A DNA stretch of 64,000 nt from a plasmid. The notes beneath the pieces were generated by a model. That model made no database searches, had not been told where the DNA came from, and was given only the letters and a program-made list of their open reading frames with translations. The stretch lies in sequence record NZ_CP118918.1. One strand, given 5' to 3'. Within the stretch, counting starts at the first letter, position 1; each line of letters begins with the position of its first letter. The position numbers were made by a program, and so were the translations under genes. Shown piece by piece: positions 1-64,000 of this stretch.

Positions 1-97
1 TGGGCGTCAATGCTGCTGGTATCGAGTCAGATCGGCGGGAAGAACGTCGAGAATCGGACAGATTCCACCGACTATCGCGGTCCGGTACTGATTTACG

Positions 98-1201
98 GTG
101 GTACCCGCATCGACCAGGCTGGCATCGAACTCGGTGAGCAGCTGGGTATGCGAGAGATGGCCTTTCATTGCGACCAGCAAGGCTGGCTCGGCGCAACCGT
201 ACTTGTGGACGTACATCGGGCCCAAGGGTGCTGCGCCCCGTGGGGGACGACTCCGTTTAACCCCGGCCAGCCCAAGTATCACTGGGTGTTCGAGTCTCCC
301 GCACGACTGGCTGCGCGGCCATGGCACGACAACGCCAAGGGGTTTGACGGGCTGCGGCCGGTGTCGTGGTCGGCCCTGGTCAGCCGCAAGGCTGCACGGT
401 ACGCCCGGCGACAAGGAGTGTCCGGTGCATCCAGGTGAGGGCGATGAGCAGGGCTGCTGGCAACAGTGGCGCACCGACCGTGACCGCGACGAGCAACGTC
501 GGGTAGCCCAGCAACGGCGCGACCGCAAGGTCCGCAACAAGCTCAGTCGCGTCGTGGACGTCCTTGACGAGCTGCTCGGCCCCGGTGAGCAGCAGCCCCG
601 TTGCCTCGGTGAGGTCGCGGACTTCTATGGCGTGAGCCAGTACCGGCTCTCAGCGGTGCTTGAGAAGCACCGCGACGAGTTCAGCCGAGATGGTTGGCAA
701 CCGCATCACCGTGGCCACGACGGGCACGACCTTTGGACTGACCGTGCTGTCGTACGAGCAGGACTGCTACTGGAAAAGTCCTCTGTAGCAGCCCATCTGC
801 GGCACCTGCTCGGTGTAGGAGATATTCCGCTGGTGTACTCCCAAAGTGATGCCCGCCTGGCTGAATGCCGGCAGCTCTACAACAAGGCTCTGACGGTCGT
901 TGCTGATATCCACGGCGAGTCCAGCACCGACGATCTGTGGCGAGCAATGCAGGGTGCGGATCGGTACGACCTGATGGCGATGGTGATGACCTTGGCCTCC
1001 CTGACCCCCTACGACCGTCCCAGCTTGGGGCAGTGGCTACGCGACATCAGCGCCCTCACCACAAAGGACGGCAGTATCGCTCGCGGTCTGGCGCTGCTGA
1101 TCCCTCAACGTCAAGCTATCGATGCGCGAAAACTCAAAGAGTCCGGGTCCGCACGATCGCACAGAGCGCGGGCCGACGACGAAGGAGCGGTGTGCCAATG
1201 A
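98..1201 (+). CDS. hypothetical protein (start uncertain; GC3 is convincing only from ~425 onward, alternative GTG start at 425)
   Basis: Long ORF with high third-position GC from ~440. Its stop TGA (1199-1201) overlaps the ATG (1198) of the next gene. No recognisable motif. Confidence 0.4.
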   Translation: MVPASTRLASNSVSSWVCERWPFIATSKAGSAQPYLWTYIGPKGAAPRGGRLRLTPASPSITGCSSLPHDWLRGHGTTTPRGLTGCGRCRGRPWSAARLHGTPGDKECPVHPGEGDEQGCWQQWRTDRDRDEQRRVAQQRRDRKVRNKLSRVVDVLDELLGPGEQQPRCLGEVADFYGVSQYRLSAVLEKHRDEFSRDGWQPHHRGHDGHDLWTDRAVVRAGLLLEKSSVAAHLRHLLGVGDIPLVYSQSDARLAECRQLYNKALTVVADIHGESSTDDLWRAMQGADRYDLMAMVMTLASLTPYDRPSLGQWLRDISALTTKDGSIARGLALLIPQRQAIDARKLKESGSARSHRARADDEGAVCQ

Positions 1202-2034
1202 GTTCCGCGTCCCACGCTCGCTCACCGATAGCCGAACGGCGTACTCGCGCTGAGCAGACCGAACGGCAGATTGCCTGCCTGTTACCTCCGCACACCCACT
1301 ACGTTCAACCACTCTCGGGAACGCTGGAAGTTCTGCTTCACAAGCCGTGCAGCCCGCTAGAGACGGTCAATGATGTGGATTCCGAGCTGGTCACGTTCTG
1401 GAGGGTCCTACGCGATCGGCCCGACGACCTTGCGCGGGCCTGTTCGTTGACCCCGCACTCGCGGGTGGAGTTCACCTCCGCGATTAGCGGTTCCCGACTT
1501 CCTCGTGACACCAACGAGGTGGAGGTTGCCCGACGAGTATGGGTCCGGCTCAATCATAGTCAAACTGGTGCTGCGCGGATGCGTCCGCAATGGCAGAACA
1601 CCGCAGCGCACCGCAGGACGGCGCCGGGCCATGATACTGCCATTGCTCAGATGACCGAGGTCGCCACCCGAATCAAGAGGGTGAGCCTGGAATCGGCCGC
1701 TCCTGTGGAGCTGATCGACTCGGTTGCGCGCCAACCCGGGGTGTGCATCTACCTCGACCTGCGAACCGAGGTCTTCGGCGCCCAGGGCGCCAGTCTCATC
1801 CATCACGCACGCGTCGACCCGACGCAGGTACTTCGGGCCGCGTCGAAGGCGAAAGCTGCCGTCGTGATCCGCGCCGAGCGCGATACGGTAGCGCACAGTC
1901 CTGTACACAGCTGGGCGTGCACGCCAGTGGGGGAGCACCGGGATAGCGCCACGGTGCACTTGTGGTCAAACCGTGTGCTGTCGATGCAAGAGCGTCTTTT
2001 CGACCTTGGCGACTACGGGTGGGCAGCAACGTGA
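1198..2034 (+). CDS. Dam-like (D12-class N6-adenine) methyltransferase homologue with degenerate SAM-binding and catalytic motifs
   Basis: HTHYVQPLSGTLEVLL...NDVDSELVTFWRVLRDRP aligns with the canonical Dam-type N-terminus at 3869 (HSHYVEPYAGGLSVL). The EPxxGG motif is replaced by QPLSGT, and the DPPY position appears as IYLDLRTE. ATGA start/stop coupling with the upstream ORF. Confidence 0.5.
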   Translation: MSSASHARSPIAERRTRAEQTERQIACLLPPHTHYVQPLSGTLEVLLHKPCSPLETVNDVDSELVTFWRVLRDRPDDLARACSLTPHSRVEFTSAISGSRLPRDTNEVEVARRVWVRLNHSQTGAARMRPQWQNTAAHRRTAPGHDTAIAQMTEVATRIKRVSLESAAPVELIDSVARQPGVCIYLDLRTEVFGAQGASLIHHARVDPTQVLRAASKAKAAVVIRAERDTVAHSPVHSWACTPVGEHRDSATVHLWSNRVLSMQERLFDLGDYGWAAT

Positions 2035-2369
2035 CCACAGCCGACACCATCGCTATTCGCGAGCAGCTGGTCGCGGTGTTGCGGGCCGCCGAAGCACCGA
2101 TGACTAGCGCCGAGCTGGCCAGCGTTCTACCGTGGCAGACCCACCGTCTCGATGTGGGCTGCGAGCTGGTGTGTCACGCACCTCGCCGGCCCACGGCGAT
2201 GCGGGTGGTCGAGTGTCATCGAACCTGGCATCTGGTGAGTCGTCCGCGGTCCTCACAGGACTCGCGCACAGGGATATATCGACATCTGAGGAGCTTGGCC
2301 CGTGCAGGGACCATCCGATCGATTGCATTGGGGCCGAGAAAAGTTCAGTGGGAGTTCGTAGGTGAATAG
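2031..2369 (+). CDS. small hypothetical protein, possible winged-helix DNA-binding
   Basis: GTG at 2031 overlaps the TGA of the upstream gene (GTGA). 'TSAELASVL' is an HTH-like stretch. Frame has high GC3. Confidence 0.3.
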   Translation: MTTADTIAIREQLVAVLRAAEAPMTSAELASVLPWQTHRLDVGCELVCHAPRRPTAMRVVECHRTWHLVSRPRSSQDSRTGIYRHLRSLARAGTIRSIALGPRKVQWEFVGE

Positions 2370-2379
2370 GAGAGTGACG

Positions 2380-2631
2380 ATGAGCAGGATCACCGTGTAC
2401 ACCAAGCCCAACTGCGTGCAGTGCACCGCGACGTTCAAGGCGCTCGACAAAGCGGGCATCACCTACGCGAAAGTCGACATCAGCGTCGATGCCGAGGCCC
2501 GCGACTACGTGATGGCCCTGGGCTACCTGCAAGCCCCCGTCGTGGTGGCCGGCGATGAGCACTGGAGCGGCTTCCGACCCGACCGCATCTCCGAAGTCAC
2601 GGCTCCAGCACTCGCGCAGCTATCCATGTAG
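2380..2631 (+). CDS. nrdH: NrdH-redoxin (glutaredoxin-like), copy 1
   Basis: MSRITVYTKPNCVQCTATFKALDKAGITYAKVDIS...LGYLQAPVVVAGDEHWSGFRPDRI. CVQC redox motif and NrdH length. Confidence 0.8.
   Translation: MSRITVYTKPNCVQCTATFKALDKAGITYAKVDISVDAEARDYVMALGYLQAPVVVAGDEHWSGFRPDRISEVTAPALAQLSM
2392..2590. repeat. inverted repeat arm 1 (nrdH copy), ~95% nt identity to the reverse complement of 16700-16900
   Basis: Nucleotide stretches accaagcccaactgcgtgcagtgcaccgcg... and ttcaaggcgctcgacaaagcggg.atcacctacgcgaaagtcgacatcagcgtcgat occur in both copies, in inverted orientation. Confidence 0.8.
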
Positions 2632-2663
2632 CGGTACAAACACTAGCGGGAGAAGAAGACCTC

Positions 2664-3872
2664 ATGACAGTCGTGGCGACCCCGTTTCAGGTCGGGGAAC
2701 ACGTGGTAGACGATGTGCATTGCCTTGAGGGACAACAGATTCTCCGAGAGGCCAAAGCAGCGAGATCACGCCCGCTGTGTTTGTGCCAGCCCGCCGGGGT
2801 ACAGATGTATATCGCTGCCGCTGGCGACAGCCTCATTGTCAAACGAATGCCCGGCACGGCGGCCGCACATGACCATCGGTGCCGGTCGTGGCTGCCTCCC
2901 AGCGAGCTATCGGGCTATGGCGCCGTTGCCGACCGGTCGATCGTTGACAACCCTGCCGACGGAACAACCACGCTGCGACTGGGATTTTCGCTGTCGAAGT
3001 CCGGCAATCGTGCCGCTCCAGAGCCTTCCGGATCGCCGGCAAGCGCGGTGCAGTCGGACGGCAACAAGTTATCCCTACGCGCTGTGCTGCACTATCTCTG
3101 GGATGAGGCGGAACTGACGACGTGGCACCCGGGCTTTGCGGGGCGGCGGCCGTGGGGTGTGGTGTACCGCCGGCTCCGGGATGCCGCCGATGGCAAGCTA
3201 GTCCGCAAAAGCCCCTTCGCCGCATCGTTGTTCATCCCGGAGCCCTTCTCGGCCGACTGCAAGGCCGAGATCGAGCAACGCCGGATTAAGGCTTGGGCTC
3301 CAGCGCGTAGACAGCCGGGGAAGCCCACCAAATTCCTGATCGGCGTGGGCGATATCAAGGCGATTGAGCCAGCCGCCCACGGGTTCAAGATGCAGGTCCG
3401 CCACCAGCCGGGCCACCCCTGGTTTCTCGATGAAGACCTGTACCGAAAAATGACCAAGCGCTTCGCCACAGAGCTGGAACTCTGGCAGATGGCTGATGCA
3501 GGTGACGTGCGGTTGGTGGCGGTAGCTACCTTCTCCGTGTCTCGGGCTGGTTACGCCAACGTAGAACAACTCTCTTTGATGACGACCGATCACAACTGGC
3601 TACCCTTCACCAGCGATGCCGAGCGCACCCTGCTGACAACTGCAATCGCAGATGATCGGTGTTTCCGGAAGGTATTGCCTTACAACGGGAGTTCCACAGC
3701 CTTGGCCTCTTTAATCTTCACCGACACCGCCCCGGCGATAGCCGCATTCATCGATCGCTGTGGAGGCGAGGACGACGACGACGACGAATCGATCGCGGGG
3801 CTTCCGGTCTGGAACTGGCGTACCGATGAAGATATGCCGGATTTGCCGTCACCTCTCGACGGTTCGGAATGA
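2664..3872 (+). CDS. hypothetical protein (402 aa), acidic DDDDDE C-terminus
   Basis: Continuous high-GC3 ORF. Its stop overlaps the ATG of the Dam-like gene at 3869 (ATGA). Confidence 0.5.
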   Translation: MTVVATPFQVGEHVVDDVHCLEGQQILREAKAARSRPLCLCQPAGVQMYIAAAGDSLIVKRMPGTAAAHDHRCRSWLPPSELSGYGAVADRSIVDNPADGTTTLRLGFSLSKSGNRAAPEPSGSPASAVQSDGNKLSLRAVLHYLWDEAELTTWHPGFAGRRPWGVVYRRLRDAADGKLVRKSPFAASLFIPEPFSADCKAEIEQRRIKAWAPARRQPGKPTKFLIGVGDIKAIEPAAHGFKMQVRHQPGHPWFLDEDLYRKMTKRFATELELWQMADAGDVRLVAVATFSVSRAGYANVEQLSLMTTDHNWLPFTSDAERTLLTTAIADDRCFRKVLPYNGSSTALASLIFTDTAPAIAAFIDRCGGEDDDDDESIAGLPVWNWRTDEDMPDLPSPLDGSE

Positions 3873-4081
3873 CCCCTTACCAGGTTGGAACAAACGCATT
3901 GTCAGCAACTGCCTTACGTCCGCCGTTCGCCTACTTCGGCGGTAAGCAGAAGATCGCCGTGGACATCGCCGAACTGCTAGCAGGCCATAGCCACTACGTG
4001 GAACCGTATGCTGGCGGACTCTCAGTATTGCAACTATCAATCACTATGGCCGTCCACTCACCCGAACCTGATGCCACGTGA
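3869..4081 (+). pseudogene. D12-class (Dam-like) N6-adenine DNA methyltransferase, N-terminal 70 aa only; disrupted by an IS21 remnant
   Basis: PPFAYFGGKQKIAVDIAELLAGHSHYVEPYAGGLSVL is the canonical Dam-family N-terminus with SAM motif I. The ORF terminates after 70 aa where istB-derived sequence begins. Confidence 0.7.
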
Positions 4082-4413
4082 ACAGCGTTGCGCCGGACCC
4101 CATTGGGCCGTCAAATCAGACATCATTCAACTGACTCTTGAGACAAGAGCTGGGCTACATGGAACTGGATCGCCGCGGCGCCGAGCTGCTGTTCCAGGTG
4201 CTCACCGAACGCGAAGAGAAAGCCTCGGTGGCCATTGCGTCAAACGAAAGCTTCTCCGGGTGGACCAAAACGTTCACCGACCCACGGTTGTGCGCAGCCA
4301 TCGTCGACCGACTCACCTTCGGCGGCAACATCATCGAAACCGGCACCGACTCCTTCCGCCTAGCGCACACCCGCGCCAAGACCAGCAACCAGAACCAGCC
4401 AACCGGTGACTGA
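4082..4413 (+). mobile_element. IS21-family remnant: C-terminal fragment of the IstB helper ATPase (coding 4138..4413)
   Basis: ELGYMELDRRGAELLFQVLTEREEKASVAIASNESFSGWTKTFTDPRLCAAIVDRLTFGGNIIETGTDSFRLAHT matches the IstB C-terminus. No istA and no IstB N-terminus are present. Confidence 0.7.
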
Positions 4414-4972
4414 GGATCTGCTCATCAAGCAGATCAGCTGCACCAGCGCTCCTCCGCCATGAGCCTCCACGGACCCCTTGCTAGGTAACCAGCTCGGCAG
4501 CATTTCCGGTTGCTGGCGACGGTTCAGCCTCCCAGACAACGCACATGGGCAGTGTCCCAGTATCGAAGAACTCGCGAGCCGCTTGAAGCATCACACCGTG
4601 GTCGACCAAACACCGAGGAAAGAAGCCGACCGTGGCATCACCGCGGGCGAACTCCACTTCACCGCCGCCGGCATCACCATCTCCCACACTGTGAAGCGGC
4701 GATTGGGATCGATCGTTGTCGGCAAACAGCAGCAGCCCGCCGCTTTGATGCCCCACCCCCAGCGACAAGGTTCCCGCCGAGCCAGCCACGCTCACCAACA
4801 CCGGCGCAGACCCTGATTTCGCCAGTGACTCAAGACGAGACTCCAGCTCTTCAGCATCGTTGACGTGCACTTCCTGGTCATCCCAACGGAGCAACATTCC
4901 TCAATTATCCGTGAACGCGATCAAAGCGCCACCCGCTCCTCGAAGCACACCAACTCGGCGTCAGCTGCCCGG

Positions 4973-5040
4973 GTGACTCCCAAATTCGTGAGCACAATCG
5001 CCTCCAAGGACACCCTGGCGACTCCGAAATTCGTGATCAA
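4973..5040 (+). promoter_or_regulatory. pair of 20-bp direct repeats GACTCC(C/G)AAATTCGTGA upstream of the 5101 gene
   Basis: 4973-4994 GTGACTCCCAAATTCGTGAGCA and 5019-5040 GCGACTCCGAAATTCGTGATCA, 18/20 identical, 46 bp apart, 60-130 bp upstream of the start codon. Confidence 0.4.
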
Positions 5041-5100
5041 ACGACTCCCGAATCAACGATCAAAACCAGCCGCAATCAGCGCGGAATAGGGCTTCCGCAC

Positions 5101-5541
5101 ATGTCGTACCCGCAGCGGACGATGGGGTACATGAACGAGAACAACAGCAACCGGTGTGTGATTCGCATTCTGGGTTTAGTTGACGGGACGCCAACCGATT
5201 TCGACGGCCAGTATGTGGTTGAGTACGACCCGAGCAGGACCGGCACGCAGCCAGTGACAGGTAAACCCATGCCGGTATTCCATCTGGTGACCACCCCCGA
5301 TATCAGTCAAGCGACGCGGTTCACTCCCGACGAGACGGTCGACCTGTACCGCGCCGTAGACCAACGTAACCCGATCCGGGCTGATGGTGAACCGAATCGC
5401 CCTCTCACTGCGTTCAGTGTGGAGACCGACACCCTTGCGGCGGCGCTGCCGCCTGCGGGATGGCACGTCGATCCGCACAATTCGCGCTACTGGCGCTGGT
5501 GGGACGGTACGGCCTGGACCAGCCATATCGCGGCGCGATGA
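5101..5541 (+). CDS. hypothetical protein with C-terminal DUF2510-like motif
   Basis: The C-terminus AGWHVDPHNSRYWRWWDGTAWTSH resembles the actinobacterial DUF2510 signature (W..P.....RYWDG..WT). Confidence 0.5.
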   Translation: MSYPQRTMGYMNENNSNRCVIRILGLVDGTPTDFDGQYVVEYDPSRTGTQPVTGKPMPVFHLVTTPDISQATRFTPDETVDLYRAVDQRNPIRADGEPNRPLTAFSVETDTLAAALPPAGWHVDPHNSRYWRWWDGTAWTSHIAAR

Positions 5542-5598
5542 TTCGGCAGTAGCGCAGCCGGGGACGTTCACGGCGTCGAGCTGCGTGTTCACAGGTTC

Positions 5599-8500
5599 CT
5601 ACCCACCTCGGCTGAATCCCTCGTCACGGTGAGCGGCGTTCCACATGCGGGTGTGGAGATCATGGGCGGTGGTGTTGCGCTGCTGGGCTTTTCGGTGGCG
5701 TTGCAGGGCGGTGGTGATGGCGGGTGTGTGGTGGTCGGGGTGTAGTCCGGCGGCTTGGGTGAGGGCTGCGTTGCTGTCGGGGCTGGCGTCGAAGTGGTTG
5801 ATGCGGCCGGTGGCGGCGGTGAGCACTGGCGACCACCGCAGTTCGGTGTGTAGCAGTTTCAGTAGTGGGGCGGCCGGTGGTGGTGGCCAGGTGGCGGTGT
5901 TGGTGTCGAGCAGGATGATCCGGGCGTGGGCGGTTGCCGCGGTCTCGGTGAGGTCGGCGATCGTTTCGGGGGAAATGTGTTCGGCGCGGTCGATGACGAC
6001 GATGGTGCCCGGTGCGCTGTCGTGCAGGTCCAGGGTGGCGGCGTCGATGACTGTGTTGGCGATCGGGGACAGGTCCGCATTGTCACAGATGGTGGCGGGA
6101 GCAGCCCAGATCAGCGGACGCTGCGCGTCGTGGGCGGCGCGTTCAAGGTGTTTCATCATGGGCAGCAGCGCGGCCCGGTCGGAGGCGTGCGCGGCGGTCA
6201 GCACGAACGGTGCATCGGTAAGCCGTCGTAGGCGGTCGGTGTCGATGTCGGGGTGTTCGCTGATCGGCAGTCGCTCTTGGAAAGCATGTTGACCGGCAGC
6301 GTCGAGCACCCGCAGTTCGGTGTCGATGCGGGGCAGCAGCTCGGTGATGTGTTCGGCGGTGCTGCGCTGTGCACGCGCGAATGCCTGTGCTGCGGCGAGC
6401 TCGGCGCGGTGGAGCTGGTCGCGCAGCGCTGCGCGGTCGGCGCGATGTCGGGCCAGCAGTGTGTCATCGTCGGCGCGGCATCGGCGCAGCAGTGCGTCGG
6501 CGTCGGCGTGGGTGACGATGTGCTCGCTGCCGCCGGCCGCGGCGGCGCGGGCTGCGGTGGCTTCGTCGAATGCGGGATGGAACTGTTCGGCGGGGCTGGT
6601 TGGGGGCAGCTGGTAGCTGGTCAGGAAGTTCAGGTGCTGGGTGGCCGAGGCGATATCGAGGGGGTCGGCGTCTGGGTCGGCGCGCAGGGTGTCGAGTTCG
6701 GTGCGGGCGTGGCCGATGAGTTCGAGGGCTTCGGCGTAGGTGGTTTCGGCGTGATGCCATTGGTCGAGCACGGCTTCGACGCGTGCCAGGAAAGGCCGGT
6801 CGGCGTCGGCCGCGGCGCGCATGCGCCGCAGTTCGTCGGTGGCGGCCAGGACGTGGGGTCCGCCACCGGCGGTCACGTGGGCGGCCAAGGCGCGTACCTG
6901 GGCGTCGGCGGCGGCGTAGCGGTCGCGCAGCGCGTGGACGTCGGCGCGGTGGGCGGCCAGCGCGGCGGCGGGGCTGGGCCGCACGGTGCTCAGGCTGTCG
7001 AAGTCGATCCCTGTATCGGGGGTGAAGTAGTCGTCGGCGTGCTCGGGTGGGGGCAGTTGATCGTCGGGGGCGGTGGGCTCGGTGAGGTCGTAGTCGTCTA
7101 GTCCGAGTGCGGCGGCAAGGTTGTTGGGGTCGGCCAACACGTCGTCGTGAGCGTGCTGGCGCCCCGGTGGTGTGTTCTCGATGTCGGGGTGCAGATGGGC
7201 GAGTTCTTCGTGTTCCTCCGGTGTCAGGGGCGCGGTGTCGGGCAGGGGAATGTCGTGGTCATAGGGGTCGGCGGTGGTGAACACCTCGATCGAGTAGGTG
7301 AGCAGTCGGGCGTACTCGTCGGGCCGTAAATGGTGGGTCAGGTGGGCGTCGGCGTCATAGAGATGTTCGGCGGCCACATGCAGCAGATCGCGCGGTGTCC
7401 ACTGGTCGGGGTCGGCGTTGCCGATCGCGGACACCAGTGCGGGGAAGGCGGGATCGGCGGCGATGGTTTCGGCCAGTTCGGTGCCGAACACGGTGTGCAG
7501 ATCGGGTAGCCAGTCCGGGCGCAGCCCACCGTTGGCGGTCTCCAACACCGCTGGTGTGAGGGTGCCGCACAGTCGCCACCACAATGCGGCGGCGGGCAGT
7601 TCGTCGGGCAGCGGGCGCTCAGCGGCGACGGTGCGTACGAGTTGGGTGATGTTGACTCCGGTGCGCGCGGCCGCGGCCAGGTGGTGGGCCAGCTGCGGCC
7701 AGTAGGGGTCGTGGCGGATGTGCGGGTTGATGGAGTCGATGAGGGTGTCGTAGCGGTTGGTGGTGGCATCAGCGCCGATGAGTTCGGCGGCGCGTTGTTC
7801 GAGTCCGCGTTGGGCGGCGCGGGTGCGGGCGGGGTATTGCTCGGCGCCGGCGATGCGGGTGTCGTTGTCCTCGACGGCGGTTGCGGCGCGATACACGGCC
7901 AGCTCGGCAGCCAGTTCAAGGTCTGTGCCGACCAGCGGTCGTGCCCATCGCGGCGCGGTCGCTGCGCTCCACTGGCGTGCGGTGGCGGTGACCTCGGCGG
8001 CCAGGTCGGTGACCCGCTGTGCGCGGGCGGCCAGGTAGGTGTGCCACTGCGGGTCGGCGGCCAGACGTTCGGGGATGGCGGGCAGCCAGGGCAGTGGGCC
8101 GGCGCCACCGGAGTGTGCACCGGTCGGATCGAGGCGCCAGTCGATGACCGCGGCTGGGTCGGCGGCGTTGTCGAATCCGCCGGAGGCGACCACTTTGTCG
8201 AGCCGTTTGAGGGGGTGGATGCCGGCGGCGGCGATCAACGCGAGGTGCTGGCGTAGCACCGGCCAGGCGGTAGCGGTGGTCAGTCCGGGCACGAGTTTCT
8301 CGGCGTGGGAATCCAGCTCGGCGTGCTGGGCGGGGCTCAGGCGTGATTCGGCGGCGGTGCCGACGGCGTGGGCGTACATCTGGGTGGCGGCGGCCAGGCG
8401 GGCAGCCGGGTCGGTGGCGGCGCGGGCCGCACTGGTGGCCGAGACTTGCGCAGCATCGCGGGCCAGGGCACGGGTCAATACGTCCACGGCGGTGTCGGGG

Positions 8501-11500
8501 TGGGTGGCTTTCGGCGACAGCACGCGGTGGGGGTCGTGCTCGGCGGTGGAGAAGTAGATGTGGTTGCCGTGCACTCCGCGGGTCAGCGCGGTGTACACCT
8601 GTTGGCGGGTGAGTTGATCGGAGCCCACGGTGTGGCAGCGGTAGCGGGCGGTCGCGCCTTGGGTGGCGTCGATGGTGCGGGCGTAGCCCAGGGTGACGTG
8701 GGAGCGGACGTAGGCGGCGGGCAGCCGTAGATGTGCGTGTGACTCCAAGTGCGTGACGGTGATCGAGCCGTCCGGATCGACCTCGGTGACTTCCCAGCGG
8801 TAGCCGTTGCGCACGAAGTCGGTGGCACCCAACGCGAGGGTGCGATCGTTGTGTTTGGTGAACACGAGGTCCCCGACGCTGGCGCGGGCCCCGGCCATCA
8901 ACACCGCTTCGATGCCGGTGGCGTGTTCTCCGAGTTCGGTCAGCCGGTGCAGCCGGGCGCGGTCGTTGAGTTCAGAAACCAGCTCGTGGGTCGGCGCCAA
9001 CAGCAGCGAGTGCTTGTCCTCAGCGATGTCGGATTGCCATGCTTGGAACGCCATATCGGAGGCGGCGGCTTGGGTGCCGACATGCACGCGCTGGGCATCG
9101 AGATAGAACGCGATCCCTGATGGGTCGCCGTCGCGCAGCGCGAGACCGGCTTGGGCTTCGGAGGCCGAGGCGAACCGCATCACCTGGGACAAGGTGATCG
9201 CCCCGTGCTCGTGGGCCAGGTCGCGCAGCACACCGCCGGCGCTGATCGAGGACAGCTGTTTGTCGTCCCCGACGAGGCGCACGCTGGCGCCGCGGGCCAA
9301 GGCGACCGCGATCATCGACGCCAGCGCCAACGTGCCGGCCTTGCCGGCTTCGTCCACGATGATCAAGGTGTTCTCATCGATCGCGTCGTACCACTGCCGG
9401 GCGGGGTCGCCGGGGGAGATGTCGGGATTGTCGGTGAGCCAGTTGAACTTATCGAGGGTGTCACCGACTTCGACGTCGATTTCTTCGCGCAACAATTGCG
9501 CGGCACTGGCGCTGGGAGACAACCCGATGACGGTGCCCCCGGCGCCTTCCCAAGACCGGGCCAGCGCGGCCGTGGCGGTGGTTTTCCCCGACCCGGCCGG
9601 GGCCAACGCGAGCATCACGCGCTGCCCGCGGCACGCCATTTCGCGGACCAGTTGGGCTTGACCGGCGTTGAGTTCGCGGCGGTGCGCGGCCTGGGCGAGT
9701 AGCTCAATTTCGACATCGGCGGCGGGCACGGTGCGGCCGTCGCGCAGTGTGGCGGCGGCCAGGATTTGCCGCTCAGCGGCCAGGATTTCGGGGCTGGTGT
9801 AGGTCTGCGTCCCGGCTTGGCGGTACACGCTGGTCCCGTCGCGGCGCCGCAACACCGCGGGCTCACCGAGGTCGGTATCAGGACTGGATGCGTGTCGGAT
9901 GCTGCGCGGTTCGGTCAGGGCGGCGTCGGTGATGAGTTCGGCGATGCCGTCGATTCCGGCGTGCCCGGTGACGCGGACCACCCGCAATGCTTCGGCCAGT
10001 ACATGGGTGCGGTTCCAGGTGGACCGCGCTGCGGAGACGGTGGCGATGACCTGGGCGGCGCGGGCGTTGATCCACCCTGCGGTGACCTCGGCGGGTGTCG
10101 TGGTGCGCCCGGCCAAGGAGCGGGCGATCATCGCGTTGACCGCTTCGTCGCTGCCCAGCAGGCCGACGGCTTGGGTGCGCCATTCTGCGCGTTGCTCGGC
10201 CAGCGATCGGGGTTCGTGTTTGGCGTCGCGGGTGGCCAGGGTGGCTTGTTGGAACATCGCGATCGACTCCGGGGTGGTCGGCTCGCGGCCGTGGGCGGCC
10301 TGAAATTTCTTGGCCAGCACCGCATATTCGGCGTCGATGGCGGCGCGGCGTGAGGACCACAGTTCGTTGAGTTCGCGGCTGACGCCGACGACTTCGCGGA
10401 CCTCGCGCTTGCCTTCGCGGGCATCGCCGCGGGCGGCGAACCGCATCCCCAGCTCGTCGCCCAGGTAGGCCTCCAGGCGTGAGTTGTACAGCTCGGAGGC
10501 CGCGACGGTGGAGGCGTAGAGCGGGCGGCCATCGAGGGCGTACCAGCGGGGGATGCCGTCGGTGCCGCGGGCGCGGACCTTGTTGGAGATCGCGACGTGG
10601 GTGTGCAGGCCGGGGTCCGAGGCGCGGGTGTCGCGGTGGAGAAATTCGGCGGTGATGAAGCCTTCGGTGTCGACTTGGGCGATTCCTTGGGCGCCGATGC
10701 GGGTGTAGGCGGCCTGATCTTGCAGGAAGTCCAGGGCGTCCTGGACGGCCTTGCGGTGGCATTCCTCGATCTGTTTGGCGATCGGTTCCGGGCACAGCGC
10801 GTACAGTGCGGACACGCTTTTGACCGGGGTGAAGGTCATGTCGTAGCCGGCGACCGAGGTGGTTTGGTCGCGGGTGCCGCGGGCGATGAACCCGGTCAGT
10901 TCGCGCTCGTCCAGGGGTGCGCGGCGGTGCTGTTCTTCGAACATGTCGGTGGCGATGTCGGTGCGCATCTGCGCCCGCACTGTCTCGTCAATGGCGGCGT
11001 TCCAGTGCGCACCGACCGACAGGTTGTGATCCCGATACGCCTCAGCGAGCCGCTGCTGCAGCTCGGTTTCGCCGGCGTTGACCCGGAACGGGCGACCGAG
11101 GGTGGTCGCGGTCAGCGCTGAGTTTTTGCGTGCCCCTTGGGCAATGAGCTGCTTGGTCAGCGCTGAGGCGTTCGGGTGCACCCCCAGCCCGAACAGGGCC
11201 TTCATCTGGTCCTCGGTGACCTCGGAGCCTTCGGCCACTGACCACAGTCGCTCTCCGGCGTCGGTACGGGTCCAGTTCTGCGAGCCCGCGGACAAGCCGG
11301 CCAGTCCGCGTCCGCCCCAGCGGCCCGGTGTCTCGCCCTTGGAGGAGTAGTAGTCGCCCAACGATTCCGGGCCATGGGTGCGGTCGTGGGCAGCCACCTG
11401 CCGCACCAGGTACAAGTACCCGGAGCCAGCGGTGAGCTTGTGGATGCCCGCATTCACCTGCCCAGCGCACCGATTTCTCACGACGAAACCAAGGCTGCTT

Positions 11501-11511
11501 TCCGCCAGCAT
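5599..11511 (-). CDS. traA: MobF-family conjugative relaxase/helicase (TraA/TrwC-like), 1970 aa
   Basis: N-terminal relaxase motif IHKLTAGSGYLYLVRQVAAHD...LGDYYSSKGETPGRWGGRGLAGL. RecD-like helicase P-loop LAPAGSGKTTATAALARSW. Long Ala-rich C-terminal extension. Single uninterrupted frame. Confidence 0.85.
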   Translation of the reverse strand: MLAESSLGFVVRNRCAGQVNAGIHKLTAGSGYLYLVRQVAAHDRTHGPESLGDYYSSKGETPGRWGGRGLAGLSAGSQNWTRTDAGERLWSVAEGSEVTEDQMKALFGLGVHPNASALTKQLIAQGARKNSALTATTLGRPFRVNAGETELQQRLAEAYRDHNLSVGAHWNAAIDETVRAQMRTDIATDMFEEQHRRAPLDERELTGFIARGTRDQTTSVAGYDMTFTPVKSVSALYALCPEPIAKQIEECHRKAVQDALDFLQDQAAYTRIGAQGIAQVDTEGFITAEFLHRDTRASDPGLHTHVAISNKVRARGTDGIPRWYALDGRPLYASTVAASELYNSRLEAYLGDELGMRFAARGDAREGKREVREVVGVSRELNELWSSRRAAIDAEYAVLAKKFQAAHGREPTTPESIAMFQQATLATRDAKHEPRSLAEQRAEWRTQAVGLLGSDEAVNAMIARSLAGRTTTPAEVTAGWINARAAQVIATVSAARSTWNRTHVLAEALRVVRVTGHAGIDGIAELITDAALTEPRSIRHASSPDTDLGEPAVLRRRDGTSVYRQAGTQTYTSPEILAAERQILAAATLRDGRTVPAADVEIELLAQAAHRRELNAGQAQLVREMACRGQRVMLALAPAGSGKTTATAALARSWEGAGGTVIGLSPSASAAQLLREEIDVEVGDTLDKFNWLTDNPDISPGDPARQWYDAIDENTLIIVDEAGKAGTLALASMIAVALARGASVRLVGDDKQLSSISAGGVLRDLAHEHGAITLSQVMRFASASEAQAGLALRDGDPSGIAFYLDAQRVHVGTQAAASDMAFQAWQSDIAEDKHSLLLAPTHELVSELNDRARLHRLTELGEHATGIEAVLMAGARASVGDLVFTKHNDRTLALGATDFVRNGYRWEVTEVDPDGSITVTHLESHAHLRLPAAYVRSHVTLGYARTIDATQGATARYRCHTVGSDQLTRQQVYTALTRGVHGNHIYFSTAEHDPHRVLSPKATHPDTAVDVLTRALARDAAQVSATSAARAATDPAARLAAATQMYAHAVGTAAESRLSPAQHAELDSHAEKLVPGLTTATAWPVLRQHLALIAAAGIHPLKRLDKVVASGGFDNAADPAAVIDWRLDPTGAHSGGAGPLPWLPAIPERLAADPQWHTYLAARAQRVTDLAAEVTATARQWSAATAPRWARPLVGTDLELAAELAVYRAATAVEDNDTRIAGAEQYPARTRAAQRGLEQRAAELIGADATTNRYDTLIDSINPHIRHDPYWPQLAHHLAAAARTGVNITQLVRTVAAERPLPDELPAAALWWRLCGTLTPAVLETANGGLRPDWLPDLHTVFGTELAETIAADPAFPALVSAIGNADPDQWTPRDLLHVAAEHLYDADAHLTHHLRPDEYARLLTYSIEVFTTADPYDHDIPLPDTAPLTPEEHEELAHLHPDIENTPPGRQHAHDDVLADPNNLAAALGLDDYDLTEPTAPDDQLPPPEHADDYFTPDTGIDFDSLSTVRPSPAAALAAHRADVHALRDRYAAADAQVRALAAHVTAGGGPHVLAATDELRRMRAAADADRPFLARVEAVLDQWHHAETTYAEALELIGHARTELDTLRADPDADPLDIASATQHLNFLTSYQLPPTSPAEQFHPAFDEATAARAAAAGGSEHIVTHADADALLRRCRADDDTLLARHRADRAALRDQLHRAELAAAQAFARAQRSTAEHITELLPRIDTELRVLDAAGQHAFQERLPISEHPDIDTDRLRRLTDAPFVLTAAHASDRAALLPMMKHLERAAHDAQRPLIWAAPATICDNADLSPIANTVIDAATLDLHDSAPGTIVVIDRAEHISPETIADLTETAATAHARIILLDTNTATWPPPPAAPLLKLLHTELRWSPVLTAATGRINHFDASPDSNAALTQAAGLHPDHHTPAITTALQRHRKAQQRNTTAHDLHTRMWNAAHRDEGFSRGG

Positions 11512-11696
11512 CCGAACGGGCCGTGACCAAACCGTGACCTAAGTGCAAGAGGTGTGTGGGACCAAGCCAGGCTGGAAAGCAACGATGCAGGTCAACAGGG
11601 GTGAGACGGTGGTGAGGGTGAAATCAGGGGTGAGTGGGTGGCTGCGGAAGAAGGGAAGCGTGATTGCGTCGTAAGGGATGGCTAGCATCCGGAAAC

Positions 11697-12308
11697 ATGG
11701 CTAAAGCAACGACGAAACATGCAGTGAAGCAGCGGGTTCTGGAGGCGCGGCGCGCCGAGAAGGCCGCACGGGAGGCGCGCGAGGCGGCCATTGTCGACGG
11801 TCTGTCGGAGTTTCTCGCCGAAGTTGACCGTGCGGCGGCGGTGGGGATGAAGCTCGAAGAGCAGGTAGCGGCGGCGCGCACGAAGGCCGCCGAACGTGTC
11901 GAGCGGATTGAACGGGAGACCGAGGAACGAATCGCCACGTTGACCGAGGCGGCGCGGGAGGAAACGGCGCGGTGTGAGCGGGCGGCCGGTGAGGCTGTGA
12001 TGCGGCTACGGGGGCAGGGTGAGACGGTGGCGGCCATTGCGAGCCAGACGGGTCAGAGCCAGAACCGAGTGCGCGACTTGGGCAAGCTGGCGGTCGGCTC
12101 GCAGGACGCAGCTGAGGCGGCGGACCCTGACGGGGCGCAGGCAGGGCAGGCTGGGTCCATGCAGGACGGGGGAGCCGGCGCTGAGGATGCCGCGGTGGTG
12201 TCGGCCAGTGGAGTGGACGCAGGCACTGCTGGTGGAGAGCTCGGCGACAGGGAGGCGACCGACGCTGAGGAGCTGACGGTAGGCGCGGCCGCGAGCCTGA
12301 GCGCGTAG
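11697..12308 (+). CDS. hypothetical coiled-coil protein with possible HTH (GETVAAIASQTGQSQNRVRDL)
   Basis: ORF 11664..12308, likely start MAKATTKHAV. Arg/Glu/Ala-rich helical N-terminal half and acidic C-terminus. Confidence 0.45.
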   Translation: MAKATTKHAVKQRVLEARRAEKAAREAREAAIVDGLSEFLAEVDRAAAVGMKLEEQVAAARTKAAERVERIERETEERIATLTEAAREETARCERAAGEAVMRLRGQGETVAAIASQTGQSQNRVRDLGKLAVGSQDAAEAADPDGAQAGQAGSMQDGGAGAEDAAVVSASGVDAGTAGGELGDREATDAEELTVGAAASLSA

Positions 12309-12322
12309 CGAGGCTTCGGCGG

Positions 12323-12850
12323 GTGGGCGCTTTGGCGCGGGAGTTGGCGGTTGATCCGGACCGCGACATGGCAGAGGTGGCAAGGTTTTTCAGCCGCGTG
12401 GTCGCAGGGCCGGGTCGCCAGGACTGCTGGCTGTGGACCGGTGCGATCGGTGATGACGGTTACGGTCGGTTCGCGATTCGCCGCGACGGCAGGCTGCGCA
12501 TGGTGCGTCCACCGCGGTATGCCCTTGCGGTGGCCGCAGACGGTGCGGCACTCGATGGGTACGTGCGGGCGCTGCACGAGTGTGATGTGCCGATGTGTGT
12601 TCGTGTGATCACTGCCGACGAGTTGCGCGACGGGGTGCGGCCTCATGTGGTCGGTGGGACGCAGCGGGAGAACATGGAGAGGATGGCGCGGGCGCGGCGC
12701 GGCGGGGGATCGCCTGCGGTGATCGCGCGCCAGGCGGGTGTGAAGGCACGGCGGGAGCAGGCGCTGGCGTTGCGTGCGGCGGTGCGTTCCGGCTGGGACG
12801 GCGCGGCGGTGGAGGCTGCGCTGTTGGGCGGCCAGCCTCGTCTATGGTGA
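12323..12850 (+). CDS. HNH endonuclease family protein
   Basis: CWLWTGAIGDDGYGRF...HECDVPMCVRVITADELRDGVRPHVVGGTQRENM matches the HNH pattern (CW.W.G....GYG.......H.CD...C.NP.HL..GT...N). Confidence 0.7.
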   Translation: MGALARELAVDPDRDMAEVARFFSRVVAGPGRQDCWLWTGAIGDDGYGRFAIRRDGRLRMVRPPRYALAVAADGAALDGYVRALHECDVPMCVRVITADELRDGVRPHVVGGTQRENMERMARARRGGGSPAVIARQAGVKARREQALALRAAVRSGWDGAAVEAALLGGQPRLW

Positions 12851-12932
12851 GCCTTCGGTAGTTCTAGTCCGCGCGATGGCCTGCGGGACTGGCCCGGGTG
12901 GGGCGGTCCCGCAGGCGGTGGCGCGGATGGGG

Positions 12933-13157
12933 CTAGTGGTCGGCGGTGGTGGCGATGAAGGCCTCGGCGTCGGTGAGGTAGTAGTCGGCGTGGCGGGTCT
13001 GGTCGGCGGTGGCGTCGTTGGCCAGGAGAACGGTGACGGCGTAGTCGCGGGCCGAGAGGGCGTATTGGCGGCGGCGGTGGGGGTCGTCGGCGGCAGCGAC
13101 CGCGGCGTGGATGTCGGCTCGGGCGTAGGCCAGTGCTGCGGTGGTGGGGATGGGCAT
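12933..13157 (-). CDS. small hypothetical protein
   Basis: ORF with likely start MPIPTTAALAYARADIH. Weak support. Confidence 0.3.
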   Translation of the reverse strand: MPIPTTAALAYARADIHAAVAAADDPHRRRQYALSARDYAVTVLLANDATADQTRHADYYLTDAEAFIATTADH

Positions 13158-13546
13158 GATGGTTCTCCGTTTCGTGGTGTGACTTGGTGGTGCGCCGGTC
13201 GGCGCTGGGGTGCGGTCAACCGGGTGAGGGTGGGCGGTCAACCCCGAAGAGGCGGCGGCGGGTGGAGCAGGGTTTTCGGCCCGCGAGCGGCAGCGAGCTT
13301 GGTAGGGCCGAAAAGGTCACTCGGCCTGTGTAGGTCGACGTCGGTGTGGGTTGACCGGTCGGGCCCCCGGCCGGTTAGGCTGCGCCCCCTGCTGACGGTG
13401 TGAAGGTGAGGGGCTACGGATGCGCCCGCCGCGAGGCGGGCATCCGCGCCGCAGGCGCGCGGCCGAAGGGAACATGCGAATCGCGCAACAAACCCCGCAG
13501 TGAACCCGTTGTTGTGGCGGTGGCGGGCTCACAGCACGCGCGGGAG

Positions 13547-14074
13547 CTAGGTAGCGCTCTGTGAGGCCAGAATGGCGTGGCGCATGGCCGCTTTGGGGTC
13601 GACGGCGATATCGAGGGTGTAGACGATCAAGTCGGCAAGGCGCGGAGCGCGGCCGTCGATCTCGGCGGCTTCGGCGATGGCGAGTTCGCATGCGATGGCG
13701 GCCCGCACGTTGTCCCCGGCGAGGCAGTAGGCGCATCCGGCGATAGTCAGTGCCTCGACGCGGGCGCTGGATCGGAGTTGGCGCGCGAAGCGCGTCCATA
13801 GCGACGCACCGGCATCAGGGTCGTTCAGTAGGAGGGGGAGCATCGCGTCGCGCAACGCCGGGCTGGTGGTGATGATGATTGCGACGCGGCTGGCAAGGGT
13901 GCCGGTGGCCCGTCGGTGGCCGCTGAGGACGTTGGTGATGTATGTGAGGGTGTCGGGGACCGAGGGTGCGTGGTCGTCGCGGTTCACGGCGGGGTCGACG
14001 TGTTCGAATTCGCGCCGCAGAGCTTGGCGGGTATCGGAGTTGCTGTGGACGGGGTGTACGAGCCTGAGGGTCAT
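13547..14074 (-). CDS. hypothetical protein (start may be at 14164)
   Basis: Protein-like ORF MTLRLVHPVHSNSDTRQALRREFEH.... No motif recognised. Confidence 0.4.
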   Translation of the reverse strand: MTLRLVHPVHSNSDTRQALRREFEHVDPAVNRDDHAPSVPDTLTYITNVLSGHRRATGTLASRVAIIITTSPALRDAMLPLLLNDPDAGASLWTRFARQLRSSARVEALTIAGCAYCLAGDNVRAAIACELAIAEAAEIDGRAPRLADLIVYTLDIAVDPKAAMRHAILASQSAT

Positions 14075-14105
14075 GGTGTTCTCCGTTCGCGCGGGGTCGC
14101 GGATG

Positions 14106-14390
14106 TCAGCGAAGGCTCGCCAGGTGGTGGTTGAGGCGGGCGGCGACATCACGGGCGCGGGCATGGGGGTCGAGCGGATCGAAGTCGGTGCTGTAGGCGA
14201 TCAGGCGGGGGCCGCTGGGCGTCCAGAGGTTCACGTCCCCCAGTTCGGTTGCGTAGAAGGGGTTATGAGCCTCGGTCCGCTGCTGGTGATGGGCGGGGGT
14301 GATCCCGTCGCGTTGGTAGGCGTGGATGCGGGCGGTGGTCAGCGGGAGGGCGATGGGGCGCCCGGGGGTGGCGGCGTGCTGTTCAGTCAT
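14106..14390 (-). CDS. small hypothetical protein
   Basis: 94-aa ORF between the Dcm-like gene and 13547..14074. Confidence 0.35.
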   Translation of the reverse strand: MTEQHAATPGRPIALPLTTARIHAYQRDGITPAHHQQRTEAHNPFYATELGDVNLWTPSGPRLIAYSTDFDPLDPHARARDVAARLNHHLASLR

Positions 14391-14435
14391 CGGAACACTC
14401 CTTGGGTTGGGGGAGGGGGCTGGCAGTGCGGGCTG

Positions 14436-15977
14436 TCAGGTGGTGACGGTGGCGGGTTCGCCGGTCAGCGTTTCCACGACGAGTCCGACGAGATCGCGGG
14501 CGGCTGGTGGGGTGACGGCGTTGCCTGCCAGGCGGACTTGCTCTCGTCGGGTGCCGAGCATGCGGTAGTCGGTGGGGAAGTCCATCGCGGCGGTGATTTC
14601 GCGGGGCTCCAGCATCCGGAAGAACACGTCGTTGATGTCGATGTGCTGTGGCGGTGCGGGGGCGGGTCCGCTGGTGATCAGGCTGTGGCGCTCGACGGTG
14701 GTGACGGTGGGCAGGGCTTCGTTGGCAGGGGTGCTGCCGCCTTTGCCGTAGTAGCTCGTGATCAGGGGGCGGGGCTCGGTGGGGTTCCAGCGTCCGTGGA
14801 ACACGTCGCCGCGTGTGACGGGGGTGTAGACCAGGCCGTGGTGGTTGCCGGATGCGGTGACCGTCGAGAGTGCTTCGGTGGTGCAGCGGGCATCGCTGGA
14901 GCCGCCGCGGAGTTCGGCGATGAAGGGCGCGAAGGCGATGCCGTCGTTCTCGCGGGTGGTTCGGGTGGCGATGGGTTGATCGACGGCGACAGCTTCGTTG
15001 CGCCAGGTGCCTCCGGTCGGGACCAGCAGCGCGGTCTCGCTGCGCGTGGTCATGGTGCGTGTCGGCTGGTCGACCGGGGCGGCGTTCTTGCCGTCGCGTC
15101 CTTCGACGGGTACCAGCATGGGCTGCCAGTAGCGCTGGATTCCGGCGGCGATGCGGGCCATGGTCTTGTCGGCCAGGGGGCGGGTGCGCTCACCGATGCG
15201 TGTGCCGGTCAGTGACCAGTCGATGATGTCGGCGGCCGGGCGGTAGGTCGGCTCGATCACCTGGTTGCGGCACGCGACGTTGGGGCAGCGGTAGACGTAC
15301 TGGGCGCGGTACTTACCCCACGGTGCGCGGTCGGTGCGCTTGAAGCTCTGGACGGCGCGGACCGGTCCGCAGGCGGGGCACACCGCGTAGGGGGACACGA
15401 TCCGCTTGACGTCGGGGCGGGGATCGCCTGCGCGGGTGAAGATCGCATAGAACCGGTCTCTCGACTGGGGGGCGCCGCGACCGAGCAGTTGCGCATGCAT
15501 TGAGTTCAGGTAGACCATCTGGCCGACGTAGCCGATGGATTCCATTGCCATGCGCCACGCCTGGAAGGGCGGCCAGAACACCACGTCGACCACGTTCTCC
15601 ACGATCACGGCGCGGTACATGTGGTACTCGGAGAAGCGCACGACATCCCACATGGTGGCGCGGGAGCGCTCGGCGGCGGCCTCGGGGAGAATCTCGCCGA
15701 ACAGATCCGGTTGGGCGTCTTGACGTTTGCGGCCCTGGGCGATGCTGTGCTTGGTGCAGCTCGGGCTGGCCCACAGCAGATCAGTGGTGGGGAACAGACG
15801 CGGGTCAATCTGGGAGAGGTCGGCCTGAATGTGGTCGGTGTCAGGGTGATTGGCGCTGTGGGTTTCGATGGCCCTGTCCCAGTGGTTACTGGCGACCCTG
15901 GCCACGACGTTGTTGATCATCACAGCACCAGCCGTGGAGCCTCCAGCGCCGCAGTAGAGGTCGGTGATCGTCAGCAT
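14436..15977 (-). CDS. DNA (cytosine-5)-methyltransferase with unusual motif IV (PSCT instead of PCQ) and a Cys4 insertion
   Basis: Motif I DLYCGAGG, motif IV LWASPSCTKHSIAQG, motif VI VIVENVVDV, motif VIII QSRDRFYAIFTR, C-terminal GNAVTPPAARDL. Insertion CPACGP...CPNVAC. SD GAGAGGA 7 nt upstream of the ATG. Confidence 0.85.
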   Translation of the reverse strand: MLTITDLYCGAGGSTAGAVMINNVVARVASNHWDRAIETHSANHPDTDHIQADLSQIDPRLFPTTDLLWASPSCTKHSIAQGRKRQDAQPDLFGEILPEAAAERSRATMWDVVRFSEYHMYRAVIVENVVDVVFWPPFQAWRMAMESIGYVGQMVYLNSMHAQLLGRGAPQSRDRFYAIFTRAGDPRPDVKRIVSPYAVCPACGPVRAVQSFKRTDRAPWGKYRAQYVYRCPNVACRNQVIEPTYRPAADIIDWSLTGTRIGERTRPLADKTMARIAAGIQRYWQPMLVPVEGRDGKNAAPVDQPTRTMTTRSETALLVPTGGTWRNEAVAVDQPIATRTTRENDGIAFAPFIAELRGGSSDARCTTEALSTVTASGNHHGLVYTPVTRGDVFHGRWNPTEPRPLITSYYGKGGSTPANEALPTVTTVERHSLITSGPAPAPPQHIDINDVFFRMLEPREITAAMDFPTDYRMLGTRREQVRLAGNAVTPPAARDLVGLVVETLTGEPATVTT

Positions 15978-15995
15978 GGGGGGGTCCTCTCAACA

Positions 15996-16048
15996 ATGGG
16001 TGATGGCTATAGCCTACCACAGAATGGATGGTGATAGCCATCCAATAT
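15996..16048 (-). promoter_or_regulatory. conserved promoter/operator element (motif family 1) upstream of the C5-MTase gene
   Basis: In transcript orientation: ATATTGGATGGCTATCACCATCCATTCTGTGGTAGGCTATAGCCATCACCC. Contains an extended -10 like TGGTAGGCT and the palindrome GGCTATAGCC. About 45 bp are shared with 23731-23775. Confidence 0.6.
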
Positions 16049-16061
16049 GTGGGGCTTGTGG

Positions 16062-16610
16062 TTAGGTCAGCTGGTCAAATAGGTCGAGCTGAGCGTCGGC
16101 ACCGAGGTCGAGAACGCGGCGCAGCAGGGCGTCGGCCTGTTCGTGCATCTCTGTGGTGCGGCGGTAATGCTCGCGGTCTTCCTCGTCCGTGGGGTGGTAG
16201 CGAGAGCATGGTCGGCTGTGTGCGTTGGGGGGCGTGCGGGCGTGGGGGCAGCGGCACCACTGCCATGTGCGGTGCTGCTCGGCTCGGGTCGCGGTCAGCA
16301 GGTCAGCTATCTGGCTGCGCAGCGCGGTTGGCAGGGCCTGTCCGAGTCGTTGAATCTGAGTGGCGGTGACCGTGGCACGCGGGGGGCCGGAGCCGGGGCG
16401 GGGGCTGATGAACTTTGATCCGACGGTCCAGTAGCTGGTCATCCAGTCGGGTGCGCCGTGGGGGGCGGTCGGGCCGCTGGCGCCGCCTGCGCGGGCCAGC
16501 AGGGATCGCAGTGCGCGTTCCTCGAGGAATGCGTCCAGGAGGGCACTGCCTGATGATCTGCCGACGAACGCCAGGAGGTGGCGTTGGTCGGGTGTCAGCG
16601 TGGGGCGCAT
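16062..16610 (-). CDS. hypothetical protein (ORF extends to 16736 but would overlap nrdH; internal start MRPTLTPDQRH more likely)
   Basis: Protein-like frame with no recognisable motif. Confidence 0.35.
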   Translation of the reverse strand: MRPTLTPDQRHLLAFVGRSSGSALLDAFLEERALRSLLARAGGASGPTAPHGAPDWMTSYWTVGSKFISPRPGSGPPRATVTATQIQRLGQALPTALRSQIADLLTATRAEQHRTWQWCRCPHARTPPNAHSRPCSRYHPTDEEDREHYRRTTEMHEQADALLRRVLDLGADAQLDLFDQLT

Positions 16611-16644
16611 GCGCACAGCCTGACGAGGCAGTGCCGGTGGGCGC

Positions 16645-16911
16645 TCATGCGGGCATCGCTGTTGCATCGGGTGCGGATACCGCAGGGTTGCCGGCGGCCT
16701 TGATGCGGTCGGGTCGGAAGCCGCTCCAGTGATCATCGCCGGCTACCACGACGGGGGCTTGCAGGTAGCCCAGGGCCATCACGTAGTCGCGGGCCTCGGC
16801 ATCGACGCTGATGTCGACTTTCGCGTAGGTGATCCCCGCTTTGTCGAGCGCCTTGAAAGTCGCGGTGCACTGCACGCAGTTGGGCTTGGTGTACACGGTG
16901 AAGGTGGACAT
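16645..16911 (-). CDS. nrdH: NrdH-redoxin, copy 2 (aa 5-68 identical to copy 1, different C-terminal tail)
   Basis: MSTFTVYTKPNCVQCTATFKALDKAGITYAKVDISVDAEARDYVMALGYLQAPVVVAGDDHWSGFRPDRI. Confidence 0.8.
   Translation of the reverse strand: MSTFTVYTKPNCVQCTATFKALDKAGITYAKVDISVDAEARDYVMALGYLQAPVVVAGDDHWSGFRPDRIKAAGNPAVSAPDATAMPA
16698..16896. repeat. inverted repeat arm 2 (nrdH copy)
   Basis: Reverse complement matches 2392-2590 with a few mismatches. Confidence 0.8.
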
Positions 16912-16930
16912 AACGCGCCTGCCTTTCTAA

Positions 16931-16951
16931 GTGGATGGCTATAGCCTACCA
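16931..16951 (-). promoter_or_regulatory. motif family 1 instance upstream of nrdH copy 2
   Basis: GTGGATGGCTATAGCCTACCA. In transcript orientation AATGGTAGGCTATAGCCATCCAC, 25 nt upstream of the ATG. Confidence 0.55.
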
Positions 16952-17487
16952 TTAAAGCTAGGGCAAGTCAACGGGAAAACGGCCCTGAACTGGACCATTC
17001 GCGACACCTAAGGCCGCGACAGGCTCGACGCGAGCAGGCATGCGATGTCCGTGTCCTTCTTCTATCCAGGCGTAGTTCTACTGACGCGGGCACGGCTGAG
17101 GCCGGACGGATCGTAGGAAACAGCGGGAGGGGGCCCTGAGTGCATGACCGGCCAGTCCGGACATCGCGAACCTCGTGGGCCGCCGCAGGGGCCACCGCCT
17201 GCCGGCAGGTCGCGGTCTCTACATCCATCGTGATCAACAGATGATGGTCCAGGTTCCGACCTAAAACTGCCGGCCGGCCGGCAGCGTCTGTGAAATCGGT
17301 GGGATTCTGCAAGGCCGGTTATTTTTCGAAAGCGTTGGTAGGTGCTCCATCCCTAAGGTGTTTGCGGCCCGCCCCTGAGAGAGGGGCTAACTACGACGCA
17401 TCCGTCGCCACAGTGCGGTGCGTATGCCGAGCCTCTCGGTCGTCCCAGCACAGAAAGCTCGAATACCTATATGAGGGTACAGATTTG

Positions 17488-18456
17488 ATGTTCCCACGTG
17501 TTCTCGCCGTCGTGGCCAGCGCACTGCTGACACTATTGCTGGCCGGCTGCACAGGCGACTCTGCAACGCCCAGCAATGAGCGTGGCGTCCCGGCCGCGCC
17601 ACGGCCATCGGGCCCTGCTGGACATTCCGTGGACACCGTGACCCTGCAATTTTGCGGCCACAACCTTGATCCCAGTTGCACGCCGGGCAGCTATGTCGGG
17701 CCGTTCGTGTCGCTGACCCCCAACGGCGGGCATTGGGACGCCAACGGTAACCCCGTCAACGGAGGCCCGGTCGGCGCTGACGGTTCCACCGGCAACAACC
17801 TCACCCAGGAGTACTGCGCCCGCAACCAAGACCCCGCCTGCCCGATCGGCACTTTCGTTGCACCCAACGCGATCAAGAATCCCGACGGAAGCCACACCTA
17901 CGTCGTCTGTGAGGGCACCATCTGCACCAACCCCAACCACGGCGGCGGTGATCCACCAGGGTATTGGGACGCCAACGGTAACCCCCTCAACGGAGGCCCA
18001 GCCGGCGCTGACGGTTCCACCGGCAACAACCTCACCCACGACTACTGCGCCCGCAACCAAGACCCCGCCTGCCCGACCGGCACCTACGTCGCACCCAACG
18101 CGATCAAGAACCCCGACGGCACCAACAGCTACGTCGTCTGCGACGGCACCATCTGCACCAACCCCAACCACGGCGGCGGCGACGACTGTGACGGCACCAT
18201 CTGCACCAACCCCAACCACGGCGGCGGCGATACACCCGACACTGACACCACTCCCGGCGACGACTCCATCGACACCGACGAACCCAGCGATGCCGGCACA
18301 AATGACACCGGAGACACCGACCCGCCACCTGATTCCGACGATGGCCCCGCATTCGACGACACCCCGGAAAGCTCCAACGACGATGGTGTCATCGACGACA
18401 CACCACCGGATTTCGACGACAGCACCGACACCGGCAGCTTCGACGACGGAAACTAG
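17488..18456 (+). CDS. secreted lipoprotein with two ~77-aa tandem Cys-containing repeats, a partial third repeat and a poly-acidic D/T-rich tail
   Basis: Signal peptide plus lipobox MFPRVLAVVASALLTLLLAGCTG. Repeat unit WDANGNP.NGGP.GADGSTGNNLT..YCARNQDPACP.GT.VAPNAIKNPDG...YVVC.GTICTNPNHGGGD. C-terminal DTDTTPGDDSIDTDEPSD... Confidence 0.7.
   Translation: MFPRVLAVVASALLTLLLAGCTGDSATPSNERGVPAAPRPSGPAGHSVDTVTLQFCGHNLDPSCTPGSYVGPFVSLTPNGGHWDANGNPVNGGPVGADGSTGNNLTQEYCARNQDPACPIGTFVAPNAIKNPDGSHTYVVCEGTICTNPNHGGGDPPGYWDANGNPLNGGPAGADGSTGNNLTHDYCARNQDPACPTGTYVAPNAIKNPDGTNSYVVCDGTICTNPNHGGGDDCDGTICTNPNHGGGDTPDTDTTPGDDSIDTDEPSDAGTNDTGDTDPPPDSDDGPAFDDTPESSNDDGVIDDTPPDFDDSTDTGSFDDGN
17730..18231 (+). 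repeat. in-frame tandem DNA repeat: two ~231-bp units plus a 48-bp partial unit
   Basis: Units 17730-17952 and 17953-18183 are ~90% identical. Partial third unit 18184-18231. Coding repeats, not CRISPR-like. Confidence 0.75.
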
Positions 18457-18501
18457 ATGCGTGTGACGTGCTCGCGCAACGAGCAGCCTATTCGCTAGGC
18501 G

Positions 18502-19263
18502 CTATGCCCCTGCAGACAGAGTGCGGTAGCTGGTCGGGCTCATACCGACGCGTCGCTTGAACGTGGTGGAGAAGTGGCTTGGCGTGGAGAATCCCAGTGC
18601 AGCGGCGATCTCGGTGATGGTTACCGAACTCGCCGATAGCATCTCCCGTGCTCGCGCGATGCGTTGCTCGATTAGATACTGGTGCGGGGTTGTACCGAAG
18701 GCGGCTGTGAATGCTGGCAGGAACGTACTCGGTGTCATGTCCACGAGGTCGGCCAACCTGTTCAGATCGATACGATGGTCCAGTTCGGTGTGCAGGTAGT
18801 CGATAACGATCTGCTGATCGTGGATTTCCATGCTGCGTTTGGGTTGGGCGAGACGCCGACGTACATCGGTCGCGGGGTACAGGTCGGCTATGTGCATCTG
18901 CATCGTCTGGGCCAGCGACTGCCGGAACAGCTGTGCTGCTGCACCCTCTTGAAGGGCCTGGCTGGCTAGGCGGTCCACCAGGCGGTGCAGCAGCGTGTCC
19001 GCGTGGCCGACACGAGGGTTGACATCCCTTCCTCCGAAAATAGCTGTGGGGACGGTGATTTCGCAGAATCCAACTGTAGACCCACGTGCCAGCGCGGCGT
19101 AGCGCCGCTCGGCCGGGATCACCCACACGTCGCCCACACGCGGAAGGCAGGGGCCCGACGGCCCGTCCTCGAACTCGATTTCCATCGACGCAAGATCCCC
19201 GCGGCGGTGCACGACGAACACGTGGTGAGGTTCCTGGAAGCACCAGTCGGTGGGCGCAGTCAC
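18502..19263 (-). CDS. AraC-family transcriptional regulator
   Basis: C-terminal HTH_18: LADLVDMTPSTFLPAFTAAFGTTPHQYLIEQRIARAREML...ITEIAAALGFSTPSHFSTTFKRRVGMSPTSYR. Confidence 0.8.
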   Translation of the reverse strand: MTAPTDWCFQEPHHVFVVHRRGDLASMEIEFEDGPSGPCLPRVGDVWVIPAERRYAALARGSTVGFCEITVPTAIFGGRDVNPRVGHADTLLHRLVDRLASQALQEGAAAQLFRQSLAQTMQMHIADLYPATDVRRRLAQPKRSMEIHDQQIVIDYLHTELDHRIDLNRLADLVDMTPSTFLPAFTAAFGTTPHQYLIEQRIARAREMLSASSVTITEIAAALGFSTPSHFSTTFKRRVGMSPTSYRTLSAGA

Positions 19264-19515
19264 CCGTTCGGCGACGAACCGGAAGTCCAGCCCTTGAACT
19301 GCAGGGTGCGCGCCGACACCACACTGCGATCAGAGCGCTTGCGGTGCCCATCCCAAACCTGCGTCCGTCCTGAACCGCGCATTTCGAAAGTCTCCAGTTT
19401 TTCGAAGCAACCTGGCGATTAGGCCACGATAGCGGCCCCCGCCGCAGGTCGATCCGCGGTCTCGGATGATCGCAGGTCGGCTTCCCGGATTCACCTATCT
19501 GGCCAGTGCCTACGG

Positions 19516-20265
19516 CTAGAGGCTGAGGCCGTGGCTGGGCGGAGCGAGAGACTTGGCCCACCGGCGTTCTTGGTCAGTGACCTGTTCTGTTGAGCGAGGT
19601 TCTACGGTGTCCAGCAGCAGCGCTGTGAGGCGGCCGTACTGCCCGGTGCTGTGCCCGTGGTAGCGGGCGCCGATGAACTCTTCCCGACGTGCGAGGAGCT
19701 GCACGCCATCGAGGGCGTAGCCGTATTTGCGGCATACGGTGGCCATCAGCATGGTTTGGCTGCGCGTGTTGCCTTCACGAAAGGGATGGACCTGATCGAG
19801 TTGCCCCCAGTGCCGGGCTATCGTCGGGATAAACGATTGTGGGGCAAGGTTTGCGGGGTCACTCAATGCGTGCTGGAGTTGGGCAAACACAGCAGTGGCC
19901 TGCTCCTCTACGAGACGCCCCGCTGGGTAGCGGTAGGTGACCCATGGAGCGGACCGGTCGTCGGGGGCGAAATTGACGACATCGCGCCACTGCTTTGCCA
20001 TCGCGTTCTCCGGAACAACTCGCGTTGTTCCGGCCCACGCGTACACGTCCTGGAAGATGCGGTGGTGCACGCGGCGGTAGTAATCGAGGTCGACGGTCTC
20101 GGGAAGCGCGGAGTGGTCATCGAGGATGATGCCGCGCATGCGCGGCGCGACGGCATGCGCTTCGGCAACCGCTAGGTCGGGGTAGCTCTTGATGCCGAAT
20201 TTGTTCTTGAGCACGCCTGGCGCATCAGGCCAGAAGTAGCTATCCCACGTGTCGTAGGACGTCAC
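19516..20265 (-). CDS. Fic family protein (class I FicT-like)
   Basis: Fic motif HPFREGNTRSQTM (HPFxxGN.R). Confidence 0.75.
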   Translation of the reverse strand: MTSYDTWDSYFWPDAPGVLKNKFGIKSYPDLAVAEAHAVAPRMRGIILDDHSALPETVDLDYYRRVHHRIFQDVYAWAGTTRVVPENAMAKQWRDVVNFAPDDRSAPWVTYRYPAGRLVEEQATAVFAQLQHALSDPANLAPQSFIPTIARHWGQLDQVHPFREGNTRSQTMLMATVCRKYGYALDGVQLLARREEFIGARYHGHSTGQYGRLTALLLDTVEPRSTEQVTDQERRWAKSLAPPSHGLSL

Positions 20266-20477
20266 CTGTCCCTGAATCCCGGCTGTGTGAAGCGCGCGAC
20301 CACCTCAGCGGCGGCCTGGTCTTCGTTGAGTTCACCACGGTCCATGCGGGCCAGGAGGTCGCGAACAGAGTCGCTGTCGGGGAACCCGGCGAGGCCGGCG
20401 GCGGCGATGGCCAGAGATGATGCTTCCTCTGGGGTGTAGGTCACCGGTCGGCGCTGGAGCTGGCTCATGAGAGGCAT
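20262..20477 (-). CDS. small protein upstream of and overlapping fic; putative FicA/VbhA-like antitoxin, though the (S/T)xxxE(G/N) motif is not evident
   Basis: 71-aa ORF with a 4-nt overlap with the Fic start; arrangement typical of FicTA modules. Confidence 0.4.
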   Translation of the reverse strand: MPLMSQLQRRPVTYTPEEASSLAIAAAGLAGFPDSDSVRDLLARMDRGELNEDQAAAEVVARFTQPGFRDR

Positions 20478-20784
20478 TGTAGTTTCTTTCGTTCGATGGG
20501 TTGCGTCAACGGAAAACGTGGGGTGCAGGTTCTGCGAGGCAGTCCACCCTGGAGTAGGCGGGGTATCGAGGCGACCCTTAGCCCGGCCTACCTTCCAGAA
20601 GTGAGCCCAGCAGCGGCATGGGTCGCCGCCCCCATGCCCGCTGGCGTGAGCGTGTAGGCGATAGGTACGTCGCAGTGGTCCTCGTTGAGGCTGTAGGCGA
20701 TCGGGGAGTCAACAGAAGCGCTGGAGTTCATGCGGGGCATCACCTCTCGTGTAGGAGATAGGGCTCACCGCCATAAGTGGCGGC

Positions 20785-20820
20785 TGTCTATAGCCTATCA
20801 GCAATGGTAGGCTATAGACA
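20785..20820 (+). promoter_or_regulatory. motif family 1 instance upstream of the PP-loop gene, with a perfect 13-bp inverted repeat
   Basis: TGTCTATAGCCTATCAGCAATGGTAGGCTATAGACA. SD GGAGAG follows before the ATG at 20845. Confidence 0.6.
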
Positions 20821-20844
20821 CCCTCACGGAGAGTTTGCCTACGA

Positions 20845-22032
20845 ATGAATGTCTGTGCCACAACAGAATTGGAACTGTCCGGCCTACACGGTTCGCGTCC
20901 ACCGTCGGTAGTGGTGTCCTACGGCCTCGGCCTCGATTCAACGTGCCTGCTGCTGCGGTGGCTGCGGGAACCCTCAACCCGCGACTTCGCCGTGGAGGAC
21001 ATGGTGGTGGTCACGGCGATGGTGGGAGACGAGTTCAGCTCTACTACGGTTGCGGTGGAGTCACTGATGCTGCCGCTGTTCCGAGAGTTTGGCGTTCGCT
21101 ACGTCCAGTGCGCCCGCGGTCAGCGGGTTACGACGGCGGCTGGCGAAGGTGTTGTCGTGCTGGATGACTCGACGTATCCGCAGAAACTGTACGCGGAGGG
21201 CGCATACCGGCTGTCCGACGAGATGCTGTCTGCTGGCACGCTGCCACAGCTCGGGGGAGCACGGAAGTGCAGCATGCATGCCAAAGGGTGGGCTTTGGAC
21301 CCGGTGATTGCCAAACTCACGGCAGGGCAACCATATCGGCATGCCATTGGGTTCGAATTGGGTGAGCAGGGCCGGGCTGAAAAGGACCGCCGGTACAACA
21401 CCACACAGCGCACCGGTTGGTATCCGTTGATAGAGGCTGGCTTTGACCGACAAGCCTGTCATGACTACGTGTCCGCGAACCTTGGTGTGGCGTGGGAAAA
21501 GTCGTGCTGTTCGTACTGCGTTTTCGCCCTGACGAGTGCACGTGGGCGCGCCGGGATGGTGGAGCGGTACCGTCAGGAGCCGGCGGCCGGGGCGCGGGCG
21601 ATGCTCATCGAAGCGACAGCTCGGCGGCTCAACGCACGTCAGACGTTGATAGCGGGTAGCAGTGTGGCGCAGATGGTCCGAGAGGCGGGCTTGACCGCGG
21701 TTGAAGACGAGTTCCGGCGGGTCTTCGCCGAGTCGGGTTTCGCAGTGTACGACGTCCGTCGTGTCACACCGGCGGGCGTGGGCGGTCGGCGGGGTGTGAC
21801 GGCGCGGTCTGTCCGCAGGCTCGCTACTGGGTCCGAGGGCGCCATGGACGCATACCTTGCGGGTAGCCCAGGGCAGAGGGCGGTGGGGGCTGACCGCATT
21901 GTCCGGCATCACCTACCTGCTGGGCCGGGGTGCGAGCATTTCCGGGTGGTTGCCCCCGCCGTGGTAGAGGATAAGCAGCGCAAAGGATTTGATCGCATAT
22001 GGGCTAACGCCAATAGCCCTTCGCTATTCTGA
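20845..22032 (+). CDS. PP-loop ATP-pyrophosphatase superfamily protein (PAPS-reductase/QueC-like) with C-terminal Cys cluster
   Basis: PP-loop VVVSYGLGLDSTCLLLRWL (SxGxDS). Cys cluster CHDYVSANLGVAWEKSCCSYCVF. Confidence 0.5.
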   Translation: MNVCATTELELSGLHGSRPPSVVVSYGLGLDSTCLLLRWLREPSTRDFAVEDMVVVTAMVGDEFSSTTVAVESLMLPLFREFGVRYVQCARGQRVTTAAGEGVVVLDDSTYPQKLYAEGAYRLSDEMLSAGTLPQLGGARKCSMHAKGWALDPVIAKLTAGQPYRHAIGFELGEQGRAEKDRRYNTTQRTGWYPLIEAGFDRQACHDYVSANLGVAWEKSCCSYCVFALTSARGRAGMVERYRQEPAAGARAMLIEATARRLNARQTLIAGSSVAQMVREAGLTAVEDEFRRVFAESGFAVYDVRRVTPAGVGGRRGVTARSVRRLATGSEGAMDAYLAGSPGQRAVGADRIVRHHLPAGPGCEHFRVVAPAVVEDKQRKGFDRIWANANSPSLF

Positions 22033-22180
22033 GCAGGTAGCAGTGTGCCTGCGCGGTCGAGTCCCCCGTCGGCCAGAGATCGCGGGCGCACTGCTATCCC
22101 CCTGTCGAACTGACCGGAGATAGTGGCGCAGCGGCGTAGTGGCGGCGAGCGGGAATTCAGATTCTACGAAGTCGTGGTGG

Positions 22181-22606
22181 TTAGTTGCTGCGCAGAATGT
22201 CGGTGACGCGGTGTTGCACAGCGGTCCAGTCCTCGGGTGGGAGCGCGGCGATGCCCGCGGTCCATCCGGCATTGGGGTCGATGTGATGGCGCAGCTCGGT
22301 GAAGCAGGCGATCTGGGGCAGCGCTCCAGTAGCGCTGAGGGTGCGGATACGGGCTACCACGTCGTGGGCGTGGCGGTCGATGTGGAGCCAGTAGGTCGCC
22401 GGGCGATGGGTGACAGCAGCCAGGTCGTCGTGTCGCACGTGGTGCCAGCTCAGGTAGGTCAGACCGTTGGTGAGTCGTACGCGTGCGACGGGGTGTCGAT
22501 CGTCGACGCTGACGGCGTGGAACGGTCGGACGGCCGCCACGTAGGGGGCTGGGGTGGTGGGTGACTGGGCGTTTCGGTCTGGTGGGGGAGAGTCGAACGG
22601 GTCCAT
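22181..22606 (-). CDS. hypothetical protein
   Basis: 141-aa protein-like ORF with no motif. Confidence 0.4.
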   Translation of the reverse strand: MDPFDSPPPDRNAQSPTTPAPYVAAVRPFHAVSVDDRHPVARVRLTNGLTYLSWHHVRHDDLAAVTHRPATYWLHIDRHAHDVVARIRTLSATGALPQIACFTELRHHIDPNAGWTAGIAALPPEDWTAVQHRVTDILRSN

Positions 22607-22639
22607 TGCAGTGGTGCCCTCCCTGGAGTCGCGGGCGGG

Positions 22640-22981
22640 TTAGGAGTCTTGCGCTGGCGTGGCCATGGCCTGCTCGATGCCTCTGGTGAGCGCAGCGACG
22701 GTGGTCTGCAATGGGGGCGCGATCTTTGCCAGAAAGACCACGGTGGGTGTACGTTCGCCGGCTTCCACGCCACGCAGGAAGATACGGTCGACGCTGGCCT
22801 GGTCGCTGAGGGCGCGTTGAGACAAGCCCAGGGTCTCGCGGCGCTGGGCGATGTTGCGGCCGACGACCGGCATGATGCGTGCCAGCAGCGCGCGGTCGGC
22901 CTGCGCTTGCAGCTCACGGGCGGCCAGACCGGCGCGCTTGCGTTCCTCAGCAGTGGTGGTCACGGCTTTGGTCGGGGACAT
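22640..22981 (-). CDS. XRE-family HTH transcriptional regulator
   Basis: GRNIAQRRETLGLSQRALSDQASVDRIFLRGVEAGERTPTVVFLAKIA. Likely start MSPTKAV. Confidence 0.65.
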   Translation of the reverse strand: MSPTKAVTTTAEERKRAGLAARELQAQADRALLARIMPVVGRNIAQRRETLGLSQRALSDQASVDRIFLRGVEAGERTPTVVFLAKIAPPLQTTVAALTRGIEQAMATPAQDS

Positions 22982-23092
22982 GGGCGGCGGTCCTTTCACG
23001 TGCGGTATCACCACCGCGACTTCTTGCCGATAGCGTACTCGCGGTGGTGGGTGAAAGGCTACCAACGGGCGCGGGTGGGTCACCGTGCTGAC

Positions 23093-23674
23093 TTATCCTT
23101 GGCTGGCGGGTTCTACCGCGGGTGCTGTGTCGTCACGGACCGGGAATGGGCTGGCTTGCAACGGTGCTCGGTCATACGCTGGTGCGTATCGACCGTCACG
23201 GTCGTAGCCCCAGACATCGAATCCGTGCTCGTCAAATCGGTGGATTGCCGCCGCACCAGCGCACGTCATTTCGGCGCGGCAGGCCAAGCCGTTGCGATCG
23301 ACCCATTCGAGGTCAGGGCTGGTCTCGGAGATCACCCAGTTAACGAGGGCTGTCTCGTCGGCCTCCAGCGGCCTGGACCGGGCGTCAGCCTCTCCGAGAT
23401 ACCAGTGAGTGCGGTCCTGCAATTGCCGGTCATGCTGACGGTCACCGTGGGCCTCGATGGCTGCGCGTTTCGTGGTGTAGCGGGTAGCGGTTCGTGGTGT
23501 CCCGTGCACGTCGACTATGGCCCAGCAGCGGTCGGACTTCTTGGCTACGGTCCACGTCGTGGGCAGGTTGTCCAGGTGGTCTCGCAGCGACCTTTCGAAC
23601 GCGTCGAGCTGGCTGGCGCGGAGGCGGGCGTGGCGGGCATCCGCGTGTTCGGCCGGGGGCGGCTGAGTGTCCAT
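23093..23674 (-). CDS. hypothetical protein
   Basis: 193-aa ORF preceded by a motif family 1 promoter. Confidence 0.5.
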   Translation of the reverse strand: MDTQPPPAEHADARHARLRASQLDAFERSLRDHLDNLPTTWTVAKKSDRCWAIVDVHGTPRTATRYTTKRAAIEAHGDRQHDRQLQDRTHWYLGEADARSRPLEADETALVNWVISETSPDLEWVDRNGLACRAEMTCAGAAAIHRFDEHGFDVWGYDRDGRYAPAYDRAPLQASPFPVRDDTAPAVEPASQG

Positions 23675-23730
23675 GGAGCGCAGTCCTTTCCTCGGATGCT
23701 GTGGGGTATCGACAGCTTTCGCTATGCGGA

Positions 23731-23775
23731 TTGCTATAGCCTACCACAAATGTGGATGGTTATAGCCGTCCAATA
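23731..23775 (-). promoter_or_regulatory. motif family 1 instance (long form) upstream of 23093..23674
   Basis: TGCTATAGCCTACCACAAATGTGGATGGTTATAGCCGTCCAATAT, near-identical to 16005-16047. Confidence 0.6.
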
Positions 23776-23790
23776 TCGTGTCGGTGAGGG

Positions 23791-24360
23791 TTAGGCGGGG
23801 CAGGTCTCAGGCGACCACAAGCCGCGCGCCTCGTCGGCGGCGGCGAACTCGGCGGCCTGGAATTCCGCCTGGTAGCGGTGCGGTGTGTTGAAGGTGTACT
23901 CGTTGGCGTAGCCGCCGGCGATGAGGTCCAGATTGACCAGTTGCCCGGCGGTCGTCCAGACATACGCCAGGCCGCGCCCGTAGCGGTCGATGCGGTCCTG
24001 GCTGAGATCGTATTCGAGGTAGACCGACTGGCCGGTGAGCATCGCCTTGGTGTACTCGGATGCCTCACGCGAGAAACACTGAACCGGCTTGCGCGGATCA
24101 ACGAGTTCAGGTGTGTCGACACCGATCAAACGGATAGTCGTTGGCGTACCGTCGATTTCGACCACAATGGTATCACCGTCGATGACACGTACCACTGGAA
24201 AAGGGCCGTCGATCACAGCCGTGGCCGGCATCGGTGGATAGGTGGCGGTAGTGGCGGTGTGCGCCGTCCACGATGATGGGCTGTGGCATCCGGCGAGCAG
24301 TATCGCGGCTGCACCCAGGAGTGCAGCCAGTGCGCGGCCAGCGGCAGACAGAGCGGTCAT
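23791..24360 (-). CDS. secreted thermonuclease (staphylococcal-nuclease-like) lipoprotein
   Basis: Lipobox AAAILLAGC. SNase motifs VVRVIDGDTIVVEIDGTPTTIRLIGVDTPE...YGRGLAYVW. Confidence 0.7.
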   Translation of the reverse strand: MTALSAAGRALAALLGAAAILLAGCHSPSSWTAHTATTATYPPMPATAVIDGPFPVVRVIDGDTIVVEIDGTPTTIRLIGVDTPELVDPRKPVQCFSREASEYTKAMLTGQSVYLEYDLSQDRIDRYGRGLAYVWTTAGQLVNLDLIAGGYANEYTFNTPHRYQAEFQAAEFAAADEARGLWSPETCPA

Positions 24361-24464
24361 GAGGGCATGGTGACCGTTTCTCACGACGGATTCCAACAGA
24401 TAGGCAGGTCGGTCAATCATGTTCTCTCCTAGTGTGTTCTATCGGGCACGGGGATCTCGGGCCT

Positions 24465-24818
24465 TCAGCGGCACGTGATACACCGGCGGTGGTCCTCGGA
24501 TGGCTGGCAGTCATCGCCCCACTCGCCCTCGTTGTGCAACCCCTCCATGCGGTCTGCGCATCCCCCGCAACACCCGGCCCAGCCCTGCCCGTCATCAAGG
24601 GATTCGCGACACCCTTCATCGAACGGGTCGCGGCACGCAGCATCGTCGTCACTTATGTCGAATCCGTCGAAGATCGTTGCTATGGCATCAGGTATCGATG
24701 AATGAGGGATCGCCGCAGAAAGGCGTTCGAGCTGACCTGACGTGAGCCGGAAACCTGCCCAGTCGTCGGCTTGTTCAGGGGAAATCAATTGCAGGGCCAC
24801 TACATCCGTTGTGCTCAT
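24465..24818 (-). CDS. Cys-rich acidic hypothetical protein
   Basis: 117 aa with CRDPFDEGC...CCGGCADR...CITCR. Start codon abuts the motif family 2 promoter. Confidence 0.45.
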   Translation of the reverse strand: MSTTDVVALQLISPEQADDWAGFRLTSGQLERLSAAIPHSSIPDAIATIFDGFDISDDDAACRDPFDEGCRESLDDGQGWAGCCGGCADRMEGLHNEGEWGDDCQPSEDHRRCITCR

Positions 24819-24822
24819 AGCA

Positions 24823-24847
24823 ATTAGTGTAGTCGGTTAATAGTGGC
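24823..24847 (-). promoter_or_regulatory. motif family 2: probable leaderless promoter, -10 TACACT placed 7 nt before the ATG
   Basis: Transcript orientation CACTATTAACCGACTACACTAATTGCT-ATG. Nearly identical to the sequence upstream of the Doc-like gene at 29404. Confidence 0.5.
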
Positions 24848-24948
24848 GTGGGAACACTTTTCGACACTACTTCCAAGGGAAGGGCAAGAAACTCGCGCAG
24901 CCCGATACGTTTGCGCTGACGCCACTTCCGCTGACGCTTTCAGGAGGT

Positions 24949-25371
24949 ATGCTCACAAGCGTGGCCGTGGTGCTTCATAGTTTGCGGGGATTTCCCCATA
25001 CTGATATCGCTGCGCGGCTACCGCTGGAGCTGTCGGTGGCCGGACGGTTGCGCTCGGATCTGCCGGGTCGGTTTTGGTTGTGTCGAGTAGCGGCCGAGAT
25101 GTGGTGCAGGCTGGACGAATCCACGGAGCGGAGCCATATCTGTGAAGCCCTCTTATCCGAGGATGGGAGTTCGTTGCGCGTGAGCGCACTGGTGGTGACT
25201 CCAGCGGCCAGTAATCAGGTTCTACAGTCCGGGATTGAGAACCTTGCGGTGCACGCTGCGGCGGTCCTCGACCCTGTTGTGGGCGAGTCAGGGGTGTTCA
25301 ACGCCGCGCAGGTCGGTTACCTCGGGTGCGGACTGTTGGACGACGCGGCACGGGTGCCAACTCGGGTCTGA
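24949..25371 (+). CDS. hypothetical protein
   Basis: 140-aa ORF with ~70% GC3. Weak support. Confidence 0.3.
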   Translation: MLTSVAVVLHSLRGFPHTDIAARLPLELSVAGRLRSDLPGRFWLCRVAAEMWCRLDESTERSHICEALLSEDGSSLRVSALVVTPAASNQVLQSGIENLAVHAAAVLDPVVGESGVFNAAQVGYLGCGLLDDAARVPTRV

Positions 25372-25388
25372 GGTAACGCTGCCGCTGG

Positions 25389-26234
25389 TCAGGAGTGGCT
25401 TGACCACCAGGTGTAGAGCTGTTCCAGGCTTGGTTTTTGGGGTGTGTCGGCTCGGATTGTTGCCAGGAGGAGCGTCGATGTGGTGGTCCAGGCGACCATC
25501 GGTTGACTGTCCTGGTTGGTGCCGCACAGCAGGGTTCCGGCGACGGTTTCGGGGTTGGCGTTGCGGCGCCACGCACCCGGGGACTGGTAGCCGCCGTCGG
25601 CCCCTGGGCACACCTTCGCGGTGGTGGAGGCGGTGACGTCGGCAAATGCGGCATCGAGGTCCGCGGTGGCGTCATAGAGCGTGTAGTGCGCGGTCGTTGC
25701 CTCGGCGATGGCGGGGTGTGGCCCGCAACGCACGCCAGCGATGGCCGGTGGCGGCTCAGTGGTCGCAGTGCAGTCCGAGGGTCGATATCCAGGTGGCAGG
25801 TTGTGGCGCAGCAGTTCCGCCGCGGCCGTCGTGGTGTCGGCGGCGGCGGCCGGGGAGTTCGTGGCCTCCGGCGGGTCTGGTGAGGGCCACAGCAGGATCG
25901 CCCACAGCACGACCGCGATGGTCGCGACAACGGCGAAGATGGACCACAGAATCACCAGGGGCCGCTGCATACGCGGTGGGCGCCGGATCGGTGTGATCGC
26001 GATTGTTTGGTCGACGCTCGCGCCCAGGTCCGATTTCTGGGAGCTGACGGACTGGTCGCGGGCGGCACCGCTGGCAGCCAGGTCCGTGGCCGGCGGCGGA
26101 TACGGGTGTGGGGCATCGGCGGCAGACCAGGTGAAGAACCCCGTGAGTTCGGGAAGTGGACCTGTGGGCGGGTCGTCGGAGGTGGGTGTCATGAGGGCTC
26201 GATTCGGTGGGCGTGAGTGCCAGCTTCCACGCAT
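25389..26234 (-). CDS. membrane-anchored protein with possible PknH-like extracytoplasmic sensor domain (4 Cys)
   Basis: TM segment LVILWSIFAVVATIAVVLWAILLW. C-terminal domain with CTATTEPP...RCGP...VCPGADGGY...LLCGTNQ. Confidence 0.4.
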   Translation of the reverse strand: MRGSWHSRPPNRALMTPTSDDPPTGPLPELTGFFTWSAADAPHPYPPPATDLAASGAARDQSVSSQKSDLGASVDQTIAITPIRRPPRMQRPLVILWSIFAVVATIAVVLWAILLWPSPDPPEATNSPAAAADTTTAAAELLRHNLPPGYRPSDCTATTEPPPAIAGVRCGPHPAIAEATTAHYTLYDATADLDAAFADVTASTTAKVCPGADGGYQSPGAWRRNANPETVAGTLLCGTNQDSQPMVAWTTTSTLLLATIRADTPQKPSLEQLYTWWSSHS

Positions 26235-27958
26235 GCTCGCTTGAGGAGATCGGCCACGTCCGTGTCGCCGCGCCGACCAAGGATGTCCTCGGGGCTTGAC
26301 TTCGGGTTGTCCAGTGCGGCGGTCATGGCAGCGTTCGGGTCTCGGGTATCGCGGCCGGTGAATTGGGCGAGCTGTTCGGTGGCCGGTGCGCTCGTGTCGA
26401 GCGTGGCGATCGTGTACGTGCGGCGGTGTGTGTTGAAGGCGATGATCAGCGTGCCCCCGACGGCGGCGTTGAGCTGTTGGGCGTGGGTGCGCAGCGAGCC
26501 GATGCGTGCGTTGTTGCTCGCGTTGGTCACCCAGGTGACGGTGATAGGGCTGTGGTCGGGGTTGGTGAAGCTCTGGTGTCCACCGAGGGTGATGTGCGCG
26601 GCCCGCGCGACGGACACGGCAATGCTGCGTCCGGATCCGCGTTGCAGTTCCGGGGTGACGGGGAGGGCAAGCCGGATGACGTGGGTATTGGTGCGATACA
26701 TACCCCGGGCCTGGTTGAGGGGTCTGCTTGCCGGGGCGGGGTCGGCGGCGGTGCGCCGGCGGCTGTAGCCATTTCGGGTGATGTATCGAGGTGTGGCGAG
26801 GTAGGTGCGCAGCGATCGTGCGCTGATGTCGGGGTATGGGGTGTGAAGGTCTTTGAGGAGCTCAGTGGTGCGGACGCTCCCTCCATGGTCATCGATGTAG
26901 GTGGCGATGGCATCGTTGATGCTGGTGTACTCGGGCAGCTTCCATGTACGCAGCGCCCAGGTGGTGCGGCTGGCCCGTGCGAACTCCTTGTGGTCTGAGA
27001 GCGCGGTGGCCACCGATCCGGGTGAGACGGCAAGGCCGATATCGGCGCGAACCTCTTCGATGGTCAGTGGCCGTTGGTGTGCGTGCAGGACCGCCGCCGC
27101 CATCGTGGCTGTGGTTGCGGCGGTGTGGGTGATGCGTTGGTCCGCGATGGTGGTGTGGCGGTAGGTCTCGGTGAGGTAGGTGTCGATCGCGTCAGGGTGC
27201 ATCCCCGCGGCCGCCAAGACCGTCGTGAGTTCGGTCGTCCGCAGCGCTCCCGCACCCGCGGTCAGTGCGTGTTCGGCGGTGGTGTCGACGTGTTCGCGGC
27301 CGCGTGTCCCGGTGTTTTCGAGCCAGTGGAGGCGGCGACGGTAGGGACCGGCGGTATGCAGCAGTAACGCTGCGGTGTCGCAGGTCAGTGTCTGACCGGT
27401 CTGGGCGAGTTCAGCGGCGGCCACCTGGGCCGGTAGATAGGGGCCCAGGCGCTGGGCGATCCGCTGGGCGTGACGGTGCAGGGCCTCGTGTTCGGGGTGG
27501 GCGAGCAGGCCAACCAGTTTGCGCTCGGCGCGGCGGGTCCCGCGCGACACGCTGGCTTTGGCGCAGCCGAGCATCGCTGCCACCTGGGCGGTGGGCTTCG
27601 GGTCTAGCGGGAGGACGCGGGTAGTGAGGATGGTGCGGGTCTCGGCGTCGAGCTGGTCGAGTAGCTTGGCGGCGGCGCCGGCGGCGGTGGTGTCTGGGTG
27701 GCTCGCTGTTGTGCTACGGATTGCGCGACGGGCCGTGTCGATGATCGCGGTGAGGGCGCTGAGGCCGATGCCTGGTTGTGCGGTAAGGCTTTTCGAGGTG
27801 TGCGCGCCGATATCTCGCCAGTAGGGATATACCTCGCTGTAGGCGGCCAGGCGTGGTGGGAGCTGGCTGTACGGGATCAGTTGGTCAGCGATCCCGTCGA
27901 AGTCCTCAATCAGCTCGCCCAGCGGGCGCGACGAGGCTTCGACTATGGGTTCGATCAT
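26189..27958 (-). CDS. hypothetical 589-aa protein with sigma-region-4-like HTH
   Basis: TAQVAAMLGCAKASVSRGTRRAERKLVGLL resembles a sigma70 region 4.2 HTH. Confidence 0.5.
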   Translation of the reverse strand: MIEPIVEASSRPLGELIEDFDGIADQLIPYSQLPPRLAAYSEVYPYWRDIGAHTSKSLTAQPGIGLSALTAIIDTARRAIRSTTASHPDTTAAGAAAKLLDQLDAETRTILTTRVLPLDPKPTAQVAAMLGCAKASVSRGTRRAERKLVGLLAHPEHEALHRHAQRIAQRLGPYLPAQVAAAELAQTGQTLTCDTAALLLHTAGPYRRRLHWLENTGTRGREHVDTTAEHALTAGAGALRTTELTTVLAAAGMHPDAIDTYLTETYRHTTIADQRITHTAATTATMAAAVLHAHQRPLTIEEVRADIGLAVSPGSVATALSDHKEFARASRTTWALRTWKLPEYTSINDAIATYIDDHGGSVRTTELLKDLHTPYPDISARSLRTYLATPRYITRNGYSRRRTAADPAPASRPLNQARGMYRTNTHVIRLALPVTPELQRGSGRSIAVSVARAAHITLGGHQSFTNPDHSPITVTWVTNASNNARIGSLRTHAQQLNAAVGGTLIIAFNTHRRTYTIATLDTSAPATEQLAQFTGRDTRDPNAAMTAALDNPKSSPEDILGRRGDTDVADLLKRACVEAGTHAHRIEPS

Positions 27959-27980
27959 GCGGGAGCCTGGGGGTGCGAAC

Positions 27981-28256
27981 CTACGATCGACGTTCGTGCG
28001 GTTCGGGCTTCGACCGCGTGGAGCGCCAGATGCGCCGCACGATGGCTATCCACCCCAGCGCGACCAGGATCAGCGTCGCGGCGATCATGACCCCTGGACT
28101 CCAGTTGCCTTTGAGTGTGCCTGCATACGCTATCGCCCATGCCGTAACGATCGCGACGAGAACGAGCATTCCGATGCGGGTATAGAGCCAGCGCTGCGTC
28201 CATTGTTCTGCGTGGTCCAACCCGCGCGTGATCGCAGTACTAGCCATTGTCGGCAC
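27981..28256 (-). CDS. small membrane protein (2 TM)
   Basis: LYTRIGMLVLVAIVTAWAIAYAG and VMIAATLILVALGWIAIV. Confidence 0.4.
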   Translation of the reverse strand: MPTMASTAITRGLDHAEQWTQRWLYTRIGMLVLVAIVTAWAIAYAGTLKGNWSPGVMIAATLILVALGWIAIVRRIWRSTRSKPEPHERRS

Positions 28257-28632
28257 CCTTTCCTGTGGCGGTTGCGCTGGTCAGATCTCGTTGTCGCTGA
28301 CGAATCCGCCGGCGAACGTCCATGGTCCCCATGTGGGTGGGGTCGCTCGCTGCGGCATCCATGCGGATCACGGTGACCGTGTGGCCACCCTCAACCCAGG
28401 AATGGGTTGTGCTCACCTGCTCGATGAGCGAGGCGAACTCGTGTGCGCGTTGCTTGGTCTGCGTCTGGCGGTCACCGGTGATGGCACCGAAGTCGTGTAG
28501 TGCGAGGGCGAGCCACCGTGCGGCGTGCTCTGCTTGCACCCATTCCTCGGCCGGTGTGTAGTAGCCGCCGGGGTATCCCGGGCCCTCGATTTCGAAGGTC
28601 CATAGTGACGTAGCTTCATCAGTTCGCATGGT
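28240..28632 (-). CDS. hypothetical protein
   Basis: Likely start MRTDEATSLWTFEIE. No motif. Confidence 0.35.
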   Translation of the reverse strand, partial: TMRTDEATSLWTFEIEGPGYPGGYYTPAEEWVQAEHAARWLALALHDFGAITGDRQTQTKQRAHEFASLIEQVSTTHSWVEGGHTVTVIRMDAAASDPTHMGTMDVRRRIRQRQRDLTSATATGKGADNG

Positions 28633-28712
28633 CCTCAGTTTCCCTTGTATCCGTTGGTGTGTGAGTCGCCGCGTCGGGTCATCGACATGAGGAAGGAAAA
28701 CCATGCTTGGAG

Positions 28713-29399
28713 TTACCGGCCGATCCGGGTGAGCCCGGCGCGGCGTAGCAGCGTTTTCACTGCCTCGTGTTCGTTGTAGAGGTAGGCCCTGGCCAGCAGG
28801 TCGTTGAACGTTTTCGCTACACCGGGATCGTTGTCATCGACCGGGATGGTAAGCAAGACACCGGCATCAGCGCCGATGAGCAGGCTGTTGGCGACGAATA
28901 CGGCGGTGCGCTTGTTGCCGTCCTCGAACGGTTGCGCTTTGGCGAGGTTGATGAACAGGTCGAGTGCGTTTTCTTCAGCCTCGGGGCTGCGGGTCGCGTT
29001 GTCGAGCAGGAGTTGGAGCTGGTCTTCGGTCAGGGCATCGGGAGAGTGGCGCCCGTACGGTGTCGTGACGCCTATGGCCTGGTCCTGAGTCCGCAGCTGC
29101 CCGGGATGTAGGGCTCCGCTGCGGGTGATGGTGGCGTTGATGGCCCGCACGAAGCCTGCGTCGATGCGATGGGCGGCGTGGTCGATCACGAATTGCGCCG
29201 CGTCGCGCAGATCTTCCAGTAGCGCCAGGTCGGCCCGCGATGAAACTCCTTCCAGGCTGCCGGTCCGCAGGAAGTTCTCGGTGTCCAGTCGGCCGGTGGA
29301 TAGGCCGTCGAACACTCTGCCCGACGAATAGACCACGCCAGCAAGGTCGGTCACGGTGAGTCGACCCACGGCACGGTCGTCTTGATCGGCTGCGTTCAT
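28713..29399 (-). CDS. Fic/Doc-family protein with Gln replacing the catalytic His (QPFEDGNKRTA)
   Basis: Doc-type motif HxFx(D/N)(A/G)NKR reads QPFEDGNKRT here. Leaderless-type promoter immediately upstream. Confidence 0.65.
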   Translation of the reverse strand: MNAADQDDRAVGRLTVTDLAGVVYSSGRVFDGLSTGRLDTENFLRTGSLEGVSSRADLALLEDLRDAAQFVIDHAAHRIDAGFVRAINATITRSGALHPGQLRTQDQAIGVTTPYGRHSPDALTEDQLQLLLDNATRSPEAEENALDLFINLAKAQPFEDGNKRTAVFVANSLLIGADAGVLLTIPVDDNDPGVAKTFNDLLARAYLYNEHEAVKTLLRRAGLTRIGR

Positions 29400-29403
29400 A
29401 GCT

Positions 29404-29461
29404 TTTAGTGTAGTCGATTAATTGAGTTGTCGGATCAGGAATTGTGTAGTCGATTATCATC
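29404..29461 (-). promoter_or_regulatory. motif family 2, two tandem copies (TTTTAGTGTAGTCGATTAATTGAG and AATTGTGTAGTCGATTATCATC) abutting the Doc-like start codon
   Basis: Transcript orientation ...CAATTAATCGACTACACTAAAAGCT-ATG, with TACACT 7 nt from the ATG. Confidence 0.5.
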
Positions 29462-29467
29462 ATCGGT

Positions 29468-29662
29468 ATGCCTCCCGGGAGACCGCCTTTCAAGGCGGGG
29501 CAGCGCCGCAGCGCCGCGGTGCCGGTCCGGTTCACCGAGGATGAGCGCGACATCATTGAGGCCGCGGCCGAGGCTGATGGACAGGCCGTGTCGGCCTGGG
29601 TTCGTGATCGGGCACTTGCCGCGGCCCGCAGGCGGTCTCGGGGTCGGCCAGAAGCCGGTTAG
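29468..29662 (+). CDS. ribbon-helix-helix (CopG-like) DNA-binding protein
   Basis: VPVRFTEDERDIIEAAAEADGQAVSAWVRDRALAAA is RHH-like. Divergent from the Doc-like gene. Confidence 0.5.
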   Translation: MPPGRPPFKAGQRRSAAVPVRFTEDERDIIEAAAEADGQAVSAWVRDRALAAARRRSRGRPEAG

Positions 29663-29735
29663 CTGTTACAACATCAACCCCCGCGCAGGCGTAGCCGAGG
29701 AGAGCTCGCTGACACGCCTGTGGGACCGGAGGCCG

Positions 29736-30014
29736 TCACTGCGGGATGCAGGGCTGCGGACCGTCGAGTTCTGTGCGTGCGGCGGTGATGTGGCCGACCG
29801 CTTCGTCGGCAAAGATGGCGGCTGCGTCGAGTTCCGAGGGTTGGGCGTCGTCGGCCTCGTTGATCAGGACGCCCATGGCGAAGGTCCAGGTTTTACGGGC
29901 ATGGATGATCCGCAGCCGCGGTTGATCCATCGCTCGCACCGCCGCATGCAGGTGTGCGCGGGCCTCGCCAAGCCAAATGCTGGGTAGCTGATTCGGGATC
30001 ATGTGCCGGTTCAC
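29736..30014 (-). CDS. hypothetical protein
   Basis: 92-aa ORF. Weak support. Confidence 0.3.
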   Translation of the reverse strand: MNRHMIPNQLPSIWLGEARAHLHAAVRAMDQPRLRIIHARKTWTFAMGVLINEADDAQPSELDAAAIFADEAVGHITAARTELDGPQPCIPQ

Positions 30015-30049
30015 GCACCTTCCTGCGGTAGGGGCGGCCGGGGCGGTTG

Positions 30050-31285
30050 CTACTCGCTCGGGGGCTTCGGGGCGGTGGCGGCCTTCTTGCTCGCAGGACG
30101 TTTCCTGGTCGCCTTCTTGGTGGCGGCGGGGCTATCGCTGTGGGCGGTCCCGGCCGTCTGTCGGGCGTGGGTGAGCGCGTCGTTGAGGGCTTGCACGCGT
30201 TCGTCTGCGTTGCGCTGCACGAGTGCGAGTTGCTGCGCGTGGGTGGTTTCCAGGCGTTCACGTTCTGATCGTTGCTCGGTGCGTACACGCTCAAGCTCGG
30301 CGGTGAGGGTGGACACGGTGGCACGCTCGGTGTCGGCTGCTCGTTGCGCCGACTCGGCTCGCGCGTGCGCTGTGGCGAGGTCGACGCGAAGCGCCGCGGC
30401 GTCGGCCGTGGCGGCGCGGGCTTCCTCGCGTGCGGTGTCGATCTGGTTGTGCAGCGCGGCCTGCTTTTCTTCGGAATCCGTTCGGGCGTGGTCGAGTTGG
30501 TTGCGCAACTGCGCCGTGGTCTGCCGTTCACGCTCGGCAGAGTCATTCGCCGCGGCCAGCGCGGCTTGGGCGGCACTGGCCTCGATGTGTGCGGCATTGG
30601 CGGCCTCGCGCGCGGCCTCGACCTGACGGTCCCGTTCGGCGAGTTGCTCACCGAACCGGGTACGCGCATCGGCAAGGCTGGCTTCCGCCGCCGCGACGGC
30701 AGCGTCGGTCCGAGCGCGCAGTTCGGCCATGTCCGCCTCGGTGGTGGTGCGCAGCCGCTCCACCTCGGTAAGAGCTTCTTCGGCGAGTGCGTCGGCTTCC
30801 TCGCGTTCCTGGCGTGCCTGTGCTGCTCGATCGTCGGCGGCCCGTGCGGAGCGCTCGGCGGCGCTGGCCCGGCGTTCGGCTTCGTTGACTTTGGCCAGGG
30901 CGTCGCGGTGGGCGTCCTCGACCTCCGCGCCGGCGGCTTCGACGTCTCCGGCCGCGCGGATTCCGGCCAGCACGTCATCGAAGTACTGGCGGAACTCAGA
31001 CACCCTCTGCGGCAGCTCGTCCAGACGTTGCTCCAGGGTCGCTCGTGCCATCGAGACAGGTGCATCCGCCTGCTCGGCGTCGGGCCGCGCATCAGCCGAT
31101 GGTGTCTGCGCGCGGCGTGCCTTCCAGGCGTTCGCGCGGTTGTGAACTGGTCCGCCACCGTCGTCGGCCCGTTCGCAGTAGCGGGAAGGGCGGCCAGTGG
31201 CCGGGTCTGGGCGGCGGGGACGAGAACAGCCCGGGTAGTGGCAGCGGTCCACGGCCGTCACCACGGTAGCGCTCTCTTCTGACAT
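30050..31285 (-). CDS. zinc-ribbon plus long coiled-coil protein
   Basis: N-terminal CHYPGCSRPRRPD...GRPSRYCERA. About 300 aa of Ala/Glu/Arg-rich heptad-like sequence. Lys-rich C-terminal tail. Confidence 0.55.
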   Translation of the reverse strand: MSEESATVVTAVDRCHYPGCSRPRRPDPATGRPSRYCERADDGGGPVHNRANAWKARRAQTPSADARPDAEQADAPVSMARATLEQRLDELPQRVSEFRQYFDDVLAGIRAAGDVEAAGAEVEDAHRDALAKVNEAERRASAAERSARAADDRAAQARQEREEADALAEEALTEVERLRTTTEADMAELRARTDAAVAAAEASLADARTRFGEQLAERDRQVEAAREAANAAHIEASAAQAALAAANDSAERERQTTAQLRNQLDHARTDSEEKQAALHNQIDTAREEARAATADAAALRVDLATAHARAESAQRAADTERATVSTLTAELERVRTEQRSERERLETTHAQQLALVQRNADERVQALNDALTHARQTAGTAHSDSPAATKKATRKRPASKKAATAPKPPSE

Positions 31286-31289
31286 GGCT

Positions 31290-31770
31290 CCAGACTATCA
31301 CTTTCGTCGCCTGAAGGTGATAACAAAACAAAAGACGAAACGTAACGTAACAAAACGAAATGTGGCTTACCGATGGACGGGAAGAGGAGGGGCTGTCTCG
31401 TCCCCGATACCTACACTCCGGCCATCTCCGCCATCTCCGCCATCTTCGATGTCGTCGGCACGGACTGTGCACGACAATGGCAAGCTTTAAAACGGCCGAT
31501 AGTGGACGCACTTGCCGCCGTCGGGGCATCGAGTCCACCGCAACGGATCTGCCGCAATACCGCAGCCGTAGCAAGCGTGATCTGTTCCGCGGTTTGACCG
31601 GCGATGAACAATCGGCAGACAACGGATTCTCTGCCTTCGTCCGAAATGTCGAGGAAGCCATCAGCTACGGCCACCTGGTGCCGTCAAAGCAAACTGAGGT
31701 TGTCATTAAGTTCGTAGGTGCAGTTACTTCGTCTTGTTACGTTGTGCTGCGACCCGGGTGGGTCGGGTGA
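31290..31770. other. low-GC (~50%) segment flanked by imperfect inverted repeats (aagacgaaacgtaacgtaacaaaacg / cacaacgtaacaagacgaagtaa)
   Basis: Abrupt GC drop relative to the ~66% flanks. Only short ORFs. Lies immediately upstream of the IS110-family element. Confidence 0.4.
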
Positions 31771-31943
31771 GGCTGATGTGGGTTCTTGCCGGCCTTCGGG
31801 TGCGGCTTGAAAGGGACTGGCCGCCCGACTTGCCTGGACTTCTCTGGCCGCTGATTGAGATCTGCGATGTGATCGCTTGTTTAAGGAAATGCCGGCGGGG
31901 TTGTCCGTGGGGATCATGGTGGTAGACAAGCGAAAAGAGGATC

Positions 31944-33160
31944 GATGACAATGAGCCAGTTGTGGGCTGGCGTGGACGTCGGCAAGGAGCATCACTGGGG
32001 GTCGTAGTCGTCGACGACACCGGTACGGTGAAGCTCTCGCGCAAGCTGGTCAACGACGAGCAACCCATCCGGGCGCTGGTGGCCGAGATCGGCGCCATGG
32101 CGGAGCGGGTGTCCTGGGCGGTCGACCTGACCACGGTGTATGCCAGCCTGTTGTTGACGGTGTTGGCCGACGCCGGCAAGTCGGTGCGGTACCTGGCTGG
32201 CCGTGCGGTGTGGCAGGCCTCGGGGACCTACCGCGGTGGCGAAGCCAAGACCGACGCCAAGGACGCCGCGAGTGATCGCCGATCAATCGCGGATGCGCGG
32301 CACCGATCTGCCGGTTCTGCACACCCACGATGACCTGATCACCGAACTGCGGATGCTGACCGCTCGTCGGGCGGGCCTGGTGGCCGATCGCACCCGCACC
32401 ATCAACCGACTGCACCAGCAACTCATGGCGGTGTGCCCCGCCCCCTCGAGCGAGTCGCCCAACTGACCCAGGACCGTGGATGGGTGGTTCTGCTGTCGCG
32501 CTACTAGCGCACGAAATCCATTCGGCAGAGCGGACTTTCGCGCATCACGAAGAACCTGACCGAGGCCGGGGGGTACGCAATGCATCCTCCATCGCCGAAG
32601 CCGCCGTCGCCGCTGCGAAGACCCAGACCGTGCGGCTGCCCGGCGAAGAGGTCGCCGCCGCGCTGGTCGCCGAACTGGCGCAGGGGGTGATCTCCCTCGA
32701 TGAACGCATCCAATCTACTGACGCTGACATCGAGGGCCGATTTCGCCGACATCCATTCGCCGAGGTGATTACCAGCATGCCTGGCATCGGCTTCCGACTC
32801 GGCGCCGAATTCCTCGCCGCCTTCGGCGACCCGACACTGATCGGCTCGGCCGACCAACTCGCCGCCTGGGCCGGACTGGCCCCCGTTCCCCGCGATTCGG
32901 GGAAACGCACCGGACGGCTGCACACTCCGCAGCGCCACAGCCGACGACTGCGTCGGGTGATGTACATGTCCGCCCTGACCGCAATCCGCTGCGACCCGCA
33001 ATCTCGGGCCTACTACCAGCGCAAACGAGATGAGGGTAAACGGCCCATCCAAGCCACGATCTGCCTGGCCAGACGCCGCACAAACGTCCTCTACGCACTT
33101 ATCCGCGACAACCGCACCTGGCAACCCGATTCACCCCAAATCACCGAATCGGCGGCTTGA
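31944..33160 (+). mobile_element. IS110-family insertion sequence; transposase is a pseudogene split over four frames by at least three frameshifts
   Basis: N-terminal DEDD domain MSQLWAGVDVGKEHHW|VVVDDTGTVKLSRKL.... C-terminal Transposase_20 domain MPGIGFRLGAEFLAAFGDPTLIGSADQLAAWAGLAPVPRDSGKRTG. Frames 31944-32001, 31962-32333, 32203-32466, 32480-33160. Confidence 0.8.
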
Positions 33161-33573
33161 CATCTTCATTGAGAGTCCTTTCCGCATTTCGCCGACGCAG
33201 GATCACCACCGTACTGACCACAGGTCTGGACCGCGAGACGTTCGACCTATTGCTACGCAGCCTCGGGTGGACAGACATTGCGGATTTCACCCTCAGCGGT
33301 GACGACGTACCCCGGGGTCGACCCGCACCAGATCTGATTCTGACGGCGTTCTTGCGCGCCAGCACAGTCGATATCCGTGACGTGCTCACCGTGGGTGACA
33401 CCACCAACAACCTTATGGCTGCTCACCGCGCTGGTGTCATCAACAGCTATAGGATCACCGGTGGCGCACAGCCGCTTTGCCCTGGAAGCCGCCCCACACA
33501 GGGCGATCATCGACTCTATCGACGAGTTGTGCCTCTGCGGGTTGCTGCGGCTACCCTCGCGCCTCATGACTGA
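33157..33573 (+). pseudogene. HAD-superfamily hydrolase, C-terminal fragment only
   Basis: GRPAPDLILTAFLRASTVDIRDVLTVGDTTNNLMAAHRAGV is HAD motif III/IV. No N-terminal DxD motif region is present. Confidence 0.5.
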
Positions 33574-34492
33574 CGGTATCAGGACTTGGATCGGCGGCGT
33601 TCTGAGCGCCTGCGGTCTGGTAGACGATCAGACTCGAGTCGATCGACTCGTCGACGAAGTAGTACTGGGCACCGGTGAGATACCGCATGTATCGGTCGAA
33701 GTTCTCCTCATCCGTGGCGGCCACTGCGGCGGCTCGGTTGCGCTCGAGTCGTTCAGCCCAGATACCGAGGGTCTTGATGTAGTGGTTACGCAGAGACAGT
33801 GTTTCGAGCACGGTGAAGCCGGCACGTTCACCGTGCTCGACCATCATTGCGGTGGTCGGGATCCGGCCTCCGGGGAAAATCTCGGTGATCATGAACCTGA
33901 CGAATCGGGCAAGTTCGAAGGTCAGCTTCTTGCCGCGGGCCCGCAGGTCGTGGGGGTGATAGCCGACGCTGCTTTGGATAGTCATCCGGCCATCGTCAGG
34001 GAGCACGGTCCGGCACATCGTGAAGAAGTCGTCGTAGCGCTCGAACCCAAAGTGCTCGAACGCCTCGATTGACACGATCCGATCAACCGGTTCGCAGAAC
34101 TGCTCCCAGCCTTGGAGACGGATGTCGAAGCTGCGCTCGGAATTGATGTCGGACAGCAGTTGTGTGCAGTAGGCCTGCTGATTTCTGCTCAATGTCAGAC
34201 CGATCACGTTGACGTCGTAATTCTCCATGGCGCGCTGCAGGGTCAGGCCCCAGCCGCAGCCGATATCAAGCAAGGTCATACCTGGCCTGAGGTTAAGCCG
34301 TTGCAGATGCTGATCGACGTTGGCGACTTGCGCCTCGGACAGTGTGCAGTTCGGTCCGGTGAAGAAGCCGCAGCTGTACTTGCGGGTGGGGTCCTGGAAG
34401 ACGCCGAAGAAGTCATCAGAAAGGTCGTAGTGGGCCTGAATGTCTTCGAAATGCGGTTTCATTGACGCTTCGGCGTGCGGGTGAGCGGGCAT
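33551..34492 (-). CDS. cyclopropane mycolic acid synthase family SAM-dependent methyltransferase (CmaA/MmaA-like)
   Basis: [33 protein letters not shown]...LLDIGCGWG...[10 protein letters not shown]...SIEAFEHFG...ITEIFPGGR aligns along the full length with the CmaA1 family. Alternative start at 34462. Confidence 0.85.
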
Positions 34493-34650
34493 GCGTTGCG
34501 CATTCCTTTTCGGTTGTCACGGTTGGGGTGTTTGCCGGAGTTGGTCGAGGCGCTGGTTGTGTCGTCGCTCCGCTAGGAGCGTCTGGGAGTGTATCCGTCA
34601 GACTCGCGCGGCCACGTTGGCGCGGCGAGTCCGACGGGCACACTGTGGCA

Positions 34651-37600
34651 CTACTTGGAAGACCAGGCATCAATGACGAGTCTGCCGCTGGCAGTGAGCT
34701 CTTCGAGCCAGGCGAGGGCTTGATCTTCGTCGTCGTTACCCGATTGGGTGCGGTAGACATCAAGCAGGGCTCGGTTGACCCCGGGAACTAATCGGGCCCC
34801 GTCTCCGCACACTCGCAGGTGCCTCTGTTCTTCTTCGATCATGCGCCAGACTTCGCGGGCGTCCTTCCTGATGCGATCCTGAACGAAGGCGCAGTTGTCT
34901 TCGGGTGCAGCGAAGTATGTGGGCCGTAGATCAACTACCCCGTTGGATTCTGCTTCCTCAAGTTCCTCTCGGTGAAGGAAGTCGACGTCCGGGTGGTCGC
35001 AACCGAAGTAGCAGAGTAGCGGCGCGGCGTCTGCGCTGTGGGCCCGGTCCTGGATCACGCCACGAAACGGTGCCAGTCCGGTGCCAGCGCTGATGACGAT
35101 TGCCGGTTGATCATTCTCCAGACGGAAGTCATCTGAGCACGGCAGCACGCGGCCCAGCACCGTGTCTCCTTGTTGCAGTTGGCGCACATAGGTGGAGGCA
35201 GTTCCGCGATATGTTCCCTCGCCTGACAGGTGAGGGGCATCGACAGCGGCCACCATCAAGTCGATGTGGCCTGGCTGCGCGGCCGGTGACGACGACACGG
35301 AGTACCGCCGCGGAGCCAGTGCCGGCAGCATAGCGAGGAAGGTGTCAACGCCGAGCTCGACGGACCGATAGCTTTCGAGTAGATCCAGCAGCGACACTCG
35401 AGCGGTCGTGATTCTGGCAGCGAACTCGTCGGCGTCGTCGACGAGCTTCTGTAGCGCGGTGCGCTCGGGCGGGCATGAGCACCGCGCGATCATTGTCTCG
35501 ATCTGCTCGATCGTGGCTGGGCTCTGCAGTTCCACGTATCGACTGAAGACCTCGCCCAAGGTGATGGGTCGTTCGGTGGGGATGTGATCCGGGACCCGAC
35601 CGTGACGGTGGAGGATCACCAGCTCGGTGAGGTCGGTGCCGAAGCGGCGTTGCACTCGTGCGATCAGTTCGGCCGGGTTCTGTGGAAGCAGTGCAAGGTG
35701 ATCGGCGGTGCGATACGTCGTCCCTGCTGGTAGTTCGAGGCGAAGAAACATCTTCGATCGCCCCAGTGGGTGCGTGGTGTCGACCAGTTCATGGGCCGAG
35801 ACGACCGTCATCGGTTCGAGACCGTGCCTGCTCTGCAGGTCCTGGTCCAACGACCACACTGCTGACTCGATGGTGAGGCCGGCGTCGTGTTCATCCGGCG
35901 GCTCGGCGGTGATGCCGTCACGAGGCAGGATCGTCGCCCACAGGTCGGTGTTCCAGCGTTCGACTTCTCCGGTGAAGTCGCCGGCGACGTCTGCGGCGCC
36001 GCGGTCGATGAGCCGGTGCCCGCCGGCGGCTGATAAGCGTGCGTCGATCGTGGCGGGGACGTGTTGGTACGTGGCAGCCCAGTTGCGGTCACCGACTCCG
36101 AGGACTGCGTATCGCAGTCCGTCGAGGGAGCCAGGGGTCACGAATTCCAGCCAGGGCAGGAATTCATCGGCGTCGTCGGTGGGCTTGCCGTTGTAGGACG
36201 ATGCCACCACCAGTACCACCGAGTCCGAACGCAATTGCCCGACCGCATCGTTCAAGGAACCCAGCGTTGCGTTGTAGCCGGCTTGTGTGGCGCGGTCGGT
36301 GATATCCCGGGCCAGTCGTGCCGATGTGCCCAAATTGGACCCGTGCAGCACCGTGAGCGTGGTTCCCAGCTCGACTGCGTTGCCGGGCTGCGCCACCACA
36401 GTGCTGGCGTGGCGCCCGGTGTCGGCCGGCTGAACGCTGCGATCAGCGGGTAGGCGGCGGGCCAGCTTCAGCGTCAGGCCGCCCGGTTTGATCGTCAAGG
36501 CTTCGGTGATCTTGAGTTGATAGTTGGAGTAGTCGTTGAGGCGGTACCGGTGAATGATCATGGCCAGGACAAGGGTTGCTTCGTGGAGCGCGAATTGCCG
36601 TCCAATACAGGCGCGTTCACCGTTGCCGAAGGGCTTGTAGAGGTGCATGGGTCGTGTGCTGACGTTTTCGGTGTTGAAGCGCTCGGGATCGAATGCTTCA
36701 ACGCTGTCGCCCCATTCGGGTGAACGATGCAGAGGCGGGGTGAGGATCGTTATAACGTCGCCGCGTTTGACTGCGTAGCGTCCGCCGATGACAGTGTCTT
36801 CGAAGGGTTCGACAGCGTAGCCGGGAGCTGTTGGCCACAGCCGAAGAGTTTCATTGAGGATCTGCTGGACGTAGGTCAACCGTCCGATGTCGGTGTAGGA
36901 CGGATCGATGTCGTCCGAGGTTCCCCACAAGGTATCGACTTCAGCTTGGGCGCGGGCCAGCACCGTTGGGTTCTTGGCGAGGTAGTAGAGAGCAAAAGAC
37001 ATGGCACCGCTGGTGGTTTCGTGTCCGGCGACCAGGAAGGTGATGACTTGGTTGCGGACGTTCTCCGGGTCCAGGCGTTGCCCGGTGTCTTTGTCAGCAG
37101 TGTTGAGCATGCGGCCGAGCAGGTCGTCGGTGTGGTTGTCGCCAGATTCGAGGCGCTGGCGCACAACGTCGTCCACCACGTTGTGCATCAAAGCGATGTC
37201 GCGCTCGTACTGCTCGCCGCTTGTGCGTTTGAACGCGTTCATGATCGGCAGGGTCGCCGCCAGACCTTGCGCGTGGTGCAGCGCTCGGCTCATGGCTTCG
37301 ACAAAGGGATGAGGGGTCTCTCGCTGGAACGATTCCAGGTCGAAACCGAATCCGCACAGGCCGATGGTGTCGAAGGTCAACCGCGTCATGTCCTCCGGTA
37401 TCTCTACTACTGAGGCAGCGGCTGCGTAACGGTCCCACCGATCGAGGAGCTTTCGCGCGACATCGACCATTGTGGTGTGGTACTGGCTCATAGCCTCGAG
37501 CGAGAACGCGGGGAGCAGAATGTTGTGGGCCTTGCGCCAGTTGGGTTCATCGTTGAAAGCGGTGAACAGGCCGTCGCCGCCGATGTCGCGCAGCTGAACT

Positions 37601-37845
37601 AGCTCGGTGTAGACGCTCTTACAGAACCTGGCGGTGTCCGAGAGTTCGGCCACCAGGTCTCCGTCCGAGACGACGATCGTGTTGGTGTTCGCGATCCTCA
37701 GCCGCATGATCGGTCCCAGTTCCTTGGCCTGGGCCATCATCCACTGCATGGGGTTCTCGCGCGGGACGCTGAAGGTGTGCCCAACCAGCGGTAGTCCTGG
37801 TGGCTCGGGGATAGAGCCGAAGTGAGCAACAGGTGAGGTGGTCAA
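34651..37845 (-). CDS. self-sufficient cytochrome P450 fused to an NADPH-P450 reductase (CYP102/P450-BM3-like), 1064 aa
   Basis: Heme loop [25 protein letters not shown] is almost identical to BM3 [25 protein letters not shown]. C-terminal flavodoxin-like and FAD/NADPH reductase domains. Length matches BM3. Confidence 0.9.
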   Translation of the reverse strand: [1064 protein letters not shown]

Positions 37846-37957
37846 GATGGGTTCCTTTCCGTGGCGGGGGGCTCAGGCGTGGCGACGGGTCGATAATGTG
37901 AGAGCTATCGCGGGGAAGTACCGCGCCAGACGTTCTTTGTGGCCCGCTGCGGGTCTG

Positions 37958-39001
37958 TCAGGGTTTGACCAGGATGCGGATCGGGTTGCCTTCGGGTTCC
38001 TTGAGCATGTCGATGCCTCGTTGCACGTCGTCCAGCGGCACGATCTGACTGATCGAGCGAGAAAGGTCGAGGCGTCCGCGTGAGACGAGTGTCGCCAGAG
38101 TGCCGATGTCCTCGTTGTGGTAGCCGAGGTGTCCGAGTACCTGTCGGTGCCCGAAGTTGAAGTCTGACGTCGACCCGAGGGAGGGAGTGTCGGCGCTCAT
38201 ACCGACACCCACGAGTTTGCCTCCCACAGCTACGGCGGCAAGTGCCTGCTCGAACGTCGTGGTCACCCCCACTGCGTCGAAGCTGACGTTGAGGTTTTCG
38301 CCGTCAGTGGCGGCGGCGATCTTGGAGATCAGTTCAGGATCGCGGGCATCGAAGGCATAGTCGGCACCGAGATCCAGCGCGCGGTCGAGCACAGCCGGTT
38401 TGATGTCGACGGCGATGATGGGTGCGGCGCCGACCAGGCGGGCTAGTTGCACGATGTGTGTACCGACCCCGCCGACACCCCAGACGCCGACGGACTCCCC
38501 GACGCGCACGTTGGCGGTCCGTACTACGGCGCCGAATGGTGTTGACACTGCATCGGCGAGGATCGCGGCGTGCTCGAGCGAGACGTTGTCAGGAATTCGT
38601 GTGAGCCCGATAGCTTGTGCGACAGTGTATTCGGCCCAGCCGCCGTCGTAGCCGAAGGCCATGATGCTGGGGCTCAGGCAGTTCGCGGCGTCGCCCCGCG
38701 CGCATTTCGCGCATGTCCCGCAGGTGCGGCCCGCGGCCACCACCACGCGGTCGCCCACCGCCCAGCCCGATACGTCGGGTCCGAGGGCAGCGATGGTGCC
38801 CGACGCTTCGTGCCCCTGGGTGATGACGGGGAGTTCGGCGGGGAACGTGCCGTCTAGCAGGCTGAGGTCAGAATGGCAGATTCCGCAGAACGCGACTTTC
38901 ACCAAAACCTCGCCGGGGCCCGCGATGGGGATGGCGACGTCTTCGATGACCACTGTGCCGGTGTCGGCGTAGAAGCGCTGCGCGCGCATTGAATCGTTCA
39001 T
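37958..39001 (-). CDS. zinc-dependent alcohol dehydrogenase (MDR family)
   Basis: GPGEVLVKVAFCGICHSDL..., structural-Zn Cys cluster CGTCAKCARGDAANC, Rossmann VGVWGVGGVG. Confidence 0.8.
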   Translation of the reverse strand: MNDSMRAQRFYADTGTVVIEDVAIPIAGPGEVLVKVAFCGICHSDLSLLDGTFPAELPVITQGHEASGTIAALGPDVSGWAVGDRVVVAAGRTCGTCAKCARGDAANCLSPSIMAFGYDGGWAEYTVAQAIGLTRIPDNVSLEHAAILADAVSTPFGAVVRTANVRVGESVGVWGVGGVGTHIVQLARLVGAAPIIAVDIKPAVLDRALDLGADYAFDARDPELISKIAAATDGENLNVSFDAVGVTTTFEQALAAVAVGGKLVGVGMSADTPSLGSTSDFNFGHRQVLGHLGYHNEDIGTLATLVSRGRLDLSRSISQIVPLDDVQRGIDMLKEPEGNPIRILVKP

Positions 39002-39071
39002 AACGTGTCCTTGTCGTAGCTGAGTTGATGGACGACAGCGAGTCGTCGTTGGGTGGACGCGCTCGAGATAC

Positions 39072-39755
39072 TCAGAGTCCGCGCCCGTCTGCGTAACGGC
39101 CGTCGCCGAGACTGAGCAGGTGTTTGCGGACAGCGACGCGTGCACGATGGAGTCGCGACATGACCGTTCCCAGAGGCACTCCCGCGATTCGGGCTATCTC
39201 TTTGTAGCGGAAGCCCTCGATGTCTGCGAGGTAGAGAACGAGGCGTTGCGGTTCTGTGAGTCCTTCTAGTGCGTTCTTGACGTCGTCGTCAGCGACGGTG
39301 TCGAGGGCGGCCTGTTCGGCGGACCGGGCCGATGGCCCGAGGCGTTGACCGCGAGTTGATTCCACATCGTTGAGGCCACCGGTGAGCAGTTCCTCGGGCC
39401 GACGCGCACGTGCGCGGTAAAAACTGATCCAGGTGTTGGACTGGATTCTCAGCAGCCAGGCTTTGATGTTTGTTCCGGGCTGAAACGTGGAGAAGCCGGC
39501 GAAAGCCTTGAGCATGGTTTCTTGCACCAGGTCCTCGGCGTCGGCGTGGTTCCGAGTCAGCCTGCGGGCCACGCGGAGAAGGTCGTTGACCAGCGGAAGG
39601 ACCGCTTCAGCGAAGCGCGCAGACGCCCCCACAGTGCCGGCGGCCTCGTCGGCCGTTCTCCGGTGCGGATGATCGCTCACAGCACGAGTCGGGGAAAGAG
39701 CCTCTCGGACAACGGACTTCGTTGAGCTCTCGTATGCGTCGCGCGTCGTTGTCAT
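39072..39755 (-). CDS. ECF-subfamily sigma-70 RNA polymerase sigma factor
   Basis: Region 2 DAEDLVQETMLKAFAGFSTFQPGTNIKAWLLRIQSNTWISFYR. Region 4 LTEPQRLVLYLADIEGFRYKEIARIAGVPLGTVMSRLHRAR. Confidence 0.8.
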   Translation of the reverse strand: MTTTRDAYESSTKSVVREALSPTRAVSDHPHRRTADEAAGTVGASARFAEAVLPLVNDLLRVARRLTRNHADAEDLVQETMLKAFAGFSTFQPGTNIKAWLLRIQSNTWISFYRARARRPEELLTGGLNDVESTRGQRLGPSARSAEQAALDTVADDDVKNALEGLTEPQRLVLYLADIEGFRYKEIARIAGVPLGTVMSRLHRARVAVRKHLLSLGDGRYADGRGL

Positions 39756-40108
39756 TTCAGCTCGCCTTTACATGTGGAAGGAGCCTTGCAGTAAGCGGTC
39801 CGGACGACGGCGGTGCTTCGAGTGGCACGATGGCATGACCCCGGTCGATGACATCGCCCGCCCGCTGCTGTGGCTGTCGACGGTATGACCCGCACACCCA
39901 ACTGATGCCCCAACTCGTGCGGATTGAAGGCCGACGGGCACCAGACGTTGTGCGCCTCGATGGTGTCGATGACCTCGCTGTTCTTCGAAGCAGCTGCAGC
40001 CCTCAGGCCGTGGTGCGGCGGGCAGTCGAGGATGCTGGCGGGGCTTTCCATGTCCTCAGCGACATCCCAAGCGGGCCTCTTCCACGTGTCAGCGCGATGC
40101 CTGCTCAA
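39752..40108 (-). CDS. hypothetical protein coupled (ATGA) to the ECF sigma gene; possible regulator
   Basis: 118-aa ORF whose stop overlaps the sigma start. No anti-sigma motif verified. Confidence 0.3.
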   Translation of the reverse strand: MSRHRADTWKRPAWDVAEDMESPASILDCPPHHGLRAAAASKNSEVIDTIEAHNVWCPSAFNPHELGHQLGVRVIPSTATAAGGRCHRPGSCHRATRSTAVVRTAYCKAPSTCKGELK

Positions 40109-40163
40109 GGGGCTTGCTCCCCGCTGCGGGGTCTCGCTGTGGATTTCATCCCTGGACGAATAC

Positions 40164-41705
40164 TCACGAACGACGTGACCCCCCCGTTTCGCAGTGGCTG
40201 GGGTCGGGGCGATGGTTTTCCGCAGTGGACGGGTCCTGTCCGGGCTGCGCGTGTTCGGTCCTGTGGAACTGCAGCACTCCGTCGTCGATGGCGCGGTGTC
40301 GCATCGTGATGACGTCTTCGATGTAGTTCATGCCTTGTCGCCATGGTGCGCGGGGCCCGCTGCTGGGCATGCGGTCGAGCGCCCGTTTGACGTAGCCGGC
40401 CTCGAAGTCGAACAGCGGCCGGCGCGGCATCGTCAGGTCATCGGGGTGCGGCACGCAGCTGGTGTAGCCGTGGCTGTCCATGAAATCGATGAGCCGACAC
40501 AGGTACTGGCTGACCAGATCGGCCTTCAAGGTCCACGAGGAGTTGGTGTAGCCCAGCGTGTACACGAAGTTGGGGACGTCGCTGAGCATCATGCCCTTGT
40601 AAGCGAAGGCCTCGGCTACGTTCACCCGATTTCCGTTGACGCGGAGGTCGATGCCGCCGAAGAAGAGTAGGTCCAGTCCTGTTGCGGTGACCACGATGTC
40701 GGCTCGCAGTGTTGTGCCTGACGTCAGCCGTATGCCTACGTCGGTGAAGGTGTCGATGGTGTCGGTCACCACTGACGCCCGTCCGGACTTCAGCGATCGG
40801 AACAGGTCGCCGTCTGGGGCCGCGCACAGCCGCTGATCCCACGGCTGGTAGCTGGGGGTGAAGTGCGCATCGACGTCGGCTGCCGGCAAGTGTTCAGCGA
40901 CGTTCTTGCGCACCATTGCTTTGATGATGCTCGGGCACCGGCGGCTCAACTCATACACGGCCCAGGCCGTGGCCACGTTCTTCCATCGCGTGAGCCGATA
41001 GGACAACTGTGAACCCACGAGCCGACGCAGGGTGTTGGCGATGACGTCCTGGGAGGGGACGGACATGATGTAGGTGGGCGAGCGTTGCAGCATCGTCACG
41101 TGAGCCGCGGACTTCGCGAGGGCGGGCACCAGCGTCACGGCGGTCGCGCCGCTGCCGATGACCACGATGTCCCGGCCAGAGTGATCGAGGTCCTCAGGCC
41201 ACTGCTGCGGATGGACTACCCGACCCTCAAAGGTATCGATGCCCTTCAGTTCAGGGGTGTAGCCGGCATCGTAGGAGTAGTAGCCCGAGCACATGACCAG
41301 GAATGAGCACTCGAAGAACCGGGTGGTTTCCCCCGCAATCACCTTGACCCGCCAGGTCGAGGTGGCTGCGGACCAGTCGGCGGCCACGACCCTGTGCCCG
41401 AACCGGATGTGGGCGTCGATGCCGCTCTCGGTTGCCGTGGATCTGATGTAGTCCAGAATGGAAGCGCCGTCGGCGATGGACTTGGCGGCGGTCCACGGCC
41501 GGAACCGGTAGCCCAGGGTGTGCATATCGGAGTCCGAGCGGATGCCGGGATACCGGAACAGATCCCACGTACCGCCGATCTGCGGGCGTGATTCCAGAAT
41601 GGCGAAGCTACGATCCGGATGCGCAGACTTCAGGTGGTGGGCGGTGCCGATGCCTGACAGGCCGGCACCGACAATCAAGATGTCGAGTCGCTCCGCGGTG
41701 CTCAT
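40164..41705 (-). CDS. flavin-containing / Baeyer-Villiger monooxygenase (EthA-like)
   Basis: FAD site ILIVGAGLSGIG. BVMO fingerprint FEGRVVHPQQWPED. Second Rossmann VVIGSGATAV. Confidence 0.85.
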   Translation of the reverse strand: MSTAERLDILIVGAGLSGIGTAHHLKSAHPDRSFAILESRPQIGGTWDLFRYPGIRSDSDMHTLGYRFRPWTAAKSIADGASILDYIRSTATESGIDAHIRFGHRVVAADWSAATSTWRVKVIAGETTRFFECSFLVMCSGYYSYDAGYTPELKGIDTFEGRVVHPQQWPEDLDHSGRDIVVIGSGATAVTLVPALAKSAAHVTMLQRSPTYIMSVPSQDVIANTLRRLVGSQLSYRLTRWKNVATAWAVYELSRRCPSIIKAMVRKNVAEHLPAADVDAHFTPSYQPWDQRLCAAPDGDLFRSLKSGRASVVTDTIDTFTDVGIRLTSGTTLRADIVVTATGLDLLFFGGIDLRVNGNRVNVAEAFAYKGMMLSDVPNFVYTLGYTNSSWTLKADLVSQYLCRLIDFMDSHGYTSCVPHPDDLTMPRRPLFDFEAGYVKRALDRMPSSGPRAPWRQGMNYIEDVITMRHRAIDDGVLQFHRTEHAQPGQDPSTAENHRPDPSHCETGGSRRS

Positions 41706-42571
41706 CGGGCCATCACCGTGCCCAGCCGCTTCGCCGCACGCGAGCTGAGAGCCGCTTGCACCGCGGCAATGCCGATGGGGTAGCGGGTCGGTGCCAGCCG
41801 GACCAGCGCGTCGATGACCTTGGCGTCGATGCCGACGAGGATCCGCGACTGTCCTCGCTCGACCCCTTCGACGATGATGTCCGCCGCCGCCTCCGGCGTC
41901 GTCATCGCAAGCGCTTCGAACTCTTCGGCGATGTCATCCGGTGTTCGTCCCCACCCTTCCGTGTCCTCACGGAGACGGCCGTTGCGGGCGATGTTGGTTT
42001 TGACCCCACCGGGGTGGATGGTGACCGCCCGGACGCCCGTGCCGCGCAACTCGTGACGCAGTGACTCCGTGAATCCACGCACGGCGAACTTCGAGGCGCA
42101 GTAGGCGCTCTCGTTGCCGACTCCGATGAGACCGTAGACGCTGGAGGTGTTGACGATCGCGCCGGCGGACTGACCTAGCAACTGTGGCAGGAAGGCGCGC
42201 GTGCCGTTCACAACGCCTCGGTAGTTGATCTCGTGCAGCCAGTCCTCGTCGTCGCTGACACCGTTGCGGATGCTCGCGCTCAGGGCGACGCCGGCGTTGT
42301 TGAAGACCGCTCCGATCGGCGCGGGCGCCCACGATGCCACCTGCGCGGCGAACTCACCCACCGCCGCGGCGTCGCGTACGTCCACCACGTGGGTCAGGCA
42401 CGCGCCAGAGAGCATCGACAAGGTCTCCTTGAGGCCGACCTCGTCGACGTCGGCGATTGCGACGGGACATCCCGCTGTCGAGAGCCGGTGCGCCAGCGCC
42501 CGGCCGATGCCGGAGCCGGCGCCGGTGATGACCACGGTCCTGCCGGTCAGTGTCGTTCTGCGATTGAACAT
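41702..42571 (-). CDS. SDR-family oxidoreductase
   Basis: TGRTVVITGAGSGIGRALA, NNAG, YCASKFAVRG. 4-nt overlap with the BVMO gene indicates an operon. Confidence 0.85.
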   Translation of the reverse strand: MFNRRTTLTGRTVVITGAGSGIGRALAHRLSTAGCPVAIADVDEVGLKETLSMLSGACLTHVVDVRDAAAVGEFAAQVASWAPAPIGAVFNNAGVALSASIRNGVSDDEDWLHEINYRGVVNGTRAFLPQLLGQSAGAIVNTSSVYGLIGVGNESAYCASKFAVRGFTESLRHELRGTGVRAVTIHPGGVKTNIARNGRLREDTEGWGRTPDDIAEEFEALAMTTPEAAADIIVEGVERGQSRILVGIDAKVIDALVRLAPTRYPIGIAAVQAALSSRAAKRLGTVMAR

Positions 42572-42742
42572 CGGTGTTCCTCTCCAGATGCGGACGCGGG
42601 CCGCGGTGACGTGTCGCTTTTCCGCTCGTGCGAGGCGCGTGACCCCAGTCGATCGTCGGTACTACGGAGTACCTACCCCATGGGTACTCTAGAGTACCCA
42701 TGGGCGTCAAGCGACGTTGTTCGGGGACGGAGAGGCTTGTTG

Positions 42743-43168
42743 ATGAATGAAGATGGGGTGCGATACCCGGGAAACCCCGGTGCCCGGCGTTTGCGCCGGG
42801 CCACGGGGGCGCGGGCGGGGACAACTCCTCTGGGTTTGCTGAGCTGCGCGATTACCGCCGAGGTGGGGGCGTCGCTGGCTATGCAGGCAGCAGTGGAACA
42901 CCCCTGGTGGTATCTGGTGGTCGTCCTCGGGTATGGCGTCGGGTTTGCACTTCTGGTGCGCATTCTGAAGTCGGGCACGGCGGTCGGGGTGGCGTACGGC
43001 ATTTGGGCAGCCAGCGGCGTCGCCCTGACCGCCCTGTGCGCCGCCCTGCTGTTCGGCCACACACTCTCCGGCACGTCGGTGGGCGGCATTGCCCTGATCG
43101 TCGTGGGGGTCGTTCTGGTCGAGTGGGGCGCGCAGGCTGGTCACCGGCGGATCGGCCAGGAGCTCTGA
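42743..43168 (+). CDS. SMR (small multidrug resistance) transporter subunit, pair member 1
   Basis: 4 TM helices with the EmrE-like conserved TM1 Glu (ITAEVGASLAM). Start uncertain. Confidence 0.65.
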   Translation: MNEDGVRYPGNPGARRLRRATGARAGTTPLGLLSCAITAEVGASLAMQAAVEHPWWYLVVVLGYGVGFALLVRILKSGTAVGVAYGIWAASGVALTALCAALLFGHTLSGTSVGGIALIVVGVVLVEWGAQAGHRRIGQEL

Positions 43169-43485
43169 TGCAGTGGTGGATTCTAGGATTCGCGATCCTC
43201 AGCGAGGTGAGCGCGACTCTGTGCCTCAAAATCGCCGTGGACCGCGGCCGTCCGTCGTGGTACTTGGTCGTGATCCTCGGTTACGTGATCGCCTTTTCCT
43301 GCCTGGCCCGTAGCCTGTCGCTCGGCCTGCCAATCGGGATCGCCTATGGCGTGTGGGCGGCGTGCGGAGTGGCGCTAACAGCGATCTTCGCACGGCTGTT
43401 CCTGCGAGAGCCGCTGACGCGGACCATGGCATGCGGCATCTTGGTGATCGTTGTGGGGGTGTGGCTCGTGGAGGCGGGGCACTGA
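43168..43485 (+). CDS. SMR transporter subunit, pair member 2
   Basis: MQWWILGFAILSEVSATLCLK..., 105 aa. TGATG overlap with the upstream subunit indicates a paired SMR. Confidence 0.75.
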   Translation: MQWWILGFAILSEVSATLCLKIAVDRGRPSWYLVVILGYVIAFSCLARSLSLGLPIGIAYGVWAACGVALTAIFARLFLREPLTRTMACGILVIVVGVWLVEAGH

Positions 43486-43505
43486 CGCATCTGACCGTGT
43501 GAGTC

Positions 43506-44126
43506 TCAGGTCGGTTGCGGCGTGTCGACGTCAAGTGACAGCAGTGCCGCCGTGCTGGCTATCGCCAGATCCACTCCGTCGGCGATCCGGCCGGATGACT
43601 GCAGGATGTCGGCGACGAGTTCATTCAGCGCGCCTTGGACCATCATCGCGTGCAGCCGGGTGGCGGGTTCGATTCCGGCGCGCCGAAACTGCTCGTTGTC
43701 GGTCATGGTGGTGATGAGGGAGGCGAAGGCGTCGTTGCTCTGGCGGATCACCGGCTCGGCGATCTCTCCCAGGTAGGGGAGTTCGCGAATGGAGCACAGG
43801 TGGACCGCCGGCCACCGTTCGACATGAGCGAAATAGACGCGGATCGCCTTGTCCACCTGCGACTTCCACGACAGTCGCGGGTCTACCGCCGCACGCAGAT
43901 CCGCGATCAGACTGGCGTTGACATCCTTCATCAGCGCCAAGAGGGCGTCGCCTTTGGTCCCGAAGACACGGTAGAAGGTCCGACGAGATGCCTTGGCCAG
44001 GCTGACCACGTCGGTAACAGCGGTCTTGCGGTAGCCCTTGACTTCGATGGACTGCGCCAGGGCTCGGATTAGGCGCTCGTGCGCGTCGACGGGGACTGAG
44101 CCCGGCAGAGGAGCGGAATGACTCAT
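43506..44126 (-). CDS. TetR-family transcriptional regulator
   Basis: HTH LIRALAQSIEVKGYRKTAVTDVVSLAKASRRTFYRVFGTKGDALL. Confidence 0.75.
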   Translation of the reverse strand: MSHSAPLPGSVPVDAHERLIRALAQSIEVKGYRKTAVTDVVSLAKASRRTFYRVFGTKGDALLALMKDVNASLIADLRAAVDPRLSWKSQVDKAIRVYFAHVERWPAVHLCSIRELPYLGEIAEPVIRQSNDAFASLITTMTDNEQFRRAGIEPATRLHAMMVQGALNELVADILQSSGRIADGVDLAIASTAALLSLDVDTPQPT

Positions 44127-44259
44127 CGCTGCGCGCCTTTTCCCTACGACGCCAGCCATGGACGGATTGTAGCGAGTCTGGGCCGCCGCTCGGCGGCGCA
44201 GACTCGCCTCAGTGCAATCGTCATCGTGGGCGCGGTGATCAGACCGAGGGTCGCCGCAG

Positions 44260-45867
44260 CTAGCCCCGCAGGTCCTTGCGCAGTATTTTCCCGGACGCCG
44301 ACTTCGGTATGGCGTCGATGAACTCCACCCGGCGCACCTTCTTGTACGGCGCGACGTTGTCGGCCACGAACGCCATGACCTGTTCTTCGTCGACGGTGGC
44401 GCCGGACTGCTTGACGACAAACGCTTTCGGGATCTCCTCACCGTCAGCATCGGTGACACCGATGACGGCGGCATCGGCGATGCCGGGATGGGTCAGCAGC
44501 AGGGCCTCGAGTTCGGCGGGCGGCACCTGATACCCCTTGTACTTGATCAGTTCCTTGAGCCGGTCGACGATGTACACGCAACCAGTGGAGTCCACACACG
44601 CCATGTCGCCGGTGTGCAGGAACCCGTCGCCGTCGATGGTCTCGGAAGTCGCCTTGTCGTTGCCCAGATAGCCGGCCATCACATTGGGGCCGGAGAACCA
44701 CAATTCGCCGGCCTCGCTACGACCCGACTCCGGAATGCCGATTTCGGCGCCGGTTTCCGGGTTGATGATCTTGCTGACGGCATTCGGCACGGTCCAGCCC
44801 ACTGAGCTCAGGGGCGGGGTCACCCCGACGCTTTGCTCACCACCGTCGAAGGGCATGCAGTGGCTCACCGGGGAGAGTTCACTCATCCCGTAGCCCTGCA
44901 CAACCCGGCAGCTGATCCGCTTGGCGACGGCATGGCCCAGATCCTCGTCCAGGGGTGCGGCGCCCGACATGACGACCTTCAGTGACGACAGATCGAACTG
45001 GTCGATGACTGGGTGCTTGGCCAACGCGACCGCGACCGGCGGGGCGATGTAGCCAACGGTGCATCGGTGGTTCTCGATGTTGGTCAGGAACTTCTGCAGA
45101 TCGAAGGACGGCATGATGACCAGCCGGGCCCGGGCGCGCAACGCGGCGTTGAGCAGAACTGTCATCCCGTAGATGTGGAAGAACGGGAGCACGGCGATGA
45201 TCACGTCATCGGCGGTGATCCCCTGGATGGAACTGAACTGTGCGACGTTGGCCACGAGGTTGCGATGGGTGAGCATGACGCCCTTGGGATTGCCCGTTGT
45301 CCCGGAACTGTAGGGCAGGGCCGCCAGATGTGTCGCGGCGTCGAACGAGACCATGGGGGCGTCGGCGCCGCAGGCCAGCAGATCATCGACACTTAGATGC
45401 TTGGCCGCAGCGGCTTCGCCGGCGCCGTCGAGCACTACTACCTCGCTGGGGGACAGGCCGGCGTGCGCAGCGCCTTCGGCGGCCTGGGGCAGCAGTGCGG
45501 AGACGGTGATGAGCATCGTGGCGTGCGCGTCGGTCAACTGCGTGGCAATGTCCTTGGCGGTGAACAGCGCGTTGATGGTGGTGGCCGTCGCCCCGGCGCG
45601 CAGGATGCCGTGGAACGCGACTGCGAAGCCCGAGCTGTTGGGGGAGAGCAGGCCCACGACGTCGCCGACACCGATTCCGCGGTCCGCCAGACCCGCGGCG
45701 AAGGCGTCGATCCGGGTGATCAGACCCCGGTAGGTCAGCTCGGTGCCCGTCGGGGCGTCCACCAGCGCCACTCGATTGGCATCGGCGTCTGATAATTCGC
45801 CGAACAGGTAGTCGTAGACACCGGTGTCCGGAATCTCGACCTCAGGGTATGGGCTGGCAAATGTCAC
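44260..45867 (-). CDS. acyl-CoA synthetase / fatty-acid-CoA ligase (FadD-like AMP-binding enzyme); alternative ATG start at 45915
   Basis: AMP-binding motifs LPYSSGTTGNPKGV, YGMTE-like, C-terminal GWLHTGD...PKSASGKILR. Confidence 0.85.
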   Translation of the reverse strand: MTFASPYPEVEIPDTGVYDYLFGELSDADANRVALVDAPTGTELTYRGLITRIDAFAAGLADRGIGVGDVVGLLSPNSSGFAVAFHGILRAGATATTINALFTAKDIATQLTDAHATMLITVSALLPQAAEGAAHAGLSPSEVVVLDGAGEAAAAKHLSVDDLLACGADAPMVSFDAATHLAALPYSSGTTGNPKGVMLTHRNLVANVAQFSSIQGITADDVIIAVLPFFHIYGMTVLLNAALRARARLVIMPSFDLQKFLTNIENHRCTVGYIAPPVAVALAKHPVIDQFDLSSLKVVMSGAAPLDEDLGHAVAKRISCRVVQGYGMSELSPVSHCMPFDGGEQSVGVTPPLSSVGWTVPNAVSKIINPETGAEIGIPESGRSEAGELWFSGPNVMAGYLGNDKATSETIDGDGFLHTGDMACVDSTGCVYIVDRLKELIKYKGYQVPPAELEALLLTHPGIADAAVIGVTDADGEEIPKAFVVKQSGATVDEEQVMAFVADNVAPYKKVRRVEFIDAIPKSASGKILRKDLRG

Positions 45868-46317
45868 GACGCTCCTTGGGTCTCGAGTTGGGCGATGAAT
45901 TCTCTTGGTGGCCACAACCGGTATGACCTGTCGATCAGCTTCGCCACCTCCTCCCGATCAGGGTTCGAGTCACTGCCGTCGCCGCAGATCCAGGCCCAAC
46001 CAACAAAGGGACTCGGGTACATCAGGCAGAGGAACTTGCTGTCCTGGCTCATGCGGCCGCTCGGTCGGATCAAGGGGGAGTGGCCGTGGCGGACCATCTC
46101 GCCCGCCGACTGCTTGGAATGTCGCCCTACAGACCAAGCTCTCGGGGCGTGGAACATCGGCCTGCCGTGCGAGATCTTATCGAGTGGCCCGGGGAAGCTC
46201 CGAGCGATTCGCCGCACGTCCTATCGGGCGGCAGCCGTATCGAGCAAGCCGCTGCTCGATCGTCCGCCCTATGCCCGAAGCCGCGCCGGTGATGACCGCA
46301 GTGTGGCGGCGAGCGGA

Positions 46318-47304
46318 TCAGGCCTCTGATGGTGCACCGCTTCTCCGTTTCTGGATGGTCGAGCTGAAGGTGCCTGGGGCGGCCGCAGCCTGGACATCGC
46401 CGCGCACTTGCGGCGGCAGGTCGGTGGTGCCCGCCTGGTCGGCGACGGCGTCAACGAGCTGCGGCCAGAACGCAGGAGGGTAGTCGTGGCCCAGTCCGGG
46501 TACGACCCACAGTCGCGAATGCCCGATGGCCCGGTGGGTGGCCCGGCCGCCCGATGTGGCGACCATCCGGTCGCGGTCTCCGTGGATCACCAGTGTCGGC
46601 GCGATTATGCGAGCGAGTTCGGCAGTGCGGTCGCCGGTGGCCAGTATCGCCGCAAGCTGCCGGGAGGCTCCGTCGGGGCTCGGGTCGCGGCGCCAGGCCG
46701 CAGCGGCGTGGTCGCGTATCCAGGCTTCGTCCTGCGGGAAGCCAACGGAGCCGATGTGAGCGTACGTCGCGACATCGGCGTCGGCGGCCTCGTGGGCCGA
46801 GGACGGTGGCGAGGCGAGCATCCTCAACCAGGTCGACCAGGCGGGCCGTCCGATGCGCGGCGCACCGGTGGTGGAGAACATGGAGGTCAGGCTGGCCACT
46901 CGCTGCGGCCACCGGCTGGCAACGACCTGCGCGATCATGCCGCCCATCGACGCGCCGAAGACATGGGCCCGTTCAATCGCCAGCGCGTCCAGCAGCCCTA
47001 CGGTGTCGCGGGCCAGGTGGTGGAGACCATAGGTATCGCTGGGGTAGCGACCGGTGAGCATGGCCAGCAGCCCGGGGGGCTTCGCGCTCGCGTGAGTCGA
47101 CCGGCCGCTGTCGCGGTTATCGAAGCGAATCACCCGAAAACCGCGCCCGGCCAGTGCCTCGCACAGCGGTAACGGCCAGGACAGCAGTTGCTGGCCCAGT
47201 CCGGCGACGAGCAGCAGTGGCGTCGCATCGGCGTCACCGATCTGCTCGAAGCACAACGTGATCCCTTGGCCGACATCGGCGAACTCCTCACGGGGGTCGG
47301 TCAT
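46318..47304 (-). CDS. alpha/beta-hydrolase fold protein
   Basis: Nucleophile elbow HVFGASMGG. C-terminal His VVPGLGHDYP. Start TGATG-coupled to the upstream P450. Confidence 0.75.
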   Translation of the reverse strand: MTDPREEFADVGQGITLCFEQIGDADATPLLLVAGLGQQLLSWPLPLCEALAGRGFRVIRFDNRDSGRSTHASAKPPGLLAMLTGRYPSDTYGLHHLARDTVGLLDALAIERAHVFGASMGGMIAQVVASRWPQRVASLTSMFSTTGAPRIGRPAWSTWLRMLASPPSSAHEAADADVATYAHIGSVGFPQDEAWIRDHAAAAWRRDPSPDGASRQLAAILATGDRTAELARIIAPTLVIHGDRDRMVATSGGRATHRAIGHSRLWVVPGLGHDYPPAFWPQLVDAVADQAGTTDLPPQVRGDVQAAAAPGTFSSTIQKRRSGAPSEA

Positions 47305-48668
47305 CACGCCACGACCTCGCCGACCGCGGCGTCGACCCTGCCGACGACCTGCGGCACAGTGCGGCGATGCCAGACGGCCCGGCCACCGTCGCCCGGGGTC
47401 CAGGCCACACCCCGGGAGCGCCACTTCTCGTCCGGGGCTGTCGTGGGGGACAGCTCATAGTCCTGCAGCAAGGTGCGCAACACGACGTTCATCTCCATGT
47501 CGGCGAAGGCGGCACCGATGCACCGGCGGGTGCCACCACCAAACGGAATCCAGGAGTACATACCGGGTTTGGCGCCAATGAACCGGTCGGGGTGGAACGT
47601 CATGGGGTCAGGGAAAACGTTCTCGTCGAGCTGTACCTGGTCGAGCGCGACCACAATCTGGTAGCCCGGCGGGATCACCCACTGGCCCAGTTGCAGGGGC
47701 TCCCCGGCGATCATCCGCGCGACCTCGGTAACAACCGGCCGGGTGCGCTGGACCTCGAGCACCGTGGCTGCCAACAGCTCGGTTCCACCTCGATCGATCT
47801 CCTCGACGAGTCGGTCGAGGAGCGCAGGATGGCGTCGCAGGCGTTCGACGGCCCAGGCAAGTGTGTTGGCCGTGGTCTCGTGCCCTGCGCCGAGCAGGGT
47901 GAAAAGCTCATCGGCGATCTCGGTGTCGGTCATCGCTTCGCCGTCCTCGTAGGTGCTCTGCACCAGCATGGCCAGGACGTCGTCGCGTTCGGACAGCGTC
48001 GGATCGGCGCGCGTGGCCGCGATGAGGTCGAGCACCACTGCGTCATACTCGGCACGCATCGAGCGGAATCGTGCCCAAGCCCCCCATCTGCGGTCGGGGT
48101 CGGCGAACGGTGAGGCGGTCAGCTTGGCTCCGAGTTCCACCATCGGCGGCATGATGCGTCGCAACTGCTCCAGGTGTGCGCCTTCGGCGCCGAGGACGGC
48201 GCGCAGGATGATGTTGAGCGTCAAGCGCATGAATGGCTCGGCGGACTCCATCTCCTCGCCCATCCGCCACGTCGTGGCCTCGCGGCGGGTCTCCTCGATC
48301 ATGAGCTGCTCGTGGGCCCTCATCTGTCTGCCGTGGAAGGGCGGTACCAGGAGCTTGCGTCGGCGTCGGTGCGCTTCGCCCTCCAGTGCGAACGTCGACC
48401 CGGGCCCGAGGACGTTGCCGAGGTTGGGGACCCCGTTACCGGCGATCTCAGTACTGGCGGTGAAGAGTTCCTTGGTCAGATCGGCGGTGGTCAACACGAC
48501 GCAGCGCCCGTAGGGCGCCATCTTCATGGTGAAGGTCGACCCGTGGCGGCACTGAAGTCCGGTCAGAAGACGTCTGCGGAAATAGATCCAGCCGGCGAGC
48601 AAAACCGGGCCGGGGAGCCTGGTCGCCTCCGGTAGGCGGGCCGCCGAGGGGGTAGTGAGCGAGTTCAT
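47304..48668 (-). CDS. cytochrome P450
   Basis: Heme loop FGGGTRRCIGAAFADMEMNVVL. EXXR TVLEVQRTRP. Confidence 0.85.
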   Translation of the reverse strand: MNSLTTPSAARLPEATRLPGPVLLAGWIYFRRRLLTGLQCRHGSTFTMKMAPYGRCVVLTTADLTKELFTASTEIAGNGVPNLGNVLGPGSTFALEGEAHRRRRKLLVPPFHGRQMRAHEQLMIEETRREATTWRMGEEMESAEPFMRLTLNIILRAVLGAEGAHLEQLRRIMPPMVELGAKLTASPFADPDRRWGAWARFRSMRAEYDAVVLDLIAATRADPTLSERDDVLAMLVQSTYEDGEAMTDTEIADELFTLLGAGHETTANTLAWAVERLRRHPALLDRLVEEIDRGGTELLAATVLEVQRTRPVVTEVARMIAGEPLQLGQWVIPPGYQIVVALDQVQLDENVFPDPMTFHPDRFIGAKPGMYSWIPFGGGTRRCIGAAFADMEMNVVLRTLLQDYELSPTTAPDEKWRSRGVAWTPGDGGRAVWHRRTVPQVVGRVDAAVGEVVA

Positions 48669-48875
48669 GTCTTCTCTCCCTTTCGACGTCGGGTACTTAA
48701 CAGTACCCTCCGTACCGTACAGCGATGTGAGTGCCACCACAATGTTCGGTGGGTGCAAAGCCGGGGCGAAGAGAATCCTGACCGGCAATCACCATCGAAT
48801 CCGGTCGAGGTGGTGGCTGTCGTCCCGAGATTCCTTCGCCTGCGCCGCCCTAACTCTCGGAGTGAAACGGACCGC

Positions 48876-49658
48876 TTAGGCGCGAAGACGCACTCTGTCG
48901 GCAGCGAATTGCGCTGCTTCGGTGGTCATCCCAGCTGTGCGATATGCGCTGTGGGCGGAGCGTTCAAAGCCGTCTGGCGAGCACACCGGGTCCCCAACCA
49001 TACAGAGGTCGATGGTCCGGTCGGCATACCGCGAGCCGATGGTAATGGGTGGGGCTGTTTGGACGAGCATGTGCACAAAGCCTTGCGTGGGTTTGCCGAA
49101 CAACACTACGGCGGCGACATGATCGGCGATCTCGGGTGGTAGCGGGCCCGTAATTCCGGGCGGCAGAGCGTATCCCGGCGGAACGACGTCGGTGGTGGTG
49201 TAGGCCGCCACGGCGGCTCCCTGTGAGTACCCGCCGAGCACGATCTGCGTTTCCGGGCATTGCGCGGCGATCGCCGCAACTCTGGTGCTCGCGTCGGCAA
49301 CCCCGTCGGCCGCCCGGGGAAAATCAAGGGAGGCAGGATAATTCACGGGGTAGAGATCTACGGACTCATCGGGCAGATGGGCGCGCAGTGCGTCGACGAA
49401 CGCTTGTCCTGTTTGCCCGGGTCCTGGCGCTTCGAAGGTGCCGCGAGCGAAGACCACCTCGACTCCTGGGCAGGGGTCGGCGGACGCCGCGGGGATGAGT
49501 GTCAACGACGACGCGAGGGCCGTCAGGGCTACCGTTAGCAGAAGGGGTAGGCGGCGTCGTCCGGCGTACGTCAACGTTCCGGCCTTTTTGTCGGCGATGG
49601 TGGGATGCGAAGTCGATCGGAATCTACGTTGTCCAGACCTCAGGCGGGTGTCATGCAT
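48876..49658 (-). CDS. secreted cutinase-family esterase
   Basis: Signal peptide, DPCPGVEVVFARGTFE, catalytic GYSQGAAV, conserved Cys pair. Confidence 0.8.
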   Translation of the reverse strand: MHDTRLRSGQRRFRSTSHPTIADKKAGTLTYAGRRRLPLLLTVALTALASSLTLIPAASADPCPGVEVVFARGTFEAPGPGQTGQAFVDALRAHLPDESVDLYPVNYPASLDFPRAADGVADASTRVAAIAAQCPETQIVLGGYSQGAAVAAYTTTDVVPPGYALPPGITGPLPPEIADHVAAVVLFGKPTQGFVHMLVQTAPPITIGSRYADRTIDLCMVGDPVCSPDGFERSAHSAYRTAGMTTEAAQFAADRVRLRA

Positions 49659-49879
49659 GTTGGTTCTCCAGTGGGAGTTCGAATGTGAGCTGAGGGGATC
49701 GCGAGCGCCACGAGACTGCGGTTGGTCGGCGCATGATTCATGGCATCACGATCGGATTGGTGGGCTGTGAAGGGTCTTGGCGTCGGCGTCGGCCAACCCC
49801 GGAGCGCCAGCTGGTGATCGCGGTTACCGCAACCGAGACAAGGGTCTGAGCGCCTGCACCTCAAGGGTAAGCAGCGGGC

Positions 49880-51190
49880 TCACTCTCCGCCGTCGTCGAC
49901 GACGTTCTGCACGTCCTCTGGGGTCAGGAGTTGTCGCGTGGCGGCCGCGCGAGCTGCTGCCAGGTCAGGATTGTCGGAACTGGCGAAATCGATGGCCAGG
50001 GATCCGTTGAAGGTGGTGATGTACGCGCTTTCTGTCATGTGCAGGCCGGGGATGTCGAGTCCCTGTGGCGACTGCCATTGTTGATAGGATGCTGGGTGAA
50101 AATCGATGAGCGAAACGCTCGGCGGGGTAACGAGTTCGGGTATCCGCCCCCAGTTGGTGCTGCTCAGTGTTTCCCCGGGAGTCAGCACTGCGGGCAGTTC
50201 GGGGAACTCGTCATTGGATAGTGCCGCCACTAGTCCCAAGAGCTCGGCGATCATGCCTCGGTCCAGATCCGCTGCGAGCTTGGTATTGAGTTTGCGGGCC
50301 ATCTCGTACATTCCGTCCCCAGCGACATCGGCCCCTGTCGCAAACACCGGGGCTATCACATTCGTGCCCTCGGTGAGTCCCACCGGCGGGTTCAGACGTG
50401 AGCGTAGGTCGACGGTGTACATGTAGGCGATCTCGCCCATGTCGACGGAACGTACCTGTGCTTCGGCGAGAATCAATGCGGCCGAGATGACGCCATTCAC
50501 GGTCGTGTGCTGCGACCGGGCGTTGGAGATGAGCTGTGTTGTCTGCGCCGGCGTCAGCCGCAGCCGGATGAACTCGGCGGACGCAGCGTCGTTCGCGACG
50601 GTGGTGTCGCTGATGTCACTGCAGGGCGACGGAACTGAGCCCGACGATGTAGCGTCAAGATAACCGCGTGCCAGCAGCAGGGCCTCGGCCGACTCAGGGT
50701 ACGGGTGGGGAGCTACAGCCGGGGATGGGCGTCCGGCAACGATATCGGTGTACATCGACCACAGCTGAGTGAGAAGGACCAGAGAATGCTGCCCGTCAGC
50801 CACGCTGTGGTGGGTGAAGAAGGCGACAGTAGTATCGCCTTCTCCTTCGGCGATGTGCACGGCGCACACTTGGTCTTGCTGGCGCATCGTCAAGCCACGC
50901 AGAGGCGGTGAGCCGCGCCCCGAGGTGACGGTCACGTAGGTGGGGTCAGCATCGTCTCTTTCTGCGGTGATAGCGTGCCGCCCGGTGCCCAGTGGGACTA
51001 TTCGGGTGGCGAGCACTGGATAACACGATCGCAGTTGGGCAAGGGCGCGCGTCATCGCCGCGACATCGATATGCCCAGTTGCACGAACGCAGTATCCGAC
51101 GAAGCTGCCAAAGCTGGCGTACACCTCCTCGCTCAGGTCCAGCGGACGAATCAGCGATTGGGTCGCTGCTGTCGCGCGGTGATCTGCCAT
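49880..51190 (-). CDS. PapA5-like (condensation-domain) acyltransferase
   Basis: HHxxxDG motif FFTHHSVADGQH. Length ~435 aa, consistent with polyketide-associated protein acyltransferases. Confidence 0.7.
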   Translation of the reverse strand: MADHRATAATQSLIRPLDLSEEVYASFGSFVGYCVRATGHIDVAAMTRALAQLRSCYPVLATRIVPLGTGRHAITAERDDADPTYVTVTSGRGSPPLRGLTMRQQDQVCAVHIAEGEGDTTVAFFTHHSVADGQHSLVLLTQLWSMYTDIVAGRPSPAVAPHPYPESAEALLLARGYLDATSSGSVPSPCSDISDTTVANDAASAEFIRLRLTPAQTTQLISNARSQHTTVNGVISAALILAEAQVRSVDMGEIAYMYTVDLRSRLNPPVGLTEGTNVIAPVFATGADVAGDGMYEMARKLNTKLAADLDRGMIAELLGLVAALSNDEFPELPAVLTPGETLSSTNWGRIPELVTPPSVSLIDFHPASYQQWQSPQGLDIPGLHMTESAYITTFNGSLAIDFASSDNPDLAAARAAATRQLLTPEDVQNVVDDGGE

Positions 51191-51293
51191 TTTGAAAGTC
51201 CCTCTCGATTCATTGCGGATCCAACTTCGACCCACAATATCTGGGTCATGTGACCCGGGGTCACATGACCCAACTTAGAGGTAGGCTGATCAG

Positions 51294-51962
51294 GTGTCAA
51301 AGAGTCTCCGATCACAGCGCGCCCTCGAACGTCGTCAGCAGCTCATCAACGCGGCGATAGAGGTGATCGCCGACGTGGGGTTGGAAGCGACGACCACCCG
51401 CAAGGTGGCCGAGCAATCCGGCCTCCCGTTAAGTTCGGTGCACCACACGTTCACGGACAAAGACGAATTGATCTGCGCAGTCATAGATTTCGTTGGCGAC
51501 CAAGTCGAAGCGCTGCGGCGCGATGCGCAACACCCGCAGGCTCGGAAACATTCGACACCCGAGAACGCGGTGCGCGAGGCGCTGTTTGTCTTCTGGAGCC
51601 TCGTCGAAGACGATCCGTCCTTCCAGCTGATGCAATTTGAGCTCATGATCTACTGTTTGCGCCACCCTGACTCGCACTGGATGGCGCAACGGCAGTACGA
51701 CCGCAACTGCGCTCTTGTCGCCAATGCGTTGAGGACAGCGGTCGAGGGTACGGTCGCCGCGGGCGGTATTGACATCGAGCAGACCGCTCGGCTGATCTTG
51801 GCTGCCCTGGACGGTATCGTGCTGCATTTCCTTGTGTATAGAGATCGCGAACGGGCCAAGATCGCGCTGGAGAGCCTAGCGAGTGCTTGTAGCCCGTACC
51901 TCACCGGGGGCCCGGGCTCGTACCGAGGTCCCAGATCGCTCCCAGCCACGCTGCGATTCTGA
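51294..51962 (+). CDS. TetR-family transcriptional regulator
   Basis: RQQLINAAIEVIADVGLEATTTRKVAEQSGLPLSSVHHTFTDKDELI. Confidence 0.8.
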   Translation: MSKSLRSQRALERRQQLINAAIEVIADVGLEATTTRKVAEQSGLPLSSVHHTFTDKDELICAVIDFVGDQVEALRRDAQHPQARKHSTPENAVREALFVFWSLVEDDPSFQLMQFELMIYCLRHPDSHWMAQRQYDRNCALVANALRTAVEGTVAAGGIDIEQTARLILAALDGIVLHFLVYRDRERAKIALESLASACSPYLTGGPGSYRGPRSLPATLRF

Positions 51963-51978
51963 CCCTCGGAAAGGGTGA

Positions 51979-53090
51979 CTATCGCGAATCCTCCGGCGTA
52001 GACAGCACCGTGCCCTCGGGAGGCCGGGCTGTGCTGTCGCCCGCGACGAGGCGGAGTCGGCTCGTCACCTCGATGGCCGCCGAAGGTTCGAGTGCGTCTT
52101 GGCCGGTGATGATGAGTTGCACCATGTACCTCGCACTGAATTCGAGATCGTGGCCGGCATCGCGGATCGCGCCACGCAAATCGACTGTGCCGTAAGCAGA
52201 ATCGCCATACCACTCACGCCCACCACCACTGGTGGTGGTGTCCTCGGTCAGGAACTGCTCGGCGACCGCGGCATCGGAATTCTCGGTTCCGGCGGCCATG
52301 GTCAACGCCTCATCGGTGATGATCCCAGTCTCGGGTTCGGCCACCACATGCGCCCGACACCCATCCCGGTGTGCCTCAGGTGACTTACGGGTATGGCGGG
52401 CGTCGGGGTCGACCTGGGAGATCACCCCGTCCGGGGCGACCCGACGGGCCGATACGCCACCGCCCGTCGGTGCCGTCTGAGCCTTCAGCTGGTTCGACAT
52501 CTTGGCCAACGCCGCCGCCACCATCTCCTCGGCAGCGATCTGCTCGTCAATCCCGGCCAGTGCCTCCAACAGGGCGTTCGCATCGTTGACCAGCGCCGAG
52601 ACCAACGCGTCCTTGGCGCCGGGTTCCTCCCAGTCGATCTGAGGCTTCCCCGCACGGCTGTAGTCATGCCCGGTGCACACCGCCGCGATGGCCTCGCTGC
52701 CCCCGGGTACCACCCGCCCGACCCGGCGGATCGCCAAAATCAGCTGGGTGATGGTGTCCTGGGTGGCCACCGCGTCAGCCAGAATCGTGGAATCCACCGC
52801 CCGCCTACGCCGACCAGTCATCACCCCGGTCTGTGTGATCACCGCGCGTACCGCGTCGTTGATCCGCTGCGGCCGCTCCGATTTCGCCAGTCGTTGCGCC
52901 AGTACACCAGCGTCGACGGATCAAACCCCTTGTCGTCCAACGCCATCCCGGTAGCGACCTTCCACCGCAGATCACACCGGACCGCCTCAGCGGTCTCGCG
53001 ATCCGACAGGTCCTGCAACGTCTGCAACACCAGAACCGAGGCCATCACCGACGCCGGGATCGACGGCCGTCCCCTACCCGAAGTAAACAT
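51979..53090 (-). mobile_element. IS1182/IS5-like DDE transposase remnant (pseudogene): DUF772 N-terminal domain (52839..53090) and DDE domain (51979..52842) in different frames, probably truncated
   Basis: N-terminal GRPSIPASVMASVLVLQTLQDLSDRETAEAVRCDLRWKVATGMALDDKGFDPSTLVYWRN. DDE residues AVDSTIL, VDPDARHTRKS, YGDSAYGT. Confidence 0.65.
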
Positions 53091-53599
53091 GGCTGATCAT
53101 CGCCTGGACTTGTTCGGCGACGGTGAGCTCGAGGATCCTGGTGGGTCATTTGGTGGCGCCGGGCAGTATGTTCGCGTTTTTGGTTTGTGCAGGGTGCGGA
53201 GCGGCCGGATCGGGAGTTGTTGGACGCGTAGCCTATTATCCCAGCTCACACCAACCCCACCACGAAGGCACGCCGATTATTCAGCGGCCTCCCAGATGCC
53301 GCGATGCTGACACTCCTCTGGCGCGCAGTTGTTGCATCAAACGCAATTCTTCCCATTTCTGACAGCAGATCGAACGGTGAATGCCACACGTCTGGCAGTG
53401 CTGCGTTCCGATCAGCACACGTCCGGCGCCACCCCGTAGTGGATGCCCATTTACGCAGTACAGAGGGGGCGGCGGCTCCTCCCAGCCATGCCGCGTTCGA
53501 CGCAACTCCATCCTCGCCATGCCCTAAGTTCCGGGATCGCTGGACCGAAGAGACCAAACAGCCCTGTAGATACAGTTGTCTACAGTTTATTCTGGGATC

Positions 53600-53836
53600 A
53601 TGTCTACACCTACAACAACGATCCGCGTACCGGTTACCACTCGTGATCGCCTCAATGCACAAGCCCGCGACCGCGGCATCTCCGTCGTCGCACTCCTCGA
53701 CGAATGGTCCCACCGCGCCGAAAGGGACGCCGCCTTCGCCGAGGAACGCGCCGCCACCCGCGCAGAAGCCGCCAACCCAGCCGTCATCGAGGAGGACCGC
53801 GACTGGGAACAGGCCGACGCCGATGGAATCGACTAA
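53600..53836 (+). CDS. RHH antitoxin (MazE/CopG-like)
   Basis: [36 protein letters not shown]. 14-nt overlap with the downstream toxin. Confidence 0.6.
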
Positions 53837-54182
53837 TCCCCGCCGGGGCGAACTGTGGCTGGTCGCCTTCGGCGCCGGCCGCCCCGGCGAACCCGCCAAA
53901 CACCGGCCCGCCGTCATCGTGTCGGCTGACGAACTCCTCACCGGCGATCCAGATCCCACCGAACTCGTCGTGGTGATACCGGTGTCGAGTTCGCGCACAC
54001 CGACAAGCCTCCGGCCACCGATCACCCCCGATGAAGGCGTCGACACCAACAGCGTCGCAGTCTGCCGGGCAGTCCGAGGCATCGCCCGAGGACGACTACT
54101 GCGCCACCTCGGAACGCTCAACAGACCCACGATGAGCCACATCGAGAAGTCCGTGGCCCTCATCCTCGGACTCGACCGATGA
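53823..54182 (+). CDS. MazF/PemK-family toxin endoribonuclease
   Basis: [29 protein letters not shown]...VVIPVSSS...[46 protein letters not shown]. Confidence 0.75.
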
Positions 54183-56597
54183 CCCGGCCGCAAGCCCCGA
54201 TGAGTTCGCGCCGAGCGCAGGTCCAGTCTCGGCGATGCCCCAGTGCCATCCTGGTAACGCTTCAAGCTGATCGCGCCGACGAGGGTGCAGCTTTCGGCGG
54301 CGCGAAGGCCGACGCATCTGGCGCACCCAGTCGCTCACATTAATGCCGTCCGGCGAGTGGTAATCAGCGGGTGGGTCGGCGTGGCCGTGCTCGGCCGCGA
54401 ATGCCGCTAGCGCAGCGAAAGAGTCATCCCACGTTGATGCCTGGCGGAGATCCCACGACCAGCCTGGCACCGCTTCGAGCTGTTTGCGTCGCTGCGGATC
54501 CATTCTGTCCCGGCGCCCGGGACGGCGCAGCGTGACCACCCAACTGTTGAGCTTGAACAACCTGGGATCCCCTGTGTCACGCGGCGGATAGGCGTGCCCG
54601 TGCTCGACCGCGAACGCCGTCAGAGCGGCTAGGTTCTCTTCCCACTGTGCCTCAGCGGGGTTCCACGCCCAGCCGGGCAGCGATTCCAGCCGCGCGCGGC
54701 GCTCATCGGACAACTTCGCTCGTCGGCGACGCTGATCGGAAACCCAGTGCCCCAGAGCAAGTCCGGACTCGGCATAGTAGGCCTGCGGCGGCCGGGCATG
54801 TCCGTGCTGGGCGGCATAGACGGCCAAGTCCCCGAAATTGATGTCCCATTGGTCATCAAGTGCCTTCCACGACCACCCGGGTAGCCCGGCAAGGCGCCTC
54901 GCGCGTGCAGCGGGCAGCTTTCCGTTGTTGTGAAGTCTGCGTTGCATCCCCACCCAATTGCCGACCGCGAAATCGCCAACCCGGTACGCCGCGGGTGGGC
55001 GGGTGTGTCCGTGCTCGGCCCCATACTGGACTAACGCAGCGAAGTTGGCCTCCCACTGCTGATCTGTGAGCGGATCCCACGTCCAACCCGGCAGCGACTC
55101 GAACAGTTCTACGCGGCGCGCTGGCATACGCCCCAATTTGTAGGCGGCGCGCTGATTTTGGACCCATATGCCCAGCGCATCCCCAGCGGGCGTGCGGTAC
55201 TTATAGTCCGGGTACGGGTGGCCATGGGCCTTGATGAAGTCCGTGAGCGCGTTGAATCGCTGGTTCCAAATGGCTTCATGCTGGTTCCATGCCCATCCAG
55301 GCAGGCTCTCGAGAAGTTCGACGCGGTGGGCAAGAAGACGGCCCTGAGAATACCGGGTGCGCTGATGCTGAATCCAGGTGCCGAGATCGGCGCCAGACGG
55401 GGCCAGGTGCCGGCGGGGCACGTTGGAGTGACCGTGTTCGGCGGCGAATGCCCGAGCGGCCTGGTAATGCTGGTCCCACTGCCGAGTCAGCGAGTCGACG
55501 GTGTGAACGCTGAAAGCGCTAAAAAACTGTGCGGCAAGCTTCTTCGGCAATTTCGCGGGGAGGTGGATATCTAGGATATCGGTCTCGATGTCGGTGACAT
55601 CATCGGCGCTAGGACCGTCAGCCAGGCGCTGCCGGACCAGTCCGAGATCGCGGTTCAGTGTCGGATCGTGGCTCTGCAGCGCAGCAAGGACCTGGCGCAC
55701 GCGTTTGAATTCGCTTATGTCGATGACCGTTTCGGCGTCCTGGCTGTCATCGACTGTGACGGCCAGGACGATGAGGGCGGGCCGGTCATGATTGGGGTTC
55801 TTGCGGATAGCTCTGCCGACCGCTTGGGCCACATCAACCTCCGACGATCGCGGCTCGGCGAAGAACACGGCATCCAGAGCCGGGATATTGATGCCCTCGG
55901 TCAAACAGCGGGCGTTGGTGACCATGTTCCACCGCGCAGGGTCGTGAATAGCCAACGTCTGCGTGGCGGCCAGCCGATCACTGAGCTTGGTGGAGCCGTC
56001 GATATGGATGACCTTCGCGGCGCGACCGTCACGGACAAGGCCCCTGGCCGTCAACAGCGCGTGAGTGCGGCGAAAAGTGGCTGCAAACTCTGAACTTGCG
56101 GCAATCGTATTGTGAAACGCCAGCACGCTGGACAACCCGTAATCAGCGGCAGCCTGGGTCAGCGCGATCGAGGAGGCGACATGATCGGCGCGGGCTGCAC
56201 CATCCTCGCCGGCCGCCAAACTGATCATCCGCAGATCCTTGAGCGCTGACGACACCGCGCTATCAGCCACCGCAATGACCGCGACCTTGAACGGTGACAG
56301 AATCCCTTGCTCGATAGCGGCCCGGGTGGGCAAGGTGAAGACCTGCCGTCCGTACAACTCAGGGTCATCCATGGAGGCCACCGAACGCCGTCGCGGCTTG
56401 CCCCCGCGAGTGCGCGGACCACTGTGCACCTTCGGTGTCGCGGTGAAGAACAGCCGATGCGCCGCGGGGATCAGCCTGTCATCAAGCGCGGCGGCGAACG
56501 GCTTGCCCTTGAGCCCCGCAGTCCGGTGCGCCTCGTCGCATTTACTGATCGGACTCACGGAACCGGGCCGCGGATCGTGCGGGAATGCGTCGCGCAC
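54096..56597 (-). pseudogene. SF2 (DEAD/DEAH-like) helicase lacking the N-terminal motif I/II region, followed by about six 'helicase-associated' (HA) domain repeats
   Basis: Starts at motif III FFTATPK, then helicase-C CLTEGINIPALDAVFFAEPRSSEVDVAQAVGRAIRK. Repeated W...L..F...HGH...PP...Y....G..LG.WV..QR.....L...R...LE.LPGW.W units. No Walker A upstream. Confidence 0.7.
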
Positions 56598-56876
56598 ATG
56601 TAAGCCACACGACGCGGGTACGGCGTAACTACCCGATTAGATCGGACCGCTGGCTTGCTAGGGTATTGACCGACATGGTGCCAGTCGAGCCGATCTCCCA
56701 CCGGCTCCGTGACCTGGCCGGCAGCGACTAACGTCTACCTGTGGGTCAACGGAATCCACCCCAAAGTTCGACTGGAGCAGAAAACGCCGTGTTTGCTGGT
56801 GATGACGGGAGCGCGTGCCGACCACCGCAAGGGGCTGGTCGAGCTCGCCTGCGCATCCGAAAAGTTGATCTTCGAT

Positions 56877-57443
56877 ATGACACCAAGTGACTGTCGGAGC
56901 CGGCCGGTACCCTCAACCGCGGCCAGAAAGGGTCCGCATCACGGCAGGAGTTTGGCATTGGGTACACGGACGGTGTTCTATTCGTTCCACTACGACCGTG
57001 ACGTTCACCGCGTCCAGCTGGTGAGGAATATCGGCGCCGTAGACGGAAGCCCCGCTCTCGGATCGCAAGAGTGGGAAACCGTCCGGCGCAACAGCCGGCA
57101 GGCGGTAGTCAGCTGGATCGACAAGCAGATGGCGTACAAGCGAGCTGTGGTCGTCCTTATCGGACAGCAGACTGCGAACCGCCCCTGGGTCAAGTACGAG
57201 ATCGAGAAGGCATGGAACAACAAGAAGCCCCTCGTCGGCGTTCACATCCACGGGCTGTCATCTATGGGGCTCACCGACACCAAGGGGGCTAACCCGTTCG
57301 ACGCAGTCGCTGGCGTCACGAGCGTGCCGGTCTTCGACCCCACCAAGCATGACTATCTAGGCCGGATCGACACCAAGGCCACCTACGCCTACCTCGCTGC
57401 CAACTTGCCTAGCTGGGTGGACCAGGCGAGAGCACGCGCGTAG
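56877..57443 (+). CDS. TIR-like domain protein of the DUF1863/ThsB type (start uncertain; ORF opens at 56709)
   Basis: RTVFYSFHYDRDVHRVQLVRNIGAV...SWIDKQMAYKRAVVVLIGQQTANRPWVKYEIEKAWNNKKPLVGVHIHGL matches the ThsB/MTH538 TIR-like pattern (FxSFhYxxD...V.vLIG..T..r.WV.yEI..A....K.lvgV.i). Confidence 0.65.
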   Translation: MTPSDCRSRPVPSTAARKGPHHGRSLALGTRTVFYSFHYDRDVHRVQLVRNIGAVDGSPALGSQEWETVRRNSRQAVVSWIDKQMAYKRAVVVLIGQQTANRPWVKYEIEKAWNNKKPLVGVHIHGLSSMGLTDTKGANPFDAVAGVTSVPVFDPTKHDYLGRIDTKATYAYLAANLPSWVDQARARA

Positions 57444-58465
57444 TGCCTCCAGCGGAATGCCCGTTCTGCGAGATCGTCGACCGCAGCGATCCTGACGTGC
57501 GCGAGGTATACCGCGACGCGAATGTGGTCGCCTTCTTCCCGACCGACCCCGCAGTACTAGGCCACACACTGGTGATCCCGCGTCGCCACGTTCCGGATAT
57601 CTGGAGCTTGCGCACCGAGGAGGCCGCGCAGCTCTCCGCGGCCGTCCTACGACTCGCTGAAGCGATTCGGGCGGCGGTCGTCCCCGAGGGCTTCAACATC
57701 ATCCAGTCCAACGGAGCGGCCGCTACACAGACGGTTTCCCACCTACACGTCCATCTCGTCCCTAGGAACGATGCGGACGCGATGGGGCCTATCTGGCCGC
57801 AAGAGACGGACTATTCCGAGGACCGCAAGGACGATGTGCTCAACCGGGTCAAATCGGCGGTGTCTTCTCTCAAACCCGTCGAGCCGGAGGTGTCACCGGA
57901 GGACCGACGCAAGCACCTCGACTACATCCAAGCTGTGGTGACTCGACAGTCGGCGGCCTCAGCGTCCGCGAAGGGGTGGCTGCTTCCTGTTGTCACTGCA
58001 CTTTTCGGGTTCGCACTCACCCAGCACGTGTGGCTGCTCGCCCTGCTGGGAATGTTCTTGATTGCCGTGTTCGCCTACATCGACGCGAATTACCTCCGCA
58101 GCGAGAAGGCTTACCGCGCTCTTTACAACGCGGTAAGCCGCTCCGAACGCATGGTTCCGCGATTCACGCTCGACCCAACGGACGCCCACGAGCCGCAATG
58201 CGGCGATGCGCCTGCCGCAGCGAAATGGAAGGTGTTGCGCGACAAGTACCTCCCCCCTCGGGAGGTGTGGACGTCGTGGTCGATCGCCCCTTTTTACAGC
58301 GCAATGCTGTTACTCGGTGTCGGAGTGGCCGTCACCGCAGCGTTCACTGCCGATAAGGCTGCGATACCTTTACCGCACGGACCCACGATGACCACGACCG
58401 TGGTGAGCACAGTGCCGGCGTCCCCCGCACCTGTACCCGCTCAACCGAAGTCGCCGCCGCCGTGA
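57443..58465 (+). CDS. HIT (histidine-triad) domain fused to a C-terminal transmembrane domain (2-3 TM)
   Basis: CPFCEI..., GHTLVIPRRH, HLHVHLVPR (intact HxHxHxx). TM segments GWLLPVVTALFGFALTQHVWLLALLGMFLIAVFAYI and WSIAPFYSAMLLLGVGVAVTAAF. GTG start overlaps the TAG of the TIR gene (TAGTG). Confidence 0.7.
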   Translation: MPPAECPFCEIVDRSDPDVREVYRDANVVAFFPTDPAVLGHTLVIPRRHVPDIWSLRTEEAAQLSAAVLRLAEAIRAAVVPEGFNIIQSNGAAATQTVSHLHVHLVPRNDADAMGPIWPQETDYSEDRKDDVLNRVKSAVSSLKPVEPEVSPEDRRKHLDYIQAVVTRQSAASASAKGWLLPVVTALFGFALTQHVWLLALLGMFLIAVFAYIDANYLRSEKAYRALYNAVSRSERMVPRFTLDPTDAHEPQCGDAPAAAKWKVLRDKYLPPREVWTSWSIAPFYSAMLLLGVGVAVTAAFTADKAAIPLPHGPTMTTTVVSTVPASPAPVPAQPKSPPP

Positions 58466-58692
58466 GAATCGCCGATCTTGCCTTTCGTGGGCAGATACAG
58501 CATCGACGAATTGAAGCCGCGGATTCCCGCTACGTACAGCGAGAACGTCTCCGGTTCACGGACCTTTAGCCGGTCACGTAACGACATTCTCAGTATTCGC
58601 CAAAATTATTGCTGGGCAGTTGGTTACGCCAACTATCGACGAGCGAAGCGTCGTTGATCTGATCGCGGCGAGTTCGCTAGTCGGGCATCGCG

Positions 58693-61299
58693 TCATCCAG
58701 CAGCATCTTCTTCGGCGACGCGCTCCAGGACGTCCTCGATCGTCTCGTGCGGCTGCATGACGGTGTCCCAGAGCCCTATCGGGCGCTCTTCGCGCGCAAC
58801 GTTGGGATTGTCGGCGTATTCGAGGCTGGAGTCCTCGAAGGCTTTGAACTGGTAGATGGCGGCGTTCATGTGAATCGGATTGAACACCCCGATCTGGTTG
58901 AGCAGCTTGAAGTCCTCGACGCTCAGGCCGGTGACCCGCTCGAACAACAGGCCGTCCACGCCGAGGATGATGTCCTTGAGTGCCTGCTCCCGGACCTGGG
59001 TGACGTACATGAACACCGGGATCTTGGCGAGCAGCTTCTGAAGCTTCTCGCGGATCTCCTTGCGGCGCTTGGCGGTCTCGGACTGCTCCCGTTTCTGTTC
59101 ACGGTTGAGCTTGCCGTCGTCGCTTTCCCGTTTGGCCTTCTTAAGCAGCTTCGAGGAGGTGACGACCTGCTCCGCGGTCTGCGCCAGGTTGCGGAAATCC
59201 TCGATCCGGCCGAGGGCCTCCAGCAGATCGGGGTGGTCGAGCAGCTTGGTGAGGGTCTGCTCGTTGATGTTGACCAGCAGGGGCGAGTTCCACCGCTGCG
59301 CGAGCGCGGTCGCGCCGATGCCGGTGGTGGCCCAGTTCAGCACGTCGGCGGCGTCGAGTTCGGTCATCATGCCGCCAGCGAAGGCGAAGATTGGCAGATA
59401 GTTCAGCAGCTGGCCGATAGCTTCCTGCGGTGTCGTATCCCCGAGGGCGCCCAACCGCATGCCGTACTCGCCGACCAGGGTCAGGGCCCGGTTCGGATCG
59501 AACTCGAAGACGTACACCGGGTCCTTGAGCACCTCCACGGTGCCGTCCGGGAGGCGCTTTGACCACGGCGACTGCACCCGGAACGCGGCCTGGAAATAGG
59601 TTTCCGGGGACCTAAGCGAGCGCAGCATGAGGATCGCGCCCCATTCGCGCACCGTCACCCCGGTCATCAGCTTGCCGCAAGTCAGGGTGATCGACCCAGT
59701 GCCGGTCTTGGCAGCACGGTTGATGGCGTCGGTCACAGGGGGCTTGGCCTCCTTCCCCATTCCGACCCCGCTGCCGGCGGCCACCACGACCTCGAAAGTA
59801 GAGAAATACGGGTGCTTCTGCAGGGCGTCGCGCATGGCGAAGCACGCGGCCACGTCGTTGAGATACCAGACCGAATGCGTGATGGCGCGTGCAAACACCG
59901 GCGCCTGGTAGGGGAACGGCGGCTTCTGCCCGCCGACGATCTGCAGCTTCATCTGCTCGGGCAGCGTCCCGCGCAGCATCTCGAGGAACTCGAACACCCG
60001 GTTGGGATCCTCGAACAAATAGGCCCCAGGAGCGGTGGAGGTGGATCTCGGTACGACCTTCTTGGCCCTGAAGTATTCGTTGAGGGAGAAGCCGTCGAAT
60101 TCCCCGTCGGCAGCCCACCTTTCGGCGTCCCCGCCGATGTCGTAGCTGAAGATCTGCATCCCCGGCAGGTCGATGTAGGGATTGGATTCGGCAGCAATGT
60201 CCCAGCGTTCCTTCTCGCGCTGCTCGTCGACGTAGGTCCAGTTGAAGATCTGATCCTCGGTGAACTCACCGTTGGTGATCGCGCGAAACGGGGTTCCCGA
60301 CAGGTACAGGTAGTGGTGGCTAGACAGACCCAGATCGTCCTCAGTGACCGAGTCGTCGGGCTCCTCGGCCTCGGCGATCTCGGCGTCGGTCGGGTCGTAC
60401 AGCTCGCGAGCCGAATCGCGCCAGGCTCCAAAGTGATATTCGTCAAGGACGATGACATCCCAGTCGATGAGGTGGATTACCTCGTTGTGCTGCTTGATGT
60501 TCCCGTCCGCGGTTCTGCCGCGCATGTCCTGGAACGAGGCGAACCAGACCACCGTCTCGGGGGCGTCGGCCGCGCCGTCGCGGTCCTCCGGCGAGGACTC
60601 CCGGTCCACGAATCGCCAGCCCTCGAAATCGACGTGGGTGAGCAGGTCCTCTTTCCACGCGGTCTGGACCACAGGTTTGTAAGTGAGCACCAGGATGCGC
60701 TTCCAACCCATTTCACGGGCGAGTTGGTAGGTGGTGAAGGTCTTACCGAAGCGCATCTTGGCATTCCACAGGAACCGCGGGGCGTGGGCGTCTTCGGCGT
60801 GTGAGCGGAAGTAACCGGCGGTCTGGGCAACGGCCTCCTCCTGCTCGGGCCGCATTCCGAAGTCCGCGGTGCGGGTGCCGTCATAGGGCTTGCCGTTGCG
60901 CACTGCGACGATGGCGGCCTGGACCTCTTCGGGGGTTGCCTCGAACCATTCGGCATCCTTGCGGATCCCTTTAGCGACCAGGGCCCGGTGGACGTCGTGG
61001 TCACGGAAGGCGCTGCCATCGTTGCGCCGGGCCTCTATGTCCAGCAGCAGCGTCACCCCTTCAAGGTGCGGGAAAGCGGTGCCAAGCTGCTGCTTGATGC
61101 GCTGTAGCACTTCGGCTTTCGTTGTATCGCCGACTTTGATCAGACCCGTTCCGCTGGAGTGGGTGCCGCCGACCGTGCGTTCCCACCGCTGGGCATCCTT
61201 ACCGGGCAGCGTGTAGGCGTAGATCCGGCGGGCGACACTGCCCGAGCCGACGGTCTCGACCTCTTCCGGCGGCAGCGTCGTCTCCTCGGCGGCGGTCAC
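58693..61299 (-). CDS. T5orf172/GIY-YIG-like nuclease domain fused to an SF2 (ResIII/DEAD-like) helicase, 868 aa
   Basis: N-terminal RIYAYTLPGK...GTGLIKVGDTTKAEVLQRIKQ...EWFE (T5orf172). Helicase motif I MRFGKTFTTYQ, motif II VIVLDEYHFGA, motif III YLSGTPFR, helicase-C TLTCGKLMTGVTV...QAAFRVQSP. Confidence 0.75.
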   Translation of the reverse strand: MTAAEETTLPPEEVETVGSGSVARRIYAYTLPGKDAQRWERTVGGTHSSGTGLIKVGDTTKAEVLQRIKQQLGTAFPHLEGVTLLLDIEARRNDGSAFRDHDVHRALVAKGIRKDAEWFEATPEEVQAAIVAVRNGKPYDGTRTADFGMRPEQEEAVAQTAGYFRSHAEDAHAPRFLWNAKMRFGKTFTTYQLAREMGWKRILVLTYKPVVQTAWKEDLLTHVDFEGWRFVDRESSPEDRDGAADAPETVVWFASFQDMRGRTADGNIKQHNEVIHLIDWDVIVLDEYHFGAWRDSARELYDPTDAEIAEAEEPDDSVTEDDLGLSSHHYLYLSGTPFRAITNGEFTEDQIFNWTYVDEQREKERWDIAAESNPYIDLPGMQIFSYDIGGDAERWAADGEFDGFSLNEYFRAKKVVPRSTSTAPGAYLFEDPNRVFEFLEMLRGTLPEQMKLQIVGGQKPPFPYQAPVFARAITHSVWYLNDVAACFAMRDALQKHPYFSTFEVVVAAGSGVGMGKEAKPPVTDAINRAAKTGTGSITLTCGKLMTGVTVREWGAILMLRSLRSPETYFQAAFRVQSPWSKRLPDGTVEVLKDPVYVFEFDPNRALTLVGEYGMRLGALGDTTPQEAIGQLLNYLPIFAFAGGMMTELDAADVLNWATTGIGATALAQRWNSPLLVNINEQTLTKLLDHPDLLEALGRIEDFRNLAQTAEQVVTSSKLLKKAKRESDDGKLNREQKREQSETAKRRKEIREKLQKLLAKIPVFMYVTQVREQALKDIILGVDGLLFERVTGLSVEDFKLLNQIGVFNPIHMNAAIYQFKAFEDSSLEYADNPNVAREERPIGLWDTVMQPHETIEDVLERVAEEDAAG

Positions 61300-62906
61300 T
61301 CCTCGTCCTCGGAGGTGCCTTCGTCAGCTATTCGATACTTCACGCCGCCAGGGCGGTGGGAAGCGGGGATCGGGGAGTCCAGGGAGAGAATCGGCTCCCG
61401 CGGGTGGATGGTTCGGTCGATGTAGTCGCGCTCGTCGTCGGTGAGCCCGAAATTGTTGTACAGATCCTCGTCGGTCCACCGCTGCTTCATATCAAGCATC
61501 GGGACGAACTTGAATCTGTCCGGCGTGACGTCCTGGGTAACTTTCCGCTGCAGCACGAGGAAACGCGCGAACTTGCCCGCCAGGTAGTAGGCGAAGTTCG
61601 CCGTCTCGTCGGCGGTGTCGAACATCCCGGCGATCAAGTATGTCTGGGTGCACGCCGACCCGGGAGCGACTGCAATCGGCTCGCCCAGAACGTAGGAGAC
61701 ATCACGGCCGTGGCCGTCGCCCGCTTTGGGGATCAATACTTTCCAGCGGTCGATCCATTGGTGGTTACGCTCAATCTGATCGGGCCTGCTGTATCCGACC
61801 CGGTTGCTGTAGATCAGTGGGATACCGCCGGGGAAAGGCTCGGGAACGCTTCCCGCATAGTTCGAGAACATATTCAACCCGAAAGGCTTTCGGACCGAGC
61901 ACACCTCGGCGACGGTTTTGCTCGTCTTCGCCCGAACCTTGTCGACGATGGACATGGCGCGGTTGTCCCGGACGAGAACACCATCACCTGCACGAAGATC
62001 ACGCACCAGCGTGGAGAGGATCACGCCATCTATCCGCGTGGAGAATTCGCAGTCGCCGTCGTGCTCGCGGTCCCAGAGAAAGTAGGAAACACCGCCTTTG
62101 ATCTCGACGCCGGGAAAGCAGTCAAACAACTTGGGGTTGTCGACCAACTTGGCGAGGTGACGATCGGCAATCATCTTGTCGCGGAACTCATCGAGCCCCT
62201 TGCCGCCGGCGAACCAGCGCGACGGTGTGATCATCAGCAGGTAGCGGGGGTTCATCGAGATGGCCATCTCAACGAATCGGTGGTAAATCGTCGAGGCGGT
62301 TGCGCCGTAGCCTTCGGTGGAAAGTTGGTATGGGGGGTTGGTGACGATGATGTCGAACTTCATGTCCTTCATTTCTTTCGTCGGGTACGCGTCGTGGATG
62401 AACGAATACGCATGGTTCTCGCGAGCTTCGCGCTCAAGGCTTTCCGGCGCACCGCACACGGTGCAGCGGCCTCGGATGAACCTGTGCGGAGCCGCGACGA
62501 AAGGCAAATTCCCGTCCGGGTCGTCGAAACGAACCACCGACAGCTCGCTAGAGGCGTCGCGAGCGCAGTACACGCTGCGCCGCGAAATCATCCCGGTCAT
62601 CTGGGTGATCGACGTACCGAAAAGCATGTCGCGGTAGATGTGCTTGCGACGCTTGTCGAAGTCGGGTTCCCACTCCTCGAGCCCGGCGAGAAGGCGGGAG
62701 GCGATCTCGCGGAGGAACACCCCGGACTTACAGCACGGGTCGAGCCAGCGGTAATTGGGCTCGCTCCACACGTGGGCCGGAAGGATGTCGAGCATCGCAC
62801 GCGCCACCCTGGGTGGGGTGGGAACCTCGTCGTTGGACAGTTGCGCCAGGCAGTCGAGAATGTCTGGCACATGGTTGCCGAATCGCCGGTGCAGGACCTC
62901 TGTCAT
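61296..62906 (-). CDS. Eco57I-family (gamma-class) N6-adenine DNA methyltransferase with C-terminal target-recognition region
   Basis: Motif I VPTPPRVARAMLDIL...WLDPCCKSGVFL. Motif IV FDIIVTNPPYQ. 536 aa. ATGA overlaps with both neighbouring genes. Confidence 0.8.
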   Translation of the reverse strand: MTEVLHRRFGNHVPDILDCLAQLSNDEVPTPPRVARAMLDILPAHVWSEPNYRWLDPCCKSGVFLREIASRLLAGLEEWEPDFDKRRKHIYRDMLFGTSITQMTGMISRRSVYCARDASSELSVVRFDDPDGNLPFVAAPHRFIRGRCTVCGAPESLEREARENHAYSFIHDAYPTKEMKDMKFDIIVTNPPYQLSTEGYGATASTIYHRFVEMAISMNPRYLLMITPSRWFAGGKGLDEFRDKMIADRHLAKLVDNPKLFDCFPGVEIKGGVSYFLWDREHDGDCEFSTRIDGVILSTLVRDLRAGDGVLVRDNRAMSIVDKVRAKTSKTVAEVCSVRKPFGLNMFSNYAGSVPEPFPGGIPLIYSNRVGYSRPDQIERNHQWIDRWKVLIPKAGDGHGRDVSYVLGEPIAVAPGSACTQTYLIAGMFDTADETANFAYYLAGKFARFLVLQRKVTQDVTPDRFKFVPMLDMKQRWTDEDLYNNFGLTDDERDYIDRTIHPREPILSLDSPIPASHRPGGVKYRIADEGTSEDEE

Positions 62907-63595
62907 CGCCTCTTCCCCTTAGCCGCCAACGGCTTCGGATTGGCAGCCAGTTGCGCGTAGTGCACCGGAATCTCGTCACGTTGCGGCTCATCTGGCAGCA
63001 CATCGAACAGATCGAGCTGCGAGTCCAGCGCCGGCTCCTCCAGGGTTGACCACTTCCGCAAGAAGGTGCCGGCCGCGCCCGGCTGGTAGGAGACCAGTTC
63101 GATCACCTGGGCATCGGCGAGGGTGTCGGCGCGCACGATGTTGGTGGTGAGGATTGCGTCGACGGCCGACCAGAATCCGGCGGTTCGGGATGCCGGGTCG
63201 CCAATGTGAGTGGCGATGACGGAGCGCATATGCCGGCGGGAGTCGGTCACGTTTTCGGGGTCGATATCGATGCCATAGATCGAGGCCAGACAGCGAAGGA
63301 TCCGGTGCTCGTACTCCTCGCCGCGATACCGGGCAGGAGCCACCGCTGCCAGTTTGCGGCGCAAGATCTCGACCAGGAAGTTGCCGTGGCCTGCGGCCGG
63401 CTCGAGGAAGGTTTTGTCGAGGTTGTCGGGAGCTTCCTCGCTGGGGAACATGTCCGGTACGAGGTCAAGCATCGCGGTGACCTCACGGTGGTGGGTGTAG
63501 ACCTCGGCGAGATCCCGCACGCGGTTGCGGTTCTTGATCTGCTCCGGGCCGGCTTGAAAAAGCGTAGGGGCAACACCCTCGCTGGTCTCCGTCAC
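62903..63595 (-). CDS. MTase-like protein: SAM-binding motif I intact but motif IV degenerate (TNIVR instead of NPPY)
   Basis: TFLEPAAGHGNFLVEIL and IYGIDIDPENV (motifs I-III). FDAILTTNIVRADTL sits where FD.I.TNPPY is expected. 230 aa. First gene of the three-gene operon. Confidence 0.5.
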   Translation of the reverse strand: MTETSEGVAPTLFQAGPEQIKNRNRVRDLAEVYTHHREVTAMLDLVPDMFPSEEAPDNLDKTFLEPAAGHGNFLVEILRRKLAAVAPARYRGEEYEHRILRCLASIYGIDIDPENVTDSRRHMRSVIATHIGDPASRTAGFWSAVDAILTTNIVRADTLADAQVIELVSYQPGAAGTFLRKWSTLEEPALDSQLDLFDVLPDEPQRDEIPVHYAQLAANPKPLAAKGKRR

Positions 63596-63657
63596 CGCTG
63601 CCTCACCTCCGTACTGGTCCAGCTTACAAACAAGCAGGTCAAACAGGTCCGATAGTT

Positions 63658-63915
63658 CTAGTTGATTCCATTGAGGAGCTTGCCGGCTTCTCTCTGGCGC
63701 AGATTTCGGACGTTGGACCGAGACGCTTCGAGTCGTCGCTCAGCTTCAGAACGAGCAAGCCGCTCTGCGGCCAGGGCGGCACGCAACGTCTCGTTCTGCT
63801 GTCGCAGTTGTTCCCTGTCATCTTCGACCCACGTCCCATCAGGGTCGCGGAGCTGACCGAGCAGGTCGGCAACCGTTCGTGACAACGAACTGTTCTTTTC
63901 CCGGAATGTGCGCAA
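63658..63915 (-). CDS. small coiled-coil hypothetical protein
   Basis: 85 aa, Arg/Glu/Leu-rich, at the window edge upstream of the MTase operon. Confidence 0.3.
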   Translation of the reverse strand: MRTFREKNSSLSRTVADLLGQLRDPDGTWVEDDREQLRQQNETLRAALAAERLARSEAERRLEASRSNVRNLRQREAGKLLNGIN

Positions 63916-64000
63916 TTGCTGCTCGGCGAAGAGCGCTCGCTCGCGCCAGTTCGCTTCCTCGATGGGATCGGATGCGGGGGCGTCATTCAGGGGCGACGCT

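Follow-up and report, generated by a model that had tools for sequence, protein, structure and literature searches.

Does a TIR gene overlapping a gene for a HIT-domain membrane protein, found in a 64-kb stretch of plasmid DNA (the window), belong to a defence system, and is that system new? The initial annotation of this locus read the pair as a candidate new Thoeris-like module in which the HIT–transmembrane (HIT-TM) protein occupies the effector position.

The TIR gene thsB and the effector gene thsL

The features of the TIR gene are as follows:

56958..57443, + strand: thsB, encoding a ThsB-type TIR protein of 161 aa (PF08937, PADLOC ThsB1 / PDC-M50B), with a TAG stop at 57441-57443
57198..57200, + strand: codon for TIR Glu81, the predicted catalytic Glu (E108 in the 188-aa version), from alignment to B. 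cereus ThsB
57441..57445, + strand: TAGTG, in which the thsB stop overlaps the GTG start of thsL by one base (read in sequence)

The product of thsB matched the Pfam family PF08937 (ThsB_TIR) with an E value of 2e-24 (86 bits, cutoff 21) and the PADLOC models ThsB1 (E 1.7e-51) and PDC-M50B (E 3.8e-44); together with the peptide motifs, which were present in the translation, these matches bear out the ThsB-type TIR signature originally noted for the ORF ending at 57443. For that ORF the stop stands, whereas the start at 56877 probably does not: the gene probably begins at TTG 56958, where the N-termini of homologues (M-A/G-T-R-T-VFYSF) align, with AGGAG at 56946-56950, 7 nt ahead of it, and gene callers assign 161 aa to thsB homologues. 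Longer in-frame starts exist at ATG 56877 (188 aa) and GTG 56709 (244 aa), and the extra stretches that they add contain no conserved sequence. Glu81 aligns with the Glu of the 'RYEI' motif in B. cereus ThsB (6lhy/9b7d), the catalytic residue E85, and all 107 unique TIRs of the window TIR clade retain it (100%).

The second gene comprises the following features:

57443..58465, + strand: thsL, effector gene, HIT domain fused to a three-TM module, 340 aa (GTG start 57443-57445; homology to Sinomonas atrocyanea ThsL)
57443..57868, + strand: HIT domain, aa 1-142, with CxxC (C6, C9) and His-triad H100/H102/H104 (codons 57740-57754), from PF01230, PDB profiles and Foldseek
57878..57976, + strand: juxtamembrane amphipathic helix, aa 146-178, EDRRKHLDYIQAVVTRQSAASxSAKGW, from conservation and AlphaFold2 (AF2) models
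57977..58081, + strand: transmembrane helical hairpin TM1-TM2, aa 179-213, from hydropathy and AF2 helices 152-194 and 197-232
58082..58276, + strand: predicted cytoplasmic loop, aa 214-278, with conserved DANYLRxExxxRxLY after TM2, from conservation and inferred topology
58277..58345, + strand: third TM helix, aa 279-301, preceded by a conserved WSWSIAPFY motif, from hydropathy, AF2 helix 282-306 and conservation
58346..58462, + strand: Pro/Thr-rich, low-confidence C-terminal tail, aa 302-340, predicted extracytoplasmic, from alignment and a pLDDT of about 60

The stop/start overlap and the 340-aa second protein were both read in the sequence as first described, and at other loci the HIT alignment begins -7 to +18 nt from the TIR stop. 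The exact ThsL sequence is present in the databases as WP_082164298.1 (MULTISPECIES, Mycobacteriaceae). Its N-terminal HIT domain, initially described as intact, proved to be so: residues 22-109 matched PF01230 (E 3e-21), the motifs CPFC, GHTLVIPRRH and HLHVHLVPR are present in the translation, and the AF2 model (pLDDT 84) places a HIT fold at residues 1-142. A profile search of the PDB gave 1y23 and 3imi with E values of about 1e-32, and Foldseek returned 3lb5, 3o0m, FHIT and Rv2613c. The His-triad and the QSNG motif are at least 97% conserved across 100 unique HITs, fused and split. In appearance the domain is a standard member of the Hint/Hit branch, and no additional regulatory insert was seen in it.

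The hydrophobic hairpin and third TM segment reported for the C-terminal part were likewise recovered, by Kyte-Doolittle hydropathy, which puts the hairpin near aa 179-213 and the last segment at aa 279-301, and by the AF2 model, in which long helices span residues 152-194, 197-232 and 282-306. The loop between the second and third segments is predicted to be cytoplasmic from the cytoplasmic HIT domain and the count of three TM segments. The best-conserved stretch of this C-terminal module is aa 146-178, which in the AF2 models is helical and runs on into TM1; the match to PADLOC PDC-M50A (aa 153-248, E 1.2e-21) starts in this same region. Pro/Thr-rich tails were found in the Corynebacteriales members and one other protein of an 18-sequence alignment, most other homologues stopping at about aa 300. 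Overall, the TM module is better conserved than the HIT domain. When the TM modules of 18 diverse members were searched against Pfam at E<=10, no match to DUF2270 (PF10028), SLATT (PF18181-type) or Macro was obtained, only noise. A profile search with the TM module gave 2614 matches; among the matches listed, standalone TM proteins of about 160 aa dominate, and none carries a Pfam annotation except for HIT in the fused ones. By its PADLOC match, the three-TM module of ThsL falls in PDC-M50A, a family without a model in Pfam.

Assignment to type XI Thoeris, gene linkage and surroundings

Type XI Thoeris was described in December 2025 as a TIR protein combined with a "HIT hydrolase" effector, ThsL (Yirmiya et al., bioRxiv 10.64898/2025.12.03.692087). 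According to this preprint, one system from an Actinobacteria scaffold defends E. coli against phage (Table S2), a Sinomonas system did not protect E. coli, and the type XI signal is not 3'cADPR, cADPR or His-ADPR; in the text accessible to us, ThsL is labelled only 'HIT hydrolase / hydrolase effector', with no mention of a membrane module or of a split three-gene form. With each of the two type XI TIR domains given in Table S1, both of them assigned to cluster 2661146773, the window TIR shares 66% identity (E 4e-73 and 2e-77). The TIR of the Sinomonas locus L001 is the Table S1 sequence itself, and its neighbour (P0064) is the Sinomonas atrocyanea ThsL, to which the window ThsL is 69% identical. 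On contigs whose TIR matches the verified TIR domain sequence at 100% identity, the effector is a fused HIT-TM protein; the one beside such a TIR is 47% identical to the window ThsL over aa 6-297, a span that covers both domains (E 3e-83). Speaking against a defence function, the closest tested homologue is the Sinomonas system (66-69% identical), which was negative in E. coli, and the verified Actinobacteria-scaffold system is more distant.

The window pair shares with type XI its TIR clade, an orthologous effector, the gene order, the gene overlap and the fused HIT-TM architecture; it differs in its Mycobacteriaceae host and in the extra Pro/Thr-rich tail of the effector. Judged by these sequence relationships, it is very probably a member of type XI Thoeris, and its identity as a type XI anti-phage defence module is likely. 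The reading of the pair as a Thoeris-like TIR module with HIT-TM at the effector position was thus upheld, by pairs conserved in most loci and by a homologue reported as verified in E. coli, whereas its newness was not: because the December 2025 preprint had described and tested type XI Thoeris, naming ThsL, the pair is not a new system, and PADLOC models for its parts were also already in place. It is a new mycobacterial member of a system kind already described, and for that reason the defence-system catalogue is unchanged. What it adds is a native mycobacterial example of this Thoeris type, in a group with active phage therapy and phage genetics.

The initial annotation had proposed surveying how often such TIR genes are followed by HIT-TM genes. 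A scan for the effector among 185,579 species representatives gave 70 loci, in 54 of which a close TIR adjoins it (53 immediately upstream, 1 just downstream), and orthologous TIR/effector pairs are conserved across many Actinomycetota. The arrangement seen in the window, with the TIR gene first and the effector on the same strand, recurs in L001, L003 and most other loci examined. Among the TIR-anchored metagenome loci, 57 extend far enough downstream to be judged, and 46 of these contain both HIT and TM, either as separate genes (24) or fused (22); 5 pair the TIR with TM only, and none with HIT only. The effector-anchored set comprises 74 loci, namely the 70 from the scan, three homologue loci that were retrieved, and the window itself; 49 of them encode HIT and TM separately and 20 as a fusion. 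The split loci were considered as possible frameshift artefacts, an explanation that was rejected because of their number (49/74 and 24/57) and because independent gene calling yields many TM proteins of about 160 aa that stand alone. The type XI effector is composed of two modules, whose genes lie side by side but unfused in the majority of loci; the window belongs to the minority with a fusion. The TM module is the constant partner of the window TIR clade and HIT is sometimes absent; in the TIR + TM-only operons, HIT could be supplied from elsewhere in the genome. Across the searches run, then, the first ORF did match TIR profiles, the pair was conserved between genomes, and HIT-TM genes were not of the ubiquitous, TIR-unlinked kind that would have spoken against the first reading.

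The defence-island setting described at the outset was also found. Flanking thsB/thsL are a transposase fragment of the DUF772 type, upstream, and type IIG-like R-M fragments on both sides, along with a toxin gene:

53823-54179: PemK/MazF toxin gene

In the 64-kb window, no second copy of the TIR, the HIT or the TM module was found, and a promoter and terminator scan of 56500-58750 yielded nothing useful. Recombinases occur among the defence-island neighbours, and in another genome CBASS adjoins the block. An identical effector protein is found in several Mycobacteriaceae, a TIR from the same 90%-identity cluster as the window TIR is annotated on a Mycolicibacterium vanbaalenii plasmid, and the flanks differ among the related loci L074-L077. 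The thsB/thsL family is sporadic, strain-variable and mobile.

Possible roles of the HIT domain and the membrane module

We envisage the locus as a two-gene type XI Thoeris system that is part of a mobile defence island, in a genome resembling those of Mycolicibacterium. ThsB, through the predicted catalytic Glu81, would sense infection and turn NAD+ into an ADP-ribose-derived signal, for which the three-TM module of ThsL would be the actual receptor as well as the killing part. Binding of this ligand to the conserved, positively charged juxtamembrane helices could cause the TM module to oligomerise, with loss of membrane integrity and, as a result, abortive infection or growth arrest. The N-terminal HIT domain may be catalytically active as a nucleotide enzyme and act at the effector on the AMP-containing signal, in the likeliest case binding and cleaving it and so providing a built-in threshold or off-switch; alternatively, it might convert the TIR product into the active ligand. 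That the TM module is a membrane-acting effector seems reasonably probable, and the assignment of HIT as a signal-processing enzyme is made tentatively, at slightly below even chances.

The comparative data lean towards HIT as a processor of the TIR product rather than its sensor. As a sensor, which was the primary reading of the initial annotation, HIT would stand in the position of SLOG (in ThsA) or Macro (in type II), bind the TIR product and allosterically open or oligomerise the TM module, any catalysis being incidental. HIT domains bind adenine nucleotides, which suits this role, and the fusion of HIT to TM in 20/74 effector-anchored and 22/57 TIR-anchored loci implies that the two act as one unit; the layout, in which TM helices come after a nucleotide-binding domain at the N-terminus, also mirrors the type II effector described in the type XI preprint (10.64898/2025.12.03.692087). 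The fusion and the Macro-TM parallel fit a sensor role as well as they fit a signal-processing HIT. Against the sensor role, conservation of the triad and the whole active-site motif at 97% or above in 100 sequences points to selection on chemistry and not on binding alone. TIRs of the same clade also pair with the TM module alone (5/57 loci; PDC-M50), suggesting that this module can respond in the absence of HIT, and complete ThsA/ThsB systems, which already have a SLOG sensor, can also include HIT as a third gene. We regard a sensor role for HIT as unlikely. It is quite improbable, too, that HIT is itself the toxic component, degrading on activation an essential nucleotide pool (for example ATP, NAD-related dinucleotides or capped/adenylylated intermediates) while the TM segments only anchor or regulate it. 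Such a role would accord with the 'HIT hydrolase / hydrolase effector' annotation of ThsL and with the prevalence of nucleotide-depleting effectors in defence systems (type VIII discussion), both as given in the same preprint (10.64898/2025.12.03.692087), and with the invariant catalytic triad, but it sits poorly with a TM module that is better conserved than HIT and is the partner kept throughout, with the existence of TIR + TM operons lacking HIT, with the lack of any TIR + HIT-only operon where the contig allowed one to be seen, and with the resemblance of HIT to an ordinary Hint/Hit-branch protein without a regulatory insert.

A chance neighbourhood of a TIR-like gene and a housekeeping, membrane-anchored HIT protein, with no defence system at all, would explain generic database names such as 'HIT family protein', 'AP-4-A phosphorylase' and 'ATP adenylyltransferase'. 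Against it stand the sporadic distribution of the family (70 loci among all the species representatives scanned), its strain variability and mobility, as seen in the identical effectors, the plasmid-annotated TIR cluster-mate and the varying flanks, its linkage to TIR (54/70 loci) and setting among R-M, TA and CBASS genes, and the phage-defence phenotype reported for a homologous pair in the preprint (10.64898/2025.12.03.692087). We reject this explanation on distribution, mobility and context, and consider it extremely improbable.

Returning to HIT as a signal-processing enzyme, we put forward, with rather less than even confidence, a three-part view of type XI, in which the Pfam-orphan TM module of the PDC-M50A family would on its own serve as receptor and effector for the TIR-made nucleotide and HIT would be a dedicated signal-metabolising component, acting either as a cis-acting off-switch or as a maturation step via an AMP-His intermediate. 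If this were correct, HIT would be the first HIT-family enzyme in immune second-messenger turnover, and the label 'HIT hydrolase effector' would be a misnomer. The comparative picture of separable modules, a constant TM module and conserved HIT chemistry turns a "hydrolase effector" black box into concrete mutant and biochemical tests.

Comparison with other TIR-based systems

Literature searches for a HIT domain together with a TIR domain in connection with phage, and for PDB entry 8WCF, found nothing. Models for parts of the system already existed in PADLOC, namely PDC-M50A/B and the HIT protein 'ThsC'. The window pair matches both components of the PADLOC candidate PDC-M50, the membrane protein M50A and the TIR-like M50B, and TM-only partners of the window TIR clade match PDC-M50A with E values of up to 3e-30. 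To judge from the names of its proteins, PDC-M50 lacks a HIT component, whereas in the window HIT forms the N-terminal part of a fusion with the M50A-like module. A literature search found no published test of this candidate.

The system called 'Thoeris type II' in PADLOC comprises ThsA, ThsB and a HIT protein, ThsC, which its authors proposed to make or degrade the signal (Payne et al. 2021, PMC8565338). Both this system and the window pair link a HIT-family protein genetically to TIR signalling by ThsB; in the PADLOC system a third gene, beside a SIR2-SLOG ThsA, encodes HIT, whereas here HIT is joined to a membrane module. The window HIT matched the ThsC2 model (E 2.7e-18, 64 bits) no better than the generic Pfam HIT model (76 bits). 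No ThsA gene is adjacent to thsB/thsL in the window, and the gene adjoining thsB carries HIT rather than SIR2, SLOG or Macro, so the pair does not have the effector by which types I and II are recognised. With types II (Macro-TM), V (DUF2270, 3 TM) and VII (SLATT), the window pair shares the presumed activation, by a TIR signal, of a small membrane-damaging multi-TM protein, and, as in types V and VII, the juxtamembrane regions of its TM module are conserved and charged and might provide pockets for a ligand. By sequence, the Pfam search of 18 diverse members at E<=10 showed no relationship to the membrane effectors of types II, V and VII.

The thsB-thsL gene pair and its products

The ORF listing and reading of the sequence reveal two same-strand ORFs linked via the pentanucleotide TAGTG:

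57441-57443, (+): TAG stop codon of the thsB ORF
57443-58465, (+): thsL, on the same strand as thsB, with GTG start at 57443-57445 and a 340-aa product

The ORF pair and junction described in the initial annotation are thus retained, with a revised TIR start. TIR homologues are 161-162 aa long with the N-terminus M-A/G-T-R-T-V-F-Y, and their start corresponds to TTG 56958 in the window, with AGGAG (56946-56950) 7 nt before it; the in-frame starts further upstream, ATG 56877 and GTG 56709, are without conserved sequence. Profile HMMs bear out both domain assignments: the thsB product matches Pfam PF08937 (ThsB_TIR; E 2e-24, far better than the curated cutoff) and PADLOC ThsB1 (E 1.7e-51), and the thsL product matches PF01230 (HIT; E 3e-21, residues 22-109).

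In an alignment with B. cereus ThsB, the predicted catalytic Glu of the TIR falls on the Glu of "RYEI" (E85); it is 100% conserved among 107 unique TIRs of the clade. The HIT motifs CxxC, QSNG and HxHxH are at least 97% conserved among 100 unique sequences, and the catalytic motifs of both predicted enzymes are intact. Among solved structures, PDB 8wcf_A comes closest to the window TIR (E 1e-34), with B. cereus ThsB much more distant (E 6e-14). The 8wcf_A chain has 160 aa and was deposited under the name 'Molecular chaperone Tir'; a literature search on entry 8wcf found no paper mentioning it.

Hydropathy places a hydrophobic hairpin of ThsL near residues 179-213, and a third such segment spans residues 279-301. 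An AlphaFold2 model (64 homologues as input; mean pLDDT 84) agrees with this layout, as initially annotated: residues 1-142 adopt a HIT fold, followed by two very long helices (152-194 and 197-232), a loop that is ordered in part, and a final helix (282-306). Foldseek matches of the N-terminal domain in the PDB are exclusively HIT proteins, including 3lb5, M. smegmatis 3o0m, 1y23, FHIT and the Ap4A phosphorylase Rv2613c. Predictions place the Pro/Thr-rich C-terminal tail (aa 302-340; window 58346-58462, +) outside the membrane. In an 18-sequence alignment, homologues mostly end at about aa 300, without this tail, and similar tails occur in Corynebacteriales homologues (Mycobacteroides, Gordonia, Williamsia, M. 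avium) and one unnamed protein; the tail may be linked to the mycolate cell envelope.

Linkage to TIR genes and modularity of the effector

We scanned 185,579 species, each represented by one genome, with an effector alignment and obtained 70 loci, almost all from Actinomycetota and a few from MAGs of Chloroflexota, Planctomycetota, Desulfobacteraceae and Acetobacteraceae. A close TIR adjoins the effector in 54 of the 70 loci, upholding the proposed pairing: in 53 it directly precedes the effector, and in the other (L073) it comes right after a TM-only gene. The spacing between the TIR stop and the first position of the HIT alignment ranges from -7 to +18 nt. Of the loci lacking a close TIR, several have a TIR_2-like gene of greater divergence, and one is truncated by a contig end.

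The effector is composed of two modules. With three fetched homologue loci and the window added (n = 74), HIT and the C-terminal three-TM module are fused in 20 loci (including Sinomonas, Gordonia, Rhodococcus, Arthrobacter and Cutibacterium), form separate adjacent genes in 49, with the TM gene on the opposite strand in 4 of these; the TM module alone is present in 5. The same picture emerges from a metagenome set anchored on the TIR, independently of the effector: among 57 loci with at least 1100 nt downstream, 22 are fused, 24 split, 5 TIR plus TM only and 6 without HIT or TM, while TIR plus HIT alone occurs in none.

Several loci depart from these arrangements. The TM module of Humibacillus and Agromyces soli is a separate gene on the opposite strand, convergent with TIR-HIT, and has TIR or SLOG-like genes of its own, distinct from those of TIR-HIT, ahead of it; in Mycolicibacterium brisbanense (L058), similar SLOG-like and TIR-like genes are convergent with a same-strand HIT-TM pair. 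These arrangements (L060 6438-8902, L061 6419-7512 and L058 2214-4033, all -) suggest two TIR modules that share or swap components. In a Desulfobacteraceae MAG (L071, 2798-3893, +), a distant TM-module homologue follows a SLOG-like protein, not TIR or HIT, so the membrane module may also serve other nucleotide-signalling systems. Several Micromonospora loci (L032, L050 and L062, about 5150-5830, +) carry split HIT and TM genes without the usual TIR; all that lies upstream is a short ORF whose N-terminus bears a TIR_2-like motif ('PIFISHAG...') and which may be a TIR that has decayed or diverged.

A mobile cassette within defence islands

The exact 340-aa ThsL is WP_082164298.1 ("MULTISPECIES: HIT family protein [Mycobacteriaceae]"), recorded in Mycolicibacterium obuense and annotated as AP-4-A phosphorylase; further members of the 90%-identity clusters of ThsL and the TIR come from M. 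austroafricanum, Mycobacteroides chelonae and an M. vanbaalenii plasmid. A five-gene block (HA-repeat helicase fragment, thsB, thsL, 868-aa ResIII/T5orf172 protein and Eco57I-type methylase) recurs in differing surroundings, in most of which (L074-L076) a DUF6262 gene and at least two tyrosine recombinases come after it. In L077 (GCA_052695285.1, CM127516.1; 14949-18859), a CBASS operon (SMODS, bacHORMA, AAA, SAVED) lies directly beside the block, which also adjoins an MmeI-type enzyme, in place of the recombinases and DUF6262. The block is a mobile cassette moving between defence islands. Its recurrence beside recombinases or CBASS, and window neighbours comprising a PemK toxin and fragments matching type IIG restriction-modification (R-M) profiles, confirm the annotated defence-island setting:

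53823-54179, (+): PemK/MazF toxin ORF, overlapping the 3' end of the convergent 54096-56597 (-) ORF by about 84 nt
54096-56597, (-): 833-aa 'helicase' ORF with six HA repeats and a Helicase_C domain
58693-63595, (-): three consecutive genes jointly covering different parts of single type IIG restriction-methylase profiles

The 833-aa ORF looks like a truncated gene, since it is without N-terminal helicase motifs and aligns to residues 328-643 of a 1646-position type IIG R-M profile. Helicase_C ORFs with similar annotation (785-850 aa) lie directly against thsB in four distinct settings (L074-L077), and the fragment therefore seems to travel with the Thoeris genes. The products of the three genes at 58693-63595 are a T5orf172 plus ResIII protein (868 aa), an Eco57I-type methylase (536 aa) and a methylase-like fragment (230 aa), together either a split or a decayed type IIG-like R-M system. 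The presumed PemK antitoxin, a 78-aa ORF called just upstream in L074, is without a Pfam match.

Proposed mechanism and kinship to type XI Thoeris

A systematic TIR-operon survey of 3 December 2025 defined Thoeris types V-XI, type XI pairing a TIR with ThsL, an effector labelled "HIT hydrolase" (Yirmiya et al., bioRxiv 10.64898/2025.12.03.692087). According to its Table S2, two type XI systems were tested: E. coli was protected by the system of a metagenomic Actinobacteria scaffold, and that of Sinomonas atrocyanea KCTC 3377 gave no protection. The window TIR shares 66% identity with both type XI TIR domains listed in Table S1 (E 4e-73 and 2e-77). With the 340-aa ThsL as query, 224 relatives were found. 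Nearly all have about 300-370 aa and share the two-part layout, and those bearing a source name are from Actinomycetota. Among them, the S. atrocyanea HIT protein P0064 is 69% identical to the window ThsL, and is the ThsL tested in the preprint, because the gene directly 5' encodes exactly the Sinomonas TIR of Table S1. Scanning metagenomes with the domain sequence of the verified TIR gave three contigs with a 100% identical TIR (L078-L080), each with a downstream fused HIT-TM ORF 47% identical to the window ThsL across both domains (residues 6-297, E 3e-83). As judged from sequence, the window pair is orthologous to a system with a defence phenotype and has every sequence-testable defining feature of type XI.

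We propose that ThsB senses infection and makes an NAD+-derived signal, and that the TM module is probably the membrane-acting effector. This module probably also perceives the signal, as it is the invariant partner of the TIR clade, is the most conserved part and can pair with the TIR without HIT. The likely signal site would be the conserved charged helices flanking the hairpin (RKHLDxIQ...R...K and DANYLRxE...R), in analogy to the pockets that the preprint (bioRxiv 10.64898/2025.12.03.692087) modelled for effectors of types V and VII.

For HIT, we tentatively favour an enzyme acting on an AMP-containing signal, as a cis-acting off-switch or threshold, or else a maturation step. The domain keeps its full active site, occurs as a separate protein and, as PADLOC's ThsC, is also found alongside ThsA/ThsB systems, in which a SLOG sensor is already present (PMC8565338). 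That HIT is itself the sensor, the main idea of the initial annotation, has a parallel in the type II Macro-TM effector and is rather unlikely; a toxic hydrolase, in keeping with the preprint's own label for ThsL, is more doubtful still. The series of fused, split and HIT-less loci sharpens questions about the signal molecule, the role of HIT and the working of the Pfam-orphan TM module.

The original observation is real and its Thoeris-like classification correct, but this kind of system is not new: type XI appears in the December 2025 preprint, and its parts were already in PADLOC, where the window TIR also matches PDC-M50B, the ThsL HIT domain matches ThsC2 and ThsL residues 153-248 match PDC-M50A. 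A HIT protein named ThsC was likewise described as an additional gene, present in 2.4% of Thoeris loci, and proposed to make or degrade the signal (Payne et al. 2021, PMC8565338). The window locus is a new predicted mycobacterial member of type XI Thoeris.

Follow-up and report, generated by a model that had tools for sequence, protein, structure and literature searches.

What kind of system is formed by three tightly packed genes on the minus strand of a plasmid, and how is its work divided among the three products? The window analyzed here, a stretch of 64,000 nucleotides from sequence record NZ_CP118918.1, had previously been examined in a sequence-only reading. There the genes were taken for a split relative of the Type ISP restriction-modification (R-M) systems that matched no named system. 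The operon consists of the following features.

62903-63595, minus strand: M1, 230 aa, GTG start, homologue of M1.DrdVI
61296-62906, minus strand: M2, 536 aa, ATG start, homologue of M2.DrdVI
58693-61299, minus strand: R, 868 aa, GTG start, homologue of DrdVI
63606-63610, minus strand: Shine-Dalgarno-like GGAGG, 10 nt 5' of the M1 GTG, read from the sequence

The three minus-strand ORFs were confirmed in the ORF listing at the coordinates first given for them. M1 and M2 overlap in ATGA at 62906-62903, as had been claimed. The same tetranucleotide had been assigned to the M2/R overlap; the sequence there is GTGA, a GTG start over a TGA stop (61299-61296). All strings quoted earlier for the three proteins were found in the translations, i.e. 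FLEPAAGHGNFL, TNIVR, WLDPCCKSGVFL, and TNPPYQ and, for R, RIYAYT, LIKVGDTTK, EWFE, GKT, DEYH, and SGTP. Scored homologues numbered about 7,500 or more for each of M1, M2, and R, and dN/dS against the copy of Mycolicibacterium vanbaalenii was 0.22, 0.11, and 0.09, respectively. M1, M2, and R are real, intact genes under purifying selection, far beyond chance.

The view that the operon matches no named system proved wrong: the same three genes lie in the same order on pDrdVI, a plasmid of Deinococcus wulumuqiensis NEB 479, and REBASE names the family DrdVI, an outcome that the sequence-only reading had itself listed as grounds for rejection. Full-length identity to the pDrdVI genes was 33% for M1 and 41% for M2, and R was 43.7% identical to its counterpart over 95% of the length. 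In REBASE/NEB, DrdVI is filed under Type IIG, and the entry pairs a 'split methylase' with a GIY-YIG endonuclease fused to a translocase; it is termed a 'fused translocase and REase' in the NEB description (PMC4996451). The cloned M1-2.DrdVI writes m6A in GCAGCC (NEB). M1-M2.MaeIV of Methanococcus aeolicus, whose M1 and M2 were cloned together, yields m6A at GCACY (PMC10113651), and M1 and M2 are always together in the published methylase clones of the family. The present operon is likened to MaeIV by description, as a member of the same named family and a 'split methylase/RM' similar to DrdVI (PMC10113651), and differs from it in that MaeIV is archaeal.

The gene-level traits of the family are all present: an M1 that comprises only an N-half comes first, M2 bears NPPY and a target recognition domain (TRD), R combines GIY-YIG and translocase, and the order is M1>M2>R. 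The operon resembles that of DrdVI in gene set, order, tight or overlapping junctions, and domain content. In contrast to DrdVI, its R contains an insertion of 14-16 residues in the GIY-to-YIG loop, its host is actinobacterial, and it is carried on a recombinase-bearing cassette. From these sequence comparisons, we concluded that the operon is an intact copy of a DrdVI-family R-M system, a known kind of defense operon.

Neighborhood conservation was investigated with M1 as bait. Among 552 confirmed loci, 80 were kept and 56 had enough downstream DNA to judge. The three-gene order M1>M2>R, whose conservation had been proposed as a check, held in 46 of these 56 informative loci across many phyla, and in a further five M1 preceded a fused-type arrangement that begins with the helicase. 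Gene fusions were also identified. M1 and M2 are fused and followed by R in one locus (P0309/L084), and Enterococcus plasmids encode an R-M2 fusion of 1445 aa together with a separate M1. The order within the latter (GIY-YIG-like N-terminus, DEAH helicase, linker, MTase, and TRD) is that of Type ISP enzymes. A single PADLOC model, 'REase_MTase_IIG' PDLC03626, covers both proteins, R at model positions 148-626 (E 3.5e-25) and M2 at model positions 990-1356. The shared model and the Enterococcus fusion order supported the original proposal of a split, ATP-dependent Type ISP-like R-M system with GIY-YIG in place of Mrr.

M2 had been described as an Eco57I-family gamma-class N6-adenine MTase with a TRD, and this description was borne out by a Pfam Eco57I match of 96.6 bits (E 2.3e-27) and by a variable C-terminal segment. 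In PADLOC, M2 matched MTase_II PDLC03375 (E 6e-47) and PDLC03626 (E 1e-39). Its parts are as follows.

62367-62867, minus strand: N-half of M2 (aa 14-180), paralogue of M1 (hhalign)
62328-62339, minus strand: motif IV NPPY of M2 (aa 190-193), catalytic loop, from the alignment and read from the sequence
61587-62066, minus strand: TRD of M2 (approximately aa 281-440), the most variable segment of M2

In motif IV, N190, P191, P192, and Q194 are invariant and Y193 is nearly invariant. Conservation was 0.38-0.56 across the TRD versus 0.6-0.8 elsewhere in M2. Identity to the M2 of DrdVI was 30% in the TRD but reached 52-53% in the MTase core, taken as aa 1-110 plus 181-280; against the 86%-identical vanbaalenii copy, the corresponding values were 79% and 92-93%. 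M2 is thus the carrier of the catalytic NPPY loop and of the sole specificity domain of the operon. With TRD identity to DrdVI as low as 30%, the sequence recognized here is probably different from GCAGCC.

The N-half of M2 resembles M1: hhalign aligned M1 15-122 on M2 2-111 with a probability of 98.1%. It possesses its own motif X (EVPTPP) and is strongly conserved, with K60, G62, T101, and H171 invariant in the family alignment, as are H141, C148, and C151 of an insert. Its cofactor motifs are non-canonical. Motif I (DPCCKSG) is missing the first glycine, and motif II (FGTSITQ) has no acidic residue directly after Gly; when aligned with PglX, the KSG of M2 lies opposite GSG and 'aite' opposite DIDD. 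In the Enterococcus fusion, motif I degenerates further to ADLYVKSG.

In M1, motifs X, I, II, and III of a gamma-class N6-adenine MTase lead into a beta-hairpin and a tail, and two elements of the protein are central to its interpretation.

63377-63409, minus strand: motif I of M1, FLEPAAGHGNF (aa 63-73), canonical SAM-binding glycine loop
63119-63145, minus strand: motif III region of M1, TNIVRADTL (aa 151-159), from the alignment and an AlphaFold model

Motif I aligned with those of MmeI and of Type I HsdM, and F-L-E-P-A-x-G-x-G-x-F was invariant in the M1 family (alignment A3). The motif III region has an invariant N152 and near-invariant D/N157 and L159. TNIVR had been thought to occupy the place of NPPY. 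In the AlphaFold model, TNIVR forms strand beta-3, the position of motif III, and unsplit homologues have an NI(V/T)VGD element at this point, with FDVIIGNPPYQ following 13-110 residues on. The segment is therefore motif III, and M1 has no motif IV because the chain stops before that position. The best structural match of M1 was the MTase domain of LlaBIII. As no TRD-like part is present in M1, a role in specificity is unlikely. The earlier picture of M1 as a degenerate extra paralogue acting in specificity or regulation probably put the emphasis in the wrong place, given the canonical cofactor motifs and the absent TRD.

The unsplit MTases P0463, P0471, and P0496 bear on how the two chains share the methylase. 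In them, an M1-type N-half is joined directly to NPPY and an M2-type C-half, and the N-half of M2 is absent. Together with the canonical motifs of M1 and the non-canonical motifs I and II of M2, these relatives indicate that the most likely role of M1 is to form the SAM-binding part of a methylase made of two chains. We also considered a stricter version, in which the break in the fold truly falls between motifs III and IV, the sole competent SAM pocket comes in trans from M1, and the pseudo-half of M2 with its His/Cys insert acts as a coupler; this version is tentative, and we would not expect it to be the final answer. If it were true, both methylation and the licensing of restriction would depend on docking of M1, and the operon would encode a naturally occurring N6-adenine DNA methylase of two chains that includes a pseudo-half, an arrangement not known to have been described mechanistically for any R-M system.

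The best-surviving alternative, which we judged about equally doubtful, is that M2 is a self-sufficient methylase and M1 an accessory SAM-binding pseudo-methylase outside catalysis; it comes close to the original sequence-only reading. A single M2 chain unites motif X, a conserved loop resembling motif I, NPPY, and a TRD. Since its N-half, of which M1 is a paralogue, has residues invariant across phyla and is placed to complete the M2 fold, M2 may itself be the SAM-binding chain, which would leave M1 an accessory. M1 could then be a structural partner, as METTL14 is to METTL3, or a SAM sensor by which R is licensed or held in check, and the extra hairpin and tail past motif III could form a docking surface. 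However, the defects in motifs I and II of M2, worse still in the Enterococcus fusion, speak against such self-sufficiency, whereas M1 is strictly canonical in every lineage. Furthermore, it is the N-half of M2 that the unsplit relatives drop and the M1-type half that they keep, and NEB treats the M1/M2 pair as one split methylase. We therefore retained the two-chain methylase, with M1 as its SAM-binding piece, as the preferred reading.

R was divided into a nuclease, a motor, and a C-terminal domain.

60895-61236, minus strand: nuclease domain of R (aa 22-135), GIY-YIG superfamily, T5orf172 type
59260-60858, minus strand: SF2 helicase/translocase core of R (aa 148-680), from motifs and from ResIII matches in homologues
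60739-60747, minus strand: Walker A GKT of R, read from the sequence
60433-60444, minus strand: DEYH of R, read from the sequence
58696-59202, minus strand: C-terminal domain of R (aa 700-868), a K/E-rich helix and then a conserved helical domain

R scored 21.6 bits against Pfam T5orf172 (cut-off 20 bits) and 22.0 bits against ResIII (cut-off 22.5 bits). Among 30 diverse homologues, ResIII was matched by 26, T5orf172 by 18 (best E 8e-11), and MUG113 by 7. The best fold matches of the nuclease model were SLX1 nucleases of the GIY-YIG fold, and the catalytic Tyr, Arg, and Glu are intact in this copy and show little or no variation in the family alignments. The T5orf172/GIY-YIG N-terminus proposed earlier was thus supported by score, homologues, and model. 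The core also bears SGTP, motif V GKLxTG, and motif VI QAAFRVQ; motifs V and VI are invariant across the family, and the invariant motor residues are G185 K186 T187, D286 E287 H289, S334-P337, G542-G547, and Q570-Q576. The SF2 helicase assignment stood on the ResIII matches of the homologues and these motifs, but its helicase-C part found no match to Pfam Helicase_C in R. In the C-terminal domain, conservation was 0.7-0.8 at aa 741-800, and the invariant residues include K752, F763-Y765, R770, and E771. The equivalent segment of the Enterococcus fusion is located just upstream of the M2-like part. This position between helicase and MTase in fused homologues suggests a putative coupler or docking domain.

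The set of parts resembles that of Type ISP enzymes (LlaGI/LlaBIII), which likewise have a nuclease, an SF2 ATPase, a gamma-class N6-adenine MTase, and a single TRD. Type ISP enzymes are single polypeptides that lack an M1 subunit and whose nuclease is of the Mrr-type PD-(D/E)XK kind, whereas here the parts are distributed over three polypeptides and the nuclease is GIY-YIG. PDB searches with R and with the fused protein gave no sequence-level match to LlaBIII. Separate methylase and Res genes and a ResIII-type ATPase are shared with Type III systems (EcoP15I Mod/Res), which methylate one strand of asymmetric sites and rely on long-range communication between sites. However, Type III Mod is beta-class with a central TRD, and Res has the motor first and then a C-terminal PD-(D/E)XK nuclease. 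Type III was ruled out because M2 is gamma-class (X, I..., IV, then TRD) and of the Eco57I family and the GIY-YIG nuclease is N-terminal. The NCBI name of M1, 'type III restriction endonuclease subunit M', is accordingly a misnomer. Classic Type IIG/IIL enzymes (MmeI, Eco57I, and BpuSI) are single chains that cut a short, constant distance away from their site, and to our knowledge classic Type IIG enzymes have no ATPase. The operon does not fit this architecture, as a separate R protein carries an SF2 ATPase; REBASE nonetheless labels DrdVI Type IIG. OspHL35III comprises an MmeI-like MTase/TRD, a separate translocase, and a separate GIY-YIG nuclease (Blow et al. 2016, PMC4752239). The two systems are alike in spreading one TRD-bearing m6A MTase, a translocase, and a GIY-YIG nuclease over separate polypeptides (PMC4752239); they differ in that one polypeptide holds both nuclease and motor here and two chains make up the MTase, no M1/M2 split being described for OspHL35III. 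PglX-type matches to the motif-I regions of M1 and M2 were weak and partial (E 3e-4 to 3e-3), and BREX was ruled out, as the operon contains no PglZ, BrxC, BrxL, or other BREX genes.

Here, we propose a model that we hold to be somewhat better than an even bet: a functional three-subunit, ATP-dependent DrdVI-family R-M system with a two-chain methylase and Type ISP-like cleavage. M1 and M2 would assemble into one N6-adenine methylase, to which M1 would supply the cofactor-binding half and the C-half of M2 catalysis and sequence recognition. The degenerate N-half of M2 and the C-terminal domain of R may tie this methylase to the motor. The methylase would mark one strand of a short asymmetric site; GCAGCC, read as a sequence, has no adenine on the complementary strand. 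Systems that mark one strand need a two-site or orientation rule that spares newly replicated host DNA, as in Type III and Type ISP (PMC12707154, PMC3553950). At an unmodified site, the complex would switch R on, and R would move along DNA using ATP. Its nuclease, having a single active site, would nick the DNA away from the site, and, much as for Type ISP enzymes, the encounter of two converging complexes would produce a double-strand break. Long-range, translocation-dependent cleavage is a prediction of this model.

The same parts could instead work as a Type III-like ATP-triggered sliding switch or a near-site cutter with no processive translocase, a reading that seems slightly less probable than an accessory M1. 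Processive translocation by R is only predicted, its helicase matches Pfam ResIII, which is named after the Type III Res subunits, and the REBASE label is Type IIG. [quoted passage not shown] It is highly improbable that T5orf172 serves only to bind DNA in a non-cutting, BREX-like block or that this copy is an inert cassette passenger: UniRef names do call T5orf172 'DNA-binding', its Pfam score is marginal, and both M1 and M2 show the weak PglX-type matches, but the GIY-YIG catalytic residues vary little or not at all in the alignments, the best folds of the nuclease model are SLX1 nucleases, none of the three ORFs is broken and their dN/dS is 0.09-0.22, and the other BREX components are absent.

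For annotation, the appropriate label is DrdVI-family (Type IIG-like/ISP-like) R-M system; 'hypothetical' and 'Type III subunit M' should be avoided, and the operon should not be entered as a new defense system. DrdVI-family proteins have thousands of homologues each in bacteria and some archaea, and our literature search found no cleavage biochemistry for any enzyme of the family, a gap that invites mechanistic study. Two questions stand out: how a GIY-YIG nuclease with a single active site is coupled to an SF2 motor, and how a methylase works when split into cofactor-binding and catalytic chains.

With regard to its surroundings, the operon rides a recombinase-bearing mobile cassette in a conjugative-plasmid-like mycobacterial replicon. 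The cassette is inserted in a helicase gene, at the codons for the DEAH box. The same recombinase cassette also carries a ThsB-TIR/HIT pair, giving at least two defense modules in the window.

Three minus-strand ORFs were confirmed in the window by ORF listing at the positions given in an earlier sequence-only reading, and all the motif strings quoted there were found in the translations:

62903-63595, minus strand, M1, ORF of 230 aa with a GTG start, MTase N-half
61296-62906, minus strand, M2, ORF of 536 aa with an ATG start, Eco57I-family MTase with a TRD
58693-61299, minus strand, R, ORF of 868 aa with a GTG start, GIY-YIG nuclease and SF2 helicase

The sequence showed GGAGG 10 nt upstream of the M1 start and an ATGA junction between M1 and M2. 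The M2/R junction, for which an ATGA overlap had also been claimed, was GTGA instead. A scan for promoters and terminators gave results no better than those for shuffled sequence. In Pfam, M2 matched Eco57I (E 2.3e-27), R scored 21.6 bits with T5orf172 (cut-off 20) and 22.0 bits with ResIII (cut-off 22.5), and M1 had no match. R and M2 both matched the PADLOC profile PDLC03626 ('Type IIG REase-MTase'), but in separate stretches (148-626 and 990-1356, respectively); hence, they appear to be two parts of what is a single chain elsewhere. The PADLOC matches of M1 were weak and fell in the motif-I regions of various methylases. NCBIfam had no model for R, and its matches to M1 and M2 were sub-threshold. 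PDB sequence searches with R, M1, M2, the family profiles, and a fused Enterococcus protein described below yielded no useful relatives: M1 and M2 gave weak motif-I matches, and the match of R to a NAP1 coiled coil was spurious.

The operon had been thought to match no named system, a view that failed on database search. Thousands of homologues were found for each of M1, M2, and R, and tblastn of plasmids recovered the R gene on plasmid pDrdVI of Deinococcus wulumuqiensis NEB 479. Two genes lie upstream of it, one for a 'DNA methyltransferase' of 212 aa and one for an Eco57I-domain methylase of 539 aa, in the same order as in the window; the full-length identities were 33% for M1, 41% for M2, and about 44% for R. 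On this gene order and these identities, the window operon is assigned to the named, catalogued DrdVI family as a further member, and its kind is not new. [quoted passage not shown] Blow et al. 2016 (PMC4752239) reported a wider class, Type IIG-like systems composed of MTase-TRD, translocases, and GIY-YIG nucleases, and relatives with helicases and GIY-YIG nucleases had been noted by the Type ISP authors (PMC3553950). Literature searches found nothing on T5orf172, Eco57I, and helicase together, or on a 'split methylase' with Type IIG. Motif order and nuclease type ruled out membership of Type III, suggested by the NCBI name of M1, and BREX and MADS were rejected as their weak matches were limited to motif-I regions.

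The conservation of the three-gene order was investigated with the M1 alignment as bait and one genome per species as the target. In total, 552 loci were confirmed and 80 were kept, distributed over Actinomycetota, Pseudomonadota, Bacteroidota, Verrucomicrobiota, Cyanobacteriota, Bacillota, and one archaeon. At 56 loci, M1 had at least 4.3 kb of DNA downstream of it, and 46 of these kept the order M1, M2, R (nuclease plus helicase). Two had M1, M2, and a helicase without a nuclease match, five had a helicase-first arrangement of the fused type after M1, one had M1 and M2 only, and two had M1 alone. R shared 92.5% identity with its counterpart on Mycolicibacterium vanbaalenii plasmids, and dN/dS against the vanbaalenii plasmid copy was 0.22 for M1, 0.11 for M2, and 0.09 for R, indicating that purifying selection acts on all three genes. 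The possibility that M1 is a decaying pseudogene or a chance ORF was ruled out by the 552 loci, the kept gene order, and its dN/dS value.

The nuclease-domain similarity of R was upheld by HMM search, as T5orf172 scored above the cut-off in R and matched 18 of 30 diverse homologues (best E 8e-11). MUG113 was detected in 7/30 and ResIII in 26/30 of these homologues. Both T5orf172 and MUG113 belong to the GIY-YIG clan. In A5, an R alignment of 30 sequences, Y27, K55, G57, T59, and E117 of the nuclease domain were invariant; K55, G57, and T59 form a YIG-like KxGxT, and E117 sits in an 'EW' motif. Y29 and R67 were nearly invariant in A5 and invariant in A7, an alignment of closer homologues. The motor motifs were also invariant or nearly so, namely Walker A (G185, K186, and T187), D286, E287, and H289 of the DExH box, SGTP, and motifs V and VI; Y288 was present in at least 90%, and motif VI corresponded to Q570...R574.

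Fused homologues indicated how the three proteins are related to Type ISP enzymes. On Enterococcus plasmids, a small M1 gene precedes the gene for a single 1445-aa protein, in which a GIY-YIG-like N-terminus (KVYGYT...GYVKIGDTT...DEWF), a DEAH helicase, an equivalent of the R C-terminal domain, the M2 N-half, and NPPY with the TRD occur in this order. This R-M2 fusion shares the domain order of Type ISP, but has a GIY-YIG nuclease and a separate M1. The proposed 'split, nuclease-swapped Type ISP-like' architecture is therefore well supported, although Type ISP in the formal sense is a single polypeptide with an Mrr nuclease and the window system is neither. The converse is seen on a metagenomic contig, where M1 and M2 are joined (830 aa) and R follows separately. 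These three arrangements (split, R-M2 fused, and M1-M2 fused) argue that M1, M2, and R function as a single complex.

Helicase-first variants were seen at the actinobacterial loci L035, L042, L052, and L061 and at the Enterococcus plasmid locus L003. In these, M1 is followed by a protein of ~850-1120 aa; a DEAH helicase is present in all, and a GIY-YIG-like N-terminus was read in L003, L042, and L061. In L042, L052, and L061, a separate protein of ~350 aa comes after the helicase protein. It begins at FDVVIGNPPYQ in L052 and L061, where the methylase is divided exactly at the motif III/IV boundary. L003 has all but M1 in the one 1445-aa chain and adjoins optrA on resistance plasmids.

The most interesting point is that M1 may be the cofactor half of a methylase truly made of two chains. 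Profile-profile comparison showed that M1 15-122 is homologous to M2 2-111 (98.1% probability); thus, M1 is a paralogue of the M2 N-half. The cofactor motifs of M1 are of the gamma class and were strictly canonical in 37/37 sequences examined (X, GEV[FY]T; I, FLEPAxGxGxF; II, YG[IV][DE]; and III, xN[ILV][IV]xG[DN]xL). M1 also aligned motif for motif with MmeI and Type I HsdM. In the M2 N-half, K60 replaces the first glycine of motif I (DPxxKSG), and motif II (FGxxIT[EQ]) is without an acidic residue straight after the Gly. An insert between motifs II and III contains the invariant H141, C148, and C151 (CxxC), and may be a zinc-binding element in a degenerate N-half. NPPY and the variable TRD (about residues 281-440) are in M2 alone. 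By these motifs, M1 and the M2 N-half have diverged in complementary ways. M2 residues 141-151 are encoded at about 62454-62486, and C114 nearby is a consensus residue. In the fused Enterococcus form, the His/Cys insert is absent from the aligned region, and motif I has decayed further to ADLYVKSG.

An exhaustive profile search gave 233 M1 clusters at E ≤ 1e-30, nearly all of which were stand-alone proteins of 200-250 aa. The three longer clusters (P0463, P0471, and P0496) were all unsplit methylases, in which the N-half is of the M1 type, has canonical motifs and the 'RRKL' signature specific to M1, and runs straight into FDVIIGNPPYQ and an M2-type C-half with a TRD; M2's own N-half is missing from all three. 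No R gene was found near P0463 and P0471, the two with longer contexts, and the P0496 contig was just 2.5 kb. The unsplit methylases identify TNIVRADTL of M1 as motif III, and together with the strand order in a structural model they ruled out the earlier placement of TNIVR at the NPPY site as a degenerate NPPY. They also show that, in evolutionary terms, M1 plus the M2 C-half corresponds to one normal methylase, and on this ground we consider M1 more likely to be the chain that binds SAM in a methylase of two chains. An alternative, in which M2 would be a self-sufficient methylase and M1 a SAM-binding accessory, draws on the high conservation of the M2 N-half itself and on published clones, in which M1 and M2 were always together.

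The DrdVI motif GCAGCC has adenine on one strand only, and the DrdVI family would thus methylate one strand. One-strand systems (Type III and Type ISP) spare freshly replicated host DNA via two-site communication (PMC12707154). In the mechanism proposed here, M1/M2 would recognise the site, R would travel along DNA driven by ATP, and DNA would be cut away from the site upon convergence of complexes. Considering the one-strand methylation, the motor subunit, the N-terminal single-site nuclease, and the Type ISP order in fused relatives, such translocation followed by cleavage at a distance seems the most likely; a Type III-like sliding switch and cutting near the site are live alternatives. Literature searches found cleavage biochemistry for no DrdVI-family member. 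The TRD of the window M2 shared 30% identity with the DrdVI TRD and 79% with the TRD of the vanbaalenii M2, an otherwise 86%-identical protein.

The window is a mycobacterial conjugative-plasmid-like region, with the appearance of a large conjugative plasmid or ICE, and DNA similarity was found to Mycolicibacterium vanbaalenii JOB5 plasmids only. The genes around the far end of the shared DNA were as follows:

57443-58465, plus strand, HIT-domain gene (C-terminal part, PADLOC PDC-M50A; HIT part, ThsC)
56709-57443, plus strand, ThsB-type TIR gene (Pfam ThsB_TIR E 7e-25; PADLOC ThsB E 2e-51, PDC-M50B)
54096-56597, minus strand, 5'-truncated SF2 helicase gene (Helicase_C and six helicase-associated (HA) repeats)
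~53841-54167, plus strand, PemK/MazF-like toxin domain in ORF 53304-54182 (Pfam E 8e-16)

The shared DNA starts at the window end in a DUF6262-like gene, continues through M1, M2, R, and the HIT/transmembrane and ThsB-type TIR genes, and breaks off at about 56523, after the K-C-D-E-A-H-R codons, 25 codons into the truncated helicase ORF. The junction lies within 56500-56600 in the codons GAC/GAG GCG CAC (D/EAH; slash, junction). On the vanbaalenii plasmid, the DUF6262-like gene comes after two tyrosine recombinase genes, and rejoining the two flanks (about 1104 and about 12717 of L001, the vanbaalenii copy) restores an intact VVFD/EAHR DEAH box. The downstream helicases of the window and the vanbaalenii replicon are unrelated beyond the motif. 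From these limits, flanks, and helicases, the R-M operon is cargo of an ~11.6 kb cassette (two tyrosine recombinases, DUF6262, M1, M2, R, HIT-TM, and ThsB-TIR) that, by sequence comparison, interrupts two different helicase genes at their DEAH-box codons. Such placement points to an integrative element targeting DEAH-box coding sequence. In the window, the left cassette end lies beyond 64000. The dS between the two cassettes was very uneven (HIT gene, 0.10; R, 0.48; M1, 0.63; and M2, 0.87). The cassette is a mosaic, and recombination has thus probably replaced its R-M module in whole or in part.

The ThsB-TIR and HIT genes overlap and are convergent with the R-M operon; the pair is a candidate Thoeris-like or PDC-M50 defence module. 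Transmembrane helices of the HIT-domain protein were suggested from sequence reading only. The truncated helicase, whose first 25 codons derive from the inserted cassette, resembles the helicase part of the PADLOC Type IIG and Type I fused REase-MTase profiles. The PemK/MazF-like domain occupies the C-terminus of a long mechanical ORF, and the toxin gene itself is probably just about 110 codons. Genes of the wider context (5599-11511, minus strand; 2664-3872, plus strand; 14436-15977, minus strand; and 34651-37845, minus strand) include those for a 1970-aa TrwC-type relaxase/helicase, a DUF1173 protein, a C5 cytosine DNA methylase domain protein, and a P450-reductase fusion of the P450 BM3 type, along with P450s and more lipid and oxidation genes.
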